Program-made: the position numbers and the translations under genes | DNA from: Patescibacteria group bacterium | GTDB lineage: Bacteria; Patescibacteriota; Microgenomatia; UBA8517 | Assembly: GCA_041742135.1 (NCBI GenBank) | Contig: JBGSJG010000004.1 | Coordinates: 299,773 to 363,772 of the forward strand | Length of the DNA: 64,000 bases | Reading direction: 5' to 3' | Notes under the pieces: generated by a model | Told to the model about the DNA's origin: nothing | The model's input: the letters and a program-made list of their open reading frames with translations, nothing else | The model's database searches: none | In this document: positions 1-64,000 of the stretch, in pieces | Numbering within the stretch: the stretch's first letter is position 1 | Layout: each line of letters opens with the position of its first letter

Positions 1-77
1 GCCGAGCATCTTCTTGGGCATCATCATAATTGATCGATTGAAACATTGCCCCATTCATTGTAAATTGATAGGCAAGT

Positions 78-1496
78 ATGACACTTTATCTGAAGTATCG
101 CCCCCAAAAGATTTCTGAACTTGATTTAGAAAGTGTCCGTGAGCAGGTTTCAAAAATCGCAGCGAACTTGGAAAGCGCCCCGCACGCATTTTTGTTTTCA
201 GGCCCTCGAGGAACCGGCAAAACTTCGGCAGCTAGAATTTTGGCAAAGATCGTTAATTGCGAAGACCTACAAGTTACCAAAGATGGTGTTGAGCCTTGCA
301 ACAAATGCTCCCAGTGCATGGCCATAACAAACGGCCAGAGCATGGATGTGGTGGAAATTGATACGGCCAGTAATCGTGGAATTGATGACATTCGGGTTCT
401 TCGAGAAAGCATTTCTCTTTCGCCGACCTCCGCTAAAAAGAAAGTTTATATTATGGACGAAGCTCACATGCTGACGTTGGACGCCGCAAATGCGTTTTTA
501 AAAACTCTTGAGGAGCCTCCATCCCACGCCATGTTTATTCTTGCAACGACTGATCCATTAAAGCTTCCCGAAACTGTTCGCTCTAGGCTCACGACTGTAG
601 CTTTCAAAAAAGCTACTCCCGAAGAAATAGCAAGGCAGCTTAACAGAGTAGCCGATGGCGAGAAGATAAAAGTTGAGGATGGAGTACTGGGATTAATTGC
701 CAAAAAAGCTGACGGATCATTTCGTGATGCAGTGAAGATTTTGGAAAACTTGAGTATGGACAATAAGAAAATCACTCTCGCTGCCGCGGAAGAATTTCTT
801 TACTCGATGAGTATGGTTAATGCAGACGAACTCTTGGCGACGATTATGGCTAAAGATGTTGATAAATCACTTACCCTTATTAATGATTATTCAAATTCTG
901 GCGGAAATACTAAAGATTTGTTGGACCAACTCGAGGAGGCTTTACGACTCATAGTTCTTGAGACTAAATCTCGTGAATCTGTAAAGCTGGCCAAGCTTTT
1001 GATGGAAGCTCGCTCCTCTCTCCCAAAAACCGCTATTGCCCAACTTCCTCTGGAATTGGTAGTGATTGAGTGGTGCGAAGAGGAAGGGCTCGCCTCTGCT
1101 GAAGCTCCGGCGAGTCAAGATAAAAAAAAAGAAGATTTGAGTGAGCCTGTTGTTCCCCAAGCGGCGCCATTAAATACTTCAGATCTTAATTCAGATGTTT
1201 GGTCAAAAATCATTCAGGTAGCTGGGAGCAAGAACATTTCCCTTGAGGCACTTCTGAGATCTTCAAAGCCTAAAGGCATAGACGGCAGCACGCTAAATTT
1301 AGCAGTTTATTATAGTTTTCATAAAGAAAGACTTGAAGTGGAGCAGTACCGTTCAATTTTGGAAAAGGTAATTACTGAGGTAACGGGATTAAATAATCCT
1401 AAAATAAAATGCTTTTTGGAAGAGCCGCCGGCTCCGTTGACGAAGGCAGCACCTCCAGATATATTGAAAGCAGCCAAGGAGATTTTTGGCGAGTGA
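78..1496 (+). CDS. dnaX: DNA polymerase III subunit gamma/tau (clamp loader ATPase)
   Basis: 472 aa with the AAA+ Walker A 'GPRGTGKTSAARILAKI', the zinc-module 'CNKCSQC' and a DEAH-like 'YIMDEAHML'. TGA stop. Confidence 0.9.
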   Translation: MTLYLKYRPQKISELDLESVREQVSKIAANLESAPHAFLFSGPRGTGKTSAARILAKIVNCEDLQVTKDGVEPCNKCSQCMAITNGQSMDVVEIDTASNRGIDDIRVLRESISLSPTSAKKKVYIMDEAHMLTLDAANAFLKTLEEPPSHAMFILATTDPLKLPETVRSRLTTVAFKKATPEEIARQLNRVADGEKIKVEDGVLGLIAKKADGSFRDAVKILENLSMDNKKITLAAAEEFLYSMSMVNADELLATIMAKDVDKSLTLINDYSNSGGNTKDLLDQLEEALRLIVLETKSRESVKLAKLLMEARSSLPKTAIAQLPLELVVIEWCEEEGLASAEAPASQDKKKEDLSEPVVPQAAPLNTSDLNSDVWSKIIQVAGSKNISLEALLRSSKPKGIDGSTLNLAVYYSFHKERLEVEQYRSILEKVITEVTGLNNPKIKCFLEEPPAPLTKAAPPDILKAAKEIFGE

Positions 1497-1498
1497 AT

Positions 1499-1798
1499 AT
1501 GACAAAAAATACAAGTTCAGTAGTAACTAATAAAAAGCTCGACGAAGCAGTTGAAGCGATGTTAAATGGAATGGATCTTATGTTAAGAAATTTGCGTGAA
1601 GAAAATTCGCGATTGCACGAGGAGACATCTGAGAAGATCGATAGATTCAAAAGTGAAAATGCAGGTCAACACGCACACATACGAGACGATATTAGTTATC
1701 TAAAGGCGATGGCGTCAACTGCACCAACGCGGGAGGAATTTGAGAATATGAAAAAACGACTTCAAAAACTCGAAGTTAACTTGCTTAAACTCTCGTGA
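1499..1798 (+). CDS. small coiled-coil hypothetical protein
   Basis: ATG at 1499 immediately after the dnaX stop (MTKNTSSVV...). It lies in the same frame as listed ORF 1409..1798. Its composition is charged and heptad-like. Confidence 0.45.
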   Translation: MTKNTSSVVTNKKLDEAVEAMLNGMDLMLRNLREENSRLHEETSEKIDRFKSENAGQHAHIRDDISYLKAMASTAPTREEFENMKKRLQKLEVNLLKLS

Positions 1799-1808
1799 TA
1801 ACTTAAAA

Positions 1809-2099
1809 TTGATTATGTTTGACAAACTACAACAAGGAAAAGAGTTACTAAAGATGCGCTCGCAGGCCAAAGCGCTACAAAAACAGCTCGCGGAGGTTAC
1901 AGAAACTGTAGAGATGGGCACGGTAAAGGTCAAAGTAACGGCAGATCAAAAAGTAATTTACATCGAAGATAACGGTGAAAGCCGTGATGAAATTGCAAAG
2001 GCTGTTAACGAAGCCTTTAAAAATGTTCAAAAGAAAGCCGCTCAAAAAATGCTCCAGGAGGGTGGGCTTTCCGGACTTCTTGGGGGGATGGGGAAATAA
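1809..2099 (+). CDS. ybaB: YbaB/EbfC family nucleoid-associated protein
   Basis: 96 aa with the typical YbaB core 'LLKMRSQAKALQKQLAE...VKVTADQKVIYIEDNGE' and a Gly-rich tail. It sits in the conserved dnaX-ybaB-recR order. Confidence 0.85.
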   Translation: MIMFDKLQQGKELLKMRSQAKALQKQLAEVTETVEMGTVKVKVTADQKVIYIEDNGESRDEIAKAVNEAFKNVQKKAAQKMLQEGGLSGLLGGMGK

Positions 2100-2123
2100 T
2101 TTTTTTCTCTGTTAGAATAAACT

Positions 2124-2735
2124 ATGAGGATCGTAAAGCCTGTGGCAGATGTTATCGACGCTTTCAGTAAGCTCCCTGGCATTGGTCCTAAAACCGCTCA
2201 AAGATTGGCATATTATTTACTTCATGTTCCTCAGACTGAACTCGATTCTTTTGCGAACTCACTTGCAAACCTACGCAAAAATACGCTATTATGCTCGACT
2301 TGCAAAAATGTGGCGCTCGCGGACCCTTGTGAGTTTTGCGGAAGCCCAAGCCGAGACAAGTCAACTGTATTGGTCGTCGAGCAACCTTTGGATATTTTGG
2401 CATTTGAGCGGACCAACAAATATCAAGGCGTTTATCATGTTTTGCACGGGGCGATTAATCCATTGGACAATATCGGTCCCGATGAAATTTTTACGGAGGA
2501 GTTAGTCAAGCGCGTGAAGGGAACAAACGGTCACACGATTAACGAAGTGATTATCGCCACAAATCCGACAATGGAAGGAGAAGCAACAGCAATGTATTTG
2601 GCTAAACAACTTAAAAACCAAAATTCAAAATTGAAAATCTCCAGGCTTGGAATGGGAATTCCGACGGGGGCTTATCTTGAGTTTGCAGACGAGATGACTA
2701 TTCGCGAATCTTTGGAAGGAAGGCGAGAGCTATGA
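2124..2735 (+). CDS. recR: recombination protein RecR
   Basis: 203 aa with an N-terminal HhH, the C4 zinc finger 'CSTCKNVALADPCEFCGS' and a Toprim region. Confidence 0.92.
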   Translation: MRIVKPVADVIDAFSKLPGIGPKTAQRLAYYLLHVPQTELDSFANSLANLRKNTLLCSTCKNVALADPCEFCGSPSRDKSTVLVVEQPLDILAFERTNKYQGVYHVLHGAINPLDNIGPDEIFTEELVKRVKGTNGHTINEVIIATNPTMEGEATAMYLAKQLKNQNSKLKISRLGMGIPTGAYLEFADEMTIRESLEGRREL

Positions 2736-3196
2736 AGCCAGTAGCAGGACAGGTGCAGCGAAGCGTACAGCAAGCCCGTGATGACGTGTTTAACGAGGCT
2801 GGAGCTTTTGCGCGAACTGCGCAAAGCCAAGTAACTGGAGTGGAAGCGCGGCCTGCAATTGGCCAAAGCACTCCACAACTTCCACCGGCTAATCAGTTTG
2901 CTACAACGCAAGAGTATTGGCAGGCGCAAGAGAGGCAAAACGAGGCAAGACTCGCAGAACTTCGCAAGTTTGTTCAAAACATAAAAAATCTTGACGAGGA
3001 GCAAAAGCGCGCCGAACAAATACGCGCGCAGCAAGAACAAGCTGTTGCCCAAGCTCAGGCAGCACAAATGCAAGAAACAGCCCGCGAAGAAAATAAGTCG
3101 GGCAATGTTTTATCTCGAGCCGTCAAGCGCATCAAAGGTCGTTTGGGCCAAGTCGGTAAAGGCAAAATGGAAAAAGGTAGAGGTGGAACAGGATAA
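2732..3196 (+). CDS. hypothetical Q/A-rich low-complexity protein
   Basis: 154 aa with a Gln/Ala/Glu-rich repetitive tail (QAQERQNEARLAELRKF...AQQEQAVAQAQAAQMQE). Its start overlaps the recR stop (ATGA). Confidence 0.45.
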   Translation: MKPVAGQVQRSVQQARDDVFNEAGAFARTAQSQVTGVEARPAIGQSTPQLPPANQFATTQEYWQAQERQNEARLAELRKFVQNIKNLDEEQKRAEQIRAQQEQAVAQAQAAQMQETAREENKSGNVLSRAVKRIKGRLGQVGKGKMEKGRGGTG

Positions 3197-4587
3197 TGAA
3201 ATTATACAATTCGTTAACCGGTAAGATTGAAGAATTTAAGCCTATTGAAGAAGGTTTGGTGAGGATGTATGCCTGCGGAATGACGGTTTATGATTTTGCT
3301 CACATTGGACATGGGAGAAAATATATAAATGATGACGTGCTTAGGCGCGCACTTGTGTATTTAGGCTACAGCGTTAAGCACGTCCAAAATGTAACTGATG
3401 TTGGGCATTTGGTCTCAGATGGTGATGAAGGTGAAGATAAGCTGGAAAAGGGAGCCAGAAAATACGGCAAGACTGTTTGGGAAGTCGCTGAGTTTTACAC
3501 AAAACATTTTTATGATTCGATGGACAAGCTCAACGTTTTGCGCCCTGACGTTATTGCAAAGGCCACAGATCACATCAAAGAGCAGATTGACTTAATTCAG
3601 AAGCTTTTTGAAAACGGTTTTGCTTACGATACACCAGAAGCAGTTTATTTTGATGTCTCGCACTTTGAAGGCTATGCTACCTTGTTTGGCAGGCAAGAAC
3701 TTGAGGATAAAAAAGCGGCTGTGCGTGAAGAGGTACACACTGATCCAAATAAGAAAAACCCTGCTGATTTTGCCTTGTGGTTCAAGCGAGTAGGGCGTTT
3801 TTCCGATCACGTTATGCACTGGGATAGTCCTTGGGGTGATGGCTTTCCCGGCTGGCACATTGAGTGCTCTGCTATGAGCATGAAGTATTTGGGGGATCAA
3901 CTTGATATCCACACAGGTGGCGAAGATCATATTCCCGTTCACCATCCTAACGAAATTGCCCAGAGCGAGGCCGCGACTGGCAAGCACCCTTTTGTTGGCT
4001 ATTGGTTCCATACCACTTTTTTGACGGTGGACGGAACTAAAATGAGCAAAAGCCTTGGAAACTTCTATACCATCGAGGACGTAATTGAAAAAGGCTATGA
4101 CCCCTTGGCTTTGAGATACTTGTTTTTGACTGCGCACTACCGAAAGCGGATCAACTTTACCTGGGACGCTTTGGAGGCGGCGCAAAATGCTCTTAATCGT
4201 TTGCGCGAATTTGTTCTCGTTTACAAAAGTAAAAAAACTGACGAGCGTACCATGTTGTCTGCTGAAAAGCTGGATAAAGTGGATCATTTTCGAGCGGAAT
4301 TTGGGAACTATGTTTCAGATGATCTTAAGATTCCGCAAGCTTTAGCTGTCTTATGGGATGTGGTTAAAAGCAATATTCCAGATGTCGATAAGCTGGATTT
4401 GATCTTAAACTTCGATGAAGTTTTGGGCTTAAGATTGGGAGAGCTTGAGACTGAAAAAATCAATCCTGAAGTTATGGAACTTGAAGATGAGCGTAGTCGC
4501 TTGCGAGCCGAAGGTAAGTATGAAGAGGCAGACAAAATAAGAGATAGACTTGCCAGTGAGTTTGGTATTAAAGTTAAAGATAAGTGA
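3196..4587 (+). CDS. cysS: cysteine--tRNA ligase
   Basis: 463 aa with the class I aaRS motifs 'HIGHGR' and 'KMSKSLGN' plus a CysRS anticodon-binding C-terminal region. Confidence 0.93.
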   Translation: MKLYNSLTGKIEEFKPIEEGLVRMYACGMTVYDFAHIGHGRKYINDDVLRRALVYLGYSVKHVQNVTDVGHLVSDGDEGEDKLEKGARKYGKTVWEVAEFYTKHFYDSMDKLNVLRPDVIAKATDHIKEQIDLIQKLFENGFAYDTPEAVYFDVSHFEGYATLFGRQELEDKKAAVREEVHTDPNKKNPADFALWFKRVGRFSDHVMHWDSPWGDGFPGWHIECSAMSMKYLGDQLDIHTGGEDHIPVHHPNEIAQSEAATGKHPFVGYWFHTTFLTVDGTKMSKSLGNFYTIEDVIEKGYDPLALRYLFLTAHYRKRINFTWDALEAAQNALNRLREFVLVYKSKKTDERTMLSAEKLDKVDHFRAEFGNYVSDDLKIPQALAVLWDVVKSNIPDVDKLDLILNFDEVLGLRLGELETEKINPEVMELEDERSRLRAEGKYEEADKIRDRLASEFGIKVKDK

Positions 4588-5213
4588 AAGTAATTATTGC
4601 TGCCCTGTTGTTACTAAACCTGCTTTTTAGCGGATACCTGTTTGTACGAATCCGGAACTTGCCTGCCGTTACGCAAACCTCAGGCGGCGAGTACATAATT
4701 AAGCAAGAAAAGGCGGATTTAAGTGCTTATGTAACCAAAGCTTACGTCGACGGCCTTTTTGCTAGTATTCCAGAAGATTCGGCGACGGCCACTCCAAGCC
4801 CCGCAGCAACTTCAAAGGCAGCAACCGTGGCAACTCCCGTTCCTCAGATTAATACTAGCTATTTGCCGATTGGTGGATCTTTGGCCACAACAAACACGGA
4901 CTGGACCGATGTTCCCGGAAGTGAGTTTTGGGCCGATTTTAATTCTGATTTTGGATCAAGTGCCACAGTGAGCTGGGAAGCAACTCTAAAAGTCGCAGCA
5001 GGTAGTGGGCGTGTAACTGCAAGACTTCTGGACTCAACACATGGAATCGAGTTACTCGAAAGCCAGATCCAAAGCGAGTCGGGTTCGTTTGTTGCCGTGA
5101 CTTCCGGGCGCATTTATCCATGGGCAGGCAAAAATCTTTACAAGGTACAAATCAAATCATTGTCTTCGACTGAGGCTAGTTTTGGCGGTGGCAAGGTAAA
5201 AGTGGTATATTAG
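4584..5213 (+). CDS. hypothetical membrane-anchored/secreted protein
   Basis: 209 aa with an N-terminal TM helix (VIIAALLLLNLLFSGYLFV) followed by a Ser/Thr/Ala-rich linker. No recognisable domain. Confidence 0.45.
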   Translation: MKVIIAALLLLNLLFSGYLFVRIRNLPAVTQTSGGEYIIKQEKADLSAYVTKAYVDGLFASIPEDSATATPSPAATSKAATVATPVPQINTSYLPIGGSLATTNTDWTDVPGSEFWADFNSDFGSSATVSWEATLKVAAGSGRVTARLLDSTHGIELLESQIQSESGSFVAVTSGRIYPWAGKNLYKVQIKSLSSTEASFGGGKVKVVY

Positions 5214-5238
5214 CGGATTTTTACTGTAGAATGAGACT

Positions 5239-6060
5239 ATGAGAAAAAAGCTAGTCGCAATATTATTTTTAGTATTTTTAATTTTTCCAGTTGGCGTGGT
5301 GCGTGCTCAGGATGAAGAATTTGATTTTGCTCGCGCTTATCAGGATTACGTTTTTACTGTCGACGTCTACAACAGCGCTCACTCGGAGTATCTTCTTGCC
5401 AAGGCACAATATGCTCAGGCAGGGACGCTGGTTTCTCAGACTCAGGCGCGCGAAGCGACTGTAAAAATGCTCTCTTCTCGAGACGACGTTGTCACAACAT
5501 ATCTGACGGCGGTTCGAATGAAGATGGTCGAGGCTGAAGGAGTTTCCTCGCTGACTAAAAATGGTTTGTTTACAAGGCTAGACGCGGAGATTGCTTGGTT
5601 TCGCGATCACAAAGACAGGCTGGACAGTGCAGGAACCTTGGCGGATTTAGAAGCTGATTCCAAAGAAGCAAGTGATCGTTTTGTGACTTCTGAGCGAATT
5701 GCTTATGAAACTTTGGCCACGATTCCTTTTGGCAAGCTGTCTTTGATGCGCACGCAGGCAAATTCGATTTTGTCACGTATTAACGATAAGGTTTTTCAAA
5801 TTCGCTCAAATGGGGACAAAGATACAGCAATAGTTGAGCGCTGGGCTTTGGAGATCGAGCAGAAAATAACCAGAAGCTTGGATAAAGAGATTGAGGCGCA
5901 GGCATTAATTCCAATTTTTGTTCCGAGCAGGCAAAACAGAAGCCTAGATGTTCGAAAAAATTACACAGATATTATATTTAAGTTGGACGAGTCTAGACAG
6001 TTTTTGCGAGACGCGACAGAATATATGGACGAGATATTAAGAGAAATTACAACAGCATAA
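5239..6060 (+). CDS. hypothetical secreted protein
   Basis: 273 aa with a signal peptide (LVAILFLVFLIFPVGVVRAQ) and an RBS-like 'gaatgagact' upstream. Confidence 0.45.
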   Translation: MRKKLVAILFLVFLIFPVGVVRAQDEEFDFARAYQDYVFTVDVYNSAHSEYLLAKAQYAQAGTLVSQTQAREATVKMLSSRDDVVTTYLTAVRMKMVEAEGVSSLTKNGLFTRLDAEIAWFRDHKDRLDSAGTLADLEADSKEASDRFVTSERIAYETLATIPFGKLSLMRTQANSILSRINDKVFQIRSNGDKDTAIVERWALEIEQKITRSLDKEIEAQALIPIFVPSRQNRSLDVRKNYTDIIFKLDESRQFLRDATEYMDEILREITTA

Positions 6061-6488
6061 TGGACACTAACATTGATCAACCAGTCACACCGCCCACGAC
6101 ACCAGCTCCAGAGATTCCTACTGCGCCCGTGGTGGTAACGCCCACAAGCCCTAAAAAATTTGACCCGCGCGAGTTGTTTTCAAAAATAAAAATTCCCAAG
6201 AAGATATTGATAAGCGTAGCAATAGCCTTAATTCTTCTTGTTGTTTTAGTAATTGTATCAAGCATGCTTGGCCAGAAGCGGGGAGGGGTGGCCCCACAAA
6301 TAACCGAGACACCCGCGCCTACTGAGGAGCCGATCTCGGAAATTCCATCTCAGTATGCGGACGATCCCGATGTGGCTGAGATTAAAAAACAGATGGATGA
6401 GTTGGATCAAGACTTAGATGAAGCTTCATTTCGTGATGATACACTAAGATCTCCTACGCTAGATTGGAAAGTAGAGTTTGACGATTAG
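6060..6488 (+). CDS. hypothetical proline-rich membrane protein
   Basis: 142 aa with a Pro/Thr-rich N-terminus and a single TM segment (ILISVAIALILLVVLVIVS). It is start/stop coupled to the upstream gene (TAATG). Confidence 0.4.
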   Translation: MDTNIDQPVTPPTTPAPEIPTAPVVVTPTSPKKFDPRELFSKIKIPKKILISVAIALILLVVLVIVSSMLGQKRGGVAPQITETPAPTEEPISEIPSQYADDPDVAEIKKQMDELDQDLDEASFRDDTLRSPTLDWKVEFDD

Positions 6489-6838
6489 AAGGATAAAAAG
6501 TCGCGCATCGCGTCTTCAAAATTACGATATTTTTGCTCGTGGTCCTCGCGAATTTTATTATACAAATCCTTTTTATCATCCTCGCCGTATTCTTGAAGGT
6601 ATAGCTTTACAAATTTTGAAGAAAGCCCTTCTTGGCGAGCAAGCTTTTCGCTTTGCCTTACATACCGCCTGTAAGCAATTTCGGCCTTTCGTTCGATTTT
6701 CCATGCTTTGTAGCCTAGATAAACCTCAATGAAGAAACGTACCACGCCTTCAGTGAAAGTAGCAGTTGCTATGGGGTTAATCCAAAAATAAGTAAAAACG
6801 GCAATTGGAATAATTAAAAAAGGAATGCTATCTGGCAC
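6485..6838 (-). CDS. hypothetical membrane protein
   Basis: 117 aa with an N-terminal TM segment (IPFLIIPIAVFTYFWINPIA) followed by a charged tail. Confidence 0.4.
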   Translation of the reverse strand: MPDSIPFLIIPIAVFTYFWINPIATATFTEGVVRFFIEVYLGYKAWKIERKAEIAYRRYVRQSEKLARQEGLSSKFVKLYLQEYGEDDKKDLYNKIREDHEQKYRNFEDAMRDFLSF

Positions 6839-6844
6839 GACCTA

Positions 6845-7207
6845 TTATACCAATTTTATTCGGTTTATCTCAAATACTTCAATTTTTGGGACGCTAAAAT
6901 CAGGGTCTGGCGCCGCCTTTCTTATAACAACTCCCACCCTGTCGATCATAGGGAAATCCTTCCTGATCTCGCCCCAAAATTTTTCAGCCAGATTGCCGGA
7001 ATATGCAGCATAGCCGCTGCCCTCACTTCGGCCGCAAAGCCTGTCTTCGTATTCACGAATAATCTCAATTACTGGCTTGCCTTTTTGGTTATATTCATCC
7101 TGAAGGCTTGAGTCTAAGTTATATGCATCGTGAATTATTTTAAAATCGTCAAACAACTCTTTGTTGTCTGAAAGCATTTTTTTGTAAATTTCTTGGTACT
7201 TTGTCAT
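6845..7207 (-). CDS. hypothetical protein
   Basis: Reading frame of listed ORF 6845..7249. I trimmed it to the internal Met (MTKYQEIYKK...) that avoids overlap with the ATP-cone gene. No recognisable motifs. Confidence 0.35.
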   Translation of the reverse strand: MTKYQEIYKKMLSDNKELFDDFKIIHDAYNLDSSLQDEYNQKGKPVIEIIREYEDRLCGRSEGSGYAAYSGNLAEKFWGEIRKDFPMIDRVGVVIRKAAPDPDFSVPKIEVFEINRIKLV

Positions 7208-7500
7208 TGGGGAGCTTGGTACTTTTTGTCTTTGAGGTTCTGGTACCAAGCATAAAGGCCTGATGCGTATTTGTCGACTCCTTCAAGTTCGTGGAATACC
7301 CTGTCGCGAATGGCAATCGAGCTGACTTCTTTCTGGCGAAGGCTCTCTATCCAGCTGGAGATTTTTTCGGCAACTTCGGCGGCTTCTACGGGGCGCACTC
7401 CCGCTGCTGAGATTACTTTTGTAATTTTCTCGGGATCAAAAGGCTCACGGTTTCCGTTTCTTTTTATTACCATTACTTCATCTTTCATGTCAGTACGCAT
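7204..7500 (-). CDS. stand-alone ATP-cone domain protein
   Basis: Listed ORF 7204..7812 trimmed to Met105 (MRTDMKDEVMVIKRNGNREPFDPEKI...), giving ATG at 7498-7500. 'VIKRNGxxExFdxxKI' is the ATP-cone signature seen in NrdR and RNR N-termini. The N-terminal 104 aa of the long ORF overlaps the divergent kinase gene and looks non-coding. Confidence 0.65.
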   Translation of the reverse strand: MRTDMKDEVMVIKRNGNREPFDPEKITKVISAAGVRPVEAAEVAEKISSWIESLRQKEVSSIAIRDRVFHELEGVDKYASGLYAWYQNLKDKKYQAPQ

Positions 7501-7539
7501 ATTGTGTGTAAAAGCATAATAGCACAGAGTTGTGTAATA

Positions 7540-8757
7540 ATGAATCGTATGGCTAACCCTCTGCAAGCTCTTTTTGCCAAACCAAAAGTTGCTACTCCGA
7601 CGCCTCCAAACAGCTTGCTTGATGAGGCCGCGAGGCAGGCTGAGAATAGAAAAATTGCTGAGGCAAGAGCAAGGACTGACGCGATCCTTTCTAGCATCGG
7701 CGATGGAGTTATCGCGATCACTGATCGCGGAGAAGTTAGCTTTATAAACACGCAAGCGCTTTCGATGTTGGGGCTGGTTGAAGCTGATGTTTTGGGTAAG
7801 CATTTGATTCACGCTGTCTTGGCTTATGATGAAAAAAATCAGTTGCCTTTAGAGAGGCATCCGATGCAACAGTCCTTACTAAAAGGTGTCAAGACAAGTG
7901 CGACCTTGTATTTTTGCAAAAAGGACGGAAGCAAATTTCCGGTTTCTGTGACCACCTCTCCTGTATTTTTAATGGGAGCTTTGATCGGCGGAGTGTTGGT
8001 TTTTCGCGACATAACGCACGAAAAAGATGTTGATCGCATGAAGACTGAATTTATTTCCCTGGCTTCTCATCAGCTTCGCACGCCTCTGTCAGCCATGAAA
8101 TGGTTTGCAGAGATTCTCTTGTCCGGAGACACAGGAAAAATGACCGAGGAGCAAGAAGAAACAGTTAAAAAAATCTACATTTCAAATGAACGCATGATAG
8201 ATTTGGTAAATTCACTATTAAACATATCTAGGATTGAGTCTGGCAGGATTATTATCGACCCTCGCCCCACGGATCTTTCCAAACTGGTTAGTGAAGTGCT
8301 GATTGAACTGACGCCAAAAATTGAGAAGAAAAAGCACCATGTAGTCACGAGTGTGCACGCTTCGCTTCCGCTAATTAATATTGATCCTCGCTTGGTTCGG
8401 CACGTTTATCTTAATTTACTCACGAATGCTATCAAATACACTCCAGAGGGAGGGGAAATTCATATAATAATTTCTCGAAATGCAGATTCTTTGGTTTCTC
8501 AGATTACCGATAATGGTATGGGGATTCCAGCTGCACAGCAGAATAAAGTGTTTCAGAAATTTTTTAGAGCCGAAAACGTTTCGCGCGTGGAAACAGACGG
8601 AAGTGGTTTGGGATTGTACTTGATCAAATCTATTGTTGACGCTTCGGGTGGTAAAATTTGGTTTACAAGCGAGGTGGGAAAGGGGTCCACTTTTTGGTTT
8701 AGCCTGCCACTTCAAGGAAGCACGCCCAAGGAGGGAGAGGTCACAATCAATTCTTGA
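7540..8757 (+). CDS. PAS-domain sensor histidine kinase
   Basis: PAS region (ILSSIGDGVIAITDRGEVSFINTQAL), HisKA H-box 'LASHQLRTPLSAMKWF' and HATPase_c N/G boxes (NLLTNAIKYTP, DNGMGIP, GSGLGLYLIKSIV). The ATG at 7540 is chosen over the GTG at 7504. Confidence 0.85.
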   Translation: MNRMANPLQALFAKPKVATPTPPNSLLDEAARQAENRKIAEARARTDAILSSIGDGVIAITDRGEVSFINTQALSMLGLVEADVLGKHLIHAVLAYDEKNQLPLERHPMQQSLLKGVKTSATLYFCKKDGSKFPVSVTTSPVFLMGALIGGVLVFRDITHEKDVDRMKTEFISLASHQLRTPLSAMKWFAEILLSGDTGKMTEEQEETVKKIYISNERMIDLVNSLLNISRIESGRIIIDPRPTDLSKLVSEVLIELTPKIEKKKHHVVTSVHASLPLINIDPRLVRHVYLNLLTNAIKYTPEGGEIHIIISRNADSLVSQITDNGMGIPAAQQNKVFQKFFRAENVSRVETDGSGLGLYLIKSIVDASGGKIWFTSEVGKGSTFWFSLPLQGSTPKEGEVTINS

Positions 8758-8792
8758 TACTAGGACTCTGATAGGAGTATGATTTAGTTGTT

Positions 8793-9203
8793 ATGGAAAC
8801 TACGCCTCAATCGCATTTGATAATGATTATCGAAGACGAGGTGATGCTGCTTCAGGCTATTGAAAAGAAGCTTCAAAATAGCGGTTTCGAGACGGTTTCG
8901 TTTACAAAAGCCACAGACGCTTTAAGATATTTTACGGATGGGGGAGCAAAGCCTAATGCAATTTGGCTCGATTTTTACTTGGAAGACGATATTGACGGCA
9001 TTGCTTTCATGCAAAAATTAAATGAAAATCCGGAGCTTTCTGCTATTCCTGTTGTCGTAGTAAGTAACTCGGCTTCTCAAGACAAGGTAAACACAATGGT
9101 TGCTTTGGGGGTTAAAAAGTATCTTCTTAAAGCGGAAAACAGGCTGGAAGACGTAGCGAACACATTGCATCAGGTTTTGTCTCCCGAGAATGGACAACAA
9201 TAA
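8793..9203 (+). CDS. single-domain response regulator (REC only)
   Basis: 136 aa CheY-like protein with an acidic pocket (IIEDE...), phospho-acceptor D in 'IWLDFYLED' and K in 'VKKYLLKA'. No output domain. Confidence 0.8.
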   Translation: METTPQSHLIMIIEDEVMLLQAIEKKLQNSGFETVSFTKATDALRYFTDGGAKPNAIWLDFYLEDDIDGIAFMQKLNENPELSAIPVVVVSNSASQDKVNTMVALGVKKYLLKAENRLEDVANTLHQVLSPENGQQ

Positions 9204-9570
9204 AAAAACAGTTTTAGTGCTCGATGATGAGGAATTGATTACTGCTGCTCTTGGCCGCAAAATAGAGATTGCGGGATTCAACGTTTTCATTCAAAGAAAC
9301 GGAGAAGATGGTCTGCGTGTCGCGCTTGAATCTCACCCAGACCTTATTCTTCTTGATATGATTATGCCAAAAATGGACGGGATGACTTTTTTGGATAAAC
9401 TTCGTGAAAGTGGAGATTGGGGGAAAGCGGTTCCGGTTATTGTTTTGACAAACTTGGAATCTGGAGATCAAGTCAAAAAGAGTCGTGATAGGGGAGTTTT
9501 TGATTACCTTGTAAAAACTAATTGGAGCTTGGAAGATGTTGTGTCTCGAGTAAATCAAGCGCTTTCATAA
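9190..9570 (+). CDS. single-domain response regulator (REC only)
   Basis: 126 aa with 'VLVLDDEE', 'LILLDMIMPKMDG' and 'FDYLVK', which is the canonical receiver domain. It overlaps the upstream REC gene by 14 nt. Confidence 0.85.
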   Translation: MDNNKKTVLVLDDEELITAALGRKIEIAGFNVFIQRNGEDGLRVALESHPDLILLDMIMPKMDGMTFLDKLRESGDWGKAVPVIVLTNLESGDQVKKSRDRGVFDYLVKTNWSLEDVVSRVNQALS

Positions 9571-10535
9571 TACACTCCGCGTGTTGTCCCTCTTTTTTTA
9601 ATTAGTCCTTGGTCGGCAAGCTTTTTCAAATCATATCTTAGCGTCCGGTCGTTGACTTTAAGAAACCGTCTTTTTATCTGATCAAACTGCATAAGTTTCT
9701 GATCACGAATAAGGTTATAAATCTCGGCGCGTCTCGGCAGTAGATAATCTGTAACATCCGATTCACGTTTTGACAAAACCAACTCTTTTGATTTTTCAGC
9801 CGTGTCAGCAATTGCCGTAAGCATGAAAATTAAATAGTCGGTCGCGTCTTTTTCTGGCTCTTCCAGCATTCGGTAATATTCGCTTCTGTGGCCATCGATA
9901 TATTCTTCAAGAGGTAAGATGCCTTTCATGCCGTATCCTCCCTGAATTAATACTTTTTGAAGCAAAAGTCTACCTACGCGGCCTGAGCCATCCAGAAAGG
10001 GATGAATCTTCTCGAAAGTAAAGTGGGCCAAAGCAGCCTTTACTGGAATAAATTTTTCCTTATCACTGTTTATATATTTTATTAATCTGTTAACAAGCGC
10101 AGGGACTTGCTTTGGTGGAGGCGGCATGTAGATTGCAATCCCTGCTGAATTAAAGATTGCCTCCATATTGCGGCGCAATCTTCCAAGCGTGTCGGGCTCG
10201 ACTAGGCCTTTCATCGCAATTTCGTGAAGAGAAAGGATTTCTTTTACTGAAATATCACGAGAGCTTTTTTGGTTTAAGTAATTCAAAGCCTTCAAAACGT
10301 TCATGACTTCGAGCTTCTTTTGAGTTTCCGAGGAGCGCGCTAAGTCATCAAGAGTCAGAGGATTGCCTTCAACACGAGCTGAGAAGAGAGAGCTTTTGAG
10401 AGTGGAGTTTCTTCTGATATTATTTTCCACTTCGGGAGGGATTGGGAAAGAGTCGATTACTTGGCGGCTGGCTTCTATCGAAGACAGAAGAGTGGTGATC
10501 TCAGGGACGAGCCTATATCTAGGCGGAATAATCAT
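9555..10535 (-). CDS. Fic family protein (AMPylator-type) with C-terminal winged-helix
   Basis: Fic motif 'HPFLDGSGRVGRLL' (HxFx(D/E)GNGRxxR) and a C-terminal wHTH-like region (RTLRYDLKKLADQGLIKKRGTTRGVYY). Confidence 0.85.
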   Translation of the reverse strand: MIIPPRYRLVPEITTLLSSIEASRQVIDSFPIPPEVENNIRRNSTLKSSLFSARVEGNPLTLDDLARSSETQKKLEVMNVLKALNYLNQKSSRDISVKEILSLHEIAMKGLVEPDTLGRLRRNMEAIFNSAGIAIYMPPPPKQVPALVNRLIKYINSDKEKFIPVKAALAHFTFEKIHPFLDGSGRVGRLLLQKVLIQGGYGMKGILPLEEYIDGHRSEYYRMLEEPEKDATDYLIFMLTAIADTAEKSKELVLSKRESDVTDYLLPRRAEIYNLIRDQKLMQFDQIKRRFLKVNDRTLRYDLKKLADQGLIKKRGTTRGVYYESA

Positions 10536-10642
10536 AAATCACTTTACCAGATATGGCCTAATTTGGCCAGATGTGTCCTAATGTTACCCAATGCTATACT
10601 TTGCTTGTGAAGTATTTGTACTTTTCTAATCTTTCATCGGAG

Positions 10643-11311
10643 TTGCATTTAGCGCATTTTGTGGCTACTCGCGAGGCGGGCAACGTGAGTTTCTCGGTTG
10701 GTGATGATCCCAAGAAAGTATTGATTAATCGCGAAAATATCGCGAAGGATTTCGGTGTTTCGCTTGACGCCTTCACAGTCGCTGGCCTTGTGCATGGAAA
10801 CCATGTTGTAAAAGTTAGCGCAAAAACGCGAGGCCGTGGATCCACGAGCCCTCAAACGGTAATTCCCGAGACGGACGCAATGATCACAAATACCCCAGAT
10901 ATATTACTGATGGTTCCGGTTGCCGACTGTGTGCCAATTTTATTTTTTGATCCGATCAAAAAAGCCATAGGGATTGCTCATGCTGGCTGGCGAGGAACAC
11001 TCAAGGAGATTGCTAAGGCAACCGTTAACAAGCTTCACCAAGAATTTAACTGCAACGCGAGTGACATTAAAGTTGGGATAGGCCCGGCAATATGCGTGAG
11101 ACATTACGAGGTTGATGAGGCAGTTTTGCCGGGCGCTCGAGGCAATTTTGATCTGGTTGCCGCCAACAAAATTCAACTTCTAGACACTGGAGTAAAGCCG
11201 CAAAATATTGAAATCATGCCCTACTGCACTTTTGAGCGTACGGATCTTTTTTACTCTCATAGGGCGGAAAAATCTACTGGCCGCTTCGCCACTGGTATAA
11301 TACTTCTGTAG
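10643..11311 (+). CDS. YfiH/PgeF (DUF152) laccase-domain purine nucleoside phosphorylase / peptidoglycan editing factor
   Basis: Family motifs 'FSVGDDP', 'HGNHVVKV', 'DAMITNTP', 'PVADCVPILFFD', 'IAHAGWRGT', 'FYSHR'. The listed ORF starts at 10571, but the homologous region begins near TTG 10643 or GTG 10661. The start is therefore uncertain. Confidence 0.78.
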   Translation: MHLAHFVATREAGNVSFSVGDDPKKVLINRENIAKDFGVSLDAFTVAGLVHGNHVVKVSAKTRGRGSTSPQTVIPETDAMITNTPDILLMVPVADCVPILFFDPIKKAIGIAHAGWRGTLKEIAKATVNKLHQEFNCNASDIKVGIGPAICVRHYEVDEAVLPGARGNFDLVAANKIQLLDTGVKPQNIEIMPYCTFERTDLFYSHRAEKSTGRFATGIILL

Positions 11312-11312
11312 G

Positions 11313-11912
11313 ATGAGAAAACATCCAATCCTGTTTTTGCTGGGTTTTGCAGCTGGCTATTTGCCGGTTCTTTTTTTGTTGTCGCGTGCTAGCTCCAGCC
11401 CTGCGACTGTGTTGGCGGATGAGCCGGCACCTGAAATTATAAGTGTGACACTTGAAACTCACGCGCCCGAGGAAACTGTGGAGCCAGTAGTTTTAGCGGT
11501 AGCCGAGGAGGCGACAACTCCTAGACCGACAGAGTCTCCCACACCTGCACCTCCCACACCTGCACCTTCCACGCCGTCGCCTACAGCTTCACCAGAACCG
11601 ACGCCAACTCCAGACGTCTGGTCGCCTCCGGCGATCGAGCCGATATTTGCCAACTATGCTGGAATGTATAGCGTAGATAAAAATATTTTAGAGCGACTTG
11701 CGAACTGTGAAAGCCATTTTAACGAAAATGCTCAAAATGGCGATTATCTTGGAATGTTTCAATTTTCCACTTCAACTTGGATGAGTTATAGAATGCGCAT
11801 GGGCCTAGACGCAAATCCTGATTTACGCACAAATATCGAAGAATCCATCAAAACTGCGGCATATGTCATTCAGCAACAAGGCGTTTCTCCTTGGCCGAGC
11901 TGCCTAAGGTAG
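11313..11912 (+). CDS. secreted Pro-rich protein with Rpf-like transglycosylase-like domain
   Basis: Signal/TM segment, then a PTPAPPTPAPSTPSP linker. C-terminal 'CESHFNENAQNGDYLGMFQFSTSTW' matches the transglycosylase-like (Rpf) signature 'CESGGN...GGLQFS.STW'. Confidence 0.6.
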   Translation: MRKHPILFLLGFAAGYLPVLFLLSRASSSPATVLADEPAPEIISVTLETHAPEETVEPVVLAVAEEATTPRPTESPTPAPPTPAPSTPSPTASPEPTPTPDVWSPPAIEPIFANYAGMYSVDKNILERLANCESHFNENAQNGDYLGMFQFSTSTWMSYRMRMGLDANPDLRTNIEESIKTAAYVIQQQGVSPWPSCLR

Positions 11913-11981
11913 CTAATTCATGGCTAATTTGGTAAAATAGTTCTTCCAGGAAGCCTCCTTGAGGTTTTTTTGGCCTAAATT

Positions 11982-13784
11982 ATGGAAAAAAGCATACGTA
12001 ACGTTGCAGTTATTGCTCACGTTGATCATGGTAAAACAACTTTGGTGGATGCGATTCTTAAGCAATCGCATGTTTTTCGTGAGAATCAGGAAGAAATGCA
12101 GCAAACCCAGATCATGGATAAGAATGAACTGGAGCGCGAGCGTGGAATTACCATTTTGGCCAAAAATTGTGCCATCGATTTTGGTGATGTAAAAATTAAT
12201 ATTATTGACACTCCCGGTCACGCTGATTTTTCAGGTGAAGTTGAGCGAACTCTTGGTATGGCGGATGGGGCGCTTCTTATTGTTGACGCTCAAGAAGGCC
12301 CAATGCCTCAGACAAGGTTTGTGCTTAAAAAAGCACTTGAGCTGGGCCTCAAAATTATTGTCGTTATAAATAAAATTGATAAAAAATTTGCAGACCCAAT
12401 TGCAACGCTTAGCAAAGTGGAAACTTTGTTTTTAGAGCTGGCAAGCTTTGAAGCACAGCTTGATTTTCCGGTTGTTTACGCTATTGGGAGGCGCGGTGTG
12501 GCTTTCCATGAGCTTCCGAGTGATCCAGAGGCAGCTGGGGACATTTTGCCACTTCTTACAACTATCGTAAAAGAAGTTCCGGAAGCCGAAGTTTTGGAAG
12601 GTAGTTTTAAAATGGTTGTAAGCTCGATTGAGAGCGATGCACATTTAGGCCGTATTTTGATTGGAAAAGTTCACCAAGGCGTAGTAAAGCGAGGAATGAA
12701 AGTTGTCGTTGCTCATGAGCAAATGCGTGTTCTAACGATTGAGAAATTGTTTGTGTACCACGGGCTTGGCAAAGAGGAAGTGGCAGAGGCAGGAAGCGGC
12801 GAGATTGTGGCTTTTTCTGGGGTTGAGGCAAAAATCGGAGATACAATAGCTGATCCAGCGGACTCGGAAGCTCTCCCGGCTATAGCAATTGGTGAGCCAA
12901 CACTTCATATGACAATCGGACCAAATACTTCGCCTTTTGCTGGCCGTGAAGGCAAGTTTGTAAACGGCAGGCAAATCGAAGAGAGGCTTACGCACGAGCT
13001 TGAAAGTAACTTAAGCATGCGAATGGAAAAGTTGGGAAATGGAAAGTATAAAGTTTCCGGTCGTGGCGAGCTCCACCTTTCGATCCTTCTTGAAACGATG
13101 CGCCGCGAAGGCTATGAAATGGAAGTTGGCAAGCCAGAAGTCATAACAAAAGTTATCGATGGTGAAACCTGCGAGCCTTGGGAAGAAGTTTCTGTGATTG
13201 TGCCGGCTGAGTTTACCGGAGTAATTACCGAGGAATTCGGTAAAAGGTATGCCAAGATGGTTCGAATGGAACCAGTAAATGAAGACGTGGAGTTTATTTA
13301 TCACATGCCAACCCGTGCTCTCATAGGGCTTCGCAGTTATTTATTAACAGCTACGAAAGGAACTGTCGTCATGAGTTCTGTGTTTTTGGCGTTTGAGCCG
13401 ATGGGTAAGCCTCTTCCAAAAATTCGGAGGGGAGTGCTTATTGCTAGCCAAAGTGGTGAAGCGCTGTCGTATGGCTTGGAAAATGCTCAAGGACGGGGAG
13501 TGTTGTTTGTGGGCCCCGCAGAGGCCGTTTATGAAGGCATGGTAGTAGGTGCCAACTCTAAAGACGAAGATATTCCAGTAAACGTTTGTAAAGGTAAAAA
13601 ATTGACGAATATGCGCTCAAAAAGCTCTGACGGCGTAGTACAGTTAACTCCGCCCACCAAGCTTTCTTTGGAGCAATCTCTGGATTTCTTGGAGAATGAT
13701 GAGCTTTTGGAAATTACGCCTCTTAATACGCGTCTTCGCAAAAAGTTTTTAAGTGAACTTGAGCGCAAAAGACACAGAGCGTGA
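11982..13784 (+). CDS. typA: translational GTPase TypA/BipA
   Basis: 600 aa with G1 'AHVDHGKTT', G3 'DTPGHADF', G4 'NKID' and EF-G-like domains. Confidence 0.93.
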   Translation: MEKSIRNVAVIAHVDHGKTTLVDAILKQSHVFRENQEEMQQTQIMDKNELERERGITILAKNCAIDFGDVKINIIDTPGHADFSGEVERTLGMADGALLIVDAQEGPMPQTRFVLKKALELGLKIIVVINKIDKKFADPIATLSKVETLFLELASFEAQLDFPVVYAIGRRGVAFHELPSDPEAAGDILPLLTTIVKEVPEAEVLEGSFKMVVSSIESDAHLGRILIGKVHQGVVKRGMKVVVAHEQMRVLTIEKLFVYHGLGKEEVAEAGSGEIVAFSGVEAKIGDTIADPADSEALPAIAIGEPTLHMTIGPNTSPFAGREGKFVNGRQIEERLTHELESNLSMRMEKLGNGKYKVSGRGELHLSILLETMRREGYEMEVGKPEVITKVIDGETCEPWEEVSVIVPAEFTGVITEEFGKRYAKMVRMEPVNEDVEFIYHMPTRALIGLRSYLLTATKGTVVMSSVFLAFEPMGKPLPKIRRGVLIASQSGEALSYGLENAQGRGVLFVGPAEAVYEGMVVGANSKDEDIPVNVCKGKKLTNMRSKSSDGVVQLTPPTKLSLEQSLDFLENDELLEITPLNTRLRKKFLSELERKRHRA

Positions 13785-14884
13785 ACAAAAAAATAATCGC
13801 AGCAATTTTTCTGTTAGTCACCGTTATTGTTTCTGCTGTCTTGCTTTTGCTAAACAAGCCTCGACCTGCTCTTGAAACCAAATTTGCCCCTGCCAGCTCA
13901 TCTGTGCCAATTGCGTCAGCTACGCAGGGCATTGGATACAAAAATCCGCCTGAAAGCGTAAACTTGGGTTCACTCAACCACACTTATCAAACATTTAATA
14001 ACTGCGGACCCGCAACGCTTTCTATGGCTTTAGGGTGGCTTGGGAAAAACGTTTCTCAAAAAGAATTGGGAGATAAAATGCGCCCGTGGCAGGTTGAAGA
14101 TGGTGATAACGACGACAAATCAATTTTCACCAGCGAGTTCGTGGATTGGGCGCATGAGTATGGTTTTGAGGCTCTTGCCCGCCCGAACGGGGACATTGAA
14201 ACTTTGAAGCGCTTTACGGCCAACGGCATTCCGGTTGTTGTTAAAACGTATTTGCATTTAAATGATGACATTGGCCACTTCCGAATCGTCAAAGGTTTCG
14301 ATGAGCGCGAGCAAGTAATCATTCAAGACGACTCGTTTGAAGGGCCTAATCGCCGCATCTCGTACTTCGATTTTTTGAGTCTTTGGCAGCCATTTCATTA
14401 CGTTTACATTATTGTTTACACTCCGGAACAATCAGAACTTGTGAACGCGATCTTGGCCGAGGCGGCCATTGAGGAAAATTCTTGGGAAAGCTTAATTACG
14501 CGTTCCAAAAAAGAGGCGCAGCTTACTCCAGATAGCGTATATCCAATTTTCAATATCGCAGTAGCAAGCTATTATCTTGGAGATTATGAAAAGACGGTGG
14601 AGTCTTTCGAGAAAGTAGAAGGACGCCTTCCCAAAAGAATGCTTTGGTATCAGCTTGAGCCTTTATTGGCTTACCAAAAACTTGGGCAACACGACAAGAT
14701 ATTTAGCATTTCGGAGAAGATTTTAAATGGCGGCAATAGAGCGTATTCTGAGCTTTATCAAATTAGAGGAGAGATATATTTGGCACAGGGAAACCGAGAC
14801 GCCGCAAGGGAAGAATATCAGAAGGCTGTGAGCTATAATGTTAATTACGAAGCAGCAAAAACTGCTCTTCGTGATTTACAATGA
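13781..14884 (+). CDS. secreted peptidase C39-like domain protein with C-terminal TPR
   Basis: N-terminal TM/signal, then 'NNCGPATLSMALGWLG', which is the Cys motif of C39-like (papain-fold) peptidases. C-terminal TPR-like repeats follow (YYLGDYEKTVESFEK...IYLAQGNRDAAREEYQKAV). Confidence 0.55.
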   Translation: MNKKIIAAIFLLVTVIVSAVLLLLNKPRPALETKFAPASSSVPIASATQGIGYKNPPESVNLGSLNHTYQTFNNCGPATLSMALGWLGKNVSQKELGDKMRPWQVEDGDNDDKSIFTSEFVDWAHEYGFEALARPNGDIETLKRFTANGIPVVVKTYLHLNDDIGHFRIVKGFDEREQVIIQDDSFEGPNRRISYFDFLSLWQPFHYVYIIVYTPEQSELVNAILAEAAIEENSWESLITRSKKEAQLTPDSVYPIFNIAVASYYLGDYEKTVESFEKVEGRLPKRMLWYQLEPLLAYQKLGQHDKIFSISEKILNGGNRAYSELYQIRGEIYLAQGNRDAAREEYQKAVSYNVNYEAAKTALRDLQ

Positions 14885-16599
14885 AAAAGCTAATTTTAGG
14901 AGTTTTATTTTTACTAGTTTTTGCCTTCCCCAGCAGAGCTTCAGCCCAGGTGGCTCCTTATGTGATCGATGATTTTAGCTCGGAAATTACAATTAACCAA
15001 GACAGCTCAGTAACAGTCAAAGAAACAATAGACGTTACATTTAATCAAAACCGCCACGGAATTTATCGAGATATTCCGGTTGTTTATCACACCCAAGAGA
15101 AAACTATAAATTCAAAACTACGTGTTATCTCGGTCAACGAAGAGTATGAAACAAGCCGTGAGGGTGACTATATTCGAATCAAAATTGGCGATCCTGATGA
15201 ATATGTTTTGGGTAAAAAGACTTACGAGATTGTTTACAGAGCAAGAAACATAATTCAAAGATTTGAGGACCACGACGAGCTTTATTGGAATGTGGCCGGA
15301 GATGGATGGGACACTTCGCTGGGCTCAGTAGAAGCTTCGGTAATCTCGGACTTTGCAAGCATTTCCAATATCCAATGCTTTGAGGGACAAGTCGGAGTAA
15401 CCACAAAGTGTGAAGAGCTTAGCCACGACGCCAAGAGCGCCAATTTTACAGCGGGAACAAATCTTGGTATGGGTCGAGATATGACCATTGTTGTTGCACT
15501 TGACCGCAATAATTCAATCAACTTTGGTGCCACTTTATCCGACCAAATCAGTGACTATTGGGGGTATCCAGTAGTTTTTGTACCATTTCTTTTGATGTTT
15601 TACTTTTGGTACAAAAAGGGCCGAGACGAGCGGCTGGTTGGCGATAACATTTACTACGAGCCAGACAAAAAGCAAACCGAGACAACTCCAATGTTTAACA
15701 AAAGAGAATTTTTACCGATGGTTTATTCACCAATTGCTGGTCTCACACCTTCGGAAGTCGGCACTTTGATTGACGAGCGAGTTGATATCCACGACGTTGT
15801 CGCTGAAATTGTGGAATTGGGAAGACTAGGCTACCTAAAAATTGAAAAAATAAACAAGAAACTAGCTAAAGACGATTATCTAATTAAAAGATTAAAAGAA
15901 GATAGCGGAAAGCTTCGTGAATATCAGAAGTATCTTTTTGAGTCGATTTTTGAGTATGGGGAAAACGGCGAGGTAAAGCTATCGGAGCTGAAAAAGAAGT
16001 TTTACACCAAGCTTGAAAAATTCAAAAATAAGCTTTATGCACACGTTGCGTCGGAAGGCTTTTTCTTTGCAGACCCGAATCGCGTGAGGGCTTTGTGGAT
16101 CGTGTCGGCAATAGCCATAGAGGCGGTGACGTTTGGGTTGGCAATATTGTTTTTCACTCAAAATTACGATTTTTTGCCGATAATAATAAATTCGGTTTTG
16201 GCAATTCCAGCTGTTATTCTGGCCTTCGGCATGCCTCGCAAAACCGCTAAAGGGTATGCGATGTACAGGCAAAGCGAAGGGCTAAAGTTTTATTTAGGCA
16301 AAGGCAAGTGGCGAGAGGAAATAAAAGAGAAGCAACTTTTCTTGGATGAAATTTTGCCATTGGCAATTGCACTTGGAGTTGTCAACAAATTGGCTCGCGA
16401 CATGCAGGAGCTAGGTGTGAAAGAGCCAAGCTATATGAGTATGGGCGGGTTGGCTTGGGCAAGCTCGATTAATAGTTTTAACTCAGCCGCAGCAACCACC
16501 ATGGCTCCTCCAAGCTCTTCTGGTGGGTACTCGGGAGGATCTGGGTTTTCAGGCGGAAGCGGCGGTGGTTTTGGTGGCGGCGGTGGTGGAAGCTGGTAG
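14881..16599 (+). CDS. DUF2207 family membrane protein
   Basis: Signal peptide, a large extracytoplasmic domain, several TM helices and the characteristic Gly-rich C-terminus 'GGSGFSGGSGGGFGGGGGGSW'. Confidence 0.65.
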   Translation: MKKLILGVLFLLVFAFPSRASAQVAPYVIDDFSSEITINQDSSVTVKETIDVTFNQNRHGIYRDIPVVYHTQEKTINSKLRVISVNEEYETSREGDYIRIKIGDPDEYVLGKKTYEIVYRARNIIQRFEDHDELYWNVAGDGWDTSLGSVEASVISDFASISNIQCFEGQVGVTTKCEELSHDAKSANFTAGTNLGMGRDMTIVVALDRNNSINFGATLSDQISDYWGYPVVFVPFLLMFYFWYKKGRDERLVGDNIYYEPDKKQTETTPMFNKREFLPMVYSPIAGLTPSEVGTLIDERVDIHDVVAEIVELGRLGYLKIEKINKKLAKDDYLIKRLKEDSGKLREYQKYLFESIFEYGENGEVKLSELKKKFYTKLEKFKNKLYAHVASEGFFFADPNRVRALWIVSAIAIEAVTFGLAILFFTQNYDFLPIIINSVLAIPAVILAFGMPRKTAKGYAMYRQSEGLKFYLGKGKWREEIKEKQLFLDEILPLAIALGVVNKLARDMQELGVKEPSYMSMGGLAWASSINSFNSAAATTMAPPSSSGGYSGGSGFSGGSGGGFGGGGGGSW

Positions 16600-16606
16600 T
16601 ATATAA

Positions 16607-17701
16607 TTGCCCATGGCCCAGACGATAAAGTGTAAAGAATGTGGTGCTGAGATTGAGGTTTCTGAAGCCCTGACACACCAGCTCGAAGAGCAAATAAAAG
16701 CCTCGGTTGAAGCTAAAAACAAAAATCTTCTTGATGAATACAAAGCCGAGGTTGAGAAAAAAGCTGCACGCGACATTGTTGATGAAAAAGCGCGAAACGC
16801 AAAACTAGCCAAACAGGTAGATGATCTTCTGGACGAAATTCGCGCGCTCCGAAGACGCGATGAAGAGCGCGAGATTGAAATGAAGAAAAAGCTTTTTGAT
16901 GAAGAAGAAAAAATAAGACTTGAAGCGGCGAAGCGCTACGAAGAAGAGCACAAGCTGAAAGATCTTGAAAAAGATAAAAAAATTAATGATCTTCGGGAGG
17001 CTTTGGAAGCTGCTCAGAAAAAGGCCACACAAGGCTCACAGCAAACTCAAGGTGAATCGCTTGAGCTTGAGCTTGAAGAGAGGCTTCGCGCGGAGTTTCC
17101 GATGGATGAAATTTCGGAAGTTAAAAAAGGTGTGCGCGGAGCTGATATTGTTCAAGCCGTTCGCGACAAATATGGCAGAAGCTGCGGCACTATTTTGTGG
17201 GAAAGCAAAAACGCGAAGTGGTCGCACACATGGATTTCAAAACTAAAAGAAGACAAGATGCAAGCGAAGGCAGATATCGCGGCTCTTATTACGGTTGATC
17301 TGCCGGAGGGCTTGGAGACATTTAAATATGACGACCGCGGGGTTTGGATTGTAGATTGGAGACATTTTATTTCATTGGCATTTGCCCTGAGATACAACCT
17401 AGTAGTACTTAACAACGAGAGGACAAAGCAAGATGGCAAAGACGAGAAAATGGAAGTAATGTACAACTATCTTACAGGTAACGAGTTTAGAGATAAAGTT
17501 GAGGGGATAATCGAGTCGTACGATTTATTGCGTGAAGACATAGAAAGGGAGAAAAGATGGTATCAGGCAAAATGGTCGAGGCAAGAAAAAATTATCGGAA
17601 AAATAATTGGCAACACCTCATCGATGTATGGAGACTTGAAGGGGGTAATTGGCCATGATCTACCTCAAATCAAAACTTTGGAATTGCCTGAACCAGAATA
17701 A
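16607..17701 (+). CDS. DUF2130 family protein (N-terminal C4 zinc ribbon, coiled coil)
   Basis: 'IKCKECGAEIEV' N-terminus, a long E/K-rich coiled coil and a C-terminal 'CGTILWESKNAKWSHTWISKL' motif that I recall from DUF2130. Confidence 0.55.
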   Translation: MPMAQTIKCKECGAEIEVSEALTHQLEEQIKASVEAKNKNLLDEYKAEVEKKAARDIVDEKARNAKLAKQVDDLLDEIRALRRRDEEREIEMKKKLFDEEEKIRLEAAKRYEEEHKLKDLEKDKKINDLREALEAAQKKATQGSQQTQGESLELELEERLRAEFPMDEISEVKKGVRGADIVQAVRDKYGRSCGTILWESKNAKWSHTWISKLKEDKMQAKADIAALITVDLPEGLETFKYDDRGVWIVDWRHFISLAFALRYNLVVLNNERTKQDGKDEKMEVMYNYLTGNEFRDKVEGIIESYDLLREDIEREKRWYQAKWSRQEKIIGKIIGNTSSMYGDLKGVIGHDLPQIKTLELPEPE

Positions 17702-17723
17702 GTATTTGCAAATAATTCACGGT

Positions 17724-17737
17724 GGGATTACAATCCC
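17724..17737 (+). terminator. perfect 6-bp hairpin (GGGATT-AC-AATCCC) 23 nt after DUF2130 stop
   Basis: Seen directly in the sequence. No downstream U-tract, so intrinsic-terminator status is weak. Confidence 0.25.
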
Positions 17738-18146
17738 GGTATGTCAGCCGAGAATATTCATGGGATACCAGGTTTATCTGATATCAGGATGACAACTGTG
17801 GGTATCAGAGATGAATTTCCAGTCGCTGAAGTTAACATTTCTCTTTTTGGAGCTAATCGTACGAAACCGCACTTGAGATTTCTCTCAGAACAAGTAGCCG
17901 GAAAAATTTGCGCATCGTGCCCTTTAAATTCACTCCAAGGCTTTCAAGTAGGTGACAAAAAGCTAACATGCGGTGGTGTTACTTTTGGAGTAGTTCAGGA
18001 TAGACGGGAAAGCTCACAGCCTGAAGCTTTTGTTATATCAGGAGAACCTATGGGTGAGCAAGAGTGGCGTGATTTGTGTGCAGCTAGAAGCTTTCCATGT
18101 GAACCAAGGGCAACCTTCAATCCGGAAGATTACCGAAGAGGATAAC

Positions 18147-18962
18147 TTAATAATCAAACTCTTGCCAGTCAGTGACAAGAAGCCTGTCAGATTGTGGAAT
18201 GGCATTCATCTTATCAATATCTTGCGGCTCCATTTGCCAATTCAATGAATTAAAGTTGTCTTTGATGCGCTCTGGCGTCTTGCTTTTAGGAATTGCTACG
18301 ATCCCGCGACTAACAATCCAGTTTAAAATTACCTGAGCAGGGGAGACCCCGTATTTTTGGGACAATTCTACAACTGTCGGGTTTTGTAGCTCCGCGCCGC
18401 GGCCAAGAGGCGAGTACGCAGTGACTAAAATATTTTTTGAATCACAATAATTTTTAAGTTCCATCTGATTAAAAGATGGATGAAGCTCGACTTGGTTATT
18501 TACGATTTGGCAGCCTTTTGCCATCACGTCTTCAATATGGTGAATTGTAAAATTCGAAACACCGTAAGCGCGAATTGTTCCTTTTGCTTGAAGTTCCGCC
18601 ATTGCACTAAAAGTTTCATCAATTGAAATTAAATGGTTTGGCCAATGAACCAACAAAAGATCAATGTAGGGGATTTGAAGCTCACTTAAAAATCGGTCTA
18701 CACTTTCTAAAACCTTGGGATGCTCCAAATCACTGTGCCACACTTTAGTGGTGATAAAAAGCTCCTCGCGGGCTATTCCACTATTTTTAATGGCTTGCCC
18801 CACCTCGTGGTGATTGCCATATCTATCCGCTGTGTCGATGTGGCGATAGCCAATTTCAAGAGCGCTTGCTACTCCAATTGAGCAGTCCGCCCCAGTAAGT
18901 TCCCAAGTTCCAAAGCCCAAAGCTGGAATGTTCACGCCATCAGTTAATCTAAACGTTTTCAT
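18147..18962 (-). CDS. aldo/keto reductase (DkgA-like)
   Basis: AKR motifs 'LGFGTWE', 'IDTADRYGNHHEVGQA', 'LLVHWP' and 'AYSPLGRG'. I chose the start at MKTFRL (18962) rather than 18989. Confidence 0.85.
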   Translation of the reverse strand: MKTFRLTDGVNIPALGFGTWELTGADCSIGVASALEIGYRHIDTADRYGNHHEVGQAIKNSGIAREELFITTKVWHSDLEHPKVLESVDRFLSELQIPYIDLLLVHWPNHLISIDETFSAMAELQAKGTIRAYGVSNFTIHHIEDVMAKGCQIVNNQVELHPSFNQMELKNYCDSKNILVTAYSPLGRGAELQNPTVVELSQKYGVSPAQVILNWIVSRGIVAIPKSKTPERIKDNFNSLNWQMEPQDIDKMNAIPQSDRLLVTDWQEFDY

Positions 18963-19037
18963 TAATGGCCAGTGTAGCAGAAAGCTCAATCTAGGGTCAA
19001 ATGGCTTATTTACCCATAAATATGAGATAATTGCGGT

Positions 19038-19412
19038 ATGAGTTTAGAGCGGCTGGGTGCAACTGTTGATTGGAGCGAAATACACAACCGCCTTGGATGT
19101 GTTAGAGGGTGGGGGGATTCGTGTGTATTGGTCGCCACCACGGTCATGGATTATCTGGAACAAGATTTGGGTGTTCCCAGAACAGAATTAACACTAAAGT
19201 CGGTCCGAACTGGTGAAGATGGGTGGTTTGCTCACGTTTGGGTTGAATGCGGACAAGAGATAATTGACCCCGAAGATTATCAAAAATTATATTCTGACTT
19301 ATACCCCAAGGGTACCATCGATGCTGAATTTGCCCGTGAATACGATAAGCTGAAACAGCTAGGTTTGCATAGCTTGATTCTGGAAAGAGGTGCTCAAGCC
19401 GCCTGTTTGTAG
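19038..19412 (+). CDS. hypothetical protein
   Basis: 124 aa ORF in an otherwise empty gap. No recognisable motif. Confidence 0.3.
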   Translation: MSLERLGATVDWSEIHNRLGCVRGWGDSCVLVATTVMDYLEQDLGVPRTELTLKSVRTGEDGWFAHVWVECGQEIIDPEDYQKLYSDLYPKGTIDAEFAREYDKLKQLGLHSLILERGAQAACL

Positions 19413-21043
19413 AGCTTTTTCTTATATTCTTCAAGCATGCGTTCGGCAGAAAATTGTTTAGATAAAGCAATCGAATTTCTCATTCTTTTAATCCAGCCTA
19501 GGGGCAACCCACTTTCATCACGATCGTAATACAAGGGCACTATTTCGCGCTCGAGTAAGTTATAAAAATTTTCAGATACACTTTCGGGGTTTAAAATCCA
19601 CCCAGCATCTGTCCAATCTGCTTCGTATGTCCAGCCGTCGAGGACAGTACAGTTGATCACTCCGTTTGCCGCAGCCTTCATGCCGCTTGTGCCACAGGCT
19701 TCTAGATTTCCTTTGGGAGTATTAAGCCACACATCGGAGCCGCTTGTTAAATGATTGGCTAAGGATATGTTGTAGTTGGCGACAAAAATTGCGTTGCCTG
19801 AAAGTTCGGTCGAGAAAATTCTTACGACTTCTTCAACTAAATTTTGTGAGTTGGCGTCTGCCGAATGAGAATTTCCTGCATACAAAATTTGAACTGGTCT
19901 GCCTGCGTTTTGAATAATGCTTTTTAGCTTTGCGATATCTTTAAAAATTGCTTTAGGCTGTTTGTACTCTGCAAGGCGCCTTGCCCAAGTGACGACTAGG
20001 CGATTTGGGTCATAGCTAAAGCCGGTTCGCTTCAGAACGGTACTGGCAAGCTCGCGCTTTTTGAGCATGTGCTGCTCCCAAAAATCACGATCGTTTAAGC
20101 TACGGTTTCGAAAGTCCGAATCTTGCCAGCGGTCCATGTGAACCCCGTTTGTGATACTTATCCATTTGTATTTCGGGTACTCGCGTCGGCAATACTCTCC
20201 GTGGACGCGTGAAACCGCTTGTTGCTTTCCCGAAATATTTAATGCGAATTTGGTAATCGAAAAGTTGTCCCCTTCGTGGCCTTCGCGCACTAGCTCGTAT
20301 GGATCGGCTACTCCAAGCCCTGCTGCGAAAGGCCCTGCCCACCACTTGGCTGTGTCAATGTGATAGCTGGGGTTACCCGCGGCCACCAACGTGTGATTGG
20401 TGTAAATAATTAATTTTTTTGCTTCCTGCCAAGCTTCAGTAAATGCTAGACCTTTTTCTTTTTGAATTTTTCGCACCAGCTCCCAAATTAAAAAACCAGC
20501 TCGGCCTTCGTTTATGTGATATAGCTTAGGCTTAATTCCAAGCTTCTCCATTAGCCGCATGCCACCAACCCCCAAAAGAATTTGCTGGCGCATTTGGCTA
20601 TCCGCATCTCCTGCGTAAAGCGTGTCCATGTCGTGAATCCAGTGTTCGGGGTTTTGGTCTACGTCTGTAGAGAGAAAAAATATTAGTGACTCATCCGAAA
20701 GCCGGAGATGATAAGACTTGACTGCGATTTCACCATCGGGAGTCGGGATAGTAAAGACCAGTTGATTTCCTTTGATGGTAGTAGGGCGCAGAAAAGAAGT
20801 GTCATGATCAAATTCGGAATCGCGTTTTTCTTCGTGACCCTCAGAGGTAATATGTTGGATAAAATTTTTGCCTTTATAAAGAATACCAATCCCGATAGCG
20901 GCAAAATGAGAAGATGCTGCCGCATGCAAATAGTCACCCGTTAAAATCCCCAAACCTCCAGCATAAGTAGGAAGCTCGTTGTCGATAGCGAATTCATTGG
21001 CAAAATATGCCACAGGAGAAAAACCTTTTGGCAGGATCATCAT
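19394..21043 (-). CDS. alpha-glucan (glycogen/maltodextrin) phosphorylase family protein
   Basis: N-terminal 'YFANEFAIDNELPTYAGGLGILTGDYLHAAAS' matches the GT35 signature 'YFSMEF...P.YSGGLG.LAGD.LK.ASD'. A conserved K-containing C-terminal region is also present. Confidence 0.72.
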   Translation of the reverse strand: MMILPKGFSPVAYFANEFAIDNELPTYAGGLGILTGDYLHAAASSHFAAIGIGILYKGKNFIQHITSEGHEEKRDSEFDHDTSFLRPTTIKGNQLVFTIPTPDGEIAVKSYHLRLSDESLIFFLSTDVDQNPEHWIHDMDTLYAGDADSQMRQQILLGVGGMRLMEKLGIKPKLYHINEGRAGFLIWELVRKIQKEKGLAFTEAWQEAKKLIIYTNHTLVAAGNPSYHIDTAKWWAGPFAAGLGVADPYELVREGHEGDNFSITKFALNISGKQQAVSRVHGEYCRREYPKYKWISITNGVHMDRWQDSDFRNRSLNDRDFWEQHMLKKRELASTVLKRTGFSYDPNRLVVTWARRLAEYKQPKAIFKDIAKLKSIIQNAGRPVQILYAGNSHSADANSQNLVEEVVRIFSTELSGNAIFVANYNISLANHLTSGSDVWLNTPKGNLEACGTSGMKAAANGVINCTVLDGWTYEADWTDAGWILNPESVSENFYNLLEREIVPLYYDRDESGLPLGWIKRMRNSIALSKQFSAERMLEEYKKKLYKQAA

Positions 21044-21075
21044 TCATGTTAACATGTCTCATGTCACTTGCGAAT

Positions 21076-21390
21076 ATGATGTGTGTGCCTTGTGAGGTTG
21101 GGGCTCCAGTTGCAACTTCTGAGGAGATTAAAAAATACATGTCAGATCTTACGCTTTGGAAGTTAACTGAGGATTCAAAGAAAATAAAAAGAGACTATGA
21201 GTTTAGCGGTTTCTCGGATGCAGTTTCTTTTATTAACAAGGTCGCCGCCGTTGCGGAGTCTCAGGGCCACCACCCAGATTTATGTTTGCATGACTTTAAG
21301 TATGTGGAAGTTGAACTTTGGACGCACAAAATAGGAGGACTACACAGAAATGATTTTGTAATGGCTGCTAAGCTCGACCAGCTTGTTTAG
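21076..21390 (+). CDS. 4a-hydroxytetrahydrobiopterin dehydratase (PCD/DCoH)
   Basis: 'GHHPDL' His motif, 'LTLWKL' N-terminus and the typical ~100 aa size. I chose the internal Met to avoid overlap with the phosphorylase gene. Confidence 0.78.
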   Translation: MMCVPCEVGAPVATSEEIKKYMSDLTLWKLTEDSKKIKRDYEFSGFSDAVSFINKVAAVAESQGHHPDLCLHDFKYVEVELWTHKIGGLHRNDFVMAAKLDQLV

Positions 21391-21395
21391 CTTTT

Positions 21396-21986
21396 TTATA
21401 AAGAAGATAACTTATCGATATCGGTAACTGATATCAAATTCCTTTTGTACGAAACCAAACCTTGGTCCTTAAGTTTTTTCATTTCGATACTAACACGCTC
21501 GCGGGTAAGCCCTGTCAAGGATGCCAAGTTTTCGTGAGTAAAGCTAAATTCTGGGCCAAAGTGTTTGTGAAGATATTGCAAAGTTGAAACGACTCTTTTT
21601 CTTGCATTTTCAAAGCTTAAGATTTCGATGCGCTTGGATAGTCCGCTTATACCTTTGAGAAGTTTCTTGGTCAACTCCATCAGCTCTTTTGGTTTGCTGG
21701 AATAATATTCAACCATTTCGTCTTTTGGTACACATACAACTGAGCAAGTGGTGAGCGCAGCAAGCGTATAATTGGGAACTTCATCATTTAAGCCCCACAT
21801 TAGAGGGAAGAGAGCCCCAGGTGTATATATGTGCAGGATTAATTCTTTGCCGTCCGATGAATCAGTGGAGTGTTTTACAAAACCGCTTTTAAGCAAAAAG
21901 ACATAATCTGGAGTTTCGCCGGAATTGAGGATTATATCGCCGGCTGCAAACTTTTTGATATGATGATTGTCTGTCGGCATAGCCAA
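21396..21986 (-). CDS. Crp/Fnr family transcriptional regulator
   Basis: N-terminal cNMP-binding beta-barrel (GDIILNSGETPDYVFLLKSGFV) and C-terminal HTH 'LASLTGLTRERVSIEMKKLKDQGLV'. Confidence 0.8.
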   Translation of the reverse strand: MAMPTDNHHIKKFAAGDIILNSGETPDYVFLLKSGFVKHSTDSSDGKELILHIYTPGALFPLMWGLNDEVPNYTLAALTTCSVVCVPKDEMVEYYSSKPKELMELTKKLLKGISGLSKRIEILSFENARKRVVSTLQYLHKHFGPEFSFTHENLASLTGLTRERVSIEMKKLKDQGLVSYKRNLISVTDIDKLSSL

Positions 21987-22043
21987 TTGTAATACATATT
22001 ACCCAAAATTTCCTCTTTTTGGTTATAATGCTTATGAAGTGAG

Positions 22044-22325
22044 GTGATTCATATGCCAGCAAAGAAAAAGACAGCGAGCAAGAGCTCTCCAAAAAAGGAA
22101 GAATTTGAGCTTAAGGGCGAGGATTTGGTAAAAAAAGTCAAACAATTGATCCGCGAAGGTAACGTGCGAAAAATCAGCATTATCGATAAAAACGGCAAGA
22201 CAATTGTTGTGTTACCGTTAACAATTGGTGTTGTTGGTGCGGTACTTGCGGCACCTTTGGCAATAGTTGGAGTCATCGCAGCCCTTGTGACTGAATGTAC
22301 TATTCGGGTTGAGAGGGAGCGGTAA
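22044..22325 (+). CDS. DUF4342-like small membrane protein
   Basis: 93 aa with a K-rich N-terminus, 'VKQLIREGNVRKISIIDKNGKTIVVLPLTIGVVGAVLAAP' and 'CTIRVER', consistent with the DUF4342 pattern. Confidence 0.5.
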   Translation: MIHMPAKKKTASKSSPKKEEFELKGEDLVKKVKQLIREGNVRKISIIDKNGKTIVVLPLTIGVVGAVLAAPLAIVGVIAALVTECTIRVERER

Positions 22326-22608
22326 GACGACTCATAGCCTCGTCAGAATTTATTCTAAGTGAAAAAACTCTCATGCCAGCTCTGTCAGCGACCGGAGTAT
22401 GTTCATCTGCCCCCAGAAGTGATAAAGCGTACTGGAGATATCCATCGAGATGGGTTTTGGAGCCGCTTAGATAAAACATCGTATGGTTTTCTGAGCCACT
22501 ATGTAAAATTAGATAAGGCTCCTCTTGCTGGTCTTGTTGGTCAAGTTCGAGTGAGCGGTGTAGTGCAGAGCTGTAGTCACCAGCTTCTCCTAAGTTTTCA
22601 ACTTTCAT
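22300..22608 (-). CDS. hypothetical ORF (doubtful)
   Basis: 102 aa. It is overlapped by an equally plausible 83 aa ORF on the plus strand. No motif seen. Confidence 0.2.
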   Translation of the reverse strand: MKVENLGEAGDYSSALHRSLELDQQDQQEEPYLILHSGSENHTMFYLSGSKTHLDGYLQYALSLLGADEHTPVADRAGMRVFSLRINSDEAMSRLTAPSQPE

Positions 22609-22640
22609 GATAGGAATGATACCACAAATAAGGCAATTAG

Positions 22641-23093
22641 CTATCTTTCTGTTTTTGGAAACATGCCGAACAAGTGTTCAACTACGGTTTGGGTCACATT
22701 GATTCCGGAAACCCGTGCTTCGTAGGAAAAAAGTATTCTGTGGTTGGCAGATAAGCCATCACCTTGTTTAAATGGAGGCGCGATAGTAATACTTGGTACG
22801 TATTGTATACCCAGATCTTCAAACGTCCGAAGAATATCTGATGTTAAATTTTCTGAGAGCATTTCAAATTCTAGCTGATCTCCGGAACTAGTGTGGTATC
22901 TATTTTGCAAGATAGTCCATGCTGCAAGATTCATGTAAGCGATATGATCAAAAACACGGTTTAAAACTTTGTCTGGGCTTTCGCGCAAGATGCAAGTGGG
23001 GGTTGATTGGTTCAATGCGATTTCGTCTCTTGTAATCCGAGAGTCAGATCGAGCTATAAGAATCCTTTCCTGGGTCATGAGGTATTGTATCAA
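22641..23093 (-). CDS. hypothetical protein
   Basis: 150 aa with no recognisable motif. It lies in a different frame from the 22300..22608 ORF. Confidence 0.35.
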   Translation of the reverse strand: MIQYLMTQERILIARSDSRITRDEIALNQSTPTCILRESPDKVLNRVFDHIAYMNLAAWTILQNRYHTSSGDQLEFEMLSENLTSDILRTFEDLGIQYVPSITIAPPFKQGDGLSANHRILFSYEARVSGINVTQTVVEHLFGMFPKTER

Positions 23094-23232
23094 AACATAT
23101 CAATAAATTAATAATTTTGCTAAACTTTAGTAGTGAAAACAAAGAGCTTCATTCAGCTTTTGGACAGCCGTAGGCTGCTATGCAGAACATGGTGACCTCA
23201 AAGGCAAACTACTATCTCTTGGACTGAATGGT

Positions 23233-23634
23233 TCAGGAAGTTAATTCATCAGGCAACTTGTTTTCCTTCGGCGCGAATTTAATTGACAATGAATTTACAC
23301 AGTGCCTTGTATCTTTCCCAGTTAATTTTTCCCCTTCGAACACATGTCCTAAATGACCTCCGCATTTGGCACACTGGATTTCCACTCGTGAGCCATCTCT
23401 ATCTGGGAGCCGCACAACCGCGTCTTTAAAATGCTCATCAAAAGCAGGCCAGCCACAGCCTGCGTCAAACTTCGCCTTTGAATCAAAAAGGGGATTGTTG
23501 CATCGGCGACATACGTAAGTGCCTTCTTTGTAAAAATCGTCATACTCGCCACTGAAAGGCGCCTCAGTTCCTTTTTGTACGATTACAGCCTCTTCCTCTG
23601 AAGTTAATTTGTTAAGCTTCATGCTCTTGTTCAT
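23233..23634 (-). CDS. msrB: peptide-methionine (R)-S-oxide reductase MsrB
   Basis: SelR domain with two CxxC pairs (CRRCNNPLF ... CAKCGGHLGHVF) and the catalytic region 'GCGWPAF'. Confidence 0.9.
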   Translation of the reverse strand: MNKSMKLNKLTSEEEAVIVQKGTEAPFSGEYDDFYKEGTYVCRRCNNPLFDSKAKFDAGCGWPAFDEHFKDAVVRLPDRDGSRVEIQCAKCGGHLGHVFEGEKLTGKDTRHCVNSLSIKFAPKENKLPDELTS

Positions 23635-24001
23635 CTACAGCCATAGCTTCCTCTTTTGTTTTATGAATTGTGCCATCAGGGTGGTGTGCAGGGGAATATA
23701 TCGTGTAAAGTTTAAGATCTTCTGAATCGGAAAGATTAATGACGTTATGCTTGCTTCCTGCGGGAACGATTACTGCCGAGCCATCAGCAACCATGTGCTC
23801 TGAGCCATCGATGATTACTTTGCCACGTCCCTTTTCGAATCTAAAAAACTGATCCTCCAGCTCATGGATTTCCTCGCCAATGTCTTCGCTAGGCCTAAGG
23901 CACATTAAAACCAATTGGCTGTGGGCAGCGGTGAAAATTACCTTTCTAAAAAAAGTATTTTCCAAAGTTAGTTTTTCGATATCGCCGGAATAACCATTCA
24001 T
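23612..24001 (-). CDS. cupin domain protein
   Basis: Cupin_2-like beta-barrel motifs 'HELEDQFFRFEKGRGKVIIDGSEH' and 'VIVPAGSKHNVINL'. Confidence 0.65.
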   Translation of the reverse strand: MNGYSGDIEKLTLENTFFRKVIFTAAHSQLVLMCLRPSEDIGEEIHELEDQFFRFEKGRGKVIIDGSEHMVADGSAVIVPAGSKHNVINLSDSEDLKLYTIYSPAHHPDGTIHKTKEEAMAVDEQEHEA

Positions 24002-24028
24002 GATTCATTATAACAGCATTCAACAAAA

Positions 24029-24122
24029 CCCCGAGCATTCGCTCGGGGATGGGTTGAATGCCGATATGTCATCCTCCTTCGGAGGTGGAAACCCTGCTCG
24101 CTAGAGCGGGGAGGATGTCATA
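24029..24122. promoter_or_regulatory. GC-rich nested hairpin cluster in divergent intergenic region
   Basis: A perfect 8-bp stem 'CCCCGAGC-attc-GCTCGGGG' (24029-24048). Beyond it, a 12-nt inverted repeat ATGTCATCCTCC/GGAGGATGTCAT (24065-24076 / 24110-24121) encloses the CCTCC-ttc-GGAGG and CCCGCTC-like hairpins. A good -10 'TATAAT' at 24137-24142 lies just before the 24151 start. Confidence 0.4.
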
Positions 24123-24150
24123 ACACCCTGTTGTATAATGGAAATTCGTA

Positions 24151-25209
24151 ATGAGTATCACAAAAGGATTTGTCCACATCGCAATCGTTATCGCAGTTGG
24201 ATTATTGGTTGCCGCTGGCGTGGTTTTTCTTGGGGCAAAACAGCCGGCTCAAAACGGCGATGAGAAAACATTATTTGAGCAGGTCACCAGAAACATGGAG
24301 CCCACGACAACTCCCTTTTTGTTTGAGGAACTGACAATTCCATATTTGCGTAGCCGTGAATATAAGAGCGAGCTTGGCGAGTTATCTCGGTATTCTGACA
24401 ATGGCACTTACACGTCTTATCTAACAAGCTATGATTCGGATGGCTTAAAAATAAACGGACTTTTAACCATTCCAAAAGGAGATGGGCCTTTCCCTGCAAT
24501 TGTCTTTGTCCATGGGTATATCGCGCCAACTATTTATAAAACAACTGAACGATACAATGATTACGTCAATTACTTGGCCAGAAACGGTTTTGTGGTTTTT
24601 AAGATTGATCTGCGTGGGCATGGGGAATCGGAAGGTGAAGCTGGTGGAGCTTATTATTCTTCCGATTACGTGATAGATACACTAAACGCATACTCTGCCT
24701 TAAAAAACGCAGATTTTGTGAATCCCGATGCAATAGGACTTTGGGGGCATTCGATGGCAGGGAATGTGACTTTTAAAAGCTTTGTTGTTCACAAAAATAT
24801 TCCCGCAGTCGTCATCTGGGCTGGAGCCGGCTTTACATATTCTGACCTAGCCGAGTATCGGATCAGCGATAATTCTTATAGGCCACCAACGCAAAATACG
24901 GAGCGCCAGCGCAAAAGGCAGCTGCTTCGTGACACGTATGGGGAATTCAATCCTACAGATGAATTTTGGAAACAGGTTGCCCCAACAAATTATTTAGATG
25001 GCGTATCGAGCGTCATCGAACTTCATCACGCTGTGGACGATGATGTGGTGAGTATTCAGTACAGTCGTAACCTGATCAACGTTTTGGATAATTCAGAAAT
25101 CCCTCATGAACTTTTTGAGTACGCTTCCGGAGGCCACAACCTTGAAGGCTCAGCTTTCTCCTCAGCAATGGCGCGGACTGTAGAGTTTTATAAGCGGAAT
25201 TTAGAATAA
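24151..25209 (+). CDS. alpha/beta hydrolase (S9/dienelactone-hydrolase-like), membrane anchored
   Basis: N-terminal TM segment, nucleophile elbow 'GLWGHSMAG' (GxSxG) and a downstream Asp/His region (HHAVDDDV). Confidence 0.72.
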   Translation: MSITKGFVHIAIVIAVGLLVAAGVVFLGAKQPAQNGDEKTLFEQVTRNMEPTTTPFLFEELTIPYLRSREYKSELGELSRYSDNGTYTSYLTSYDSDGLKINGLLTIPKGDGPFPAIVFVHGYIAPTIYKTTERYNDYVNYLARNGFVVFKIDLRGHGESEGEAGGAYYSSDYVIDTLNAYSALKNADFVNPDAIGLWGHSMAGNVTFKSFVVHKNIPAVVIWAGAGFTYSDLAEYRISDNSYRPPTQNTERQRKRQLLRDTYGEFNPTDEFWKQVAPTNYLDGVSSVIELHHAVDDDVVSIQYSRNLINVLDNSEIPHELFEYASGGHNLEGSAFSSAMARTVEFYKRNLE

Positions 25210-25248
25210 TTTTGTTTTATCGCAATTTTTGTGTAAGATAAATTACAT

Positions 25249-25728
25249 ATGCGTAGTTTTCTGATTCTTATTGTTGTGGGGATGCTTTTGGCTGTTGGTG
25301 GCTTGGCATACTTCATGATCCAAAATGTCGCAACCGATAGGCCAGCGACTACTCCAACTGGTGTAACCAGCTTTGAATCAACCGGCGAAACCGATGAGCC
25401 TTCGGTGGCTGGTAAGTATGTTAGTTTTACCGAATCCGCACTCGCAAATTCCTCTGGCCGAAGAGTTTTGTTTTTTTATGCCAACTGGTGCCCAACTTGC
25501 AGGCCGGCTGACACGAACATTCAAGCGAACGAGGGCAGGTTGCCAACAGATTTGACTGTTTTTCGAGTTAACTATAACGATAGCGATACTGATGCGGCAG
25601 AGAAGGCTTTGGCACAAAAATACGGGGTTACTTATCAGCATACGTTTGTTCAGATAAACACGGATGGAGCTGAGATTGCAAAATGGAATGGCGGGGCGCT
25701 CCCTGAGCTTTTGGAGAATATTAAGTAA
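25249..25728 (+). CDS. thioredoxin-fold protein (membrane anchored)
   Basis: N-terminal TM segment and 'FFYANWCPTCRP' (WCxxC active site). Confidence 0.7.
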   Translation: MRSFLILIVVGMLLAVGGLAYFMIQNVATDRPATTPTGVTSFESTGETDEPSVAGKYVSFTESALANSSGRRVLFFYANWCPTCRPADTNIQANEGRLPTDLTVFRVNYNDSDTDAAEKALAQKYGVTYQHTFVQINTDGAEIAKWNGGALPELLENIK

Positions 25729-27353
25729 TGCTAGTATTAATCGTTTTTTCATTTGTGGCAGGTATCGTGACGATTTTGTCTCCATGTATTTTGCCGATCT
25801 TGCCAATAATTCTTTCTTCAAGTACAGACACAACTGGTAAAAGACGCCCTTTCGGAGTGGTTGTTGGGTTTGTTTTAAGTTTTACTTTCTTTACACTTTT
25901 TCTCTCCACTATCGTTAGGCTAAGCGGGATTCCAGCTGAGTCTTTAAGATTCTTGTCAATATTTATTCTCATAGCTTTTGGTTTAAGCCTTTTGGTCCCC
26001 GCGTTTCAGGTTTTTCTCGAATCGCTTTTTGCGCGTCTTTCTCGTTTTGCTCCAAACGTCCAAAATCGACGTGGATTTGGTGGGGGAGTAATTGTTGGGC
26101 TTTCACTGGGGCTTTTGTGGACCCCCTGTGTGGGTCCAATCTTGGCTTCCGTCATAAGTCTTGCCTTGTCCGGCACAGTAACCGCTCAAGCCGTGATAAT
26201 TACCTTGGCTTATTCTATCGGCACGGCTGTTCCCATGTTTATTATCATGCAGGCAGGCTCGCGGGCTCTCCAGAAAGTTCCGGGGTTGGTTAAAAACACC
26301 GGCAAAATTCAAAAAGCATTCGGAGTGCTTATGATACTGACGGCGATTGGAATATTTTTCAACATCGACCGCAAGTTTCAGAGTTTTATACTTGATACTT
26401 TTCCACAGTATGGAGTTGGCTTAACAAAACTTGAGGACAATGAGGCGGTTAAGAAAGAGCTAGCAAAAGTTAACGAAAACCCAATGGATGAAACACAGAT
26501 TGGAAAACCAATGAGCGATGTTGTTGCCAAAGGACCGCTCGCACCTGAAATAATTGCCGGAGGGCAGTGGCTTAATTCCGAACCGCTTAGACTATCAGAA
26601 CTTCGCGGGAAAGTGGTTCTGGTGGATTTCTGGACTTATAGTTGTATAAACTGCCAGCGAACGTTTCCATATCTTCGTGATTGGTGGGAAAAATACAAAG
26701 ACGATGGACTGGTGATTATCGGAGTTCATTCTCCAGAATTTGAGTTTGAGAAAGACGTTGATAACGTCCGAGAAGCAGCAGCTGACTTTGATCTTACTTA
26801 TCCGATTGTGCAGGATAATGATTTTGCCACTTGGCGCGCCTATTCCAACCGCTACTGGCCGGCAAAATATTTCATTGACAAAGATGGAATTATTCGTGGC
26901 ACGCATTTTGGAGAAGGAGCTTATGATGAATCTGAGAAATTAATCCAAAAACTTTTATCTGAGACCGGAAGTGATATTTCTCAAGAAATTGATAACCCGG
27001 AATATGAAATTTATTCCCGGACACCCGAGATTTATTTAGGAAGCAAGCGCTATAATGGCCAAAATTACATTAATCTAGAAGGAGACTACATCCAAAGCGA
27101 TGAATACTTGGCTTTCCAAAAAGGGGCGCAGTTAAGCCTTAACTTCGAAGCAAAGAATGTCTATTTGGTCATGAATCCGACTGAAGAGAGTGCACGCGTA
27201 GACGTTTACCTTGATGGTGAATTTCTAAAATCTGTCGAAGTGACAAGCGATTCACTGTACGAATTAGTAAATTTAGAAGCACCTGGAAAACACGAGCTTA
27301 AACTCGAGTTTCCTGACGGGAACATCAGGCTTTTTGCATTTACTTTTGGTTAA
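25728..27353 (+). CDS. CcdA/DsbD-type transmembrane disulfide transporter fused to TlpA/ResA-like thioredoxin domain
   Basis: CcdA signature 'ILSPCILPILP' with a second Cys TM region (WTPCVGPIL). C-terminal redoxin domain 'VVLVDFWTYSCINCQRTFPYL'. Confidence 0.75.
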   Translation: MLVLIVFSFVAGIVTILSPCILPILPIILSSSTDTTGKRRPFGVVVGFVLSFTFFTLFLSTIVRLSGIPAESLRFLSIFILIAFGLSLLVPAFQVFLESLFARLSRFAPNVQNRRGFGGGVIVGLSLGLLWTPCVGPILASVISLALSGTVTAQAVIITLAYSIGTAVPMFIIMQAGSRALQKVPGLVKNTGKIQKAFGVLMILTAIGIFFNIDRKFQSFILDTFPQYGVGLTKLEDNEAVKKELAKVNENPMDETQIGKPMSDVVAKGPLAPEIIAGGQWLNSEPLRLSELRGKVVLVDFWTYSCINCQRTFPYLRDWWEKYKDDGLVIIGVHSPEFEFEKDVDNVREAAADFDLTYPIVQDNDFATWRAYSNRYWPAKYFIDKDGIIRGTHFGEGAYDESEKLIQKLLSETGSDISQEIDNPEYEIYSRTPEIYLGSKRYNGQNYINLEGDYIQSDEYLAFQKGAQLSLNFEAKNVYLVMNPTEESARVDVYLDGEFLKSVEVTSDSLYELVNLEAPGKHELKLEFPDGNIRLFAFTFG

Positions 27354-28387
27354 CCAAAGACATAGCCTTTGCCACGGTGGGTTCGAATTATTTCTTTATA
27401 AATCCCCAGATTTTTTATTTTCCTACGAATGTTTTCCACTGTTTTAGCCAGCGCGTAGAGTGAGAATTTAAAGTCAACATTATCTTTCCAGATGGCTTCA
27501 GCTGCTTCGTCGAAAGTTATTAATTTGCCGGGGTTACTAAGAAGCGCAACAAGCAGTGAGCGTTCTTTGGGGGTAAAAAGCTCTGTAATGTCTTTGTCTC
27601 TTACGATTATTTTTTGATCGACCGCTTTAATGATAGGTAAGGATGGAAAGCCGAGTCTTTCTAAATATGCTTCTGAATCTGAAATGATTTTTGTCGAATG
27701 CGCGCTGTTTGTTATGCCTTGTCTAGAAATCTCGGGCAAGATTTTTCTGAAAATGGTGTAGTCAAGAAGGTACTCGACGTTGTTTTGTTTGATAAACCAG
27801 TCAAAGTTTCCAGCTGTTCCATCAAGATTTGTTTTAATTTTATGAAGCGCAATAAGAATCGTTTTGCCGATCATATCTGCGGGCATATCGATCCGCTGGG
27901 TGAGATTTAAGACAAACCCGCGAGATGCAGGTTTTGGATAGATCGATCCGGCAGTCCCGAACGGAGTAAGTAGGATTTCGATCGATTCAATCTTGAAAAC
28001 TACGCTTTTTGCACCCAAAAAATCATTAACAGCACTGTAGAATGCGCTTTGGCGCTTTTGCCATACGCGTGTAATTTTGTCGATCTCTTTTTGCTTAATG
28101 CTGGCATGTTTTTCAAGTTTTTCGACAACTTCTTCAACGGCTTTTTTAGGAAAACCCATTCCGTAATCATTGTTTTTTGATTTTATTATTTCTCTCCAAA
28201 AACTGGCAGATAGATCAAGATCTGGAAAATGGCTGACTTGGAAGTTTTTACTTACAGCGTAGGGAAGTACGGCATAACCGGAGTTTGAATAAAAGCCAAC
28301 AGATATTGATTTTGCTAAATAGCAGATATATTCGGCCTCAACTTGTACGGCCGTTGTAAAAGTAGTTTTTGGTATTTTCATACTCAA
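27350..28387 (-). CDS. transcriptional regulator with C-terminal OmpR/PhoB-type winged helix; N-terminal domain of unknown type
   Basis: C-terminal 'LLSNPGKLITFDEAAEAIW...ALAKTVENIRRKIKNLGIYKEIIRTHRGKGYVF' resembles trans_reg_C. The N-terminal ~240 aa is not a REC domain. Confidence 0.5.
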   Translation of the reverse strand: MSMKIPKTTFTTAVQVEAEYICYLAKSISVGFYSNSGYAVLPYAVSKNFQVSHFPDLDLSASFWREIIKSKNNDYGMGFPKKAVEEVVEKLEKHASIKQKEIDKITRVWQKRQSAFYSAVNDFLGAKSVVFKIESIEILLTPFGTAGSIYPKPASRGFVLNLTQRIDMPADMIGKTILIALHKIKTNLDGTAGNFDWFIKQNNVEYLLDYTIFRKILPEISRQGITNSAHSTKIISDSEAYLERLGFPSLPIIKAVDQKIIVRDKDITELFTPKERSLLVALLSNPGKLITFDEAAEAIWKDNVDFKFSLYALAKTVENIRRKIKNLGIYKEIIRTHRGKGYVFG

Positions 28388-28448
28388 GATAAACTCAAGA
28401 TAGACAATTCGAGTGAGAATATTATAGGTCAGATTTAATTTTAATCAA

Positions 28449-28799
28449 ATGAGCGCCGAGAGCATAACGAGTAACGTTTTTGTAACAATCTTACGCGATG
28501 GGGATAATGCTTTAACAGAAATCACCGATGTGACATGGGCCTCGCGGGAAGATCTGGTAACTCAAGTTCTAGCGCATCATCCTACTGCGAGCGCTATGGA
28601 ACCTTATTTATTGCATGAGGTTCAAAATCTACCTAAAGAGAAAAGAGGAAAGGTTTTTATCGGAGAAGTTCAACCTCTTCACAACTTTGCAGGGGGCCCA
28701 GATGGCAGGTTGTGCAATATGGTTTTATCAGTCGACAGGAATGGGCAGTATGTTTTGTTTTTTCCGGAACAAGACGACGTAGTGTCACTACCAGAATGA
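28449..28799 (+). CDS. hypothetical protein
   Basis: 116 aa ORF. No motif. Confidence 0.3.
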   Translation: MSAESITSNVFVTILRDGDNALTEITDVTWASREDLVTQVLAHHPTASAMEPYLLHEVQNLPKEKRGKVFIGEVQPLHNFAGGPDGRLCNMVLSVDRNGQYVLFFPEQDDVVSLPE

Positions 28800-28818
28800 T
28801 TTACACAGGAGGAATAAT

Positions 28819-29238
28819 ATGACAGAAAATGAATTTGAATTGACTAAAGATGTTGAACCCTCTCAAAGATTTTGTGAAATGCAAGAAACTAGGTATGCTC
28901 ACATTTTAACTTTAGATAATTTTGAGGCTTGTATCGAATTACTCGGTGACGTTGATTTGAATGAATACATAATAAATACATATCCATCTGTTATCGCATA
29001 TACGCGATACGATGAAACTAAGGTCATAGTTCAGCTAAGTAGCGTGGATAAGCCATTGGAATTTGGACATGTTTTTAGGCACAAGGGAATCGCGTATGTG
29101 GGAGGAAAGGTGGTTTATCCATCAGAAGAAGAGTTAGGTAGGACTGTTCTACGAGGTGATGCACAAGTTATCACGAGAGGTGGATTAAAAGTACCTTTTG
29201 ATATTTATGACACTATCGTAAATTTACAAGAAGAGTAA
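28819..29238 (+). CDS. hypothetical protein
   Basis: 139 aa ORF. An RBS-like 'acaggagga' lies upstream. Confidence 0.35.
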   Translation: MTENEFELTKDVEPSQRFCEMQETRYAHILTLDNFEACIELLGDVDLNEYIINTYPSVIAYTRYDETKVIVQLSSVDKPLEFGHVFRHKGIAYVGGKVVYPSEEELGRTVLRGDAQVITRGGLKVPFDIYDTIVNLQEE

Positions 29239-29239
29239 T

Positions 29240-29689
29240 TTATTCTCGGTCATCAAACTTCATAGTTTCTTGTGGGTCATGATTAAATAATTTGTGTGCA
29301 ATTCTCTTTACTTCGGCGATTAGGGTAGAATCGCCAATCGAACCTTTTTTGTGATTCAGAAAATGAGTGCTGAGTCTTCTAAGTTGTGGATTTACGGCAT
29401 TTGCAGCAGTTCTTGGGCCAGCAGGCTCTCCCGGGATGATAGTTGCTGTCCCAACTTCTTGGGTATCGCCAATATTGACCTCTCTCACTCTGCCGTCTTC
29501 GGGTAAGGTTGTTGGAGCGCCGTCGAATGTATTGGGGAATGCAGAATATTCAATTGGCACTGGAACATCTCCGATTGCTTGTCCGTTTCCCTCTGGCAGA
29601 GACGTGGGCTGTTCTGGTAAAGAATCTGGTTGGATTGGGGCTTCTGGTGTCATGCCTCGTATTTTGCCCCAAATCAAAATTAAAGTCAA
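29240..29689 (-). CDS. hypothetical Pro-rich protein
   Basis: 149 aa ORF. No motif. Confidence 0.3.
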   Translation of the reverse strand: MTLILIWGKIRGMTPEAPIQPDSLPEQPTSLPEGNGQAIGDVPVPIEYSAFPNTFDGAPTTLPEDGRVREVNIGDTQEVGTATIIPGEPAGPRTAANAVNPQLRRLSTHFLNHKKGSIGDSTLIAEVKRIAHKLFNHDPQETMKFDDRE

Positions 29690-29735
29690 AGATAATCTTC
29701 AAGGTTGCTAATTTTTTGCATGATATACTGCCATT

Positions 29736-30260
29736 ATGAGCTCTTTTCCCAAAGTCATTTTGTATATGGCAACCTCAATAAACGGCTTTATAACTCGCGG
29801 CAATGATGATTCTGAGTGGGTTTCGGAGACTGACTGGAAAGAATTTGATAAATTAAAACGCGAAAGCGGGATAATAGTGATGGGCTCGCGAACGTATCTT
29901 CAATTTCAAAATGATTTTCCTCAAGAAGGCGCATTTAATGTTGTGATGACTCATGACACCAAACTATTGAGCAAGAATGTTGAAGAAGCTTTGTTTACTA
30001 ATAAAACTCCTGAGGAAGTTGTCGAGATGGCGGGCGCAAAAGGTTTTAGCCAGATTATGCTGATCGGAGGCATGCATCTAAACACTTCGTTTTTAAAGGC
30101 TGGACTTATTGATGAAATTTGGCTAGACATTCACCCAATTATTATCGGTGAAGGCAAGAGGGTTTTTGAAAATATGGATATTTTTACCAATCTGAAAATG
30201 ATAGAATCGAGAGACTTGGGCGAGGGGCAGGTTTTGGTGAAGTATGCAATTAAAAAATAA
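29736..30260 (+). CDS. dihydrofolate reductase-like protein (RibD C-terminal domain family)
   Basis: 'ILYMATSINGFI...', 'IVMGSRTY' and 'MLIGGMHLNTSFLKAGLIDEIWLDIHPIIIG' match the DHFR-fold RibD_C family. Confidence 0.72.
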   Translation: MSSFPKVILYMATSINGFITRGNDDSEWVSETDWKEFDKLKRESGIIVMGSRTYLQFQNDFPQEGAFNVVMTHDTKLLSKNVEEALFTNKTPEEVVEMAGAKGFSQIMLIGGMHLNTSFLKAGLIDEIWLDIHPIIIGEGKRVFENMDIFTNLKMIESRDLGEGQVLVKYAIKK

Positions 30261-30996
30261 AACAGCACTAGTAACAGGAGTTTCCCGGGGGATAGGCAAT
30301 GCTATCGCCAAAAGGCTTTCTTCTGAGGGCTTTCGTGTCATTGGAACTTACAACAGCTCAAGTGATGAAGCGCATAAACTTAAAGAAGAATTTGGCTCCA
30401 TCGAGCTTTATCAAGTCGATTTTTCGGATCGCACGCAAACACTTTCTTTTCTTGAAAAGCTCAAGAATGAAAAACTAGACGCCCTTGTCAATAACGCTGG
30501 TATTATCGAATTTGAAAGTTTCGACAACTTGGAGTATGACGTTTGGGATAGGGTGTTTGAAGTAAATTTGAACACACCATTTATTTTGTCCCATGGACTT
30601 AGAAAGAACTTTAATAAAGGTGCAGTGATAGTAAACATAGCAAGCACCGATGGTATGACAGGGGCATTTGTAAGTATGAGTTATTCAGCCAGTAAAGCCG
30701 CACTTATTAATCTCACCAAAAGCTTAGGAAATGTTTTTGGTAGCCGGGGGGTTAGAGTTGTCGCTATTGCACCCGGGTGGGTAGGATCAGGAATGGATTC
30801 TCCGGCAATTGAGGAGGCTAGGCACAACACTCCACTTGGACGAAACGCAACGTCCGATGAAATTGCGAACATTGTTAATTTTGTTGTTTCATCGGAGGCA
30901 AGCTTTATAAATGGCCAGACCATTGTTGTTGATGGTGGTTATGTTAATGTTGACCCAATATTAAAAAAGGAAGCCGAAGCTAGCGAGCATAAGTAA
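30244..30996 (+). CDS. SDR family oxidoreductase (FabG-like)
   Basis: 'ALVTGVSRGIGNAIA' TGxxxGxG, 'NNAG' and the catalytic 'YSASKAA' (YxxxK). Confidence 0.85.
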   Translation: MQLKNKTALVTGVSRGIGNAIAKRLSSEGFRVIGTYNSSSDEAHKLKEEFGSIELYQVDFSDRTQTLSFLEKLKNEKLDALVNNAGIIEFESFDNLEYDVWDRVFEVNLNTPFILSHGLRKNFNKGAVIVNIASTDGMTGAFVSMSYSASKAALINLTKSLGNVFGSRGVRVVAIAPGWVGSGMDSPAIEEARHNTPLGRNATSDEIANIVNFVVSSEASFINGQTIVVDGGYVNVDPILKKEAEASEHK

Positions 30997-30999
30997 TTT

Positions 31000-31404
31000 A
31001 TGGAGGAAGGCACAAGAACTCAGACTTTTTACGATGACTTGAAGAATTCTGGAAGAAGCGACGAAGAAGTTGCGCAGGTCCGAAGTCGTTTGTCTGATAA
31101 AACCTCTGAGGAGGATAATTTTACCGGGTATTTTGTCCACGAGGCGCAAAACGCTTTTGGAATAATTCAGATGTATGGTGAGGCGGGTTTGGCGGTTGAG
31201 GAAGATGACTATGAAAGTTGTCGTACTCGGCTAATTCACGCTAAGCAAGGGCTTGATTGGTTTAAACACAACGGGCCGATATCGCAAGGTAAGATTGTTG
31301 AGTTTTTAGATGAGGTTGAAGGACTTGGCTCGTGGAACGCTGATGTTTTTTTGCGGGCTGAAGAAATGTACAAAAACTTAATGGAGCCATATGAGGAATT
31401 GTAA
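31000..31404 (+). CDS. hypothetical protein
   Basis: 134 aa acidic ORF. No motif. Confidence 0.3.
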   Translation: MEEGTRTQTFYDDLKNSGRSDEEVAQVRSRLSDKTSEEDNFTGYFVHEAQNAFGIIQMYGEAGLAVEEDDYESCRTRLIHAKQGLDWFKHNGPISQGKIVEFLDEVEGLGSWNADVFLRAEEMYKNLMEPYEEL

Positions 31405-31422
31405 AATAATTTATGAATAATT

Positions 31423-32424
31423 ATGAAATATAGAACTCTTGGTAAAACCAATTTAAAAATCTCAGAAGTTGGAATGGGGACTTGGCAGTTGGCCAATGAC
31501 CCTAATATGTGGGTTGGAGGCGACTTGGCCGAGAGCCTTCGAAGTATCTACGAGTATGTGGATCAGGGTGGGAATTTTATCGACTCGGCTTGGGTTTATG
31601 GTTACTCAGATGATTCGCCAGACAGGCATCCTTCGCACGAGTTAATTGGGAAATATTTAAAGGATTCAAAAAATCGCGACAAACTTGTTATTGCTTCCAA
31701 AGTTGCTCCAAAAAATTGGCACTGGCCAGCGCACCCAGAAGATAAACTTACAGACTGCTTTCCAGGTGCTCATATAGAAAAACAAGTCGAAGATTCGCTG
31801 AGAAGCCTAGGAGTCGACTATATAGATTTGATGCAGTTTCATGTTTGGAACGATGACTGGGCAGGCGACCCCAGTTGGCAAGAAACTGTAGCTAAAATCA
31901 TTAAATCTGGCAAAGTGAGATATTGGGGAATTTCAGCAAATGACTACCAGCCTGAGAACTGCCTTAAGGCGCTCGATACTGGTTTGATTTCTACTGTCCA
32001 GTTTATATTTAATATTTTTCATCAGAAGCCCGGAGAACAGCTGTTGCCTTACGCCGCCAAGAACAATATTGGATTAATTGCGCGAGTGCCGCTGGATGAG
32101 GGTGGATTGACCGGAAAATTTACGCTAGAAACTAAATTTGCAAAAGGGGATTTTAGGAATAATTTCTTTGGGGCAGGCCGCATGAAAGAACTAGCCAAAC
32201 GCACCGATGAACTGAAGAAGCTTTCAGGTTCAATTGGTACAACCATGACAGACATGGCTCTTAGGTGGATACTTTCCCATCCTGAAGTATCTACTGTGAT
32301 TCCTGGCATGAGGAAAGTACAATACGTAAGAGGAAATACAGCTGCAAGTGAGCACGGGCCACTCCCTGCCGATTTAATGATGAAGCTTAAAGAGCATTCC
32401 TGGGAGAGGAATTTTTATATTTAA
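31423..32424 (+). CDS. aldo/keto reductase
   Basis: 'LGKTNLKISEVGMGTWQL', 'IDSAWVYG' and 'IDLMQFH' match AKR family motifs. Confidence 0.85.
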   Translation: MKYRTLGKTNLKISEVGMGTWQLANDPNMWVGGDLAESLRSIYEYVDQGGNFIDSAWVYGYSDDSPDRHPSHELIGKYLKDSKNRDKLVIASKVAPKNWHWPAHPEDKLTDCFPGAHIEKQVEDSLRSLGVDYIDLMQFHVWNDDWAGDPSWQETVAKIIKSGKVRYWGISANDYQPENCLKALDTGLISTVQFIFNIFHQKPGEQLLPYAAKNNIGLIARVPLDEGGLTGKFTLETKFAKGDFRNNFFGAGRMKELAKRTDELKKLSGSIGTTMTDMALRWILSHPEVSTVIPGMRKVQYVRGNTAASEHGPLPADLMMKLKEHSWERNFYI

Positions 32425-32429
32425 ACATA

Positions 32430-32813
32430 ATGAAAACAATTTTAGTTGACGCGGTTGATGCATTTGTAATTGAGGGTCAAGGGATTTATAAGCCGATGCA
32501 TAAGCTTCTTGAAGAATACCAAAACAGAAAAATTATTCTTACCGGAGCAAACGATCAGCAATTTGTCGAGTTTGGGCTAGATAAGGTGCCCTATGAGGTG
32601 TTTACGCTAAAGCATAATCCTGAGAAAACTGACCCCGAGTACTACAAAACAATGCTTGCGCATTTTAACTTACACCCAAAAGATTTAGTCTATTTTGAAC
32701 ACAATCCAAAAGCTGTAGATAGCGCAAGATCTGTTGGCATTAATTCATATTTTTACGATTTTGATAAAAAAGACCTAGATGCGTTAAAGAAATTTCTTGA
32801 CGAGAATTTATGA
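32430..32813 (+). CDS. HAD-like hydrolase fragment-sized protein
   Basis: 'ILVDAVDAFV' (DxVD-like motif I) and a C-terminal 'FEHNPKAVDSARSVGI' motif III-like region. 127 aa. Confidence 0.45.
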   Translation: MKTILVDAVDAFVIEGQGIYKPMHKLLEEYQNRKIILTGANDQQFVEFGLDKVPYEVFTLKHNPEKTDPEYYKTMLAHFNLHPKDLVYFEHNPKAVDSARSVGINSYFYDFDKKDLDALKKFLDENL

Positions 32814-33283
32814 TAGACAAGGAAAAACTATTTGAATTCATTGACCGGGCTGGGAAGGCGACATATGCTGGTGGGGCAAAGCCTGAAGAAAATCCTCAGA
32901 GGCCGGGATTTTTTGAGATGGTTTACGATGAATCCCCTTATTCATATCGTGATAGCTACACTGGCCACTCACGCTCCGGTGGGCAAGAAATTGTAAGGCT
33001 TAACGGCAAGCCAATCTGGTGGTCTGGTTATGGTGGCGGAATGGTTGAAGGAAAAGAAGGCTTGGCATCTGAATGCTTTGAGTTTCTCAAAAAGGCACTT
33101 TCATGCGACGAAGAGGAGTTCGGATCTCTTCGTGGCCCGCACGAATTTGCAGATGGAGATTGGACTTATGTTTATCATCAAGACGGAGAGGTTACTGATT
33201 TTTATGGGCTTGAAGAAATATTTTATAAAGAGGAAAGAGTTTTCTGGCATAGGGCCGTCGGGGGAATTTTAAAACATGAGTAG
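32810..33283 (+). CDS. hypothetical protein
   Basis: 157 aa, Gly/Tyr-rich. No assignable motif. Confidence 0.35.
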   Translation: MIDKEKLFEFIDRAGKATYAGGAKPEENPQRPGFFEMVYDESPYSYRDSYTGHSRSGGQEIVRLNGKPIWWSGYGGGMVEGKEGLASECFEFLKKALSCDEEEFGSLRGPHEFADGDWTYVYHQDGEVTDFYGLEEIFYKEERVFWHRAVGGILKHE

Positions 33284-33866
33284 TAGAATTTTGCTTCTCG
33301 ATATCGATGGAATTTTGATACTACGCGATCGGTACTTTAGTGAAAAGTATGCTGAGGAAAATAACGTTCCGCTTGATAAAATAACTGCATTTTTTAGAGG
33401 GCCTTTCAAAGAAGCCTTAACAGGCAAAGCTGATCTTCTTGAGATATTGCCCGAGTATTTGGCCGAATGGGGATGGAAAGGCACCACGGATGAGTTTTTA
33501 AAACTTTGGTTTGAAAGTGAGTGCAACGTCGACAATCGTGTTCTTGGTTTAATTGATGAAATCAGACAAAATGGAGCAAAAGTCTATTTAGCTTCTGATA
33601 ATGAGGCTCGCCGCGCGGAGTATCTGATAAATAAAGTTGGCTTGGAAGGACACGTCGATGGCTCTTTTTTCTCAAGCAGCGTTGGCGTCTCTAAAAGCGA
33701 CAATGCTTTTTTCGAAAGGGTTTTGGCCGCGATTCACACAAAAGCCCCAGACGTGGAATTTTGGGATGATGATCCAGAAAATGTTGAGGTAGCCAAACGA
33801 ATCGGCATTAACGGAAATGTCTATAGAGATTTTGAAGAATTTAAATCTAAACTGTTAAACCAATAA
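33276..33866 (+). CDS. HAD family hydrolase
   Basis: Motif I 'LLLDIDGIL', motif II region and motif III/IV 'VEFWDDDPENV'. Confidence 0.65.
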   Translation: MSSRILLLDIDGILILRDRYFSEKYAEENNVPLDKITAFFRGPFKEALTGKADLLEILPEYLAEWGWKGTTDEFLKLWFESECNVDNRVLGLIDEIRQNGAKVYLASDNEARRAEYLINKVGLEGHVDGSFFSSSVGVSKSDNAFFERVLAAIHTKAPDVEFWDDDPENVEVAKRIGINGNVYRDFEEFKSKLLNQ

Positions 33867-34345
33867 TGTTTAAAAGTCGTGCACCAAAAAATTACAAATG
33901 TCCGATTTGTTTGGGAGTGGATGGAGTTGAAAATGAAGATACGCTTCTTAAGCAAGCAGATCTTGTTTATCGCGACAAAGCAGTAAGTGTTTTTATAAAT
34001 TCTTTTTGGATCCCGACTTGCGAGGGGCACGTAATTGTAGTTCCAAACGAACACCATGAAAACCTTTACGACCTCCCAAAGAAATTAAACAATCATATCT
34101 ACGAAATCGTGCAAAAAATGGCTATAGCCATGAAAAAGGCATACAAATGTGATGGCATTACAACCAGGCAAAACAATGAGCCAGCAGGGGATCAGCACGC
34201 TTTTCATTTTCATCACCATGTTTTTCCCCGTTACGACGGCGATTCCTTTAATTTGAACTTGACCAAAAAGAGTGTGCTTTCTGATACATCCAAAAGACTT
34301 AAATATGTGGCAAAATTAAGAAAGGAATTGGAAAGATTAAAATGA
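33866..34345 (+). CDS. HIT family protein
   Basis: Histidine triad 'HAFHFHHHVFP' and an N-terminal Zn-ribbon-like 'CPICLG'. Confidence 0.7.
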   Translation: MFKSRAPKNYKCPICLGVDGVENEDTLLKQADLVYRDKAVSVFINSFWIPTCEGHVIVVPNEHHENLYDLPKKLNNHIYEIVQKMAIAMKKAYKCDGITTRQNNEPAGDQHAFHFHHHVFPRYDGDSFNLNLTKKSVLSDTSKRLKYVAKLRKELERLK

Positions 34346-34560
34346 ACCATCCAAAACCTGGAAAATACAAACACTATAAAGGCAATTTTTATCGCGTGGT
34401 TGATGTAGTCAAGCATAGCGAGACTTTGGAAGAATTGGTGCTTTACGAAGCTTTATATGATAATCCCGAAAGCCGTCTTTGGGTGCGGCCCTTGGCTATG
34501 TTTATGGAAGATGTAGAAGTTGATGGCAAGAAAATTGCAAGATTTGAATTTGTTGAATAA
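34342..34560 (+). CDS. DUF1653 family protein
   Basis: 72 aa with 'GKYKHYKGNFYRV...LVLYEALY...LWVRPLAMF', the conserved DUF1653 pattern. Confidence 0.6.
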   Translation: MNHPKPGKYKHYKGNFYRVVDVVKHSETLEELVLYEALYDNPESRLWVRPLAMFMEDVEVDGKKIARFEFVE

Positions 34561-34568
34561 AATTTTAT

Positions 34569-35048
34569 ATGTCTGAAAGAGAAAATGTCTGGGATGAATT
34601 TTTAGGGACTCCAGCGCGAGAACAAGGGAGGTTTTCTTTTTACCTTGTACCGGCCGAGCGTGAGCTCGGGGAGGGATCGCAATACACTCAAGTTACTGTC
34701 TGTAATTACGAACGCTGGGAAGGTGACTTTGCGCCGATAGTGCCAGAAGGTCCGTCTGTTAGTCTAATTCAGTTGGCGGTAGTTCATACACCTTTCGATG
34801 ATTACTGGAATGATATGAGAGAGCTATTGGAAGCGGGCGGGAAGTCGTATGAAGCTGTGAAGGCGAATATGGCTGTCGAGGGGTTTGTCCGTGAAACCGC
34901 CATGGTAGCTGATGCATACGCCCCTTTTGAAAATATTGTTGTCGGGCCAGACGAAAACACCCTTTCTTTCATCGACGAAAAGGGAGAGCCGGTTATAATC
35001 CTTGACAGATCAACAGGTGCATTTGAAGTCGTAAAGGAGCAACCTTGA
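34569..35048 (+). CDS. hypothetical protein
   Basis: 159 aa ORF. No motif. Confidence 0.35.
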   Translation: MSERENVWDEFLGTPAREQGRFSFYLVPAERELGEGSQYTQVTVCNYERWEGDFAPIVPEGPSVSLIQLAVVHTPFDDYWNDMRELLEAGGKSYEAVKANMAVEGFVRETAMVADAYAPFENIVVGPDENTLSFIDEKGEPVIILDRSTGAFEVVKEQP

Positions 35049-35713
35049 AACTACTACTTACATCAGCTGGGCTTTCAAACGTCTATATTGCAAAAGCACT
35101 CAAGGATTTGATTGGCCCAGACAAACTGCACCGCATTCATCGCGTCGCATTTATTCCAACAGCGGCCAATGTCGAAGAAGGCGACAAAAGCTGGCTTATC
35201 AAGGATTTTGTAACCATCCAAGAATTTGGATACGAAGTTGATATTGTTGACATTTCTGCACTTCCCAAAGACGTCTGGCTACCAAGGCTTCAAGCGGCTA
35301 AAGTTTTATTTTTTGGAGGAGGCAATACTTTTCATCTGATGCATTGGATGAAAAAGTCGGGACTTACAGAGATTCTTCCCACGCTTCTTAAAACCCGTGT
35401 ATACGCCGGAATCAGCGCAGGCAGTTGTATCGCTGGACCAACAATTTTCAATTCGGTTCAAAACTTGTTTGGTGAAAAATACGACTTGAAGGAGAAACTT
35501 GGCTTAAACTTAGTGGATTTTCAGATAATCCCACACTTGGATTCGCCATACTTCAAAAATATTCGTGAAGAAAACTTGAAGGTCGCGGCTGAGCATATCG
35601 ACGAGCAGGTTTATGTTCTTGATGACAATTCAGCGATCAAAATAGACGGCCATAGAACTGTTGTCGTAGGGCAAGGAAAGCATCTGATAATTAATCCAAA
35701 TGAAAAAAATTGA
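35045..35713 (+). CDS. peptidase E-like (S51) / type 1 glutamine amidotransferase-like protein
   Basis: 'VLFFGGGNTFHLMHWMKKSGL' and the nucleophile 'AGISAGSCIAG' match Peptidase_S51. Confidence 0.72.
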   Translation: MKLLLTSAGLSNVYIAKALKDLIGPDKLHRIHRVAFIPTAANVEEGDKSWLIKDFVTIQEFGYEVDIVDISALPKDVWLPRLQAAKVLFFGGGNTFHLMHWMKKSGLTEILPTLLKTRVYAGISAGSCIAGPTIFNSVQNLFGEKYDLKEKLGLNLVDFQIIPHLDSPYFKNIREENLKVAAEHIDEQVYVLDDNSAIKIDGHRTVVVGQGKHLIINPNEKN

Positions 35714-35969
35714 GAAGAAAGTTTTGCCTAAGTATTTTAACGCACTAGCGAGTGGAAAGAAGAAGTATGAACTTCGTCTGGCAGACTGGGAGTGCGGTGA
35801 AGGAGATGTATTGATTCTTCGAGAATGGGATGGAGATAAAAAGGAATATACAGGTAGAGAATTAGAGAAAAAGGTGAGCTATGTAGCGCGGTTTAAAATT
35901 GAAGAACTCTTCTGGCCAAAAGAAGATATTGAGAAATTTGGAATCCAAATTATTTCACTAGCAGATTAA
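35700..35969 (+). CDS. DUF3850/ASCH-like small protein
   Basis: 89 aa with 'KKYELRLADWECGEGDVLILREWD', the ASCH/PUA-like DUF3850 pattern. Confidence 0.5.
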   Translation: MKKIEKKVLPKYFNALASGKKKYELRLADWECGEGDVLILREWDGDKKEYTGRELEKKVSYVARFKIEELFWPKEDIEKFGIQIISLAD

Positions 35970-36303
35970 TTCCTTGAAGCAAAAACCAGATTGAAATTCC
36001 AAAATAAAGGAGCCCGATCGCAAGCCCCACGCTTTGGCCTAGTTTGGTTTTATACTCATAGATAATGCTCGTGGGTTTAATTACCGCGAAACCTTTTGGT
36101 GTTACGTAGATATGGCATAAAGAAAAATAGACAAAGAAAATAAGAATAACAATGCCCCTGAGCGGGACCCATCCCGCAAAAGTCGCTTTTGGTACAAAGA
36201 GCGAAAGAATGAAGCTAATGATCAGGAATACGATTAAGATTAAAAGCCCACCCCCGGCGTATTTCCGATACAATTTGTTTATTTTTGTTATCTTGGAAGC
36301 CAT
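35950..36303 (-). CDS. hypothetical membrane protein
   Basis: 117 aa with 3 predicted TM helices. Confidence 0.4.
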   Translation of the reverse strand: MASKITKINKLYRKYAGGGLLILIVFLIISFILSLFVPKATFAGWVPLRGIVILIFFVYFSLCHIYVTPKGFAVIKPTSIIYEYKTKLGQSVGLAIGLLYFGISIWFLLQGINLLVK

Positions 36304-36529
36304 AATTTTATCGTAGCACCAGCCAAGCGCAATTTCATCTCTTACAGCTCTCTTTCGAGTTCTTCAACCCCGTCATAGTTTAAGGCTTCAATATATGAAT
36401 CACGATCGAATATTTAATTGTTTTACTGATGTTATCGATCTTTCTTAGTTATGTGGCTGGGCAAATCGATGTTTCATTTTTTGAGAGAGAAGCCAGAAAG
36501 TATATTAAACAAAAAAACGAAGAAGGGAG

Positions 36530-37183
36530 GTGATAATAATGAACAAAACAGTTTTAGGAATATTTGGCAGTCAAAATGAGGCTGAGTCAGTTATACATAG
36601 ACTGCAAGAAGAAGGGTATAGCCCAAAAAACATGTCAATCATCATGAAAGACGCCGAGGAAGCCCGTGAGATTGAAAATAATACAGGAGCGGATGTAGCT
36701 CGTGGAGCAGTGTCCGGAGGAACCACAGGAGCGGTTTTGGGCGGTATTTTGGGTCTTATTGCTAGTGCAGCTATCCCGGGGCTTGGAACAATATTCGTGG
36801 GTGGGCCACTCGCGGCATCCTTGGGATTGACCGGAGCGGCTGCAACAACTGCTTCAGGAGCAGTAACTGGTGCGTTGGCAGGTGGTCTTTTGGGAGCTTT
36901 GACTGGGCTTGGATTGTCCAATGATGAAGCCCGTGTGTATGAAGAGCACATCAAGCAGGGCGGGATCCTCTTGGCAGTACCTGTAGAAGAAGCCCTGGAA
37001 GCGCACGTAAGGCAGACTCTAGCATCTCATGGCGCATATGACGTAACAGCTGTTAGCTTTACAGCTGACCACGCAAAAAGAAGCCGTAAACACGCAAAGT
37101 TTACAGATGAAGATGTCGATTATTCTGCGCACTACGCTGGTGCTAAGGGAGGTAGGGCAAGGGGAACTCGCGACGATTACTAG
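36530..37183 (+). CDS. general stress protein (YflT/17M-like) with Gly-zipper membrane segment
   Basis: N-terminal 'VLGIFGSQNEAESVIHRLQEEGYSPKNMSIIMKD' (DUF1269/YflT-like) and a central GxxxG-rich hydrophobic region. A strong RBS 'gaagggaggtg' lies upstream. Confidence 0.55.
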   Translation: MIIMNKTVLGIFGSQNEAESVIHRLQEEGYSPKNMSIIMKDAEEAREIENNTGADVARGAVSGGTTGAVLGGILGLIASAAIPGLGTIFVGGPLAASLGLTGAAATTASGAVTGALAGGLLGALTGLGLSNDEARVYEEHIKQGGILLAVPVEEALEAHVRQTLASHGAYDVTAVSFTADHAKRSRKHAKFTDEDVDYSAHYAGAKGGRARGTRDDY

Positions 37184-37193
37184 TTTTTTTGTG

Positions 37194-37220
37194 GGCGGCC
37201 GCTTTCGGGCGGCTGCCCCG
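37194..37220 (+). terminator. GC-rich hairpin after stress-protein gene
   Basis: 'GGGCGGCCGC-tttc-GGGCGGCTGCCC' forms a ~9-bp stem with one G.U pair, 11 nt after the TAG stop. The T-run precedes rather than follows the stem, so this could be a terminator or an attenuator. Confidence 0.35.
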
Positions 37221-37268
37221 TAAGTGGACTTTGTTGCATGTGCCGGTAAGCGGTGCTATAAATAGTCA

Positions 37269-37811
37269 GTGAAAATAATTGGAATTCCGGGGAGTGTACG
37301 TTCAAATTCTTTTAACAGGGCGTTTTTGGAGTGGAGTGGAAAAGTGCTCTCTGAACACGGCGTCTCGATTGAAATAATCGATATATCACAGGTTCCCGTT
37401 GCCATTGGTGCGAGGGACGAGGTTCCTTCTGAAATTAGGGCGATAAAAGACTTGGTTAAAAAATCCGACGGAGTTTTGTTTTCAACCCCACAGTACAATT
37501 ACACTTTTCCCCGAGTCCTCAAAAACACAATTGACTGGATTGCTTTTCCTGATGATGACAACTCACTTGCTGGTAAAAAGGCATACATTATGGGCGTGTC
37601 GATGGATTCTACAGGAGTAATAAAAGCCGAAGAAAAGCTAAAAGCTTATCTTGTGTCATTGGGAATGCAGGTTTTTGATGGCAAGCCGGTTACAATTGAT
37701 CGTGCTGTTGAAAGTAATGTGTTCGATCAAAGCGGTGGCCTTATTGACAAGGGAGTGGAGGCAGAGTCGAAAAAAGTGCTCGGTGAATTTGCCGCTTGGC
37801 TAAAAGCGTAG
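37269..37811 (+). CDS. NADPH-dependent FMN reductase (flavodoxin-like fold)
   Basis: 'KIIGIPGSVRSNSFNRAF' and 'VLFSTPQYNYTFPRVLKNTIDW' match the NADPH-dependent FMN reductase family. Confidence 0.8.
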   Translation: MKIIGIPGSVRSNSFNRAFLEWSGKVLSEHGVSIEIIDISQVPVAIGARDEVPSEIRAIKDLVKKSDGVLFSTPQYNYTFPRVLKNTIDWIAFPDDDNSLAGKKAYIMGVSMDSTGVIKAEEKLKAYLVSLGMQVFDGKPVTIDRAVESNVFDQSGGLIDKGVEAESKKVLGEFAAWLKA

Positions 37812-38183
37812 CTTCTTTACTTCAATATATATTTTTAGCGTATAATTGTTGTACTTATAACAAGATGTCAGGCTCAAACTTAGCAGTCGGAACTCACAGG
37901 ACGGGACTAAACCTCCAGGCTCAGACTATCAGTTAGAGCCAGAACCAACATTTTCTGAAGGGAAAGTAATCCCATTTCAGTTTACAGTGATGATGCCTCC
38001 ACCGAGGTATTATCCGATGATTTTGGAGAGGGATGAGAAGGGGAGGATAGTAAACTCCAAGTTTCCTGAAATGCAGTTTTAATAAAAAAAGATTGATTTT
38101 TCGAGGTAAATGATTGTTTTATATGTTGCCTTTTGATACACTACAAGCATATTTTACAAAAGACACTGCCTTAAAATTATGAA

Positions 38184-39266
38184 ATGAATAACGGAAATAC
38201 AAAGTTCATTATAGGCGGTGGTATATCGGGACTTATATACGGCTTCTATAATAGAGACTTTCAAATTATTTCACCTGACGTTGGAGGGAAGCTAAAAAAT
38301 AGCTATCTTACTTCTACAATACTTCTGCACGATACTCCAGAAACAAAAAGATTACTTCAAGACTTGAAAATAGTACCAGAACCAAAAGCACAGGTAATGC
38401 GATATTTCTATCAAGATAAGCTTCAAGAAAATATTCCAGCAAATCTAAAAGAGCTTATGGTTGCAAAGAAACTTACCCCTTGGGAAGAATTAAACAAACT
38501 TAATTTTGAATTTAAGATTACCGACACCACTCTTTCAACAGATGATGTATACATACCTATTTTTAAAATTTCTCTCGACAAAGTTATAAAAGCTCTAGCG
38601 AAAGAAGTAAAGATTGTAAAAGATAAAGTGGTAAGAATCACAGAAGACGAAATTATAACCGAAAAAGGACGCTATCGTTATACAGATCTGATTTCTACAA
38701 TACCAGCACCAGTCTTTTGGAAAATATATGGTCGAGAGAAAAATTTGAAGTCTTTACCTGAGACATTCGTATTAGCTAAATCTAATCCAGTAGAAAAAAC
38801 GAATTTGCATTGGGATCTAGTCTATTTCTTGGACAAGAAAATACCATATACACGGGTCAATAGATATTCAAACGATTCTTATTTATATGAGTTCACAGGT
38901 GAATTAAACAAAACTCAAATAAAGAAATTTCTGCCTAAAGCTGAAATTTTAAACGTTTATACTGATCGTTACGGAATTGTAATCACTGATCTTAACAATA
39001 TTCCTCCTCCCAATGTGCGTTTTGTTGGCAGATTTGCGACATGGAATCACACTTGTAAAGTTCAAGATGTTGTTAAAGATTCGATAGCAAGATATGATTT
39101 TCTTTCAATTTGGAATAAACAGAAAGAATTTAATGCCAACTTTTTCGATTTTAATGTACGTGATATCGAACTCCAACAAAAAACTAACCAAGGAGTTCGT
39201 ACTACATATAGAAGACGAAGCCCACGAACTTTTAAGAGAAGTGAATTGGAAAATGGGCCAATATAA
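38184..39266 (+). CDS. FAD/NAD(P)-binding Rossmann-fold protein, UDP-galactopyranose-mutase/amine-oxidase-like
   Basis: N-terminal dinucleotide-binding 'KFIIGGGISGLIYGF' (GxGxxG). C-terminal 'VRFVGRFATWNHTCKVQDVVKDSIA' resembles the Glf C-terminus 'FIGRLGTYRYLDMD..IA'. The last ~170 nt (39094-39266) overlap the MazG-like ORF in another frame and translate to low-quality sequence, so the true stop is uncertain. Confidence 0.5.
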   Translation: MNNGNTKFIIGGGISGLIYGFYNRDFQIISPDVGGKLKNSYLTSTILLHDTPETKRLLQDLKIVPEPKAQVMRYFYQDKLQENIPANLKELMVAKKLTPWEELNKLNFEFKITDTTLSTDDVYIPIFKISLDKVIKALAKEVKIVKDKVVRITEDEIITEKGRYRYTDLISTIPAPVFWKIYGREKNLKSLPETFVLAKSNPVEKTNLHWDLVYFLDKKIPYTRVNRYSNDSYLYEFTGELNKTQIKKFLPKAEILNVYTDRYGIVITDLNNIPPPNVRFVGRFATWNHTCKVQDVVKDSIARYDFLSIWNKQKEFNANFFDFNVRDIELQQKTNQGVRTTYRRRSPRTFKRSELENGPI

Positions 39267-39468
39267 ACATATAGAAGTTGATAGGGCAAGGTTATTAGAA
39301 GAGTGGATTGATGTTTTTAAGTATTGGCTTGGATTAGGTAATGTATGGGGATTTACTCTGGAAGATTTTGTAAATGAGTTTTGGAGAAAGTCGTCAATTG
39401 TGGATGAACGTTTTAAACAATATTTCAAAGATAAAAGTAAAAAAGATGATGACAAAAGCAGTGGTTAA
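39094..39468 (+). CDS. MazG-like / all-alpha NTP pyrophosphohydrolase (dimeric dUTPase-like)
   Basis: 'HIEDEAHELLREVNWK' (helix 1, ExxE) and 'RARLLEEWIDVFKYWLGLG...FTLEDFVNEFWRK' (helix 2, EExxD then K...R) match the MazG/dimeric-dUTPase core. The ORF is intact in frame 1 from ATG 39094, with alternative starts at 39133 and 39253. Confidence 0.55.
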   Translation: MIFFQFGINRKNLMPTFSILMYVISNSNKKLTKEFVLHIEDEAHELLREVNWKMGQYKHIEVDRARLLEEWIDVFKYWLGLGNVWGFTLEDFVNEFWRKSSIVDERFKQYFKDKSKKDDDKSSG

Positions 39469-39501
39469 TGTTACTATAGTCAATATTAAATTATAATTAA
39501 T

Positions 39502-40431
39502 ATGCCTCATAATCCAAAAGCAAAAATCCATAAAAAACCTGCTGAAGTATTAAAAGGTGAAACTCCTCGATCAGAATTTGCCGACTCTCTTGATTCTGTA
39601 AAAGTTGATTTAATTTATTATCCAGATTCGAAGATTGATCTAACGGCCTACGCTTTTCAAAAAGCAACCTGGATGACCGATCCTTATATTCCCAACAAAG
39701 ACAAAAAGAGAGATAAAGAAATACTTAAAGATTTAAAGATACATGCATTTGAGAAAAAAGGCCTTCCTTTATCTCTGGAGCTTTATGATTTTGTTTTTTC
39801 CGTTTCGGGGATAACCAGACTTGTCACTCACCAGATTGTGCGAAATAGGATAGGCGCAACTTATTCCCAACAGTGTTCGGGAGATAAAGACTGGAGACAT
39901 CATAGGGTTTTGGTTCCAAGAAGTATTTATAAAAACAAAAAGATTTATGAAAAATTTAGATCTCAAGTCCTTGAAAACAAAAAACTATATGCAGACATGT
40001 TAGATACAATGGAAGTTCCAGTATTGGATGCTAGGAGGATTCTTCCTCACTGTCTAGAAACATTTATTTACGTAAAGTTTAATTTAGTTACTTTAGCTAC
40101 TTTTATACCAAAAAGAGATTGTGTGCAGACTCAAGAACCTGAAATGGTAATGGTTGCTAGGAGGATGAGAGAGGCGGTATTGAAGAAATTCCCGAATATT
40201 GAACCCATGCTTAGGAATAAGTGTAAAGATGGTAAGTGCTTCTATACCTTATCCGACAGACAAGTAGGTACATCGATGTTTGTGCCAGATAAGGATCATG
40301 ATTTTGACTATAATAAAAACAACTTCTTTTATGATAAGACAGTCCGTCAAATGGTATATGACTTACCAAAAGTGCCAAATGAATATTATATCGGATCTGA
40401 AAAAGTAACGAAAAAGAACTTTTTGAAATGA
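39502..40431 (+). CDS. ThyX-like flavin-dependent thymidylate synthase homologue (divergent, extended)
   Basis: 'ITRLVTHQIVRNRIGATYSQQCSGD' aligns with the ThyX motif 'ARQWFRHRIASYNELSGRY'. 'ARRILPHCLETFIYVKFNLVTLATFIPKR' aligns with '[29 protein letters not shown]'. At 309 aa it is larger than ThyX (~220 aa), and RHR is replaced by RNR. Confidence 0.72.
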   Translation: MPHNPKAKIHKKPAEVLKGETPRSEFADSLDSVKVDLIYYPDSKIDLTAYAFQKATWMTDPYIPNKDKKRDKEILKDLKIHAFEKKGLPLSLELYDFVFSVSGITRLVTHQIVRNRIGATYSQQCSGDKDWRHHRVLVPRSIYKNKKIYEKFRSQVLENKKLYADMLDTMEVPVLDARRILPHCLETFIYVKFNLVTLATFIPKRDCVQTQEPEMVMVARRMREAVLKKFPNIEPMLRNKCKDGKCFYTLSDRQVGTSMFVPDKDHDFDYNKNNFFYDKTVRQMVYDLPKVPNEYYIGSEKVTKKNFLK

Positions 40432-40898
40432 CAGAACATGAACAGCGTATAACAATACTGTCATTTGAAGGTCCCGATAAGGTAGGTAAGTCCACCCTTA
40501 TTAGAGAAGTTAATAGAGCAGCCAACTATCGTTTTTTATGTATAGACCGTTTTACTGGTTCAGCCTGGGTCTATGATAAATTGTCTGGAAGAAGAGATAG
40601 AACTGATTCGATCAGTACGGCAGAGGGTGAGCTAAGCAGACTTGAAAATGTTGACGTTTTAAATGTACTACTTTCGTGCGATCCCGAAGTTCTTAGGGAA
40701 AGGATTAGACAAGAAGATGAATACAGTGATGCAAGGTTAGAGCATCTTGATCAGGCGTTAGAGTATTATAGGGAGTATGCCCAAGAGATAGCTAGACTGC
40801 CTATTATCGAGATAGATACAACTGACAAGTCGGTAGAAGATACTGTTCAAGAGATATTATCTAAAGTTGAATCATATGAGCAAAGCGATAATCGATAA
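40428..40898 (+). CDS. thymidylate-kinase-like P-loop dNMP kinase (shortened)
   Basis: P-loop 'ILSFEGPDKVGKST' resembles Tmk 'IxFEGxDGxGKTT'. 'LCIDRFTGSAWVY' resembles the Tmk DRY/DRH region. At 156 aa it lacks the ~55 aa NMP-binding insert of canonical Tmk. It overlaps the upstream stop (ATGA). Confidence 0.62.
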   Translation: MTEHEQRITILSFEGPDKVGKSTLIREVNRAANYRFLCIDRFTGSAWVYDKLSGRRDRTDSISTAEGELSRLENVDVLNVLLSCDPEVLRERIRQEDEYSDARLEHLDQALEYYREYAQEIARLPIIEIDTTDKSVEDTVQEILSKVESYEQSDNR

Positions 40899-41421
40899 AA
40901 TTCAAGAAATAACCGAATCCATAAAAAAAGATGGTAAGGAAGTGAATGGTACGAAAGAATTAAGTGGAGTTGTTATATCAAAACTTGATGTATCAAAAAT
41001 GGACTTGATCAAGGAAGAGAACGCAGTACGAGATTACTACTCAAAGCTTGGTATAAATACACAAGCCATCAGGAGTTTGGAACATAATCTATATGAGTTT
41101 ATTTATAGAGGATTAAGACAAGTGGTAGAACAAACTTTGTACTTCGATAAAATCCAGGACTATACCTCAAGAAGATTTGTTTTTTCTACGACCGATTGTA
41201 TTTCTCATGTGCAGATTCTCTATAGGCCAGGCCAAGCTGAGTTATTTATGTATGTAAGGAGTACTGATGTTGTAAAGCTTTTCCCTTGGGATATGCTTTT
41301 TGCTTGCAAATTACTAAATAGAGTTTTACTGGAATCTGGATTTCCCGAAGCCAAAAAGAGATTTGTTACGATTATGGTGGCTTCAGCCCATTTTTATCTT
41401 AAGCCAGCTGCAATGTACTAA
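40867..41421 (+). CDS. minimal thymidylate-synthase (ThyA) fold protein
   Basis: 'TSRRFVFS', 'DCISHVQ', 'LFMYVRSTDVVKLFPWDMLFACKLL' and 'SAHFY' align with the ThyA motifs 'SRRIIVSAWN', 'PCH.FFQFYV', '[26 protein letters not shown]' and 'DTHLY'. At 184 aa it lacks the ThyA C-terminal ~50 aa. Confidence 0.55.
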   Translation: MNHMSKAIIDKIQEITESIKKDGKEVNGTKELSGVVISKLDVSKMDLIKEENAVRDYYSKLGINTQAIRSLEHNLYEFIYRGLRQVVEQTLYFDKIQDYTSRRFVFSTTDCISHVQILYRPGQAELFMYVRSTDVVKLFPWDMLFACKLLNRVLLESGFPEAKKRFVTIMVASAHFYLKPAAMY

Positions 41422-41423
41422 TA

Positions 41424-42017
41424 ATGAAATATGAACGATTGACTGAGCTGAATACTCAAATTCAAGCAACTTCAAGGTGTGATAATGATACAACTCCTGT
41501 AATAAACGAATTGAGGCCTTCTCAGAGATATCTAATTATCAGTTCAGATCCATCTTCTGATACTGATAAAGACAAAGACGTATTAGATAAACACTCTGGT
41601 TTCGAAGAGAGGGTAATTTCTTTAGTGTTCTTTGGCTCTGATGATGCAGAGAGCTTGGAGCGAGTAAGAGCTGATTATCAAGGATATAAAGACAAATTTT
41701 TAAACAATTTTTATTGGACGCACTACTCCAAATGTTATGCAAAAGGTAATCCTGATAGTTTTTGGGCAGATAAGTTTCTGAAGCAAGAAATAGAGTTGTT
41801 TGAACCAGAATTAATTGTAATATTTGGCAGTAAACCAGCTGATTTCTTATTTGGGAAGGGCAAGCTAAAAGATAGGGTCAATACTGTAATGGAATATGAA
41901 GGTGTCCCCACAATTTGCTCGCTTCATCCTTCTAGAGATTGGAACATGTTTAGGAGAGAGGAATACGAATTTTCTGAAACTTGGGTTTTGATTCGTTCGA
42001 AAATAGATATAGAATAA
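41424..42017 (+). CDS. uracil-DNA glycosylase superfamily (family-4-like) protein lacking canonical motif A
   Basis: 'FYWTHYSKCYAKGNP' is close to 'YITNIVKCRPP'. 'WADKFLKQEIELFEPELIVIFGSKPADFLFG' is close to 'DKWLLKQIELIAPQIIVPLGAVAAEFFLG'. 'ICSLHPS' is close to the motif B 'HPAYLLR'. The motif A position reads 'LVFFGSDDAE' rather than 'GEGPG'. Confidence 0.58.
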   Translation: MKYERLTELNTQIQATSRCDNDTTPVINELRPSQRYLIISSDPSSDTDKDKDVLDKHSGFEERVISLVFFGSDDAESLERVRADYQGYKDKFLNNFYWTHYSKCYAKGNPDSFWADKFLKQEIELFEPELIVIFGSKPADFLFGKGKLKDRVNTVMEYEGVPTICSLHPSRDWNMFRREEYEFSETWVLIRSKIDIE

Positions 42018-42021
42018 AATT

Positions 42022-42477
42022 ATGAAACCATTACAAATCACCTCAGTTATTGTGGTATTAAAGTGTCAAGACAATTTTTTGCTAGTCCAAAGAAGTGATA
42101 ATGACGACATTTTTCCAGGTAAGTGGCAGAATATGGGTGGAAAGATTGAGCTTGGAGAAACAGTAGAAAATGCAATAAAAAGAGAAGTTAAAGAAGAAAT
42201 TGGTCTTGAGGTAAAATCTCATCCAATATTTTTACAAAGTTACTCTTGGAAGAAAGATGATGACTCTCCAGTAAGACTTGGGTTAATTTTTTTGATTAAT
42301 TTGGAAGGCAAACAAGATAATTATAAGATTCAGCTTGATGAAGAATTATCTAATTATGCTTGGGTTGATCTAAAAGAAGCTGAAGTAATGAATAAAGACG
42401 ACAAACTGATTGGTAAAGATAGTCCTACAGGCACTTTTGGGCAATTATCTCAAATTAAATTGCTTAATGGAAAATAA
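42022..42477 (+). CDS. Nudix hydrolase
   Basis: A complete Nudix box 'GGKIELGETVENAIKREVKEEIGL' (GX5EX7REUXEEXGU). Confidence 0.85.
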   Translation: MKPLQITSVIVVLKCQDNFLLVQRSDNDDIFPGKWQNMGGKIELGETVENAIKREVKEEIGLEVKSHPIFLQSYSWKKDDDSPVRLGLIFLINLEGKQDNYKIQLDEELSNYAWVDLKEAEVMNKDDKLIGKDSPTGTFGQLSQIKLLNGK

Positions 42478-43039
42478 AGTTAAAATCAGACTCAGATTGG
42501 TGATTATCAAGGAAGATAAACTTCTTGCATACTACGATTCAATAGATGATTACTATTTTTATATCGGAGGTAAACTTGAGTTTGGTGAGACTATTGAGGA
42601 TGGATGGAAAAGAGAAATAAAAGAAGAGCAAAGATACATCAAAGCCTATGGAGCTGAAATGATTGATTCTGAGCAATTGAAAGAATCTACCGAAGATTTG
42701 AAAAAGCAGAAAAAGTCTATTGAACAACAAATTTTATCAATGCAAAAAGACACTGTTGTTGAGCATTTTGACTATCCAGAAGACAAAGAAATTGAAGAAT
42801 TTTGCAAAATAGCCCATAAGGTTGTTGGTAATATGGGCTTTGAGGCTAAACAGTCAATTGTCCGAAAGGTGGTAGATACGATAGTAGGAACGCAAAACGA
42901 CATAAAAGTATATGGCCATTTACCCTTGAATACGAGTATAATTGCAAATGTATGGAAAGGAGGTATCCAAGATGTCAAGTTCGAAACTAGCAGTCGGAAT
43001 AGTTGGCTTACCAAATGTGGGGAAGTCCACGCTTTTTAA
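42467..43039 (+). CDS. Nudix-like protein with incomplete Nudix box (possibly degenerate)
   Basis: 'GGKLEFGETIEDGWKREIKEE' is not followed by xGU. The C-terminal half is charged and coiled-coil-like. The last ~67 nt overlap the ychF RBS and start. Start taken at MENKVKIR (42467). Confidence 0.35.
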   Translation: MENKVKIRLRLVIIKEDKLLAYYDSIDDYYFYIGGKLEFGETIEDGWKREIKEEQRYIKAYGAEMIDSEQLKESTEDLKKQKKSIEQQILSMQKDTVVEHFDYPEDKEIEEFCKIAHKVVGNMGFEAKQSIVRKVVDTIVGTQNDIKVYGHLPLNTSIIANVWKGGIQDVKFETSSRNSWLTKCGEVHAF

Positions 43040-43952
43040 CGCCCTTCTCAAGCGCCAGCAGGCTTATGTGGCGAATTTCCCGTTCGCGACCATCGAGCCT
43101 AATATTGGAGTGGTTCCAGTTCCTGATGCCCGCCTTGCAAAATTGGCCGCAATATATAACGCGCCGATTGTTCCTGCAACAATTGAGTTTGTTGATATCG
43201 CGGGCCTGATTGCTGGAGCTAGTAAAGGTGAGGGTCTGGGCAATAAATTTTTGTCACACATTCGTGAGGTTGATGCTATTTGCCATGTTGTGCGTGTCTT
43301 TAGTGACCCGGACATTATAAAGGAAGGCTCGGTTGACCCGAAGGCCGATTTTGAAACCATCAAGACTGAGCTTGATTTGGCCGACCTAGATACTGTTGAG
43401 CGGCATGAGAAAAAGAAAAATGCCAACGTTGAAGAGCTGCAGCTTTTCTCTAAAAAACCAATCCTTATCGTGTTAAATGTAGACGAAAACGATCTTCGTG
43501 ATGCCAACAAAATTGAGCTTAAATATGCACAAGAGCTTGGCCTTCACGCTTCGGCCGTTATTGCAATTTCTGCACGCGTCGAGTCTGAGCTTTCAAGTCT
43601 TTCTGAAAGCGATCAAGAGGCATATCTGTCGGATTTGGGAGTTACCGATTCGGGCCTTACGCGCTTAATCAAAAAAGCATTTGAGACGTTGGGATTAATT
43701 ACTTTTTTGACTGCTGGAGAGAAAGAAGTTCGTGCGTGGACAATCGATCGGGACATGAGAGCCCAAGACGCGGCGGGAGTGATTCACACTGATTTTATTA
43801 AAAATTTTATAAAAGCTGATGTGTGTAATTTTGATGATTTTGTAGAACTGGGTGGGTGGAAAGCTTGTCGTGAGGTGGGGAAAGTTAGAAGCGAAGGCCG
43901 TGATTACATTATGCAAGATGGCGACGTCGTTGAGTTTAAGATTGGGAATTAA
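42972..43952 (+). CDS. ychF: redox-regulated ribosome-binding ATPase YchF
   Basis: 'LAVGIVGLPNVGKSTLFNALL' G1, 'NFPFATIEPN', 'DIAGLI' and a C-terminal TGS domain. A strong RBS 'AAGGAGG' lies 7 nt upstream of ATG 42972. Confidence 0.9.
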   Translation: MSSSKLAVGIVGLPNVGKSTLFNALLKRQQAYVANFPFATIEPNIGVVPVPDARLAKLAAIYNAPIVPATIEFVDIAGLIAGASKGEGLGNKFLSHIREVDAICHVVRVFSDPDIIKEGSVDPKADFETIKTELDLADLDTVERHEKKKNANVEELQLFSKKPILIVLNVDENDLRDANKIELKYAQELGLHASAVIAISARVESELSSLSESDQEAYLSDLGVTDSGLTRLIKKAFETLGLITFLTAGEKEVRAWTIDRDMRAQDAAGVIHTDFIKNFIKADVCNFDDFVELGGWKACREVGKVRSEGRDYIMQDGDVVEFKIGN

Positions 43953-43972
43953 TATGTTATACTAGCCTCTGT

Positions 43973-44257
43973 ATGAAGTCGTACGAATTAACTATAGTAA
44001 TGCCCGGCAAGACCACTGCGGCAAAAAAGAAAGACCAACTTGAGCGCGTGGAGAAGATTGTGGAGGCAAGCGGCGGCAAGGTAGTCAAGACCGACGAGTG
44101 GGGAGTAAAAGACTTGGCTTATCCAATTAAAAAAGAAGAAGCAGGTCTTTTTATTGGTTTTGAAATAGAACTAACTGCCGCAAGTGTAAAAAGTGTTGCG
44201 GACAAGATCAAAACTGAAGAGAATATAATTAGACATATACTGATTGCAAAAGACTAA
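43973..44257 (+). CDS. rpsF: 30S ribosomal protein S6
   Basis: 94 aa with the 'YELTIVMPG...EWGVKDLAYPI' S6 pattern. It sits in the rpsF-ssb-rpsR order. Confidence 0.85.
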   Translation: MKSYELTIVMPGKTTAAKKKDQLERVEKIVEASGGKVVKTDEWGVKDLAYPIKKEEAGLFIGFEIELTAASVKSVADKIKTEENIIRHILIAKD

Positions 44258-44258
44258 A

Positions 44259-44732
44259 ATGGCAAGAAGCTTAAACCGAGTACAACTTATTGGCAACCTT
44301 ACACGCGATCCTGAGCTACGCTACACACCTGCTGGAACTGCGGTAACGACTTTTAGCATAGCTACTAACAGGCAATGGAAAACTGAGTCAGGGGAGCAAA
44401 AAGAGGATGCTGAATTTCACAGAATAGTAGCTTGGGACAAGTTGGCTGAGATTTGTTCTCAGTATTGCAAAAAAGGCAAGCAGGTCTATGTAGAAGGCCG
44501 TCTTCAGACCAGAAGTTGGCAGACAAAAGAAGGCGCAGATCGCCAGACTACAGAGATAGTTATTTCCGAGATGATTTTGCTCAGTGGTGGAGATGGTGCT
44601 CGAGTAAGCGACAGTAGTAATGACATTCCAGAAGATTTTGATGAAGCTAAGCCAGCAGCTCCAAAAGCTCAAAAACCTGAAAAGAAAAGCGCAGAAGCAC
44701 CTGAAGAAGAATCTGACGATATTCCATTTTAA
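44259..44732 (+). CDS. ssb: single-stranded DNA-binding protein
   Basis: OB-fold 'RVQLIGNLTRDPELRYTPAGTAVTTFSIATN' and the acidic C-terminal tail ending 'DDIPF'. Start at MARSLNRV. Confidence 0.9.
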   Translation: MARSLNRVQLIGNLTRDPELRYTPAGTAVTTFSIATNRQWKTESGEQKEDAEFHRIVAWDKLAEICSQYCKKGKQVYVEGRLQTRSWQTKEGADRQTTEIVISEMILLSGGDGARVSDSSNDIPEDFDEAKPAAPKAQKPEKKSAEAPEEESDDIPF

Positions 44733-44734
44733 TC

Positions 44735-44974
44735 ATGAAAAAATCAAAAAAGACCAGAAGGACAAATGAAATAAGGCTTGCTGTCCCCAAACAAAAGTTG
44801 GATTTTGAGCCTTCGTACAAGGGATATGAAAAACTTGCGAGGTTTATGAATGACCGCGCAAAAATCTATGGCCGTAAAAAAACTGGTCTTCCAGCGCGTG
44901 ATCAAAGAAAAATCACCCGAGAAATTAAACGTGCTCGAATCCTAGGGCTTCTTCCATATTCTTCAAGAGTCTAG
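44735..44974 (+). CDS. rpsR: 30S ribosomal protein S18
   Basis: 79 aa with 'FEPSYKGYEKLARFMNDRAKIYGRKKTGL...ITREIKRARILGLLPY'. Confidence 0.85.
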   Translation: MKKSKKTRRTNEIRLAVPKQKLDFEPSYKGYEKLARFMNDRAKIYGRKKTGLPARDQRKITREIKRARILGLLPYSSRV

Positions 44975-44988
44975 TAGAATGTTTTGGT

Positions 44989-46281
44989 ATGGAGCAAGAT
45001 AACGCTTACCAAATTACTCCTAGTTCAAAAAAAACGACATACAAAAAGATTCAAAAGATCGCTGCGATTTTAACGGCTCTTTTGATTGTTTTTGCTGTGG
45101 GTTATAAAGTTGGCTCGTCGGGCTACAAGATTGAGCCGAGTGGGTATGTGGTCAGCATAAGCCGAGAAGTCCCCGCCAATAAGAAAAACTTGGATTTTGC
45201 AATGTTTTGGCGAGTGTGGGATACAATCCAAAACAATTATTTTGATAAGTCAAAAATTGATGACAGCCAGCTTGTGTGGGGTGCAATCAAGGGGATGGTG
45301 GCCGCGGTAGGGGATCCCTACACTGTGTTTTTAACTCCAGATGAAAATAGAATTACTCAAGAGGATTTGTCTGGTAATTTTGAGGGAGTTGGAATCCAGA
45401 TTGGGTTTAAAGGGACTCAACTCGCAGTGGTCGCTCCTTTGTTGGGTTCTCCAGCCGAGGAAGCGGGGGTTTTGGCTGGGGACATCATCGCGGGCATTAA
45501 GGATGAAGAGAAAGACGTGGAACGGGGCACAGTGGGTATTACACTGCCAGATGCGGTGGGCTTGATTCGAGGGCCTGCTGGCTCAACAGTAACACTTTCT
45601 CTTCTGCGTGATGGAAGTGACACTCCGATAATCGTAGATCTGACTCGACGGGAGATTAACGTGCCAAGCGTCTCTTTGGAATTTGTTGGCGAAAACCAAA
45701 ACATAGCACATCTTCGAGTCCTAAAATTTGGCGGCGAGACGTACGATGAATGGAATGAAGCGGTTTTGTCAATTTTAACCAAACAGGACTTGCAGGGCGT
45801 GATAGTTGATTTAAGGAATAATCCGGGAGGGTATCTTCAAGGAGCGGTGGATTTGGGTGGGGAGTTTTTGCAAAAAGGTGACGTGGTTGTCTCCGAAGAA
45901 TATGCAGATGGCACACGCGATAATTATTTGGTTGAATCAACGGGCAGGCTGACACGCGATAATGTCGTGGTTTTGATCAACGGCGGCTCAGCTTCAGCTT
46001 CCGAGATTTTAGCTGGAGCTCTCCGAGATAAGCGCAACTTTCCCCTTGTGGGCGAGGTAAGCTTTGGCAAGGGAACGGTTCAAGAAGCCAAACAGCTTGA
46101 AAATGAAGTTGGTCTTCACATTACAGTCGCCAGATGGCTGACTCCAGATGGAATTTGGGTGAATCAGGTAGGTTTGACACCAGATCACATGGTGGAAGAC
46201 GACTCAGAAACTCCAGAAGATGAACAGCTTGCTAAAGCGATTGAAGTATTAAACAATTTCAGCTCGCTCTCAGGAAGATAA
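44989..46281 (+). CDS. carboxyl-terminal processing protease (S41)
   Basis: N-terminal TM anchor, a PDZ domain and the S41 catalytic region 'VVLINGGSASASEILAGAL' with a downstream Lys. Confidence 0.85.
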   Translation: MEQDNAYQITPSSKKTTYKKIQKIAAILTALLIVFAVGYKVGSSGYKIEPSGYVVSISREVPANKKNLDFAMFWRVWDTIQNNYFDKSKIDDSQLVWGAIKGMVAAVGDPYTVFLTPDENRITQEDLSGNFEGVGIQIGFKGTQLAVVAPLLGSPAEEAGVLAGDIIAGIKDEEKDVERGTVGITLPDAVGLIRGPAGSTVTLSLLRDGSDTPIIVDLTRREINVPSVSLEFVGENQNIAHLRVLKFGGETYDEWNEAVLSILTKQDLQGVIVDLRNNPGGYLQGAVDLGGEFLQKGDVVVSEEYADGTRDNYLVESTGRLTRDNVVVLINGGSASASEILAGALRDKRNFPLVGEVSFGKGTVQEAKQLENEVGLHITVARWLTPDGIWVNQVGLTPDHMVEDDSETPEDEQLAKAIEVLNNFSSLSGR

Positions 46282-46296
46282 TTAAAAATAGTTCAA

Positions 46297-47451
46297 ATGC
46301 TAGGTAGACTTGGAATCTCCAAAAAGGCGGTTATCGGCGCTTTAGTTTTGTTTGTAGCTTTGGTGTCTTCGTTGGGTGGAGCCTTGGCTGACAGGCTTTT
46401 TGTGATTAAGCCCTTAGATGCTCTGGTCGAGCGTGTAGGTGAAGGCTCAATGGTTAATGGGACTCGTGAGGTCTTGCGTGAAGAGTCTGCGGTAATAAAT
46501 GTTGCTGATCAGGTTTCACCTTCAGTTGTAACTGTCTCTTTTGAGTCTCCCGAAAGGCGAGTTTTGCAATTTGATCCTTTCAATGGCTTCCGTTCTCAGG
46601 TTCAAGGAGGCGTGCCACAAGATATTGGAAGCGGTTTTATCGTTTCTGAAAATGGTTTGGTAATTACCAATAAACATGTGGTTAGCTCTGAAGGCTCGTA
46701 TAAAATTATTACCAAAGACGGAGAAGAGCATGAAGTTCGCGCGATTCACCGTGACCCCGCAAATGATTTGGCAATTTTAGAAACAGACATTGTTAATGCA
46801 GTTCCCGTAAAGCTTGGAGACTCGGGCGAGCTAAAAGTTGGGCAGTTCGTAATTGCAATTGGTACTGCTCTTGGAGAATTTAGGCATACTGTCACCACAG
46901 GCGTTGTGTCCGGGCTTGGCCGTGGTATTGTGGCGGGGAGTGTGTTTGAAGGCTATGTGGAGCGGCTTGATAACGTAATCCAGACTGATGCAGCAATCAA
47001 CCCGGGCAACTCAGGGGGGCCACTTCTTAATGCTTCTGGCCAAGTAATTGGTGTTAACGTTGCAGTTGCCCAAGGAGCTCAGAATATCGGTTTTGCGCTT
47101 CCTATCGATTTGGTCAAAAAAGGAATTGAAGAGTACGAAGCTAGCGGGAATTTTGCGAGCAAAGCATTTTTGGGAGTGGAGCACAGTATGATAAGTCGCG
47201 AAGCAGCACTTTTAAATGAAGTGCCCCAAGGGGCTTACATTACCAATGTTGTGTCAGGCTCTGGCGCGGACAATGCGGGGATACAAGCTGGAGACATAAT
47301 CACAAAAATTGATGGCAAGAGTTTGGGCGATGCCGAAGATGGGCTTTCGGGAATAATTGCTGAGTATAGTGTGGGCGACACAGTTTCTATTGAAGTTTGG
47401 CGAGACGATGATTATCTTACCGTGCAGGCCAACCTGTCTTCAGGTAACTAG
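46297..47451 (+). CDS. HtrA/DegP family serine protease (trypsin-like + PDZ)
   Basis: Catalytic triad context 'ITNKHVV', 'DLAIL' and 'GNSGGPLLNASGQVIGVN', followed by a C-terminal PDZ. Confidence 0.85.
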   Translation: MLGRLGISKKAVIGALVLFVALVSSLGGALADRLFVIKPLDALVERVGEGSMVNGTREVLREESAVINVADQVSPSVVTVSFESPERRVLQFDPFNGFRSQVQGGVPQDIGSGFIVSENGLVITNKHVVSSEGSYKIITKDGEEHEVRAIHRDPANDLAILETDIVNAVPVKLGDSGELKVGQFVIAIGTALGEFRHTVTTGVVSGLGRGIVAGSVFEGYVERLDNVIQTDAAINPGNSGGPLLNASGQVIGVNVAVAQGAQNIGFALPIDLVKKGIEEYEASGNFASKAFLGVEHSMISREAALLNEVPQGAYITNVVSGSGADNAGIQAGDIITKIDGKSLGDAEDGLSGIIAEYSVGDTVSIEVWRDDDYLTVQANLSSGN

Positions 47452-47486
47452 TTGATTTTACTTATAAAAGTAGGAAAATATAATCA

Positions 47487-47729
47487 ATGGAATTTGAACA
47501 GGCCTTGAGTAGCCGAGTAATTTCTTCTGCTGATTCTGCGCTAGTGGAAACTGAGTATTATTTTTTGGGGGTGCACGGAAAGATAACAATTGGAGATCAT
47601 GAATATCAAGGTGAAGTTCACACCCGTGATACTTGGTCTGGTGGGCCTGAGACTAGGATAGTAGTTCAAGGTGTTAGGGCCGTACGGGTTACTTCAGAGG
47701 AAAGTGAGTCAACTTTGACTGCCGCTTGA
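47487..47729 (+). CDS. hypothetical small protein
   Basis: 80 aa ORF in a gap. No motif. Confidence 0.3.
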
Positions 47730-48407
47730 GAAGCTGAGAACTTTATCCAAATTGCCATCGACAATTACTTCCAAGTTGCCAAATGATTTACCAATTCTGT
47801 GATCTGTCAGCCGGTCTTGTGGAAAATTGTAGGTTTTGATTTTTTCAGACCTATTGCCGCTTCCGATAGCGCTTCGGTACCCAGCCACTTCACGCATTTT
47901 CTTTTGCTCTTCAAGCTCGTAAAGCTTTGAGCGAAGTAACCCCATTGCATTCATTCTGTTTTGTTCCTGAAATCGCTCTGTCTGCGCGGTAACAACAATA
48001 CCTGTTGGCTTATGGGTAAGCCTGACTGCTGTACTTACTTTATTAACATTTTGGCCGCCGTGCCCACCAGCGCGATAAAACTGAACTTCAATGTCTCGTG
48101 GGTCGATATGAACCTCGCTATCTGCGACTTCTGGCAAAACAACCACAGTAGCTGTAGAGGTGTGAATTCTGCCACGCTTTTCTGTAGCAGGAACACGCTG
48201 AACTCTATGAACACCAGACTCGTGCTTTAGTAAATCAAACACACCCGGAGCCTTAATCTGAATCGTTGATTCATCTAATTGAAGTACTTTCCAGTCTTTT
48301 TTGACTGCATGCCGGAAGTACATTCTTAGAAGTTCAGAAGCCCAAAGCTTCGCCTCATCGCCTCCAGCGGCACCGCGAACCTCAATGTAGCATGTCTGAT
48401 TATCCAT
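47709..48407 (-). CDS. prfA: class I peptide chain release factor, RF1-type (PAT), lacking N-terminal domain 1
   Basis: '[19 protein letters not shown]' is the RF1 PxT tripeptide context. '[26 protein letters not shown]' is the GGQ motif. Only 232 aa. An in-frame stop lies 13 codons upstream of the ATG, and rpmE ends 8 nt further upstream. Confidence 0.72.
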
Positions 48408-48414
48408 GAAGAGA

Positions 48415-48756
48415 CTAATTACTCTTGGCTTTTTTGCTTTCTTTCTTTAGCGTTTCTCGGAGCTCCTCGAGGGATTCTGGTCGGTCAAGTTGTTCTTGAA
48501 TCTTCTTTTCTCTTTTATTTTTCCTGCGTGTTGCTTTTGATAACACCTTAGTGTCAGCCGCTTTTAAGCGGGCACGGAAAGAATCAACGCGTCCTGCGGC
48601 GTCGACGAATTTCATTTGCCCCGTAAAGAAAGGGTGGCAGTTGTAGCAGACCTCAACATCTATCTCAGGCACAGTAGCCCCGATCGTAAATTTGTTACCA
48701 CACGCACACGTAACTACGGCATCTTTGAACCAATTTGGATGAACTTTCGTTTGCAT
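48415..48756 (-). CDS. rpmE: 50S ribosomal protein L31 with K-rich C-terminal extension
   Basis: '[47 protein letters not shown]' is the L31 Zn-ribbon. It is followed by a ~50 aa Lys/Arg/Glu-rich tail. Confidence 0.8.
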
Positions 48757-48769
48757 GAGACAAATTATA

Positions 48770-49666
48770 TCAGTGACTTCGCGTTTCGGCAATTATCACT
48801 CCAATAATGACAATTATTGCACCAACTACAAAGCCTAAAGTGAGCTCCTCTCGAAGTAGTATCACGGCAAGCGGTACCGAAAGTACCGGGATAAGATAAC
48901 TAAAAAGTGAGGCTTCCGACACTTCGATTATTTTTTGAGCTCGGCTACGGAATAAGTATGCGATGTTTCCTGAAAAAAGCGCCATATAAAGCACTCCAAG
49001 ATGATAAATTGGCGAAAGAGCGGCCACCTCGGCGATAAAGAAGCGGAAGTTAAAAAGGATGATTGGGATGAAACTTACAAACCCTACCAAAAATCCATAA
49101 TTGGTTATAGCAGTTGGGCTAACATCTTTCTTGAGTAATTTTTTAAGGACTACAATTGCAGCAATGTCAAAAGTTATATGCAAGATTAGCATCAAGTTAC
49201 CCCAGAAGGTTCCTGTGGCAATCCCACTTTCAATGATAGGCCCGACAAGGGTTATGGCTGTACCTGCAAGTGCTACGGCAATACCTATCTTTTCTCGCTT
49301 CGTTATTTTTTCTTTTAGAAAAATTACGCCAGCGATCGATGCGAGAAGAGGCAGTGCGAGGGTTATCAAGGATAGGTTTAAAACGGTGGTCTGGTTAAGT
49401 CCTAAAAATAAAAATCCTAGAGCAAAAGTCGTGGACAGAAGCCCGTGAACTACAATCATCACTCTTAATGACATGCTTTTGGGAAGCTTTGAGCCAAACA
49501 TGTAAATGGAAGCTAAAGCAAAAATTGACGATATAAAGAATCGGTAAAACAAAAAGCTAAAAGGGGAGATGCCTTGAAGGGTAAATTTAATGACAATAGC
49601 GGCAAAAGCCCAGATTGATGTCGCCAGCAAAAGCAGCAAAAAAGCATGAAGTCTCTTGGGGGTCAT
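48770..49666 (-). CDS. EamA/DMT family transporter
   Basis: 298 aa, 10 TM, with two EamA-like halves. Confidence 0.65.
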   Translation of the reverse strand: MTPKRLHAFLLLLLATSIWAFAAIVIKFTLQGISPFSFLFYRFFISSIFALASIYMFGSKLPKSMSLRVMIVVHGLLSTTFALGFLFLGLNQTTVLNLSLITLALPLLASIAGVIFLKEKITKREKIGIAVALAGTAITLVGPIIESGIATGTFWGNLMLILHITFDIAAIVVLKKLLKKDVSPTAITNYGFLVGFVSFIPIILFNFRFFIAEVAALSPIYHLGVLYMALFSGNIAYLFRSRAQKIIEVSEASLFSYLIPVLSVPLAVILLREELTLGFVVGAIIVIIGVIIAETRSH

Positions 49667-49675
49667 TACTGATTA

Positions 49676-50590
49676 TTACAGAAGGATAATGGTAGAAGCA
49701 ATGAGTTCGCCTTCGTCAAGCTCTCCAACCACGACAATGCGGTCACCTTCTTGTGCGGTCAAAAGTTTAATTGTTTTGAGCTCCTCTTCGCGTGCTGAAT
49801 AAACTTCGACTTTTCCTCGTGCATCAATAGAAATTTCTTCATTTGAATCGCTTTCGGTAACTAAGAACTCCTTTGAGTTAAGAGTTTTAATAATTCCGGT
49901 TTTGGATTCTAAGTAGACGGGATCTGTTTGTGTTGTAACTAGAACCCTAAAAGCTTCAAATACTTTTCCTTCTTTTGTGTGTCCCAAATTTGCTACAAAA
50001 TCTCCGATGGCAAGATCCGAGAAAGATATTTCGCGAGCATCATCGACCACCGAGCCATAAGAAGTTTCTTCTGATATCGAAATTTGCTTTATCTCACCAC
50101 TATCTCCTCGAATTTGAATTGTGTCTTCTGCTATGTCGGTGACAGCACCCACGAGCGCGGTTAGTGCTTGGCTACTGGCGTTTTCAATCTTGGTTGTAAA
50201 AATGAGGGTTAGCTCTTGGCTTTTGGGTGCAGGTTCTTGGCTAAATGATAAAACCTTCAGCTGATTGATTCCACTTGCCAGCTCGAAATTTAAGCTAAAC
50301 TCGCCAGAAGCATTAGCTTTTGTCGTATAAACTTTTCCGTCAGTTACAATGATCGTGGACCCGGGAGTCGCTAGGCCCGAAATGGCCACTACATCTTCGG
50401 TTAGGACCGCAAAGTTTTGGGGGCTCACGATACTTAAATCTGAAACTACTTGGTTAGTTGTTTTTTCTTCAACTTGCGTTGGAGCAGGTTGCGGAGTCTG
50501 GCGGGCACGTGTGCTACGCCAAAGGACAAAAGCGGTAACAATCCCAATTACGCTTCCCAAAAAAATTGCAAATAGTTGTTCTTTTCTCAT
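49676..50590 (-). CDS. hypothetical secreted protein
   Basis: Signal peptide/TM anchor 'LFAIFLGSVIGIVTAFVLW' and a beta-rich body. No motif. Confidence 0.4.
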   Translation of the reverse strand: MRKEQLFAIFLGSVIGIVTAFVLWRSTRARQTPQPAPTQVEEKTTNQVVSDLSIVSPQNFAVLTEDVVAISGLATPGSTIIVTDGKVYTTKANASGEFSLNFELASGINQLKVLSFSQEPAPKSQELTLIFTTKIENASSQALTALVGAVTDIAEDTIQIRGDSGEIKQISISEETSYGSVVDDAREISFSDLAIGDFVANLGHTKEGKVFEAFRVLVTTQTDPVYLESKTGIIKTLNSKEFLVTESDSNEEISIDARGKVEVYSAREEELKTIKLLTAQEGDRIVVVGELDEGELIASTIILL

Positions 50591-50665
50591 TTATGAGGGA
50601 GCAAGTTAATATACTGTTCGTGCGAGTCCTTGTCAATGGCGCCTCCAAGTGTTACGATGTCTTGC

Positions 50666-51316
50666 ATGGAAATCATATATCTAGGCCATTCTTCTTTTTG
50701 CATCAAGACCAAAACATCTTCAATCGTGACTGATCCATTCGACCCGCAAATGGTTGGCTTTCGCTTTCCAAAAACTGAAGCTCAGATTGTAACAATTTCG
50801 CATCCTCATGATGATCACAATAAAAGTGGTTTGGTTGAAGGAAATCCAAAAGTCATTACCGGGCCGGGGGAATATGAGATTAATGGAATTTCTATGATTG
50901 GTATTCCAAGTTTCCATGACAAAAAAAATGGCGCAGAGCGCGGCAAAAATACTATTTTTGTTTTTGAAATTGAAGGCATTAGAATTGCCCATTTGGGAGA
51001 CTTGGGCCACGAGTTAACGGAGGCAACAGTCGAGGATATGGGGGAAATTGACGTTTTGATGATTCCAGTTGGGGGAGTTTATACCTTAGATAATAAAGAA
51101 GCAGTGGAGGAAGTTCGCTCTATTGAACCCAAAATCATTATCCCGATGCACTATAAAGTACCCGGCATTAATCCGGAAGCTTTTGGTGAGCTTCAAACTG
51201 AAGAAGGCTTTGTAAGCGAGCTTGGGCTAACTGTGAATCACGAAAAGAAATTAAGTGTAAAAGCGGATACACTGCCCACCGACGCTCAAGTCGTTACTGT
51301 CCTTTCGATAGTATAA
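50666..51316 (+). CDS. MBL-fold metallo-hydrolase
   Basis: 'ISHPHDDHN' (HxHxDH) and the downstream His/Asp ligands 'AHLGDLGH' and 'PMHY'. Start chosen at MEIIYLGHSSF. Confidence 0.72.
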   Translation: MEIIYLGHSSFCIKTKTSSIVTDPFDPQMVGFRFPKTEAQIVTISHPHDDHNKSGLVEGNPKVITGPGEYEINGISMIGIPSFHDKKNGAERGKNTIFVFEIEGIRIAHLGDLGHELTEATVEDMGEIDVLMIPVGGVYTLDNKEAVEEVRSIEPKIIIPMHYKVPGINPEAFGELQTEEGFVSELGLTVNHEKKLSVKADTLPTDAQVVTVLSIV

Positions 51317-51317
51317 G

Positions 51318-52640
51318 ATGGCAGATGCGAGTTCAATTTCAATACGAGTTCCTCCACACTCAGAAGAGGCAGAAATAAGCGTTCTCGGCGCACTTTTATT
51401 GGACCGGGATGCAATCATCTCTGTTGCCGAATTTTTGTCTCCAGAGCATTTTTATGACGACCGGCATAAAGCGGTTTATGAAGCGATGCTTGGGCTTTTT
51501 GAAGATCGTACTCCTATCGATGTGTTGACTGTTTCAGACCGACTTAAAAAAAATAAAAGCCTCAAGGAAATTGGCGGCGTGAGTTTTTTGGCTGAGATGG
51601 CCAATAAAGTTCCGACTGCCGCTCATGTCGAGCATTATGGCAAGATTGTCAAAGACCAAGCCACAAAGCGTAGCATCATGACTGCCGCTTCTAAACTTGT
51701 GGATCTGTCGCTTGATGAGGGCTTGGGAGCAGATGAGCTACTAGATAAGGCCGAATCTCAGGTGTTTTCAATCACTCAACATCATTTGGCAAAGGGCTTT
51801 ACATCTGTCAAAACTGCACTGGCTGATTCATTTGATAGGCTGGATGAGCTTCATAAACTTGATAGCGGCCTTCGTGGTGTGCCAACTGGATTTACTGATT
51901 TGGATAATTTGTTGGCGGGACTACAAAAATCAAATTTAGTTATCCTCGCAGCTCGTCCGGGAGTTGGAAAGACCGCTTTGGCCATGAACGTTGCCCACAA
52001 CTTGGCAGTTACTCACAAGCGGCCAGTTGGTTATTTCTCGTTGGAAATGAGTAAAGAAGAGCTGGTGGACAGGCTTTTGGTGTCGCAAGCGGACATAGAT
52101 GCTTGGAAGCTTAAGACCGGAAGGCTCTCAGAGGATGACTTTGCGGCGCTGTCTAATGCCATGGGAGTACTGGCTGAAGCACCGCTTTATATTGATGATA
52201 CTCCGGGAATTTCAATTCTTGAAATGAGGACTAAAGCAAGGCGACTCCAAGTGGACTCTGGAGTTGACTTAATTGTGGTCGATTATATGCAGTTGGGCCG
52301 TAGCCGAAACTTGGAGAATCGCGTTCAGGAAGTTGCTGAAATTTCACAAGGCCTAAAAAACTTGGCCCGGGAACTCAAGGTTCCAGTTTTGGCTTTGTCA
52401 CAGCTATCTCGTGCAGTTGAGTCTCGCGGGACCAAGCGACCCGTTCTGGCTGACCTTAGGGAATCGGGGAGCATTGAGCAAGATGCTGACGTTGTGATGT
52501 TTTTGTGGCGGGAAGACGATGATAATCAAGAAAAAATATTTTTGGATATCGCAAAGCACCGAAACGGCCCTTTGGGCCAGGTACAACTTTACTTCAAAGG
52601 GGACAGGATTAAGTTTTACGGTCTTGAGCACAAGCGATAA
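51318..52640 (+). CDS. dnaB: replicative DNA helicase DnaB
   Basis: N-terminal 'EAEISVLGALLLD', Walker A 'AARPGVGKTALAMN', Walker B 'LIVVDYMQL' and arginine finger region 'ALSQLSRAVESR'. Confidence 0.92.
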   Translation: MADASSISIRVPPHSEEAEISVLGALLLDRDAIISVAEFLSPEHFYDDRHKAVYEAMLGLFEDRTPIDVLTVSDRLKKNKSLKEIGGVSFLAEMANKVPTAAHVEHYGKIVKDQATKRSIMTAASKLVDLSLDEGLGADELLDKAESQVFSITQHHLAKGFTSVKTALADSFDRLDELHKLDSGLRGVPTGFTDLDNLLAGLQKSNLVILAARPGVGKTALAMNVAHNLAVTHKRPVGYFSLEMSKEELVDRLLVSQADIDAWKLKTGRLSEDDFAALSNAMGVLAEAPLYIDDTPGISILEMRTKARRLQVDSGVDLIVVDYMQLGRSRNLENRVQEVAEISQGLKNLARELKVPVLALSQLSRAVESRGTKRPVLADLRESGSIEQDADVVMFLWREDDDNQEKIFLDIAKHRNGPLGQVQLYFKGDRIKFYGLEHKR

Positions 52641-52687
52641 GACAGCAAGCTTTGCTTATGGTACTGACTCCAAGAGGATAACATCTA

Positions 52688-53293
52688 TTATTCTAAAATT
52701 CCTAGGTTTGTTAATTCACGCTCAAGAGTGGAATAATCCTTGTAAAGGACTGGAGTGAAGCCTATCTGAGCGGCGGTTGATAAGCTGTTTTTTGTATCGT
52801 CTATGAATATAAGTTTTGTCATTGGTATGTCAAGCTTAGCCGCGAAGATTTCGAACGCTCTCGGGTGAGGCTTGCTGAATCCAATTTCTGCGGACACAAC
52901 AACTGAATCGAAATGTCTGGCAACTCCAATTTTTTTAATGTTACTTGCAGCTTCTAGATTGTTATTGCTAAGAAGACCGGTTTTATAGCCTTTTTTTCTT
53001 AATTTATCTATCAATTTTAGTAGGGGACGATTAATCTTTTCTTTAGGAAGGTTTCCTAACAGTTTCAATAAATCTTCATACCTATCTTCGACCCCAAGTT
53101 CAGTTAGTACTTTTCTCCACAATTCTTGTTTCGTTAACAGATTGTTATTGAACAAGTGGTTAAATTTGAAGTAGCTACGTTTAAATTCAGTGACGGAAAC
53201 ACCAAGGCAATTTGACACCAATGAATCAAAAGTCGTGCTTGGCGTTCCAAAAACGACTCCACTATAGTCGAAACCTACTGCTTGGTATTTCAT
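52688..53293 (-). CDS. HAD-like hydrolase
   Basis: Listed ORF 52688..53380 trimmed, because its first 29 codons are a translation of the tRNA-Leu gene. Start at MKYQAVGFDYSGVV. Motif III/IV 'LIFIDDTKNS'. Confidence 0.6.
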   Translation of the reverse strand: MKYQAVGFDYSGVVFGTPSTTFDSLVSNCLGVSVTEFKRSYFKFNHLFNNNLLTKQELWRKVLTELGVEDRYEDLLKLLGNLPKEKINRPLLKLIDKLRKKGYKTGLLSNNNLEAASNIKKIGVARHFDSVVVSAEIGFSKPHPRAFEIFAAKLDIPMTKLIFIDDTKNSLSTAAQIGFTPVLYKDYSTLERELTNLGILE

Positions 53294-53297
53294 GGAA

Positions 53298-53386
<89 letters not shown>

Positions 53387-53410
53387 AAATTATCTAATAT
53401 GTTAATCAAT

Positions 53411-53476
53411 GCGTCTGCCAATTCCGCCCGCCTGCAGAAGCTATCGCTTCAGCGATTGCGGGCAGGCCACCCCGGC
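53411..53476 (-). repeat. partial duplicate of tRNA-Leu 5' region (acceptor 5' strand + D-arm) interrupted by 38-nt palindromic insert
   Basis: 'GCGTCTGCCAATTCCGCC' (53411-28) is identical to 53361-78 inside the tRNA. 'GCCACCCCGGC' (53466-76) corresponds to the tRNA 5' end. Between them lies 'cgcctgcagaagctatcgcttcagcgattgcgggcag', which contains the ATCGCT-tc-AGCGAT and GCCCGC/GCGGGC stems. Confidence 0.6.
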
Positions 53477-53488
53477 GCTGCGGCTATT

Positions 53489-53917
53489 TTAGCACAGAAC
53501 ATCACTCAAACGCGCTACTAGCTCATCAAATTTTTTAATTTGAAATTTTCTGATAACCAAATCTTCAGTTTTCCCGTTTGGTTTTTTAAAACGAACAAAA
53601 ATAAAGCTATGCCAATATCCACCGGGCTTAAATTCGTAGTATTCAATTTTATTAAAGGGCACATTGTGTGTGGTAAAAGACACGCTTGAAAAAGAAATAT
53701 TCACATCTATGCTATCTTCGCGAATTTCTATGGCAGGTTTACGAAATCGTGATATCTCAAACATCAAATAGAGGAAAACTGAAACAGAGATTGAAAATAA
53801 AATAATTTTTGGAATATTTTCACTAGTACCTTGAGACCTTATGAACGAAACAAGAGTGAAGATAAATTCTGCAATAACTTTAAGAATGACAAAAATTTTG
53901 GTTTGATAGAACTTCAT
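53489..53917 (-). CDS. hypothetical membrane protein
   Basis: 142 aa, 2 TM N-terminal. Confidence 0.4.
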   Translation of the reverse strand: MKFYQTKIFVILKVIAEFIFTLVSFIRSQGTSENIPKIILFSISVSVFLYLMFEISRFRKPAIEIREDSIDVNISFSSVSFTTHNVPFNKIEYYEFKPGGYWHSFIFVRFKKPNGKTEDLVIRKFQIKKFDELVARLSDVLC

Positions 53918-54399
53918 GTAGGTTTTTGATAATTAACTGCCAAGTTTGGTAGCCTGTCTTTTATTAGTTTAATAACGTTTTCAAATTCAAAAATATCGTT
54001 ACGGGTCAGGTAGCATTTCTTTATTTGTGTTCCGTGCGCGTACTGGATAACCAGAATTTCGGGTTTATCTTTTTTATCGAGTTTGACCTCAGCAAGCATC
54101 ACAGATGCAAAGCCAATTATGTGTGTTGTAAATATGAATCGCCACTTTATGATTGGGTCATACATCTGCCTTATTGTCATCGAGTCGCTTATGATCTCGA
54201 CGATAGGCAGGGAAGAAAGATAGGCCTCATACAAAAATGCTCCAAAAAAGGCTAAGCAAATGGCGATTAAGACTAACGCCCGAGCAGGATCTTCAAGTAT
54301 TCCAAAAGCAAAGCCGCCAGCCAAAACGCTTCCAATAAGAATCGGCAAAAAGCGCGCTCTGCCTCTGAAAAAGGTTACATACCCGTAGCTATTTGCCAT
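53914..54399 (-). CDS. hypothetical membrane protein
   Basis: Frame of listed ORF 53914..54504. I trimmed it to MANSYGYV to avoid overlap with divergent efp. Confidence 0.35.
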   Translation of the reverse strand: MANSYGYVTFFRGRARFLPILIGSVLAGGFAFGILEDPARALVLIAICLAFFGAFLYEAYLSSLPIVEIISDSMTIRQMYDPIIKWRFIFTTHIIGFASVMLAEVKLDKKDKPEILVIQYAHGTQIKKCYLTRNDIFEFENVIKLIKDRLPNLAVNYQKPT

Positions 54400-54423
54400 A
54401 AATTGAGTATAATACATAGTGCA

Positions 54424-54981
54424 ATGATTGTTGCGAGTGATCTTAAAAATGGCGTTGCTTTTTTGGATGGTGGCAAGCCTTACAAAGTAGTTAAATATAG
54501 CCATATCAAGATGGGCCGTGGCGGAGCTACTGTACGTGTGATGGCACGTAATCTTGAAAATGGTGAGCTGGTCGAAAAAACATACGACTCCAAAAACAAG
54601 GTGGACGAGGTATCAACTTCCAAAAAGCGAATGCAATACTTGTACAATGACGGCAAAAATGCTTCTTTTATGAATCCGATGACTTACGAGCAGACAGAAA
54701 TTGAGCTTGATGTTTTGGGAGATTCGATTTTGTTTATCAAAGAGGGTAGTGAGGTGGATGTTTTATATTGGGACGACAAGGCTCTGTCTGTCGACATTGC
54801 TCCAAAAGTTGAACTTGAAGTAGTTGATACTGCTCCGGGAGTAAAAGGAAACTCGGCCGCAAATATTTACAAGCCTGCAAAACTTGAGAACGGCCTTGAA
54901 ATAAAAGTTCCGCTTTTTATAAAAATAGGGGACAAAATCCGTGTTGATACTAGAACCTCTGAGTATATTGAGCGAGCCTAG
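54424..54981 (+). CDS. efp: elongation factor P
   Basis: 'MIVASDLKNGVAFLDGGKPYKVVKYSHIKMGRGGATVRV' is the EF-P KOW-like N-terminus. Two OB domains follow. Confidence 0.88.
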   Translation: MIVASDLKNGVAFLDGGKPYKVVKYSHIKMGRGGATVRVMARNLENGELVEKTYDSKNKVDEVSTSKKRMQYLYNDGKNASFMNPMTYEQTEIELDVLGDSILFIKEGSEVDVLYWDDKALSVDIAPKVELEVVDTAPGVKGNSAANIYKPAKLENGLEIKVPLFIKIGDKIRVDTRTSEYIERA

Positions 54982-55454
54982 GCGCTTGCTACCCACCAGA
55001 AAGCCGCAACAATAGTTGCCAGTTGAGTCATAACTCCCGGAACTAAAGTAGTATCTGCTTGAATCGATTTCTGAAAAGCAATCCATTTGAGTACCGCTTG
55101 GGTTTTGGCTTTTAAAAAGTAATAAGGGGCCTCAAGCAAATCGGGAAGAATACCAGAAAAAGCCCCAAACATAACATAAATAGAGTGCTCAGGCGAATTG
55201 GCGAAAGTCAGTGCCATAAAACTTACGCTAACTAAAGATAAAACCACATCAGCTAAAATTATAATTGTTGAGTTTTTGGAAACTCTGCCGTATTTTTTAA
55301 CCTCGGTATTTAAATGTGGATTCCAATGAGGGACCATGTCTAGAACAAAATGGCTCGCAAATGCCAAAGGCAAAGAAATGAGTGGATTTGGAATCTTGGT
55401 AACTATCGCGGCTCCAACCAAAGCGTGTGGAGTTTCAAGCATCGTGACTGTCAT
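54978..55454 (-). CDS. membrane protein, possible metal-dependent hydrolase (DUF457-like)
   Basis: 'ASHFVLDMVPHWNPH' is an H/D-rich motif in a 4-TM protein. Weak assignment. Confidence 0.35.
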   Translation of the reverse strand: MTVTMLETPHALVGAAIVTKIPNPLISLPLAFASHFVLDMVPHWNPHLNTEVKKYGRVSKNSTIIILADVVLSLVSVSFMALTFANSPEHSIYVMFGAFSGILPDLLEAPYYFLKAKTQAVLKWIAFQKSIQADTTLVPGVMTQLATIVAAFWWVASA

Positions 55455-55475
55455 GATATACTACTTGAGCTCACA

Positions 55476-56090
55476 ATGTCAATAATTTTAAGTTTTGGGG
55501 CTATCTTGGCTGGTGCTTATTTATTCTTGTTCGTTTTTTGGCGAAGGCTCAAGGAAGACTATTCAGGAAGCCTTATTCTTCACTCTGGCACTATTTTTGT
55601 ACTTCTTACCCTGCTCGGCGCTGTAGCAGCTAGAATTTTATCTAGTTTTTTAAGTCCCAGCGCAATATTTCTGCCATCAGGTTTATGGTTTTGGGGAGCA
55701 TGTGTTGGGTTTTTACTGGCGTTTGCGATCTCAACTCGAAAGCTCAAGCTTAAAGCTGTGGAGTCTTTTGAGGCGGCTGGCATCGCTTCTTTATATTCGT
55801 TGTTAATTGCTTTCTTGTTGAACTATTCTTGGCAACTGTTTCTTGTTACTGCATTTTCACTTGTCATTTTTAACTTCCTTGAAAGAACATATCGGAATTT
55901 TCACTGGTACAAATCCGGAAGAGTGGGTTTTTCGGGGCTAGCAGCTATCGGTTTTTTCTTTCTATTGCGCACAATCGCTGTTTTAGTAGTTGCTTCTTTA
56001 CCCTCAACGATAGGTCGAGTGGATTTGGTACTGTCCGCAGTTAGTGCTTTTTTACTTTTCTTTTCATTGTATAATTTAGCAGAAAGCTAA
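55476..56090 (+). CDS. hypothetical polytopic membrane protein
   Basis: Start at MSIILSFGAIL. 5-6 TM segments. No motif. Confidence 0.4.
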   Translation: MSIILSFGAILAGAYLFLFVFWRRLKEDYSGSLILHSGTIFVLLTLLGAVAARILSSFLSPSAIFLPSGLWFWGACVGFLLAFAISTRKLKLKAVESFEAAGIASLYSLLIAFLLNYSWQLFLVTAFSLVIFNFLERTYRNFHWYKSGRVGFSGLAAIGFFFLLRTIAVLVVASLPSTIGRVDLVLSAVSAFLLFFSLYNLAES

Positions 56091-56091
56091 T

Positions 56092-56475
56092 ATGGCAGAT
56101 CAAAAACACCCAGTTTCATTTCCTCAAAATTTAATTGAGCCTGTATCTCAATTTTTGAAGTCTCAGCTGACTAACCTTGAAAAGCGCAAGAAAGAAATTG
56201 AAACAGACGATCCGTTTTTGATTCCAGGTCGCGCTAGCGATAACGCTTCTCCTGATACAGATGCCGAGGAGCAGTTTGGCCACGCTAGAGCCAGTGCAAT
56301 TAAACTTGAGCTCGATCGTAAAATTATACAAACAAGGCGAGCCCTCGCTCGTGCCAAGGTCGGTAAGTACGGTTTGTGTACAAATTGCGGTGACATGATA
56401 GACACTGATCGGTTGATGATTTATCCAGAGGCCACACTTTGTGTTAAATGCGGGAACAAACGGGAGAAAAAATAA
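56092..56475 (+). CDS. DksA/TraR family C4-type zinc-finger protein
   Basis: C-terminal 'CTNCGDMIDTDRLMIYPEATLCVKCG' (CxxC-x17-CxxC) and an acidic coiled-coil N-terminus. Confidence 0.75.
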   Translation: MADQKHPVSFPQNLIEPVSQFLKSQLTNLEKRKKEIETDDPFLIPGRASDNASPDTDAEEQFGHARASAIKLELDRKIIQTRRALARAKVGKYGLCTNCGDMIDTDRLMIYPEATLCVKCGNKREKK

Positions 56476-57182
56476 ACCCAACAATTGTACACGAGGACGC
56501 CAATCTTCTTGTAATCAATAAACCTGCAGGCTGGATAGTTAACGACACAAACACTGCACACGGCCAGCCAACAATCCAAGAGTGGTTGCGTCGCAATTTC
56601 CAATTTCCAATTTTTGAATTTAGGGAATACAGAAATGGAATAGTTCATAGGCTAGACAAAGAAACAAGCGGCGTGCTTTTGATCGCCAAAACACCTGAGT
56701 ATTTTGAAAAATTGCAAAATCTTTTTCGAGACCGTTTGGTTTCAAAAAAATATGTTGCCTTGGTTCATGGACTGCTAAAAGAACCTACGGGGACCATTGA
56801 GGTAGAAGTAGGCAGACTTCCTTGGAACAGGCAACGGTTCGGTGTGGTTCCTGGGGGAAGAAGCTCACTTACTCGATACGAGCTTGATGGCGTTTATCGG
56901 CAGGGAGAAAAAATTTATAGCCTTGTGAATTTCTTTCCAAAGACCGGGCGAACACACCAGATTCGTATCCATGCCAAGTACATAGGTAACGCGATTGTTG
57001 CAGATCCTTTTTACGCAGGTCGCAAGACCGCGCGAAAAGATCGGATTTGGTGTAATCGTATTTTTTTGCATGCCATGGAAATACGATTTGTTGACCCGGC
57101 CACTCAAAGTGAAGTAGTCTACTCGGCGCCTCTTGCGGATGATTTAAAATCCGCACTGTCAATCCTTGAAAAGGCCCAGTAA
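56448..57182 (+). CDS. RluA-family pseudouridine synthase
   Basis: 'LLVINKPAGWIV' and the catalytic 'HRLDKETSGVLLIAKT'. It lacks an N-terminal S4 domain and overlaps the DksA gene end by ~28 nt. Confidence 0.85.
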   Translation: MREQTGEKINPTIVHEDANLLVINKPAGWIVNDTNTAHGQPTIQEWLRRNFQFPIFEFREYRNGIVHRLDKETSGVLLIAKTPEYFEKLQNLFRDRLVSKKYVALVHGLLKEPTGTIEVEVGRLPWNRQRFGVVPGGRSSLTRYELDGVYRQGEKIYSLVNFFPKTGRTHQIRIHAKYIGNAIVADPFYAGRKTARKDRIWCNRIFLHAMEIRFVDPATQSEVVYSAPLADDLKSALSILEKAQ

Positions 57183-57202
57183 TCTCGCTAAGCTAAAAAT
57201 AC

Positions 57203-58873
57203 ATGGATTTTGGGCAAATAGCGTTTCTTTTGGTCGTCGCAGCATTTGCTGGTGTGGCAGCAAAGCTTATTCGACAGCCGCTTATTATTGGATACTTAAT
57301 TAGTGGAGTTGTTGTGGGCTCGCTGGGACTTGTGGGAGACGCTCATGAGCTTGAAGCTTTAGGCAAAATCGGAGTCACGCTTTTGTTGTTTTTGGTCGGC
57401 CTTGAAATGAACCTTTCAGAGCTCCCTTCGGTAGGGAAGGTGGCAATTGTCGCGGGCTTGGGTCAGATTATTTTTACCTCAGTGTTTGGATTTTTAATTG
57501 CAACTGCTTTGGGGTACGGTGCCCTGACCGCCATTTATTTGGCGGTTGCGCTTACATTTTCCTCAACAATAATTATCATCAAACTTTTGTCTGAGAAAAA
57601 TGACCTAGGAAGTCTTTATGGTAAAGTTTCGATTGGATTTTTGCTTGTTCAGGACCTGGTGGCGATTTTGATTCTTATGTTTTTGTCCGCCCTTAAGACC
57701 GAAACATTTAGCTCCACCACATATTTATTTGTTGTTCTCAAAGCAGTAGCTTTGATTGTTGTTGTTTGGCTATTGGCTAAAAAAGTTTTCCCTATACTTT
57801 TTGGTCGCTTGGTTGATTATTCGACGGAACTTCTGTTTGTGGTTAGTATCGCTTGGGCTTTAGGGCTTTCTGCGTTGGTTGGGGGCCCACTTGGGTTCTC
57901 TCCCGAAATAGGCGGATTCTTGGCGGGGCTTTCTTTGTCTACTCTTCCAGATCATCTTCAAATCTCATCGCGAACACGGCCTCTTCGTGATTTTTTCTTG
58001 ACATTGTTTTTTGTGATTTTGGGAACCAATTTTGTAATTTCGGATGCCCATGAGATTGTGCTTCCGGCGATTATTTTTTCAACATTTGTTTTGATTGGGA
58101 ATCCACTTATTGTTATGGTTCTTCTGGGAATAATGGGGTATCGAAAGCGGACCAGCTTTTTAGCCTCAGTTACAGTGGCTCAAATTTCGGAATTTTCTTT
58201 GATTTTGATGGCGATGGGTGTTAGCCTTGCTCACGTAACCGATAGTGAGGTGGCGTTAGTTGTGGTGGTCGGCGTGATTACAATGACCGCCTCCACATAC
58301 TTAATTTTGCAGGCAGACAGAATATTCAAAGTTATCGCACCATTTTTGTCGATTTTCGAGCGCAAGAGCAGTCATGAAATTTCGGTGCACGCGCCTGTTA
58401 AAAAAACAGACCATGTTGTCTTGGTTGGAAGTCACAGAACCGGGACGCGACTATTGAGCACGCTTAAAAAAGGCGACAACAACTACGTGGTGGTAGATTT
58501 TAATCCTAATACCGCAAACCGCTTGTCGGCGGCAAAGATGCCCGTCATTTTCGGGGACATTACAGACAGTGACATTTTGGAGTCTGCAAACGTGGCTGAG
58601 GCCAAGCTTGTTGTTTCAACCACCTCAGACATGCACGACAACCTTGTTCTACTGGGCTACATTAAGAGTAAGAAATCCAAGGCAATAACAATTTTGAAAT
58701 CAGCAACAAAACTCGAAGCTATCAAGCTGTATGCAAATGGGGCTGATTATGTTTTGGTGCCCGAGGTCTTGGCCGGGGAGCATATTAGGCATGTTTTAAA
58801 AACTTACGGAGTATCTGCTAAGACAATTCACAAGCTTGGTGTGAGCCATCTTAAACGCCTGAAGAAATTGTAA
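57203..58873 (+). CDS. CPA2-family cation:proton antiporter (Kef-type) with C-terminal RCK/TrkA-N domain
   Basis: 12-13 TM Na+/H+ exchanger-like core and a C-terminal Rossmann 'HVVLVGSHRTGTRL'. Confidence 0.8.
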   Translation: MDFGQIAFLLVVAAFAGVAAKLIRQPLIIGYLISGVVVGSLGLVGDAHELEALGKIGVTLLLFLVGLEMNLSELPSVGKVAIVAGLGQIIFTSVFGFLIATALGYGALTAIYLAVALTFSSTIIIIKLLSEKNDLGSLYGKVSIGFLLVQDLVAILILMFLSALKTETFSSTTYLFVVLKAVALIVVVWLLAKKVFPILFGRLVDYSTELLFVVSIAWALGLSALVGGPLGFSPEIGGFLAGLSLSTLPDHLQISSRTRPLRDFFLTLFFVILGTNFVISDAHEIVLPAIIFSTFVLIGNPLIVMVLLGIMGYRKRTSFLASVTVAQISEFSLILMAMGVSLAHVTDSEVALVVVVGVITMTASTYLILQADRIFKVIAPFLSIFERKSSHEISVHAPVKKTDHVVLVGSHRTGTRLLSTLKKGDNNYVVVDFNPNTANRLSAAKMPVIFGDITDSDILESANVAEAKLVVSTTSDMHDNLVLLGYIKSKKSKAITILKSATKLEAIKLYANGADYVLVPEVLAGEHIRHVLKTYGVSAKTIHKLGVSHLKRLKKL

Positions 58874-58884
58874 GTTTATTTCAA

Positions 58885-59757
58885 ATGCCTGCCCGACACC
58901 GCCCTAGAAAAAATCAAAACATACAACCAAAGAGCAAGCTTCGGCTGTTCTTGTTTTTTGGCGTACTTATAATTATGGTCTTGGGTCTTTTGGGAATAGT
59001 ATTTTTCGCGCCAAAATTGAACTATTTTACTGTCGCAGTTGCCACCGATCAAGGTGAAATAATAGTTCAGGTAGTAGATTTTAGTGAAGGCGAATTTATC
59101 GAGGTTATTGTCCCCAAGGACACCCAGCTTGAGCTTGGCATGGAAAGGGGGATTTTGCGAGGGGAGAGTGTCTGGCGGCTCATTGAGTCTGAAAAATTAC
59201 CCGGACAAATTATCTCAGATACAGTTATGCATTCTTTGCATTTTCCAATAGATTATTGGGCTCACGAAGGCGCGCTTGAAAATTTACTAAACCCAAATAC
59301 TAATTTGCCATTTTTAACCAAAGTCAGGCTCGCTCTTCTTTCAAAAGGTAAACGGCGAGAGCAAATTGACTTGGCCGAAACTTCCTATTTGCAATCTGGC
59401 CGTTTGTCAGATGGAGAAGAAGGCTTTGTGGTGGAACAAAATATGCCCGTCAAGCTACGAAGTATGTTTGCCGATAGCGATATTTTAGAAGAACAAACGG
59501 TGGTAAATGTAATCAACTCAACTGGTGAAGGGAATTACAGGCTTGATGACGTAATTGGCGTCTTGGAGGTTTTGGGAGCTAAGGTCGCGCCTGTTGTCCA
59601 AAGCGAAAAAGTCACCAGCGACTGTGTAGTTGGAGCAAAGAATCCAAATATAAGAAACAAGGTGGCACGGGTTTTTAATTGCGAGATAAGCGAAAGTGCT
59701 CCTAAGGCTTTTGATGTTGAATTGACTTTAGGAGAGAAGTTTCTAAAGAGGTTTTAG
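58885..59757 (+). CDS. LCP (LytR-CpsA-Psr) family protein
   Basis: N-terminal TM anchor. 'AVATDQGEIIVQVV...VIVPKDTQLEL' and 'ISDTVMHSLHFPIDYW' resemble the LCP core motifs (DT.ML., SIPRDT, ID.Y). Confidence 0.6.
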   Translation: MPARHRPRKNQNIQPKSKLRLFLFFGVLIIMVLGLLGIVFFAPKLNYFTVAVATDQGEIIVQVVDFSEGEFIEVIVPKDTQLELGMERGILRGESVWRLIESEKLPGQIISDTVMHSLHFPIDYWAHEGALENLLNPNTNLPFLTKVRLALLSKGKRREQIDLAETSYLQSGRLSDGEEGFVVEQNMPVKLRSMFADSDILEEQTVVNVINSTGEGNYRLDDVIGVLEVLGAKVAPVVQSEKVTSDCVVGAKNPNIRNKVARVFNCEISESAPKAFDVELTLGEKFLKRF

Positions 59758-60369
59758 TTAACGCAGGGGAAAGGAAGCAATGTTTGAAAGTGCTTCAGAT
59801 TTTTTTGTTTCTTTAATGAAAAGCTTCACTTCACTTGTTGTAGCAGATTTTATAAAAGATTCATACTCATTTCCTTGTTTAATATAAAAAATCATCCTGC
59901 TGGCAAGATCATCCGGGAGTCGTCCTATGTAAACATCGCCAAGCGTGTGTACAGCAACTTTGTGAGTTTTGGGGGTCATTTGCACACATTCTCCTGAGTC
60001 TAGATGGGCGAGAATTGCTGAATCACACAAGTTAACCAGAGTAACAATCTTGGTAATACCAGGAATTTCTAGAAAATCTTCGGGTGATCGCGAGTTTGAT
60101 GAGGGAATTTTGCCGTTAGGTTGATAAGCGTGGCATTTGGCCAGGAACTTAATTGCAATTGGGTTTAGAGGATCGATGGCTAATACTTTTTTTGAAAAAT
60201 TAACTGCTTCAGAGATATTTCCTGTTTGCAGACATGCCTTGGCAGCACGATTTAAGGCGTCAATGTCTTCGGGGTTATCCGCAAGAATAGTAAGATTCGA
60301 ATCAAGCGCAAGAATCCAGTCGTTAGCTAATGCAGCTAAAATTGCACGCCGGGCAAGAGTGTCGTACAT
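59758..60369 (-). CDS. hypothetical protein with N-terminal TPR-like helices
   Basis: 203 aa ORF. No catalytic motif. Confidence 0.35.
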   Translation of the reverse strand: MYDTLARRAILAALANDWILALDSNLTILADNPEDIDALNRAAKACLQTGNISEAVNFSKKVLAIDPLNPIAIKFLAKCHAYQPNGKIPSSNSRSPEDFLEIPGITKIVTLVNLCDSAILAHLDSGECVQMTPKTHKVAVHTLGDVYIGRLPDDLASRMIFYIKQGNEYESFIKSATTSEVKLFIKETKKSEALSNIASFPLR

Positions 60370-60455
60370 TCATTATGAGTATAAAGACCGCTGGGAGCTT
60401 GTCAAGCCTTTCTTGGCGGCTCTCCACTTGATGGAGTATAATTGAGTTTAAATAT

Positions 60456-61169
60456 ATGAGTGGACATTCAAAGTGGGCGACGATCAAGCGTCAAAAAGCT
60501 GCAAATGATAATGCCCGAGGTCAGGTTTTTTCAAGACTGTCGCGCGCGATTACAATTGCCGTTAAAACAGGTGGCGGCCCAACTATCGAAAATAATTACA
60601 AACTGAAAATGGCAATCGAAGCGGCTCGTGCTGAGAATATGCCTAAAGACACTATTGACCGCGCCATCAACAAGGCTTCTGCGGTTGGCGAGATCGAGGA
60701 AGTGACTTATGAAGGTTTCGGCCCAGAGGGTGTTAACGTTATGGTAAGTGCAGCCACAGACAATAGAAACCGCACTGCTCAGGAAGTCAAAAGTACTTTT
60801 GAACATTCCGGTGGTAGGCTCGCAGGACCCGGAAGCGTCGCTTTTAATTTCGACTCAAAGGGTTTTGTTTTGGTAAGCAAAAAGGGTAGCACTGACGAGC
60901 AAATACTGTCACTTATTGATTTGGGTGCTGAAGAAGTCGAGGAAGCTCTGGACGGATTGGAAGTTTATCTTTCTGTAGATTCGTTGTCGAGTTTCAGGGA
61001 AGCGCTTGTTGCTGGTGGCTATGAGGTTATGAAATACGAGGTCGTTCAAAAACCTAAAAGCGAGATAACTTTAAGTGATCCCAAGCATGTAGACAAGTTG
61101 TACGAGCTTATTGATTCACTGGAGTCGCTAGAGGATGTGCAAAGAGTTTTCGATAACGCCAATATCTAG
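60456..61169 (+). CDS. yebC: YebC/PmpR family DNA-binding regulator
   Basis: 'MSGHSKWATIKRQKAANDNARGQVFSRLSRAITIAVKTGGG' is the unmistakable YebC N-terminus. Confidence 0.9.
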   Translation: MSGHSKWATIKRQKAANDNARGQVFSRLSRAITIAVKTGGGPTIENNYKLKMAIEAARAENMPKDTIDRAINKASAVGEIEEVTYEGFGPEGVNVMVSAATDNRNRTAQEVKSTFEHSGGRLAGPGSVAFNFDSKGFVLVSKKGSTDEQILSLIDLGAEEVEEALDGLEVYLSVDSLSSFREALVAGGYEVMKYEVVQKPKSEITLSDPKHVDKLYELIDSLESLEDVQRVFDNANI

Positions 61170-61175
61170 CATACG

Positions 61176-61946
61176 ATGTCACGTAGACATAAATTTGTCA
61201 TTACTTCTATACTTTTAGCCCTTGGATTTTTGGGTATAACATTTTTGGAAAACGAGGATCGTGTGAGTGGTATAGTCGTCTTGTCTTTTCTAAGCATAGT
61301 TTTTTTTGTGTGGACTCTGCGTGGTGCGTTAGGTAAAAATGCCACATTGTTGAGTTTAATTTTGCCACCACTTTTCACTTTTGGTGTCGGTTTGTTTTGG
61401 TTTTTGTTGCCATCTAGTTTTTACGCGCGGCTACCGATACTTTTGCTTTATGGAGTAGGGGTGTATGTTATTGCCACAACCGCAAACGTGTTTTGTGTAT
61501 CAATTCACAAGAAGATAGCGCTAGCGCGAGCCGCCAAGGGCGTATCGTTCGTCTTGACACTGTTTACAGCCTTTTTATTGTACGACGCAGTGCTTTCTTT
61601 GAGGATTGGCCCTCTACTGGCAACGCTGTTACTGTTTTCCACTTCCTTTCCATTGATGCTCCAAGGGTTATGGGTGAGCAAGATTACTCGAAACATTGAA
61701 AGAGAATTGTTTATATACAGTACAGTTTTTTCACTATTGATTGCAGAGGGAGGGCTACTGTTATATTTTTGGCCAGTAACGGTCGTTGTAGGTTCACTAT
61801 TTTTGACTGTAGGAGTTTACGTGTTATTAGGCCTGGGCCAGGCCAAACTTGAAGGTAGGCTTTTTAAGCAAACTGTCTCTGAGTATATGCTTATCGGCGT
61901 TGCCGTTTTTGTTGTAATGTTTTTGTTTACCAACTGGCACGGATAA
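61176..61946 (+). CDS. hypothetical polytopic membrane protein
   Basis: 256 aa, ~7 TM. Confidence 0.4.
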   Translation: MSRRHKFVITSILLALGFLGITFLENEDRVSGIVVLSFLSIVFFVWTLRGALGKNATLLSLILPPLFTFGVGLFWFLLPSSFYARLPILLLYGVGVYVIATTANVFCVSIHKKIALARAAKGVSFVLTLFTAFLLYDAVLSLRIGPLLATLLLFSTSFPLMLQGLWVSKITRNIERELFIYSTVFSLLIAEGGLLLYFWPVTVVVGSLFLTVGVYVLLGLGQAKLEGRLFKQTVSEYMLIGVAVFVVMFLFTNWHG

Positions 61947-62725
61947 TTTTTACCCACTCAGCCTCAAGCAGGGGAGGGGGAGTACGGCAACTTAATATTA
62001 TAGGACATTATTTTCACGATACTGCAAACAAGTTTTCACGAATGTTGATAATGTTTGATATAGATGCACAAATTTGGCTTTAGTATCTGGTAGCTCTTAG
62101 AGAAGTGCTGCTACTTACTGCGATATGCTCTACTTATTAATCCATGGCTCATTGTCTTTAGCTACTCCTATGCACCAAACGTTGTTTCGCAACAAGTCAG
62201 CTTTGAGATTTATGTTGTCGCACAATAATACTTTTACGACATATATTAAATCGTCGTAGAGGAGGGTTTATGTTTACCACCATTAATAGATCTTTCGACC
62301 GATATATATGGTTCTATGAATAACATTAAACTAAGTCTCCCTTAAATTAGTGATGTGCGCATTTTTTTAGTTCCAAATTTATACCGAATATTTATAGATG
62401 TCTGATAAGACCGTATCTAAGGCTAAATAGGCACTTTTGCAAAAGGTATCCATAGTCATCTTTTGCTCCAGAGGGCCCTTAGAATTGATTTGGTGAAGGC
62501 CTCTTTACGACAAATTTACAACTCTTTAATTGCATTTTTTAATGATCGTTTTAGGATTTATATTTTTGCAATTTAGCTAAACAGCAGTGCAAGAGATGAA
62601 ACAAATACGTCTGAATAGTTTATTGTTTGAATATTTGGAATTTTAAATATATTTTCAAACCTAGCAAGAATTTCGACTATGTCGTACAATATTGACTTTT
62701 GTTTTCACTCGTGTAAACATAACTT

Positions 62726-63652
62726 ATGACACTCCCCGCCCTAGTGGATGATTTTCTTGCTTACCTCCGAGTAGAGAAGGGCTCCTCTCCCCTAACGACG
62801 CGTAACTATTTACATTATTTGTCTAGGTTCATTTCATGGCTAAAAGACAACAATATCGCGACCTCCGAAAGCTCTCTTACTCAAGAAAACATCCGAAAAT
62901 ACAGGCTATACTTAAGCTCACTTAGTGATGGCCGAGGGGGAGTTTTAAGCCAAAAGACTCAGGCCTACCATGTAATTGCGATCCGGTCCTTCCTTAAGTG
63001 GCTCATTAAAAATGACCACGACGTTTTGGCTCCAGACAAATTAGACCTTCCCAAAATTCGTGAAAGGCAAGTGAGCTTTCTTTCTGGGGACCAAGTGGAT
63101 CGCTTGCTGTCAGCGCCGAGTTTAAGCTCGATTGTGGGTAAACGAGATAAAGCAATACTGGAGCTTTTGTTTTCAACGGGGCTGCGTGTTTCGGAGCTTT
63201 GCAAGCTTGATCGCGACAAGCTTGATCTGGACAGGCGCGAGTTTGGGATTACCGGCAAAGGAGGGCGGGCGAGAGTAGTTTTTCTCTCTGCTCGAGCCGC
63301 TGAGTGGATTTCGTTGTATCTTGCGGCCCGAAAAGATCACTACACTGCGCTTTTTATCCGCCATAAAGGAAAAATTGATCCATCCGTTGAGGATGAGAAA
63401 ATGCGCCTCACTCCCCGATCGGTTCAAAGGCTTGTGAAAAAATATGCCCATAAAATGAAAATTCCAGTCGAGGTGACGCCACACGTCCTTAGACACAGTT
63501 TTGCTACAGATTTACTCGTAGCGGGGGCCGACCTTCGAAGTGTGCAGGAGATGCTTGGGCATAAGAATGTAGCTACTACCCAAATTTATACTCATGTTAC
63601 TAATAAAAGACTAAAAGAAGTTTATGAAAATTTCCACGGTAAAGGGAAGTAG
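62726..63652 (+). CDS. xerC: tyrosine site-specific recombinase XerC/XerD family
   Basis: N-terminal SAM-like core-binding domain. C-terminal 'RHSFATDLLVAGADLRSVQEMLGHKNVATTQIYTHV' contains the R..H..R..Y catalytic residues. Confidence 0.85.
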   Translation: MTLPALVDDFLAYLRVEKGSSPLTTRNYLHYLSRFISWLKDNNIATSESSLTQENIRKYRLYLSSLSDGRGGVLSQKTQAYHVIAIRSFLKWLIKNDHDVLAPDKLDLPKIRERQVSFLSGDQVDRLLSAPSLSSIVGKRDKAILELLFSTGLRVSELCKLDRDKLDLDRREFGITGKGGRARVVFLSARAAEWISLYLAARKDHYTALFIRHKGKIDPSVEDEKMRLTPRSVQRLVKKYAHKMKIPVEVTPHVLRHSFATDLLVAGADLRSVQEMLGHKNVATTQIYTHVTNKRLKEVYENFHGKGK

Positions 63653-63656
63653 AAAA

Positions 63657-64000
63657 TTATTCTTCGTTTTTCTCAAGTGCTGTCACTGCCGCAACTGAGT
63701 CATCGGCTTTGGCAAAGCGCATTAGAATAACTCCTTGAGTTGCGCGAGCTAGCTCTGGAATGTTTCTTATAGGAAGCTTGATAATTTGGCCGTGTTTACT
63801 GGTAATAATCGCCTGATCCATTTTTTCGTTGACCAACACACCTACTGTAAGATCCCCAGTTTTGGGTGTGATGCTCGCGGCCTTTACTCCCTTACCTGCA
63901 CGCCTTTGAAGAGGGAAATTTTCGAGTGTTGTTCTTTTGCCAATACCTTTTTCAGAGATAATGAGTAAATCCGTAAATGGTTTTTTGCGCTTGTCCTCAG
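63657..64000 (-). CDS. type II topoisomerase A subunit (GyrA/ParC) C-terminal beta-pinwheel, partial (continues beyond window)
   Basis: 'AGKGVKAASITPKTGDLTVGVLVNEKMDQAIITSKHGQIIKLPIRNIPELARATQGVILMRF' is a GyrA-CTD blade repeat. The reading frame stays open upstream of the listed GTG at 63839, so the gene extends to the window edge. Confidence 0.55.
   Translation of the reverse strand, partial: EDKRKKPFTDLLIISEKGIGKRTTLENFPLQRRAGKGVKAASITPKTGDLTVGVLVNEKMDQAIITSKHGQIIKLPIRNIPELARATQGVILMRFAKADDSVAAVTALEKNEE

Follow-up and report, generated by a model that had tools for sequence, protein, structure and literature searches.

YorR, a putative nucleotide kinase of the B. subtilis prophage SPbeta and of phage phi3T (PDB 2axp and 3kb2), is encoded next to a 5'(3')-deoxyribonucleotidase and DNA methylases. 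A YorR/Tmk-like "nucleotide kinase" is also encoded by three phages producing 5-hydroxy-dC, each time adjacent to a homologue of thymidylate synthase (TS); these kinases, RB69 gp45, DLP3 gp78 and RL38J1 gp214, belong to the phage 5-hydroxycytosine clusters, in which the neighbouring TS homologue modifies dCMP (PMC13326640). In phage T4, the dCTPase gp56, the dCMP hydroxymethylase gp42 and the dNMP kinase gp1 (PDB 1dek and 1del) follow the order of a pyrophosphohydrolase, a TS-fold dCMP modifier and a dedicated kinase. A further group of small P-loop kinases, the 5-hmdU DNA kinases (5-HMUDK), co-occurs with a TS-family hydroxymethylase in hypermodification pathways defined by aG/PT-PPlase, PLP and radical-SAM partners (PMC5889632).

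The Patescibacteria DNA analyzed here, a stretch of 64 kb referred to as the window, contains a cassette of six genes in the order MazG-like, ThyX-like, kinase, mini-TS, UDG-like and Nudix, all on the + strand. The third gene (40428..40898) encodes a mini-kinase of the thymidylate kinase (Tmk) superfamily of 156 aa, and its ATG start codon overlaps the stop codon of the upstream ORF (ATGA). The initial annotation had described this product as a Tmk-like P-loop kinase lacking the NMP-binding insert, and both the ORF and its motifs were confirmed: the P-loop FEGPDKVGKST occupies residues 13-23 (nt 40464-40496) and the IDRF motif residues 39-42 (nt 40542-40553), with DRF at residues 40-42 (nt 40545-40553). 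Other landmarks are S45, Y49, R55/R56, R92 on the LID helix (nt 40701-40703) and D130-T131. Since 38 homologues of similar length were retrieved (144-170 aa, E <= 8e-36), 24 residues were invariant in a 31-sequence alignment and the wider family comprises 901 clusters at 50% identity, almost all of 135-160 aa, the ORF is a real and conserved P-loop kinase and neither a chance reading frame nor a truncation. Among 149 diverse relatives, G15, D17, G20 and K21 were conserved at 96-100% and D40, R41, S45, Y49, R55, R92 and T131 were also kept. No second Tmk-like gene was found within the window.

The spacing between the P-loop Lys21 and Asp40 is 19 residues, identical in all six family members measured, versus 47 in YorR, 55 in RB69 gp45 and 83 in E. 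coli Tmk. The earlier estimate of about 25 residues between the two motifs corresponds to the start-to-start distance of 26, and the value of about 70 given for canonical Tmk was roughly right. Compared with Tmk, about 64 residues are absent, comprising strand 2 and the helices with the thymine-stacking and phosphate-clamp residues. The Pfam alignment places residues 38-143 onto positions 84-185 of the 185-position profile and passes over positions ~20-83, so that the DRY region follows directly on the P-loop. In the AF2 model (pLDDT 91.4, pTM 0.85) the core has four strands only (8-14, 36-40, 75-83 and 126-130), with no element able to replace the missing lobe. The profile alignment proposed as a check for a divergent NMP-binding region revealed none, and the lobe is absent rather than divergent.

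The comparison with Tmk was based on the Pfam and PDB HMM alignments and on motif spacing, in place of an hhalign run of the family profile against the single E. coli Tmk sequence, which aligned the P-loop alone because a local alignment cannot span a 64-residue gap. The Pfam family Thymidylate_kin (PF02223) matched with partial coverage only (7.5e-8, score 32.7 versus a gathering cut-off of 27), while the dTMP-kinase equivalog TIGR00041 scored 25.7 versus a cut-off of 83.25. PHROG 761, "thymidylate kinase", matched at 2.5e-19, and Foldseek returned S. aureus Tmk with TM scores of 0.64-0.69. The Tmk-type Walker A motif EGxDxxGK(S/T) is present, the D-R-x3-S-x3-Y pattern (D40-R41-F42, S45, Y49) occurs in the same register as DRHDLSTQAY of E. 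coli Tmk, and both proteins share the Arg of the LID helix as well as the strand and helix at the C-terminus. However, between the P-loop helix and the DRY motif Tmk has the NMP-binding lobe (strand 2, the RxP clamp, and the base-stacking Phe and Arg), which the mini-kinase lacks. A MAFFT alignment that placed TREPGG of E. coli Tmk under DRFTGS of the mini-kinase was rejected as an artefact, as the D-R-x3-S-x3-Y register and the Pfam alignment favour the DRH region.

The closest known relatives are YorR and RB69 gp45, which belong to phage nucleotide kinases for which there is no curated family. YorR was the best PDB sequence match (1.6e-7) and among the top Foldseek matches (TM 0.66), and this phage-derived protein resembles the mini-kinase in the EGPD start of the P-loop, the IDRF motif, the C-terminal half and the small size. 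Unlike the mini-kinase, YorR keeps a strand and a helix between the P-loop helix and DRF, has an atypical Walker A (CCFKST) and is encoded without a TS-like neighbour. RB69 gp45 was aligned to the kinase family by hhalign with 93% probability, the P-loop and the DR..S.WVY motif being common to both, and the gp45-type genes show the same pairing with a TS homologue as neighbour. Nevertheless, gp45 (182 aa) carries an insertion of ~36 residues where the mini-kinase has none (28-36 residues across YorR and gp45), and it has never been reported fused to a synthase, whereas relatives of the mini-kinase are fused to a mini-TS. T4 gp1 follows, with gp42 and gp56, the same pathway logic as the cassette, but it is a protein of 241 aa with its own fold elaborations and was absent from the PDB profile matches at E<=1 and from the Foldseek top 50; the likeness concerns the working of the pathway and not family membership.

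The gene immediately downstream, orf184 (40876..41421, + strand), overlaps the 3' end of the kinase gene by 23 nt and is predicted to encode a minimal enzyme of the ThyA/dCMP-hydroxymethylase fold, with 181 aa from the ATG at 40876 (the ORF list starts at TTG 40867). Its motifs are SRR (R99), the catalytic Cys108, R128-S129-T-D131, Asp139 at the position of ThyA Asn177 and H172..Y174; C108, R128, S129, D139 and H172 are invariant among its relatives. The AF2 model (pLDDT 93.6) gave 396 Foldseek matches at E<=1e-3, of which the best 50 listed were almost all TS-fold enzymes, with the dCMP hydroxylase AfhB (9iqu) ranked first and ThyA enzymes and MilA next. By sequence, T4 dCMP hydroxymethylase was the best match in the PDB (8e-6), with its Cys148 and Asp179 aligned. 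Since no Pfam or PHROG family matched at significance, orf184 is an unclassified short branch of the TS fold; a tblastn search of 50,697 phage records with orf184 gave no match. The substitution N177D confers dCMP preference in TS homologues (PMC13326640), and dCMP is the predicted substrate of orf184; the rules for N177D and D169N come from full-length TS homologues and are extrapolated here to a mini-TS of 181 aa.

Among the top 150 relatives of the kinase, 20 proteins have at least 200 aa; an orf184-type C-terminal domain was found in 17 of them and a dUTPase_2/MazG domain in one. The recurrent covalent fusion partner of the kinase is the Asp-type mini-TS and not ThyX. These fusions, with their dCMP-specifying Asp, lend strong contextual support to the earlier suggestion of a modified dNMP, and not plain dTMP, as the substrate.

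The remaining genes of the cassette were examined for their domain content. The first one (38184..39468) encodes an N-terminal GxGxxG domain and a C-terminal MazG/dUTPase_2-like NTP pyrophosphohydrolase; it is a single ORF of 421-462 aa in relatives, whereas in the window a single additional A within a run of A at ~39176-39181 splits it. Its N-terminal ~330 aa showed no match in Pfam, PHROG, NCBIfam or PDB, profile search included. The second gene (39502..40431) encodes a long-form ThyX-like protein of 309 aa (Pfam Thy1, 9e-23) in which the RHR motif reads RNR, and the two genes share 4 bp, where this stop codon meets the start codon of the kinase. Downstream of orf184 lie a UDG-superfamily protein of the family-4-like type (41424..42017, 197 aa), with motif A changed from GEGPG to SSDPS and motif B HPS retained, and a Nudix hydrolase (42022..42477, 151 aa) whose nearest NCBIfam families are NudI/MutT-type (d)NTP pyrophosphohydrolases, with scores under their cut-offs. 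In jumbo phages, the occurrence of classic TS is anticorrelated with that of ThyX (PMC7824862), and the presence of both a TS-fold enzyme and ThyX in the cassette suggests that one of them has diverged.

The cassette lies in a low-GC island of ~5.1 kb flanked by an imperfect direct repeat (27 of 32 positions identical), both copies on the + strand. The left copy (37861..37892) is a remnant of the ychF start region, reading MSGSNLAVG and then stop codons, and the right copy (42968..42999) is the genuine 5' end of the gene, which is intact there (MSSSKLAVG). The cassette appears to be a mobile, phage-style set of DNA-precursor genes on a transferable island in Patescibacteria genomes. The kinase, mini-TS and long ThyX occur together, at 30-35% identity, in three further contexts (L016, L017 and L018) and in Geobacillus phage GR1, whose genome also codes for a glycosyltransferase. 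Distant relatives of the kinase are located in phage or mobile-element replication modules, and ThyX, dUTPase_2, dCMP deaminase and UDG are recurrent in the vicinity of relatives. Scans of viral contigs with the family alignments yielded a single IMG/VR contig, on which the same cassette is present with no obvious phage genes.

Taken with about equal measures of confidence and doubt, the explanation that we prefer is that the protein is a minimal dNMP kinase acting in a phage-style pathway that the six genes encode for pyrimidine precursors, its most likely substrate being a modified pyrimidine nucleotide. What the kinase acts on, which way the flux runs and what chemistry orf184 performs are inferred as follows. 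The MazG-like and Nudix pyrophosphohydrolases would convert dCTP and dUTP to monophosphates, after which dCMP would receive a C5 group from orf184, with dTMP supplied by the ThyX-like enzyme; the resulting 5-substituted dCMP, and probably also dTMP, would be phosphorylated by the mini-kinase to the diphosphate, and a cellular NDP kinase would complete the last step. Strand 2 and the helices of the NMP-binding lobe have been lost, and the protein keeps the ATP site, formed by the P-loop, by K18 as a type-I-like P-loop basic residue and by R92, together with the core side of the acceptor site. The acceptor residues retained are Ser45, Tyr49, Arg55, the clamp residue Arg41 in the DR motif, and the P-loop Asp17, whose counterpart in Tmk reads the 3'-OH; the base pocket left open by the missing lobe would tolerate a C5 substituent.

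Some observations count against this proposal. The kinase is translationally coupled to the ThyX-like gene, which leaves room for dTMP as the only substrate. The enzyme shown experimentally to phosphorylate 5ho-dCMP in RB69 is the gp1-type dNMPK and not gp45 (PMC13326640). Moreover, no Phe-stacking or Arg-clamp helices are left to hold the acceptor, and one distant context, a contig of 5 kb (L019), contains the kinase with UDG and no mini-TS.

The coupling bears on the possibility that the protein is a very small dTMP kinase, equivalent to Tmk and serving the upstream ThyX-like enzyme, within an ordinary set for thymidylate synthesis and uracil exclusion (dUTPase-like, ThyX, Tmk and UDG). We regard this as somewhat doubtful, but since the ThyX-like gene lies directly upstream some activity on dTMP may well be retained. 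The PF02223 score above its gathering cut-off, the Tmk-type P-loop and DRxxxSxxxY motifs, the name "thymidylate kinase" given by JGI to two homologues, the 4-bp overlap and the recurrence of ThyX, dUTPase_2, dCMP deaminase and UDG around the relatives all agree with it. The TIGR00041 score is nonetheless far below its cut-off, the fusions join the Asp-type mini-TS and not ThyX, and a phage such as GR1 would need no kinase of its own for ordinary dTMP. In addition, the residues with which Tmk recognizes thymine (the stacking Phe, the O4-binding Arg and the RxP phosphate clamp) fall within the deleted segment. A further, improbable, role is that of a deoxynucleoside kinase, which would salvage deoxycytidine or thymidine and so provide monophosphates to the TS-like enzymes, useful as this would be to salvage-dependent Patescibacteria. 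The general-base Glu that follows strand 2 in deoxynucleoside kinases would likewise fall in the deleted region. Matches to the dNK family were weak (7e-4; PF01712 score 19.8, below the cut-off of 27) and the motif register is Tmk-like, even though several homologues carry precomputed PF01712 matches, Foldseek returned dAK and dCK with TM values of ~0.6 and the top BFVD match is named "deoxyguanosine kinase".

The initial annotation had also raised a DNA-embedded substrate, as for the 5-hmdU DNA kinases. In a broader form, the enzyme would phosphorylate a 5-hydroxymethyl or 5-hydroxy pyrimidine, in polymer or nucleotide, at the base in DNA or at the C5 side-chain hydroxyl, activating it for further substitution. 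An acceptor site open for want of the NMP lobe could admit a polymer, the 5-HMUDK M6 gp54 is likewise small (187 aa) and comes from phages with a TS-family partner, and the catalytic motif of the UDG-superfamily protein in the cassette is altered. This proposal is not supported and is very improbable: PF18748 (HMUDK_HMUD1), which gp54 matches at 7.7e-18, was absent from the Pfam matches of the kinase at E<=1, and hhalign of the family alignment to gp54 covered 24 columns, the P-loop alone, with 49% probability. Furthermore, no aG/PT-PPlase (HhH glycosylase-like), PLP or radical-SAM hypermodification partner was seen in the cassette, and the conserved Arg set (R41, R55 and R92) with K18 appears, from sequence conservation, typical of a kinase with a phosphate acceptor and not a hydroxyl. 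Equally, we see hardly any likelihood that the protein is an ATPase of the Fap7/AK6 type, with the mini-TS as a partner to bind and regulate, instead of a kinase acting on a small molecule. The top Foldseek PDB matches were Fap7-Rps14 complexes (1e-6), NCBIfam PRK03839, "putative kinase", matched at 2e-9, and the kinase does occur fused to a protein partner. The TM values to Fap7 (0.54-0.56) are however lower than those to YorR and Tmk (0.64-0.69), PRK03839 scored 37 bits against a cut-off of 152, and the whole family conserves the DR-S-Y motif and the P-loop Asp specific to Tmk.

Returning to the minimal dNMP kinase, a bolder version, which we find rather unlikely, is that the mini-TS itself supplies the acceptor-binding lobe, so that the two proteins would form an obligate complex with a composite acceptor site and a direct hand-over of 5-substituted dCMP. 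If true, the pair would be a two-enzyme channel of ~340 residues making a non-canonical dCDP, and Patescibacteria, or elements living in them, would carry modified cytosine in their DNA. If the proposed dNMP kinase function holds, the protein would be among the smallest nucleotide-monophosphate kinases known, and the Tmk core could work without the lobe that covers the substrate, which bears on the specificity of NMP kinases and on enzyme minimisation.

The kinase/mini-TS pair and its fusions constitute a widespread unannotated module, represented by the 901 clusters and by almost no deposited phage genomes, that probably makes a non-canonical pyrimidine dNTP. Its presence on a transferable island in Patescibacteria genomes opens the possibility that modified cytosine is used by these ultra-small bacteria or by the mobile elements in them. 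PADLOC also returned a match to "VakA" (2.2e-9), a name for which our literature searches found nothing. A literature search for DNA modification in phage GR1 found papers whose titles and abstracts dealt with its endolysin and with thermophilic-phage reviews. GR1 is a cultured phage that carries the module, and it would allow a direct view of the chemistry.

Translation confirmed the open reading frame proposed in the initial annotation at 40428-40898 on the forward strand, which encodes a 156-aa P-loop kinase resembling thymidylate kinase (Tmk), here called mini-kinase, with the P-loop FEGPDKVGKST at residues 13-23 and the IDRF motif at residues 39-42. It overlaps both neighbours: the ATG shares bases with the preceding stop codon (ATGA), and the last 23 nt lie within the following gene. 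The spacing from the P-loop Lys to the Asp of the DR motif, counted in residues on retrieved sequences, was 19 in the mini-kinase, 47 in the putative nucleotide kinase YorR (phi3T copy), 55 in RB69 gp45 and 83 in E. coli Tmk. The Pfam Tmk model covered residues 38-143 only, corresponding to profile positions 84-185 of 185, and in the PDB profile alignment S. aureus Tmk matched in two pieces, the P-loop and the C-terminal part. The AlphaFold2 model, built with 31 homologues (pLDDT 91.4, pTM 0.85), contained six helices and four strands (8-14, 36-40, 75-83 and 126-130), the first strand after the P-loop helix ending in DRF. These alignments and the four-strand model indicated that strand 2 and the helical NMP-binding lobe, the defining feature of Tmk, are absent from the predicted fold rather than divergent, and the earlier claim of a missing NMP-binding insert thus held. 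The missing part is presumably the Tmk region with the Phe that stacks on the base, the Arg that binds O4 and the RxP clamp for the phosphate.

A large protein database returned 38 homologues of 144-170 aa (E ≤ 8e-36), the named ones being Microgenomates or Patescibacteria, and 24 residues were invariant among 31 aligned homologues. Searched with a profile, 1.84 billion cluster representatives yielded 901 clusters at E ≤ 1e-3, of which 265 reached E ≤ 1e-10, nearly all members being 135-160 aa long. The number, lengths and conservation of these homologues argue that the short mini-kinase is not a truncation. The 19-residue spacing was the same in four members of the cassette family, window protein included; a 145-aa protein from Geobacillus phage GR1 and one fusion protein, in its kinase domain, also have it. 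Over 149 representatives the conserved residues were E14 (81%), G15, D17, G20, K21, D40, R41 (100%), S45, Y49, R55, R92 (97%) and T131, which correspond in Tmk to the P-loop with the Asp contacting the dTMP 3'-OH, the DRY-motif Arg clamp, a Ser and a Tyr on the helix after it and the Arg of the LID helix. In 72% of the family position 18 is occupied by K or R, a likeness to type-I Tmks, which bear a basic residue in the P-loop in place of LID arginines. Among 50,697 deposited phage genomes the mini-kinase was very rare, with matches in GR1 and one faecal contig only, and no description of the short form, or of its fusion to the enzyme considered below, was found in curated families or the literature.

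The best 150 mini-kinase representatives included 20 proteins of at least 200 aa. In 17 of these a homologue of the next gene product, orf184, lay C-terminal to the kinase domain (HMM E-values from 1.7e-57 to 3e-8), and one had instead a domain of dUTPase_2/MazG-like type, resembling the C-terminal portion of the protein from the first gene of the cassette. Counted from its ATG, orf184 (40876-41421) has 181 aa, with homologues 60-90% identical and no significant match in Pfam or PHROG. Its AlphaFold2 model (pLDDT 93.6) gave 396 Foldseek matches in the PDB at E ≤ 1e-3, headed by the phage HY126 dCMP hydroxylase AfhB (9iqu, 2.5e-8); the remainder of the best 50 were almost all TS-fold proteins, many of them ThyA, and included the CMP hydroxymethylase MilA. 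T4 dCMP hydroxymethylase was the best PDB sequence match of the family profile (8e-6), the family Cys aligning on Cys148 and an invariant Asp on Asp179, and the RB69 5-hydroxy-dCMP synthase gp48 scored 93% in hhalign. R99 (of SRR), C108, R128, S129, D139 and H172 are invariant in this mini-TS family, with spacings of 20 residues from Cys to Arg and 11 from Arg to the N177 position, both as in ThyA. Asp occupied the N177 position in all mini-TS examined; the window protein keeps D169 (RSTD), and the fusion proteins in which this position aligns have N in 11 of 16 and D in 5. In TS homologues a preference for dCMP comes from Asp at the N177 position, flavin-dependent 5-hydroxy-dCMP synthases are marked by D169N, and hydroxymethylation is correlated with L143D/E (PMC13326640). 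By extrapolation of these rules to a predicted 181-aa enzyme, the window mini-TS would methylate or hydroxymethylate dCMP, and many kinase::mini-TS fusions would hydroxylate it.

Kinase and mini-TS are the third and fourth of six cassette genes. The first (38184-39468) joins a GxGxxG domain of no known family to a MazG-like domain. Four relatives have it as a single ORF of 421-462 aa; in the window it is split into ORFs of 360 and 124 aa by an extra A in the A-run at 39176-39181 (caacaaaaaacta, against caacaaaagctg in the related locus L014), possibly through an error in sequencing, a genuine frameshift or a slippery site. The N-terminal domain of ~330 aa (window 38184-39180; gene 5779-7050 in the related locus L001) starts with a dinucleotide-binding-like GGGISG motif and had no Pfam, PHROG, NCBIfam or PDB match, a four-sequence profile included, and the fused C-terminal domain is MazG/dUTPase_2-like. 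The second gene (39502-40431) encodes a long ThyX-like protein, always found with the mini-kinase, of 305-331 aa in most aligned relatives and 281 aa in locus L016, with 16 residues invariant over eight sequences. Its RHR motif reads RNR in the window and RTR, RAR or RHR in relatives, SGDK stands in the region where canonical ThyX has SGRY, and its score of 57.8 is under the TIGR02170 cut-off of 87.9; with so low a score, its role may differ from that of an ordinary thymidylate synthase. The fifth gene product (41424-42017) belongs to the UDG superfamily and weakly resembles family 4 (T. thermophilus 1ui0), with SSDPS in place of GEGPG in catalytic motif A and motif B (HPS) retained; in two distant elements, L017 and L019, the mini-kinase likewise has a UDG-like gene as its neighbour. 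The sixth (42022-42477) is a Nudix hydrolase matching the PADLOC candidate PDC-S07 at 2.7e-15. Between it and ychF, a 209-aa ORF (42410-43039) that overlaps the ychF start gave a weak partial NUDIX match (E 0.002); it may be spurious, or else a second Nudix gene that has decayed.

The best solved sequence relative of the mini-kinase was YorR of prophage SPbeta (2axp/3kb2; 5.8e-6 with a single sequence, 1.6e-7 with a profile). In hhalign the GR1 protein aligned at 97% over the full length and RB69 gp45 at 93% probability, with the P-loop and a DR..S.WVY motif in common and a gp45 insertion of ~36 residues at the exact point where the mini-kinase has none; the insertion and spacing differences form a size series Tmk > gp45 > YorR > mini-kinase. 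Judged by sequence and modelled fold, the mini-kinase is a Tmk-superfamily member nearest to YorR and gp45, both uncharacterised and labelled simply 'nucleotide kinase' (PMC13326640). The verified 5ho-dCMP kinase of RB69 is a gp1-type enzyme (PMC13326640), and T4 gp1, a dNMP kinase, gave no match to the mini-kinase in sequence or fold searches. The PADLOC model 'VakA' (163 positions), of which no description was found in the literature, matched the mini-kinase in two stretches at 2.2e-9.

With fold, motifs, fusion and synteny computed here, we infer substrate, flux and product as follows. The mini-kinase would be a dNMP kinase cut down to the Tmk core that makes diphosphates from the putative mini-TS product, a 5-substituted dCMP, and probably from the dTMP of the ThyX-like enzyme as well. 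Monophosphates would come from the MazG-like and Nudix enzymes, which would also drain canonical triphosphates; we give this reading an even chance. The model for such supply and depletion is the T4 gp56/gp42/gp1 pathway, the RB69 dCTPase counterpart having MazG-type structural matches, and in its action the mini-kinase would resemble the kinases dedicated to modified pyrimidines in phages. A plain dTMP kinase, which overlaps with this proposal if specificity is broad, is rather unlikely; the protein scored over the Pfam Tmk threshold, on partial coverage, and under the Tmk equivalog cut-off. A nucleoside kinase appears improbable, dNK matches falling under cut-off, as did every shikimate kinase and AAA match. 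The initial suggestion of a 5-HMUDK-like kinase was not borne out and that family was excluded, since Pfam PF18748 matched the M6 5-hmdU DNA kinase gp54 (7.7e-18) and not the mini-kinase, and hhalign aligned the two over 24 P-loop columns only; a DNA or side-chain kinase in general is highly improbable. The best Foldseek matches were Fap7/AK6 (E 1e-6, TM 0.54-0.56), with TM 0.66 for YorR and 0.64-0.69 for S. aureus Tmk, and a Fap7-like ATPase is the least probable of these roles.

Relatives of the mini-kinase at 30-35% identity lie in phage or mobile-element replication modules. L017 carries UDG, a kinase::mini-TS fusion, a 331-aa Thy1, DNA polymerase B, SNF2, Cas4 and integrase, with a primase-polymerase upstream; L018 primase, dCMP deaminase, ThyA, mini-TS, kinase, dUTPase_2, Pol III alpha and Thy1; L016 Thy1, kinase and mini-TS; and L019 UDG, kinase, Cas4 and integrase. 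The cultured phage GR1 (OK896991.1, 21193-33573) encodes the 145-aa mini-kinase, a 322-aa ThyX and a 151-aa mini-TS-like protein in the vicinity of a glycosyltransferase, an HD protein, a nucleoside 2-deoxyribosyltransferase and a nitroreductase, a gene set that suggests a modified, possibly glycosylated base. The literature retrieved on GR1 consisted, by title and abstract, of work on its endolysin and reviews about thermophilic phages. Jumbo phages show an anticorrelation between classic TS and ThyX (PMC7824862); both types are carried with the mini-kinase, which suggests that one of them has a different job.

MAGs of Patescibacteria and Saccharimonadales, as well as metagenomic contigs, have the cassette genes in the same order. 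By blastn, the block common to four relatives was limited to window ~38178-42464 (69-88% identity), with flanks that differ in each. Over this block the GC content falls to 0.33-0.39, from ~0.43 elsewhere; the window flanks hold cellular genes for FMN reductase, YchF, SSB and CtpA-like and HtrA-like proteases. An imperfect direct repeat (27/32) at 37861-37892 and 42968-42999, extending in alignment to 37812-38010 and 42919-43117, brackets a low-GC island of ~5.1 kb containing no integrase. The right copy is the real ychF start (MSSSKLAVG) and the left a decayed duplicate (MSGSNLAVG, then stop codons), the duplication including the upstream GTATAATTG box common to both. With these repeats and the duplicated start, the island has the appearance of having been inserted at the ychF 5' end. 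In L001, radical-SAM enzymes lie on both sides of the cassette (3179-4588, 469 aa with SPASM; 10171-11544, 457 aa), followed by a GT4 glycosyltransferase and an APH-type kinase (13433-15004); none of these genes occurs in the window. The same cassette, at 72% nucleotide identity, was found on a 4.7-kb contig binned as 'uncultured Gammaproteobacteria' (L006, CAYVNK010000052.1), which is probably mis-binned or evidence of transfer.

Follow-up and report, generated by a model that had tools for sequence, protein, structure and literature searches.

A probable UDG-fold glycosylase of an apparently undescribed family in a putative pyrimidine-nucleotide gene cassette of a Patescibacteria group bacterium

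The window, a stretch of 64,000 nucleotides from a Patescibacteria group bacterium, contains a low-GC island at 38109..42464 with a GC content of 0.33-0.36, compared with 0.41-0.46 in the flanks. Over exactly this interval the DNA is 88% identical at the nucleotide level to a related locus (L001), and the upstream flanks of the two are unrelated; the upstream genes in the window are ordinary metabolic genes. A recombinase remnant adjoins the island. The island carries a gene cassette, all on the + strand, in the order MazG-like fusion, ThyX-like, Tmk-like, ThyA-like, glycosylase and NUDIX. Start and stop codons abut or overlap throughout; the glycosylase gene begins 2 nt after the ThyA-like gene and stops 4 nt before the NUDIX gene. 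This spacing confirms the operon link of the glycosylase to the ThyX-, ThyA- and Tmk-like genes that a first-pass annotation of the sequence had proposed, and the linkage is conserved in most relatives.

The first cassette gene (38184..39468, + strand; ORFs 38184..39266 and 39094..39468) is a Rossmann plus MazG/dimeric-dUTPase-like fusion. In relatives it encodes about 427 amino acids, with an N-terminal GxGxxG Rossmann domain and a C-terminal MazG/dimeric-dUTPase-like domain; comparison with the intact 427-aa L001 copy shows that in the window it is split by an apparent +1 frameshift in an A6 run (39178..39183). It matches dUTPase_2 in Pfam and an NTP pyrophosphohydrolase in PHROG, while its N-terminal Rossmann domain has no PDB or Pfam match. 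When the gene product was compared with E. coli Glf (UDP-galactopyranose mutase), hhalign gave 8.4% over a 17-residue 'vPYTR' match and the global alignment a z of 1.7. The second gene (39502..40431, + strand) encodes a divergent ThyX-like homologue of flavin-dependent thymidylate synthase of 309 aa (Pfam Thy1, 81.5 bits). Its NCBIfam thyX score of 57.8 bits lies below the cut-off of 87.9, and aligned to M. tuberculosis ThyX it shows RNR...S...SGD in place of the signature RHRxxSxxxxSxR. Copies of this gene are 64-97% identical across CPR classes. The third gene (40428..40898, + strand) encodes a truncated Tmk-like P-loop kinase of 156 aa, recognised by Pfam Thymidylate_kin and the PHROG thymidylate kinase, in which little is left of the stretch that separates the P-loop from the DR(Y/F) motif: residues 38-143 match profile positions 84-185 of 185 only, and the NCBIfam dTMP kinase model gives 25.7 bits, below its cut-off of 83.

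The gene directly upstream of the glycosylase (40876..41421, + strand; alternative TTG start at 40867) encodes a mini ThyA-fold protein of 181 aa (AF2 pLDDT 88), which keeps the catalytic Cys (C108) and the RSxD motif. At the position of E. coli ThyA Asn177 it has Asp139, a dCMP-specificity signature according to the signature positions given for ThyA-type enzymes (PMC13326640); the protein does not carry the D169N substitution that marks 5-hydroxy-dCMP synthases. Its best Foldseek matches are the phage HY126 dCMP hydroxylase AfhB (9iqu, 9iqc), followed by ThyA enzymes and MilA, and HMMER aligns it to T4 dCMP hydroxymethylase. The ThyA-like family has 49 members only, on the same contigs as the glycosylase. 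The last cassette gene (42022..42477, + strand) encodes a NUDIX hydrolase of 151 aa (Pfam NUDIX, 76 bits) whose best NCBIfam matches are NudI, MutT and NudG-type (d)NTP pyrophosphatases. A NUDIX gene also follows the glycosylase at L001, L003, L012, L013, L018 and L019 and at many metagenome loci. In deep-branching cassettes a GT2 glycosyltransferase gene lies between the two; it is absent from the window cassette and from many others. Because of the aberrant ThyX, the cut-down kinase, the dCMP-type ThyA-like protein and the GT2, the cassette appears to differ from ordinary dTMP synthesis.

The 197-aa ORF at 41424..42017 (+ strand) is a real gene encoding a protein with the UDG fold, since Pfam UDG (PF03167) matches it above threshold (28.3 bits vs a gathering score of 24.3), the AlphaFold2 model has a pLDDT of 95.6 (pTM 0.92), the nearest solved structures belong to family 4, and hhalign aligns the glycosylase family to 14 canonical family-4-type sequences with a probability of 99.6% (E=1.2e-23). 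The profile of the family matches the T. thermophilus family-4 UDG 1ui0 at E=1.4e-10, and the likeness to UDGs lies well above chance level. Foldseek reaches a probability of 1.00 for many UDG structures, the best being family-4 UDGs and UdgX (E 4e-9 to 1e-4, TM up to 0.69), and both profile and structure support the four-stranded parallel beta-sheet of the alpha/beta UDG fold. The first-pass annotation had placed the protein in the UDG superfamily, nearest to family 4, and had suggested structure prediction as a check; Pfam, profile, AF2, Foldseek and hhalign agree on the assignment, and the AF2 model with its Foldseek matches to family-4 UDGs upholds it. The strings it had quoted are all present, namely 'KC' (residues 103-104), 'DKFLKQEIEL' (116-125), 'PELIVIFG' (128-135), 'ADFLFG' (139-144), 'LHPS' (167-170) and 'FFGSDDAE' (69-76).

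The location of motif A had to be revised. The annotation had read 'FFGSDDAE' as standing at the position of GEGPG, whereas 'LIISSDPSSD' (residues 37-46) aligns with 'IGE(A/G)PGxxE' in three independent alignments (HMMER, MAFFT and hhalign). The true motif A is thus S40-S41-D42-P43-S44 (41541..41555, + strand). SSDPS directly follows strand beta-1 (residues 36-40 in the AF2 model), which is the place of motif A in every UDG, and the superfamily layout with motif A at the end of beta-1 and motif B before the last helix is retained, LHPS coming after strand 161-166. 'FFGSDDAE' (41628..41651, + strand) belongs instead to a family-specific helical insertion of about 15-20 residues; in the hhalign alignment residues ~60 to 78 are a gap relative to family 4. 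The secondary structure of the AF2 model likewise rules out 'FFGSDDAE' as motif A: between beta-1 and beta-2 the model has helices 59-70, 75-83 and 85-95, where family 4 has one helix, and the string covers the end of the first of these and the start of the second. Within the glycosylase family G71 and D73 of this segment are invariant. The 'GRPFVGKAG' loop, reported earlier as absent, differs in sequence only, since hhalign runs without a gap from motif A to S58-G59 and the segment at this place (SDTDKDKDVLDKHSG) is of equal length, with an unrelated acidic sequence.

Motif A is nevertheless non-canonical, as had been noticed, reading SSDPS instead of GE(A/G)PG. Among 58 scored homologues the variants are SSDPS (42), SLDPS (9), SLEPS (2) and SLNPS (2), and position 3 is Asp in 54. 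In the family-1 UNG motif A, GQDPY, the Asp is the water-activating residue (PMC5387724). SSDPS has Asp-Pro at the same positions and so does not look like a degenerate site; the catalytic residues appear to be rearranged rather than lost.

The pocket residues were assigned from sequence alignments. In 'YWTHYSKC' (residues 97-104; 41712..41735, + strand), which was placed by alignment, hhalign and homologue counts, His100 stands where family-4 'ITN(I/V)VKC' has its base-reading Asn, which is N82 in the S. tokodaii UDG (PMC11078745). This Asn is invariant in the 14 canonical family-4-type sequences aligned, and 60 of 62 homologues have His. Two residues could correspond to the base-stacking Phe, namely Leu54 according to hhalign and the invariant Phe60 one helical turn later. 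Motif B, 'LHPSRDWN' (residues 167-174; 41922..41945, + strand), keeps His168 in the alignments; after HPS, a family-specific RDWN loop replaces the family-4 xLLR, and H168, P169, S170, W173, N174 and R178 are invariant among family members. For the motif-2 His, and for the C5 gate formed by the Glu of family 4 or the Tyr of family 1, we follow PMC5387724. Given the His in place of the base-reading Asn and the small residues at both the family-1 and the family-4 C5-gating positions, a change in specificity is plausible.

The search for 4Fe-4S ligands that had been suggested earlier was successful for two of the four family-4 cysteines: C19 and C104, the retained cysteine of the 'KC' element, are present, while the place of the first is taken by a residue other than Cys and that of the fourth by W114/A115. 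All four are kept in about 12 of the 62 homologues and in all more distant relatives checked. With two of four ligands remaining, the cluster was probably lost in the sub-clade of the window gene, and it is predicted to be present in deep-branching members.

The window glycosylase has 62 homologues at 48-92% identity, and the family occurs in 8 of 185,579 species genomes, all of them CPR bacteria or DPANN archaea. Compared with one copy at dS 0.95, dN/dS is 0.045, a sign of strong purifying selection, which suggests that the enzyme is probably active. Of the two consequences that had been proposed for the altered motif A, changed specificity thus stands as plausible and loss of activity is unlikely, as Asp-Pro is arranged as in family-1 UNG, the motif-B His is kept and dN/dS is low.

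Judged by its motifs, the protein appears here as the founder of a UDG family not described before, with the signature 'SSDPS / YWTH / HPS(R/K)(D/N)WN'. The family fits none of UDG families 1-6, UdgX or Brig1. As regards family 4, Gly1, Glu2 and Gly5 of GE(A/G)PG are all replaced in SSDPS, the set of four cysteines (N-terminal CxxC, KC and the Cys before the 'L..EIE' helix) is incomplete, the base-reading Asn is replaced by His100, and the curated model TIGR00758 gives 17.8 bits vs a cut-off of 125.3. With the family-1 motifs GQDPY and HPSPLS it shares D-P and H-P-S alone, having no Gln, Tyr or Leu-loop sequence, and Foldseek matches to UNG-type or D4 proteins are weak (E at least 5e-3). Families 2 and 3 (MUG/TDG, SMUG1) have the motif A G(I/M)NPG with a catalytic Asn; here position 3 is Asp, and Foldseek gives E values of at least 2e-3 to SMUG1 and MUG. 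Neither the UdgX motif GEQPG nor an R-loop resembling KRRIH, with its cross-linking His, is found, and the UdgX model TIGR03914 scores 17.4 bits vs 189.95. Membership in the Brig1 family was ruled out by an hhalign probability of 1.6% against the Brig1 sequence from the supplement of PMC11078745.

The order of the cassette genes is kept in about 70% of loci (10 of 13-14 loci, and 17 of ~23 informative metagenome loci), spanning Microgenomates, Saccharimonadales, Shapirobacteria and other CPR lineages. At least five or six lineages also have copies of the glycosylase with identical pocket motifs that stand by themselves among housekeeping genes. Their neighbours include ribosomal protein L19, peptide deformylase and a P-type ATPase; S3Ae/S15 and an Asp/Lys/Asn-type class II tRNA synthetase; parB, topA and dprA; and Ham1 and a DNA-alkylation-repair gene. 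One such copy lies in a complete 710-kb Pacearchaeota genome, for which the ThyA-like family search found no ThyA-like partner. Two stand-alone copies adjoin another UDG-superfamily gene, which argues against plain redundancy with uracil removal. Sister clades, which have in common the His at the Asn site and an S-x-x-P-S motif, are found in loci for defence or DNA modification, namely a NurA-HerA-DruA operon, an island with ThsA_Macro and AAA_15, toxin-antitoxin clusters and a Dpd-like modification/restriction cluster. This pattern fits an antiviral modified-base enzyme as well as a repair enzyme. BREX genes, SIR2, an Eco57I-type methylase and TGT/Vut_1 are neighbours at other loci.

Searches for further elements gave little. 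Promoter and terminator scans across the cassette yielded no excess over shuffles, the 1.26-kb ORF-free spacer of L006 has no Rfam match, and among the defence models of PADLOC the cassette enzymes have weak kinase and NUDIX matches and no others. Literature searches found no publications on the cassette. A phage origin is unsupported, as there was no tblastn match in 50,697 phage records. The sole IMG/VR contig matching the glycosylase, ThyA-like and ThyX-like genes (92% identity to the window copy for the glycosylase, 97% for the other two) comes from the sample of L001, and BFVD yielded only generic phage family-4 UDGs and PolA fusions.

Due to its position in an operon with odd thymidylate-synthase-like, kinase and nucleotide-cleaning genes, the glycosylase probably excises an unusual pyrimidine from DNA. 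As to catalysis, substrate and cassette chemistry, we infer an active monofunctional DNA glycosylase that would descend from the Fe-S-containing family 4 and would have lost the cluster in the sub-clade of the window gene. The target pyrimidine would flip into a pocket at the C-terminal ends of beta-1 and beta-2, where Asp42 may position or activate the attacking water, cf. Asp64 of E. coli UNG. His168 would stabilise the oxyanion at O2 of the leaving base, the role that it has in families 1 and 4, His100 would take over from Asn in reading the O4/N3 edge of the base, and the invariant R/K-D/N-W-N loop after HPS may fill the helix gap. Motif A would have no C5 gate, with Ser or Leu at position 2 where family 4 has Glu and Ser at position 5 where family 1 has Tyr; the pocket should therefore take uracil as well as 5-substituted uracils, candidates being thymine opposite G, 5-hydroxymethyl-uracil and 5-hydroxy-uracil.

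The glycosylase could then serve to proofread the DNA within a mobile pyrimidine-nucleotide cassette whose other members are two dNTP pyrophosphatases (the MazG-like domain and NUDIX), the dCMP-type ThyA-like protein, the ThyX-like enzyme, a dNMP kinase and, in older versions, a glycosyltransferase. This would correspond to the set of enzymes with which T-even phages swap a canonical pyrimidine before replication, and the glycosylase would clear uracil-type bases arising in the cassette pathway by misincorporation or deamination. The copies that stand alone in housekeeping surroundings have identical pocket motifs, which supports a self-safe, repair-type specificity. An Fe-S-free glycosylase for uracil or 5-substituted uracil from a T4-like non-canonical pyrimidine pathway is thus the reading that we tentatively adopt, as a possibility held with clearly less than even confidence. 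A bolder version is very doubtful: the cassette would yield a C5-modified dC (or dU) triphosphate that is incorporated by the host polymerase, the canonical pyrimidine would be largely replaced in some CPR genomes, and the SSDPS glycosylase would be a dedicated editing or discrimination enzyme. If this were true, pre-replicative base replacement would for the first time be seen in a cellular organism.

It is unlikely, in our estimate, that the protein is a DNA glycosylase of the ordinary kind, acting on uracil only, in a cassette for ordinary thymidylate salvage. The MazG-like and NUDIX enzymes would then convert dCTP or dUTP to the monophosphate, the ThyA-like protein would bind or deaminate dCMP, ThyX would supply dTMP and the kinase dTDP, and the glycosylase would remove dU misincorporated from high dUMP/dUTP pools. 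CPR and DPANN genomes have a reduced nucleotide metabolism, which speaks for such a role, as do the family-4 ancestry, the UNG-like Asp with the motif-B His, the Pfam names of the neighbours (Thy1, Thymidylate_kin, dUTPase_2 and NUDIX) and the stand-alone copies in housekeeping settings. However, the salvage enzymes are not what would be expected: ThyX does not reach its equivalog cut-off, the kinase has lost the Tmk core, ThyA has 181 aa and the dCMP-type Asp, and the GT2 of older cassettes has no place in dTMP salvage. His at the site of the invariant family-4 Asn, the small residues at both C5-gating positions and the location of the cassette on a low-GC mobile island, extremely rare with 8 of 185,579 species genomes, are also at odds with it. 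An even less probable reading is that the cassette replaces the cell's own pyrimidine, probably cytosine, before replication, and that the glycosylase is a restriction arm that cuts the unmodified base from incoming DNA or from scavenged prey DNA. A glycosylase acting on a normal pyrimidine would have to lack the C5 gate and to have an altered base reader, as is the case here; the human UNG variants Y147A and N204D of Kavli et al. (1996) reportedly excise T and C. A dNTPase, a dCMP-signature ThyA-like protein, a dNMP kinase and a glycosyltransferase form a T4-like set, BREX genes, SIR2, the Eco57I-type methylase and TGT/Vut_1 occur as neighbours at other loci, and one sister clade lies inside the Dpd-like modification/restriction cluster. 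We know of no cellular organism with genome-wide replacement of a canonical base, however, and this reading is disfavoured because a normal-base glycosylase would be lethal where copies with the same pocket motifs stand alone, as they do in at least five or six lineages, including the complete genome for which no ThyA-like partner was found.

The existence of the UDG-fold defence glycosylases Brig1 (PMC11078745) and Brig2 (bioRxiv 10.1101/2025.10.29.685425) raises the prospect, to us a very doubtful one, of an antiviral enzyme for hypermodified phage pyrimidines, with the other operon enzymes attacking the same phage nucleotide in the pool. Brig1 is likewise nearest to the S. tokodaii family-4 UDG 4ZBY (PMC11078745), with its base-reading Asn also replaced, and the defence settings of the sister clades and the low-GC island beside a recombinase remnant would suit such a function. 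Against this, the glycosylase has no sequence relation to Brig1 (hhalign 1.6%) and no PADLOC match, its stand-alone copies have ribosomal and tRNA-synthetase genes as neighbours and do not lie in defence islands, and tight translational coupling to biosynthetic-type enzymes including a kinase would be unexpected for a pool-sanitising defence. The least probable case, and one to which we give hardly any credence, is that of an inert base-flipping DNA binder, as UdgX was once regarded, which would mark lesions or modified bases, or hand them on to another cassette enzyme such as the glycosyltransferase. Inactive family-4 paralogues are reported to be common (PMC5295032), motif A is non-canonical, the Fe-S cluster appears lost, and in deep-branching cassettes the GT2 gene directly follows the glycosylase. 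But the window cassette and many others keep the glycosylase without GT2, the motif A Asp-Pro and the motif B His are conserved as the family-1 catalytic pair, and the dN/dS of 0.045 speaks against an inert protein.

The UDG superfamily is a textbook example of one fold with different catalytic solutions. The present family would add a new natural combination beyond families 1-6 and UdgX, namely a family-4 scaffold with a family-1 Asp, a His base reader and no C5 gate. Since older members appear to carry the Fe-S cluster and younger ones to have lost it, the family provides a ready-made system to probe the contributions of the cluster and of the motif-A doublet. Its constant partners amount to a phage-style base-replacement toolkit in the chromosomes of ultra-small symbionts; the product of the operon and the target of the glycosylase could thus reveal a new DNA modification or repair need in CPR/DPANN, and the family could supply enzymes for modified-base detection.

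Among known systems, family-4 UDGa (T. thermophilus 1UI0, T. maritima 1L9G, S. tokodaii 4ZBY) has the same fold and gives the best structural and profile matches. In common are 'KC', the 'L..EIE...P..I..LG' core, the motif-B HPS and, in deep members, the four cysteines, whereas SSDPS, the His base reader, the unrelated sequence of the PFVG loop, two extra helices following this loop, RDWN and the presence of 2 of 4 Cys set the glycosylase apart. With family-1 UNG it shares Asp-Pro at motif A positions 3-4 and His-Pro-Ser in motif B, but its base reader is His, its fold is nearer to family 4, and motif A has neither Gln nor Tyr; without the Tyr, the thymine-excluding gate of UNG is missing. Brig1 and Brig2 resemble it in their family-4-like fold, remodelled pocket, replaced base-reading Asn (Glu147 in Brig1) and location on mobile AT-rich islands. 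Unlike it, Brig1 has the motif A GLNPG as well as Tyr121, the hhalign probability between the two is 1.6%, and Brig proteins act as single genes, whereas the glycosylase is found in a nucleotide-metabolism operon or among housekeeping genes. The T-even cytosine-replacement module comprises the dCTPase gp56, the dCMP hydroxymethylase gp42 or a 5-hydroxy-dCMP synthase, the dNMP kinase gp1 and DNA glycosyltransferases. The cassette contains the same enzyme classes, and its N177D ThyA-like member is nearest in fold to the phage enzyme AfhB, but this protein has only 181 aa and is without the D169N mark of 5hoC synthases. The cassette also differs in residing in cellular CPR chromosomes, with no match in the 50,697 phage records searched and only the same island in IMG/VR, and in bringing along a ThyX-like enzyme, a Rossmann-domain fusion and a UDG-fold glycosylase, all of which the phage modules lack.

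The ORF at 41424..42017 (+) was confirmed; it encodes a protein of 197 aa, in which every string quoted in the first-pass annotation was found. The assignment to the UDG superfamily made there is solid, since Pfam, PDB-sequence, hhalign, AlphaFold2 and Foldseek results agree. The Pfam UDG model scored 28.3 bits (gathering score 24.3), and the T. thermophilus family-4 UDG 1ui0 was matched at E=0.0015 by the single sequence and at E=1.4e-10 by a 34-sequence profile. Against 14 canonical family-4-type proteins, hhalign gave 99.6% (E=1.2e-23) over residues 3-174. The proposed structure prediction was carried out with AlphaFold2 on the family alignment (pLDDT 95.6, pTM 0.92) and upheld the fold. 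In a Foldseek search of the PDB, family-4 UDGs and UdgX took the top ranks (1ui0, 1l9g, 4zby; TM up to 0.69), and SMUG1, MUG, family 5 and poxvirus D4 scored much lower than family 4.

The catalytic motif A had been placed at 'FFGSDDAE' (residues 69-76), opposite GEGPG. This is refuted by HMMER, hhalign and a MAFFT alignment that took in a graded series of relatives, all of which put 'LIISSDPSSD' (37-46) on 'IGE(A/G)PGxxE'. In the AlphaFold2 model this segment comes after strand beta-1 (36-40), the invariable seat of motif A. 'FFGSDDAE' runs from the last residues of helix 59-70 into the first of helix 75-83, and lies in an insertion of about 15-20 residues, comprising helices 75-83 and 85-95, which according to the model and hhalign is absent from family 4. 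The 'GRPFVGKAG' loop, reported as missing, is there: hhalign aligns the stretch between motif A and S58-G59 gap-free, so the equivalent loop, which reads SDTDKDKDVLDKHSG, is unchanged in length. In the hhalign alignment, Leu54 stands opposite the canonical stacking Phe; the invariant Phe60, one turn later, is the other candidate for stacking on the base. Motif A is indeed non-canonical (SSDPS), as had been noticed, but its true site is residues 40-44.

In the alignment, motif A is S40-S41-D42-P43-S44. The 58 scored homologues carry mainly SSDPS (42), SLDPS (9), SLEPS (2) or SLNPS (2), and by these counts position 3 is Asp in 54/58. Motif B is retained as H168-P169-S170, followed by an invariant (R/K)(D/N)WN. 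A tight uracil pocket is defined by Glu in family 4 or Tyr in family 1 (PMC5387724); in the new proteins both positions are small (Ser/Leu at position 2 and Ser at position 5 of motif A). The Asn of 'ITN(I/V)VKC', reader of the Watson-Crick face (PMC11078745), is invariant across the canonical family-4-type set (n=14); His100 occupies its site here, as does His in 60/62 homologues. When the four 4Fe-4S ligands of family 4 were looked for, C19 and C104 were present and the other two cysteines gone. All four are kept in about 12/62 homologues and in every more distant relative checked; it follows that the cluster is ancestral, its loss having occurred in the window's sub-clade.

The protein did not reach the NCBIfam cut-offs for family 4 (17.8 bits, cut-off 125.3) or UdgX (17.4 bits, cut-off 190), the latter being the 'Family 7' of the literature, and it matched no PADLOC model. 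Kinship with Brig1 was rejected (hhalign 1.6% to the Brig1 sequence from the paper's supplement). When 1.84 billion cluster representatives were scanned exhaustively with HMMER, only 19 reached E<=1e-10, and the family is present in only 8/185,579 species genomes, of which six are labelled as CPR bacteria or a DPANN archaeon and two are contigs labelled 'uncultured Gammaproteobacteria'. Among relatives, motif A grades from GE(C/A)PG and GQAPG through SQAPS, SESPS and (T/S)RDPS to SSDPS, and His at the Asn site is present already in the S-x-x-P-S groups. The searches made of PMC and bioRxiv turned up no description of the family or of its operon. Arguably, this is a new family of a well-known superfamily; the surrounding operon may be the more novel object.

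The reported operon link to ThyX-, ThyA- and Tmk-like genes holds: the glycosylase is gene 5 (41424..42017 (+)) of six tightly packed genes, found in the same order elsewhere. They lie on an island with a GC content of 0.33-0.36 (flanks 0.41-0.46); window 38109..42464 is 88% identical in DNA to L001, another copy of the island, and the upstream flanks of the two are unrelated. Gene 1 (38184..39468) encodes a fusion protein, about 427 aa in relatives, with a C-terminal MazG/dimeric-dUTPase-like domain and an N-terminal GxGxxG Rossmann domain that had no match in Pfam or PDB. The window's copy is interrupted by a single additional A in an A6 run at 39178..39183 (CAACAAAAAACT vs CAACAAAAGCT in L001). 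Despite the split, the N-terminal part has a dN/dS of 0.031; either the frameshift arose very recently or the homopolymer was misread in sequencing. Gene 2 (39502..40431) is ThyX-like (Pfam Thy1 81.5 bits) and scores 57.8 against the thyX equivalog model, below its cut-off of 87.9. Its signature is RNR...S...SGD instead of RHRxxSxxxxSxR; by HMMER alignment to M. tuberculosis ThyX, neither the His nor the final Arg of the signature is conserved. The protein is extended at its C-terminus by about 75 residues, among them two invariant Cys (C241, C246). Gene 3 (40428..40898) encodes a Tmk-like kinase of 156 aa whose match to the Tmk profile is confined to the profile's second half; DR(F/Y) comes about 18 residues after the P-loop, most of the nucleoside-monophosphate-binding region being absent, and its best PADLOC match is 'VakA' (E=2e-9).

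Gene 4 encodes a ThyA-fold protein of 181 aa (AlphaFold2 pLDDT 88). Its top structural matches are AfhB (9iqu, 9iqc), the flavin-dependent dCMP hydroxylase of phage HY126, followed by thymidylate synthases and MilA. The best PDB sequence match, T4 dCMP hydroxymethylase, is weak (E=0.66) but in register; it makes C108 the catalytic Cys and equates 'RSTD' with QRSCD and 'PWD' with PFN. In this register from a weak match, Asp139 falls at ThyA Asn177, the dCMP-versus-dUMP determinant (PMC13326640). The D169N mark of 5-hydroxy-dCMP synthases was not found in gene 4. This family has only 49 members, on glycosylase-bearing contigs. Gene 6 is a NUDIX hydrolase (nearest types NudI, MutT and NudG in Pfam and NCBIfam). 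Across all cassette genes dN/dS is 0.015-0.045. The ORF that follows (42410..43039) contains a remnant of a large serine recombinase; 42613..43372 matches L001 15038..14253 in inverted orientation (recombinase 3' part and ychF 5' end), and about 5 kb of L001 nucleotide-hydrolase genes (MazG, HIT, NUDIX, pyrophosphatase) are missing from the window island, whose edge looks as if shaped by recombinase-mediated deletion or inversion.

The cassette gene order recurs in 10 of 13-14 loci in genomes and long contigs and in 17 of about 23 informative metagenome loci. Deep-branching four-Cys cassettes have a GT2 glycosyltransferase between glycosylase and NUDIX, directly after the former in L018 (10557..11393), L006 (8688..9527), L047, L048, L049 and L051, a hint that the product is glycosylated. 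In L048 and L060 the ThyA-like gene is followed by NUDIX and then the glycosylase, with GT2 next in L048. In a single lineage (L006/L007, 6739..8000), a 1.26-kb ORF-free, slightly GC-richer spacer without a match in Rfam separates the ThyA-like gene from the glycosylase. One cassette (L005) has TGT and Vut_1 immediately upstream (2595..3984). In L058 (5078..5646) a 42-residue C-terminal glycosylase remnant, 88% identical, precedes an intact NUDIX gene; evidently the cassette decays in some lineages.

Copies with unchanged pocket motifs also occur outside the cassette, singly among housekeeping genes. One, in a complete Pacearchaeota genome to which no cluster from the search for the ThyA-like family could be ascribed, adjoins Ham1 and DNA-alkylation-repair genes. 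Others lie in Parcubacteria, with parB on one side and another odd UDG, topA and dprA on the other; in Paceibacterota beside ribosomal protein L19, deformylase and a P-type ATPase; on an archaeal contig with S3Ae and S15; and on a 245-kb contig that also encodes a class II tRNA synthetase of the Asp/Lys/Asn type and another UDG. The atypical UDG-superfamily neighbours at L010 9578..10234 (-) and L052 5542..6108 (+) comprise one with a 'FINPT' motif A and no HPS and one that reads 'GESPA', with Glu at the Asn site; CPR genomes may thus contain pairs of glycosylases whose specificities complement each other. The sister clades (T/S)RDPS and SESPS are located in conflict loci: a NurA/HerA-like (DUF87)/DruA operon ending in a (T/S)RDPS-type UDG (L026, 3904..8663), a candidate for a defence system that includes a glycosylase; an island carrying D12 methylase, AAA_15 and ThsA_Macro genes; toxin-antitoxin clusters; and a Dpd-like cluster (L062, the P0074 locus) with TGT, DEAD/ResIII helicases, Vut_1 and two UDGs, namely a SESPS UDG with His at the Asn site and a second of 168 aa. 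UDG-fold genes in 7-deazaguanine-type modification clusters may merit a separate study.

What does the glycosylase act on? It shares with family 1 UNG the catalytic pair of motif A Asp and motif B His, on a scaffold that is family 4; because this pair is strongly conserved, we regard the protein as an active, monofunctional glycosylase. Its dN/dS of 0.045 against a copy with dS=0.95 shows it to be maintained, and probably active, rather than decaying, and an inert binder seems the most improbable of the alternatives. Two features, the absence of either C5 gate and His in place of Asn, argue for a pocket that would admit bases beyond uracil; plain dU repair as part of dTMP salvage we consider unlikely. 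The stand-alone copies in housekeeping surroundings speak against a normal base as the substrate, and restriction of unmodified DNA, with the host genome self-modified, appears decidedly unlikely. A Brig-like antiviral glycosylase, which the conflict loci of the sister clades bring to mind, is more doubtful still.

The most economical reading, which we hold tentatively, would be a glycosylase that repairs or edits bases of the uracil type (the proposed targets are U, T opposite G, 5hmU or 5hoU) which a T-even-like pathway would produce through deamination or misincorporation. Every cassette neighbour deviates from its housekeeping counterpart. A ThyA homologue and its kinase suffice to place modified C in E. 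coli DNA (PMC13326640), and the enzyme set formed by the cassette neighbours is the one with which T-even phages replace cytosine before replication.

Follow-up and report, generated by a model that had tools for sequence, protein, structure and literature searches.

The window, by which we mean the whole 64,000-nt stretch of DNA analysed here, contains a single tRNA gene, an intact tRNA-Leu(CAA) on the minus strand (53298-53386; found by ARAGORN and matched to Rfam RF00005 with 55.3 bits), and a second, broken copy of its 5′ part lies close upstream on the same strand. Read along the minus strand, the order of features is TAAAAT-agccgcagc-GCCGGGGTGG-[CCTGCCCGCAATCGCTGAAGCGATAGCTTCTGCAGGCGGG]-CGGAATTGGCAGACGC-attgattaacatattagataattt-GCCGGGGTGGCGGAATTGGCAGACGC...(tRNA): a -10-like box (TAAAAT, 53486-53491), placed 9 nt upstream of the fragment and overlapping the stop codon of the upstream ORF; a copy of tRNA nt 1-10 (GCCGGGGTGG, 53467-53476), which is the ancestral 5′ end of the tRNA (see below) and whose position relative to the box is that seen in related contigs; a 40-nt hairpin element, here called H (CCTGCCCGCAATCGCTGAAGCGATAGCTTCTGCAGGCGGG, 53427-53466, minus strand, in tRNA orientation); a copy of tRNA nt 11-26, reaching the end of the D-arm (CGGAATTGGCAGACGC, 53411-53426); and a 24-nt AT-rich spacer (ATTGATTAACATATTAGATAATTT, 53387-53410) in front of the intact gene. 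The upstream ORF (53489-53917, minus strand), given for context, encodes a membrane-like protein of 142 aa without a Pfam match.

A repeat search recovered both parts of the copy as exact direct repeats (an 18-mer at 53361-53378 and 53411-53428, and an 11-mer at 53376-53386 and 53466-53476), which together reproduce nt 1-26 of tRNA-Leu(CAA). The split 5′ copy in the same orientation as the tRNA, reported in the preliminary description, is thus real, with somewhat different dimensions: the duplicate, given there as about 28 nt, is exact but comprises 26 nt (10 + 16), and its distance from the tRNA is 24 nt instead of 25 nt. The insert, put at 38 nt, is also present, but the boundaries of about 100 other copies (see below) set its length at 40 nt, and the boundary given before falls within a 3-nt ambiguity (GGC); both stems described within it exist (GCCCGC/GCGGGC and ATCGCT/AGCGAT), although GCGGGC takes its last C from the tRNA part. 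H is inserted exactly between tRNA nt 10 and 11, and target duplication is absent. A simple 90-nt tandem duplication was considered for the region and rejected, since the two 90-nt units share just their first 11 nt. Chance is excluded for the insert, as the 38-mer has one match in the window at up to 3 mismatches (none in 100 shuffles) and a structural rule derived from the hairpin family finds one site in the window, namely H (none in 20 shuffles).

The surrounding genes are ordinary chromosomal genes: a metallo-beta-lactamase-fold protein, DnaB, a HAD hydrolase, the tRNA and two small ORFs without known function, and beyond these EF-P, a DksA-type zinc finger protein, a pseudouridine synthase and a Na+/H+ exchanger. 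A query with the HAD hydrolase against genome contigs gave as its sole match an unrelated member of the Akkermansiaceae. The homologues of DnaB point the window to Candidatus Woesebacteria / Microgenomates (CPR / Patescibacteria), and we used contigs whose DnaB is 84-92% identical to that of the window as relatives. In the closest of them (L002, DnaB 92% identical), the tRNA-Leu(CAA) is identical to that of the window, is preceded by gagTATAATagcgggtat and has no fragment: TATAAT stands 9 nt before the tRNA, whereas in the window TAAAAT stands 9 nt before the fragment. The 5′ fragment is also absent from L004 and L005-L008, which have a diverged tRNA-Leu(CAA) with TAAAAT 9-13 nt upstream; overall, the relatives show TATAAT or TAAAAT 9-13 nt before the +1 of the intact tRNA. 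Compared with L002, the window has a 90-nt insertion consisting of H, tRNA nt 11-26, the spacer and tRNA nt 1-10, so that two closely related genomes with an identical tRNA show the site occupied in one case and empty in the other, as would be expected of a free-standing homing endonuclease cassette. Since the -10-like box of the window precedes the fragment and not the intact tRNA, the fragment is the ancestral start of the tRNA; and since the two tRNA copies are identical at 26 of 26 positions, the event is recent. A consensus scan found no full sigma-70 promoter, so the argument for a promoter is a positional one, made from the -10-like box, whose promoter function is presumed. At the position of the 142-aa ORF, L002 has an ORF of 159 aa (compared by position).

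A remnant attachment site or integration scar had been suggested for this locus, and tRNA genes are classical integration sites. A tyrosine- or serine-integrase element that used tRNA-Leu as its attB and later decayed might also account for the variability of the locus between relatives (the HAD hydrolase in the window, other small ORFs in L002 and L005) and for the 3′ tRNA-Leu fragment found downstream of the tRNA in L005-L008. The duplicate in the window, however, is the 5′ end (nt 1-26) and not the 3′ end, and the repeats are just 24 nt apart. A search for a cognate integrase in the window found a single recombinase gene, XerC/D-like (62726-63652), which is 9.3 kb away, across the EF-P, DksA-type and pseudouridine-synthase genes, whose order is kept in the relatives. 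Moreover, the same architecture elsewhere holds GIY-YIG genes and no integrases (see below). We consider this reading largely refuted, and its probability very small.

A functional RNA acting in cis (a tRNA leader, a processing or regulatory element, a terminator of the upstream ORF, or a tRNA-derived small RNA) would suit a stable stem-loop that lies in the presumed leader of the tRNA, right after the stop codon of the upstream ORF. Yet the element is missing in the closest relative, which has the identical tRNA, and the palindrome has other copies, which are found in either orientation and whose contexts are unrelated and partly coding; these observations argue against a conserved tRNA leader. 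The proposal of a terminator for the upstream minus-strand gene found no support either, as no T-run follows the stem on either strand and the terminator scan of 53250-53650 was empty. No Rfam family was matched, the fold of the whole leader is unremarkable (z-score of -0.89), and nothing supports a tRNA-derived small RNA. Taken together, a cis-acting role is very unlikely.

Using a 23-nt core of H, we found matches in 115 metagenome stretches, representing 100 distinct, mostly CPR-like contexts from many projects, including Rifle-type and other groundwater, Hainich, activated sludge and sediments. H was absent from the plasmid and phage collections searched, and a query with the palindrome core had no match among viral contigs. 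Viral-contig matches to the 17-nt junction between fragment and insert (n = 23) were dismissed as chance (GC-rich contigs, no tRNA-like context). In the 100 unique contexts, whose GC content ranges from 28 to 53%, the conserved block is exactly 40 nt long: positions outside the selected core are 92-100% conserved, conservation falls abruptly to background at both edges, and the window copy equals the consensus at 40 of 40 positions. With H taken out, the original junction is recovered exactly in the window, as it is at 13 other loci with 20/20 junction matches. The origin in a mobile element that had been proposed for the insert is therefore supported, both by these copies and by the empty allele in L002, and the palindrome is a multi-copy element in metagenomes, with no second copy in the 64-kb window. 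The palindrome, called “MITE-like” in the preliminary description, is mobile-looking, but without a target-site duplication it is no classical MITE.

An element so invariant may look synthetic, the window comes from a MAG-type lineage, and an exact look-up of two flanking proteins and DnaB found no second assembly of the locus, so we also weighed an artefact of assembly or contamination (an adapter-like sequence or a collapsed repeat). Against it, H and its variants are found with the same architecture in independent NCBI, JGI, ENA and Logan assemblies; one locus with this architecture (L148-L152) was recovered from five samples; H is contig-internal, at precise sites in tRNA fragments; and its absence from the plasmid and phage collections likewise speaks against such a source. 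An artefact is hardly credible.

Variants of the hairpin obey a common rule at their ends, 5′-X Y C...G rcX rcY-3′, in which X and Y are GC-rich 4-mers: CCTG and CCCG in H, CCTG and CCAG in L090a, CTCG and CCCG in L090b, and CCCG and CCCG in L153. The ends of H form 9-nt inverted repeats with two mismatches, but they are better called block-swapped 4-mers. Changes to the ends among the variants are compensatory, and both strand-specific stems are kept: each strand, read 5′ to 3′, has two 4-mers and CA, and then, from nt 11, a stem of 4-5 bp with a loop of 3-5 nt (ATCGC/GCGAT, GATGC/GCATC, or GTAGC/GCTAC on the top strand; GAAGC/GCTTC, AAAGC/GCTTT, or AACGC/GCGTT on the bottom strand). The element is thus two-fold pseudo-symmetric, which fits the occurrence of H in both orientations. 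Folded as single-stranded DNA, H gives -11.5 kcal/mol for the top and -10.1 kcal/mol for the bottom strand (z about -2.9 and -2.5).

Copies of H are concentrated near tRNA genes: 25 of the 100 copies are within 100 nt of an intact tRNA, compared with 3.2% of the bases of the same loci (p about 1e-15), and 34 are within 400 nt, compared with 8.6% of the bases (p about 1e-12); the tRNAs involved belong to 13 isotypes. An uninterrupted copy of the junction is found within 700 nt of H in 31 of 98 contexts, and in these H sits within a partial gene copy beside an intact one, as in the window. The partial copies are of tRNAs and, at their 3′ ends, of 5S rRNA (L036/L066) and protein genes (L044/L135), and the disrupted and intact copies are separated by either 4-74 nt or 264-292 nt (with one outlier, L059, at 448 nt). 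Among the 23 tRNA cases, the disrupted copy lies 5′ of the intact tRNA in 19, and the insertion point follows nt 6-12 in 15 cases, nt 18-19 in six, and nt 35 and nt 75 in one each. Insertion is directly 5′ of a T (tRNA sense) at 17 of 18 distinct sites, the exception being the window, whose site is GG|CG; H is opposite to the tRNA in 19 cases and co-oriented in four, including the window (p = 0.003). The flanks of H are otherwise variable, with just A at 59% on the left or T on the right (76% combined).

The other 66 copies are away from tRNAs, most of them without a duplication and without a nuclease gene, which indicates that H can spread alone. Some solitary copies sit inside the loops of other palindromic repeats. 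Hairpin loops in general were considered as the target of H, but this is not the main rule, as the enrichment is just modest (flanking stems of at least 7 bp at 6.3% of H sites vs 0.9% of controls). These observations bear on an alternative in which H is an independent miniature mobile hairpin, REP- or PATE-like and moved in trans, which prefers tRNA-like or hairpin DNA and builds up in tRNA pseudo-fragments only because landing in an intact essential gene would kill the host; the duplication of tRNA-Leu would then be a separate event, caused by the invasion of a free-standing GIY-YIG homing endonuclease or by repair-associated duplication. The many copies off tRNAs, often in other palindromic repeats or terminator-like loops, are in its favour, as is the enrichment of flanking stems (modest but real). 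The duplications are limited to essential-gene targets (tRNA, 5S rRNA and a protein 3′ end), and one fragment (L090) contains two different hairpins, both of which this alternative would accommodate.

The longer spacers point in another direction. Each of the 264-292-nt spacers that we checked holds a GIY-YIG ORF, and 15 distinct loci have, between the disrupted and the intact copy, a single-domain GIY-YIG gene of about 83 aa, co-oriented with the tRNA. The ORFs encode proteins of 79-88 aa with PF01541 as their sole domain (E about 1e-15) and a motif like MSKFYYTYVLRSLKD..LYIGWTDDL..R...HN.G.V.ATK.R.P..LVYYEAC....AI.REK.LKTGFGRKYL; their nearest PDB entries are UPF0213 proteins, and in the sources these ORFs are mislabelled as “excinuclease ABC subunit C”. 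The order, in tRNA sense, is the same in all eight H-linked cases: the promoter side, the tRNA 5′ fragment, H, 8-22 nt of tRNA, the ORF and the intact tRNA. Breaks in the fragment usually follow nt 7, nt 10-12 or nt 18-19, and the intact tRNA begins 0-16 nt past the stop codon of the ORF or overlaps it. A hairpin of 36-44 nt is found in all 15 cassettes, inside the 5′ fragment and 54-80 nt upstream of the GIY-YIG domain, and in one of the loci (L100) H is present on both sides of the ORF. The clade of these GIY-YIG proteins comprises more than 1100 clusters at 90% identity, and the named clusters are from CPR (Levy-, Vogel-, Roizman-, Shapiro-, Woese-, Beckwith- and Berkelbacteria).

We also picked four GIY-YIG homologues by protein similarity alone, independently of H. 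Each of the four has this architecture and a variant hairpin, and its intact tRNA begins 0-4 nt beyond the stop codon or overlaps that codon: P0207 (L147) is followed by tRNA-Lys, P0123 (L148-L152) and P0205 (L158-L163) by tRNA-Asn, and P0149 (L153-L157) by tRNA-Gln. The presence of a hairpin in the 5′ fragment of all 15 GIY-YIG cassettes examined, including these four chosen without reference to H, argues against the hairpin as an independent element, as does the fact that no other candidate mobilising gene is seen next to H; in addition, the Ssn nucleases (see below) provide a precedent for pairing such a nuclease with such a repeat. On the other side, discrete hairpin variants are identical across loci whose GIY-YIG proteins are just 58-73% identical, so the hairpins have diverged far less than the neighbouring ORFs, and a co-evolution of the hairpin variants with the neighbouring protein was rejected, as a 9-protein identity matrix showed no co-clustering. 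This mismatch in conservation fits independent mobility of the hairpin at least as well as co-inheritance. Weighing both sides, we regard the hairpin moving independently of the nuclease as an unlikely account of the window, but a serious one.

Our preferred reading is that the region in the window was once such a cassette, a small selfish element that enters tRNA genes of CPR bacteria (Patescibacteria) in their 5′ part, and that it is now a relic without the nuclease; we hold this to be probable, if well short of certain. The window has every part of the cassette except the ORF, with the 24-nt spacer in the place of the ORF; no GIY-YIG ORF is present within the 64-kb window. Derivatives without the ORF do arise by deletion, as two short-spacer loci (L113 and L142) retain N-terminal stumps of a visibly truncated GIY-YIG ORF. 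The likeness of the spacer to the flanks of the ORF is weak, its similarities to the 5′-UTR and C-terminal codons of GIY-YIG genes (L117 and L144) being so short and AT-rich that we discount them, and its origin from such an ORF is putative. The element in the window is probably decayed and inert, lacking its ORF; precursors of tRNA-Leu(CAA) should now carry a structured leader of about 90 nt, transcribed from the ancestral promoter, and this is likely the only consequence.

For the full cassette, the order of the parts suggests how it might work. The ORF, placed between the resident tRNA promoter and the regenerated tRNA, would be transcribed from the tRNA promoter, which is probable because hardly any upstream sequence is left to the ORF itself, and the native -10 box lies ahead of it; the tRNA would then be freed from the co-transcript by RNase P. 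By analogy with the Ssn nucleases, the hairpin is the probable single-stranded DNA binding site of the GIY-YIG enzyme, which would nick nearby. Lying within the old tRNA fragment, the hairpin would destroy that copy of the target, while the intact copy would differ in its upstream context. A putative Campbell-type or homology-facilitated integration of a unit made of fragment, hairpin and ORF would yield the observed order, and it would explain why just the crossovers on the 5′ side are viable. Insertion of DNA and duplication of the target by a hydrolytic GIY-YIG nuclease are putative steps of this model. A broader proposal, which we advance tentatively and which falls short of probable, is that the 40-bp hairpin and the 83-aa GIY-YIG protein make up a hitherto unrecognised kind of autonomous mobile element, about 0.33 kb long, with strand-wise recognition of a 5′-XYCA-hairpin in single-stranded DNA, nicking at the borders, homing into the 5′ part of tRNA and structural RNA genes, capture of the promoter and regeneration of the gene; solo hairpins would then be non-autonomous or decayed progeny exchanged among CPR. 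If true, about 0.33 kb would be unusually small for an element that encodes a nuclease.

The closest described system is that of the Ssn nucleases with their NTS/SRM hairpin repeats: single-domain GIY-YIG enzymes that bind flanking hairpin repeats as single-stranded DNA only, with cleavage a few nt upstream (Chenal et al., Nat Commun 2025, PMC11893778). As in the cassettes, a gene for a single-domain GIY-YIG protein of about 80-100 aa adjoins a hairpin repeat of 20-50 nt, which is also found elsewhere in the genome and is conserved in sequence and structure. The Ssn paper notes an IS-like arrangement of repeat, gene and repeat, to which the locus with H on either side of the ORF (L100) compares, and never mentions tRNA. 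A cassette ORF is 38% identical (E = 1e-11) to the Ssn-like, NTS-flanked protein of L087, from the same metagenomes. True NTS-like repeats were found separately in L065, L075 and L087. H itself is unrelated to the NTS/SRM consensus (GTCATTCC...GGAATC; CGTCATTCCCGCG...GCGGGAATC); its motif stands on both strands in a two-fold pseudo-symmetric arrangement, in contrast to the oriented NTS; and, unlike the Ssn repeats, it lies in the 5′ fragment of a tRNA, with the ORF followed by a regenerated tRNA. By analogy, the nuclease of the cassette is a candidate Ssn-type (cd10448) enzyme acting on single-stranded DNA.

Seg enzymes are larger and have DNA-binding domains. Like the cassette gene, such free-standing GIY-YIG homing genes may be located among or next to tRNAs (as T4 SegB in the tRNA cluster; PMC2330249; PMC13096335), and both show occupied and empty alleles in close relatives and a local segmental duplication. 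Seg systems differ in having no cognate hairpin repeat, split tRNA fragment or promoter capture; SegB is described in the 2008 report as leaving mostly 2-nt 3′ overhangs. Integrative elements that target tRNA genes also keep the tRNA working by carrying a replacement end and leave a partial duplicate, but in their case it is the 3′ end that is duplicated, the enzyme is a tyrosine or serine recombinase and the length is in the kb range, whereas the cassette duplicates the 5′ end, has a nuclease as its partner and measures about 0.33 kb when whole (90 bp in the window). With IS200/IS605 elements and PATEs, and with REP/RAYT, H shares the small hairpin, the lack of target duplication and a presumed action on single-stranded DNA, and its 4-nt cis-complementary blocks near the ends recall the pairing of guide and cleavage site in IS200/IS605; H differs in being without an HUH (Y1) transposase (the associated gene being GIY-YIG), in having no fixed tetra- or pentanucleotide target, just a preference for insertion 5′ of T, and in being one 40-bp unit instead of distinct left and right ends.

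Insertions have also been reported in the rRNA genes of CPR, some encoding GIY-YIG proteins and others short and uncharacterised (Tsurumaki et al., J Bacteriol 2024, PMC11270868). These share with our cassettes the host group, the occurrence of GIY-YIG ORFs within structural RNA genes, in insertions other than introns, the location of sites at the tops or bases of stem-loops, and the many short insertions without an ORF; they differ in that they concern rRNA genes, and the main text of that study makes no mention of hairpins, palindromes or tRNA. In the literature that we searched (with incomplete coverage), we found no description of the hairpin, of its symmetry, or of a cassette made of a tRNA 5′ fragment, an ORF and a tRNA. 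The cassette, which is widespread in the ultra-small CPR bacteria and carries a hairpin of 40 bases, nearly invariant, together with a very small GIY-YIG gene in most cases, is thus apparently undescribed; its tRNA-invading architecture and its two-fold pseudo-symmetric hairpin both appear to be so.

Such a cassette explains the recurrent 5′ half-copies of tRNAs upstream of intact tRNAs in a branch of the bacterial tree that is very large and little understood; for annotation, it is a source of pseudo-tRNA fragments and mislabelled ORFs. The near-invariance of 40 nt across hosts of 28-53% GC, next to a protein that has diverged by 30-40%, implies either very recent exchange among CPR lineages or an unusually strict protein-DNA code. 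If the pairing of nuclease and hairpin holds, the Ssn family of site-specific single-stranded DNA nucleases would gain new specificities and a symmetric site, which may be of interest for single-stranded DNA tools. The suggested logic would be opposite to that of the classical tRNA-integrating elements, in that the 5′ end is invaded, the promoter is taken and the gene is rebuilt.

In Woesebacteria RIFCSPHIGHO2_01_FULL_44_21 and related contigs (L005-L008), a 3′ tRNA-Leu fragment lies 5 nt downstream of the contigs' own tRNA-Leu(CAA) (5,762-5,822, minus strand, in L005; also in L006-L008), and its end, GACCCCCACCCCCGGCAC, matches the 3′ end of the window-type tRNA at 16 of 18 positions. The T-loop of this fragment appears to be interrupted by a 35-nt GC-rich nested hairpin, CCTGCCCCGTGTCCCGCAGAGCGGGATTTACGGGG, which is different from the near-invariant 40-nt hairpin element (H); its beginning resembles H, and it does not obey the H-family end rule (5′-X Y C...G rcX rcY-3′, with X and Y GC-rich 4-mers). 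An intergenic stem-loop of the window (GGGCGGCCGCTTTCGGGCGGCTGCCC; 37,189-37,230, GC >70%), located between two plus-strand ORFs, was checked against the end rule and does not fit it.

Metagenome contig Ga0116171_10065127 (L090) has, upstream of a GIY-YIG ORF, one tRNA-Leu 5′ fragment (about 1,930-2,050, plus strand) that contains two different 40-nt family members, one between tRNA nt 10 and 11 and the other in the D-loop. In another metagenome locus, L158, tRNA nt 8-18 are missing from the fragment, a gap that looks like the outcome of recombination between two inserts of this kind.

Partial duplicates of essential genes other than tRNA also host H, with the intact copy adjoining: the 3′ end of 5S rRNA (L036/L066), and the 3′ end of a protein-coding gene whose product ends in ...VVEFKIGT* (L044, L135), which we take to be YchF-like from its C-terminal residues. 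In addition, some of the same metagenome contigs (about 1,250-1,660 in L087, 5,340-5,720 in L075, and 11,300-11,700 in L065) contain a different GIY-YIG ORF, which is Ssn-like, about 95 aa long, and bordered by classical repeats of the NTS-like type (GTCATTCC...GGAATC); the loops of such repeats sometimes hold an inserted H (L060, L075, L122, L126).

Two points concern annotation. The 79-88-aa GIY-YIG clusters P0123, P0149, P0167, P0205, and P0207 are named "excinuclease ABC subunit C" in public records, which is a mis-annotation, because these proteins are so short and have a single domain. In the window, a 196-aa ORF (53,914-54,504, minus strand) and the EF-P gene (54,403-54,981, plus strand) have about 100 nt in common, so the start of one of them is probably mis-set; L002, from a relative, has no ORF between the membrane-protein ORF and EF-P.

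L158-L163 share a GIY-YIG/tRNA-Asn cassette and differ directly past the tRNA-Asn 3′ end (about 1,525 onward), where some have a large serine recombinase gene; an integrative element may therefore exploit the 3′ end of this same tRNA. The DnaB-to-tRNA-Leu interval has different gene content in every relative: the window encodes a HAD hydrolase (52,688-53,293, minus strand), L002 and L005 encode unrelated ORFs of 69 aa (6,348-6,557) and 106 aa (5,361-5,681), and L003 has a thymidylate kinase at the corresponding place, without the tRNA. The tRNA-Leu locus is a hotspot of variation.
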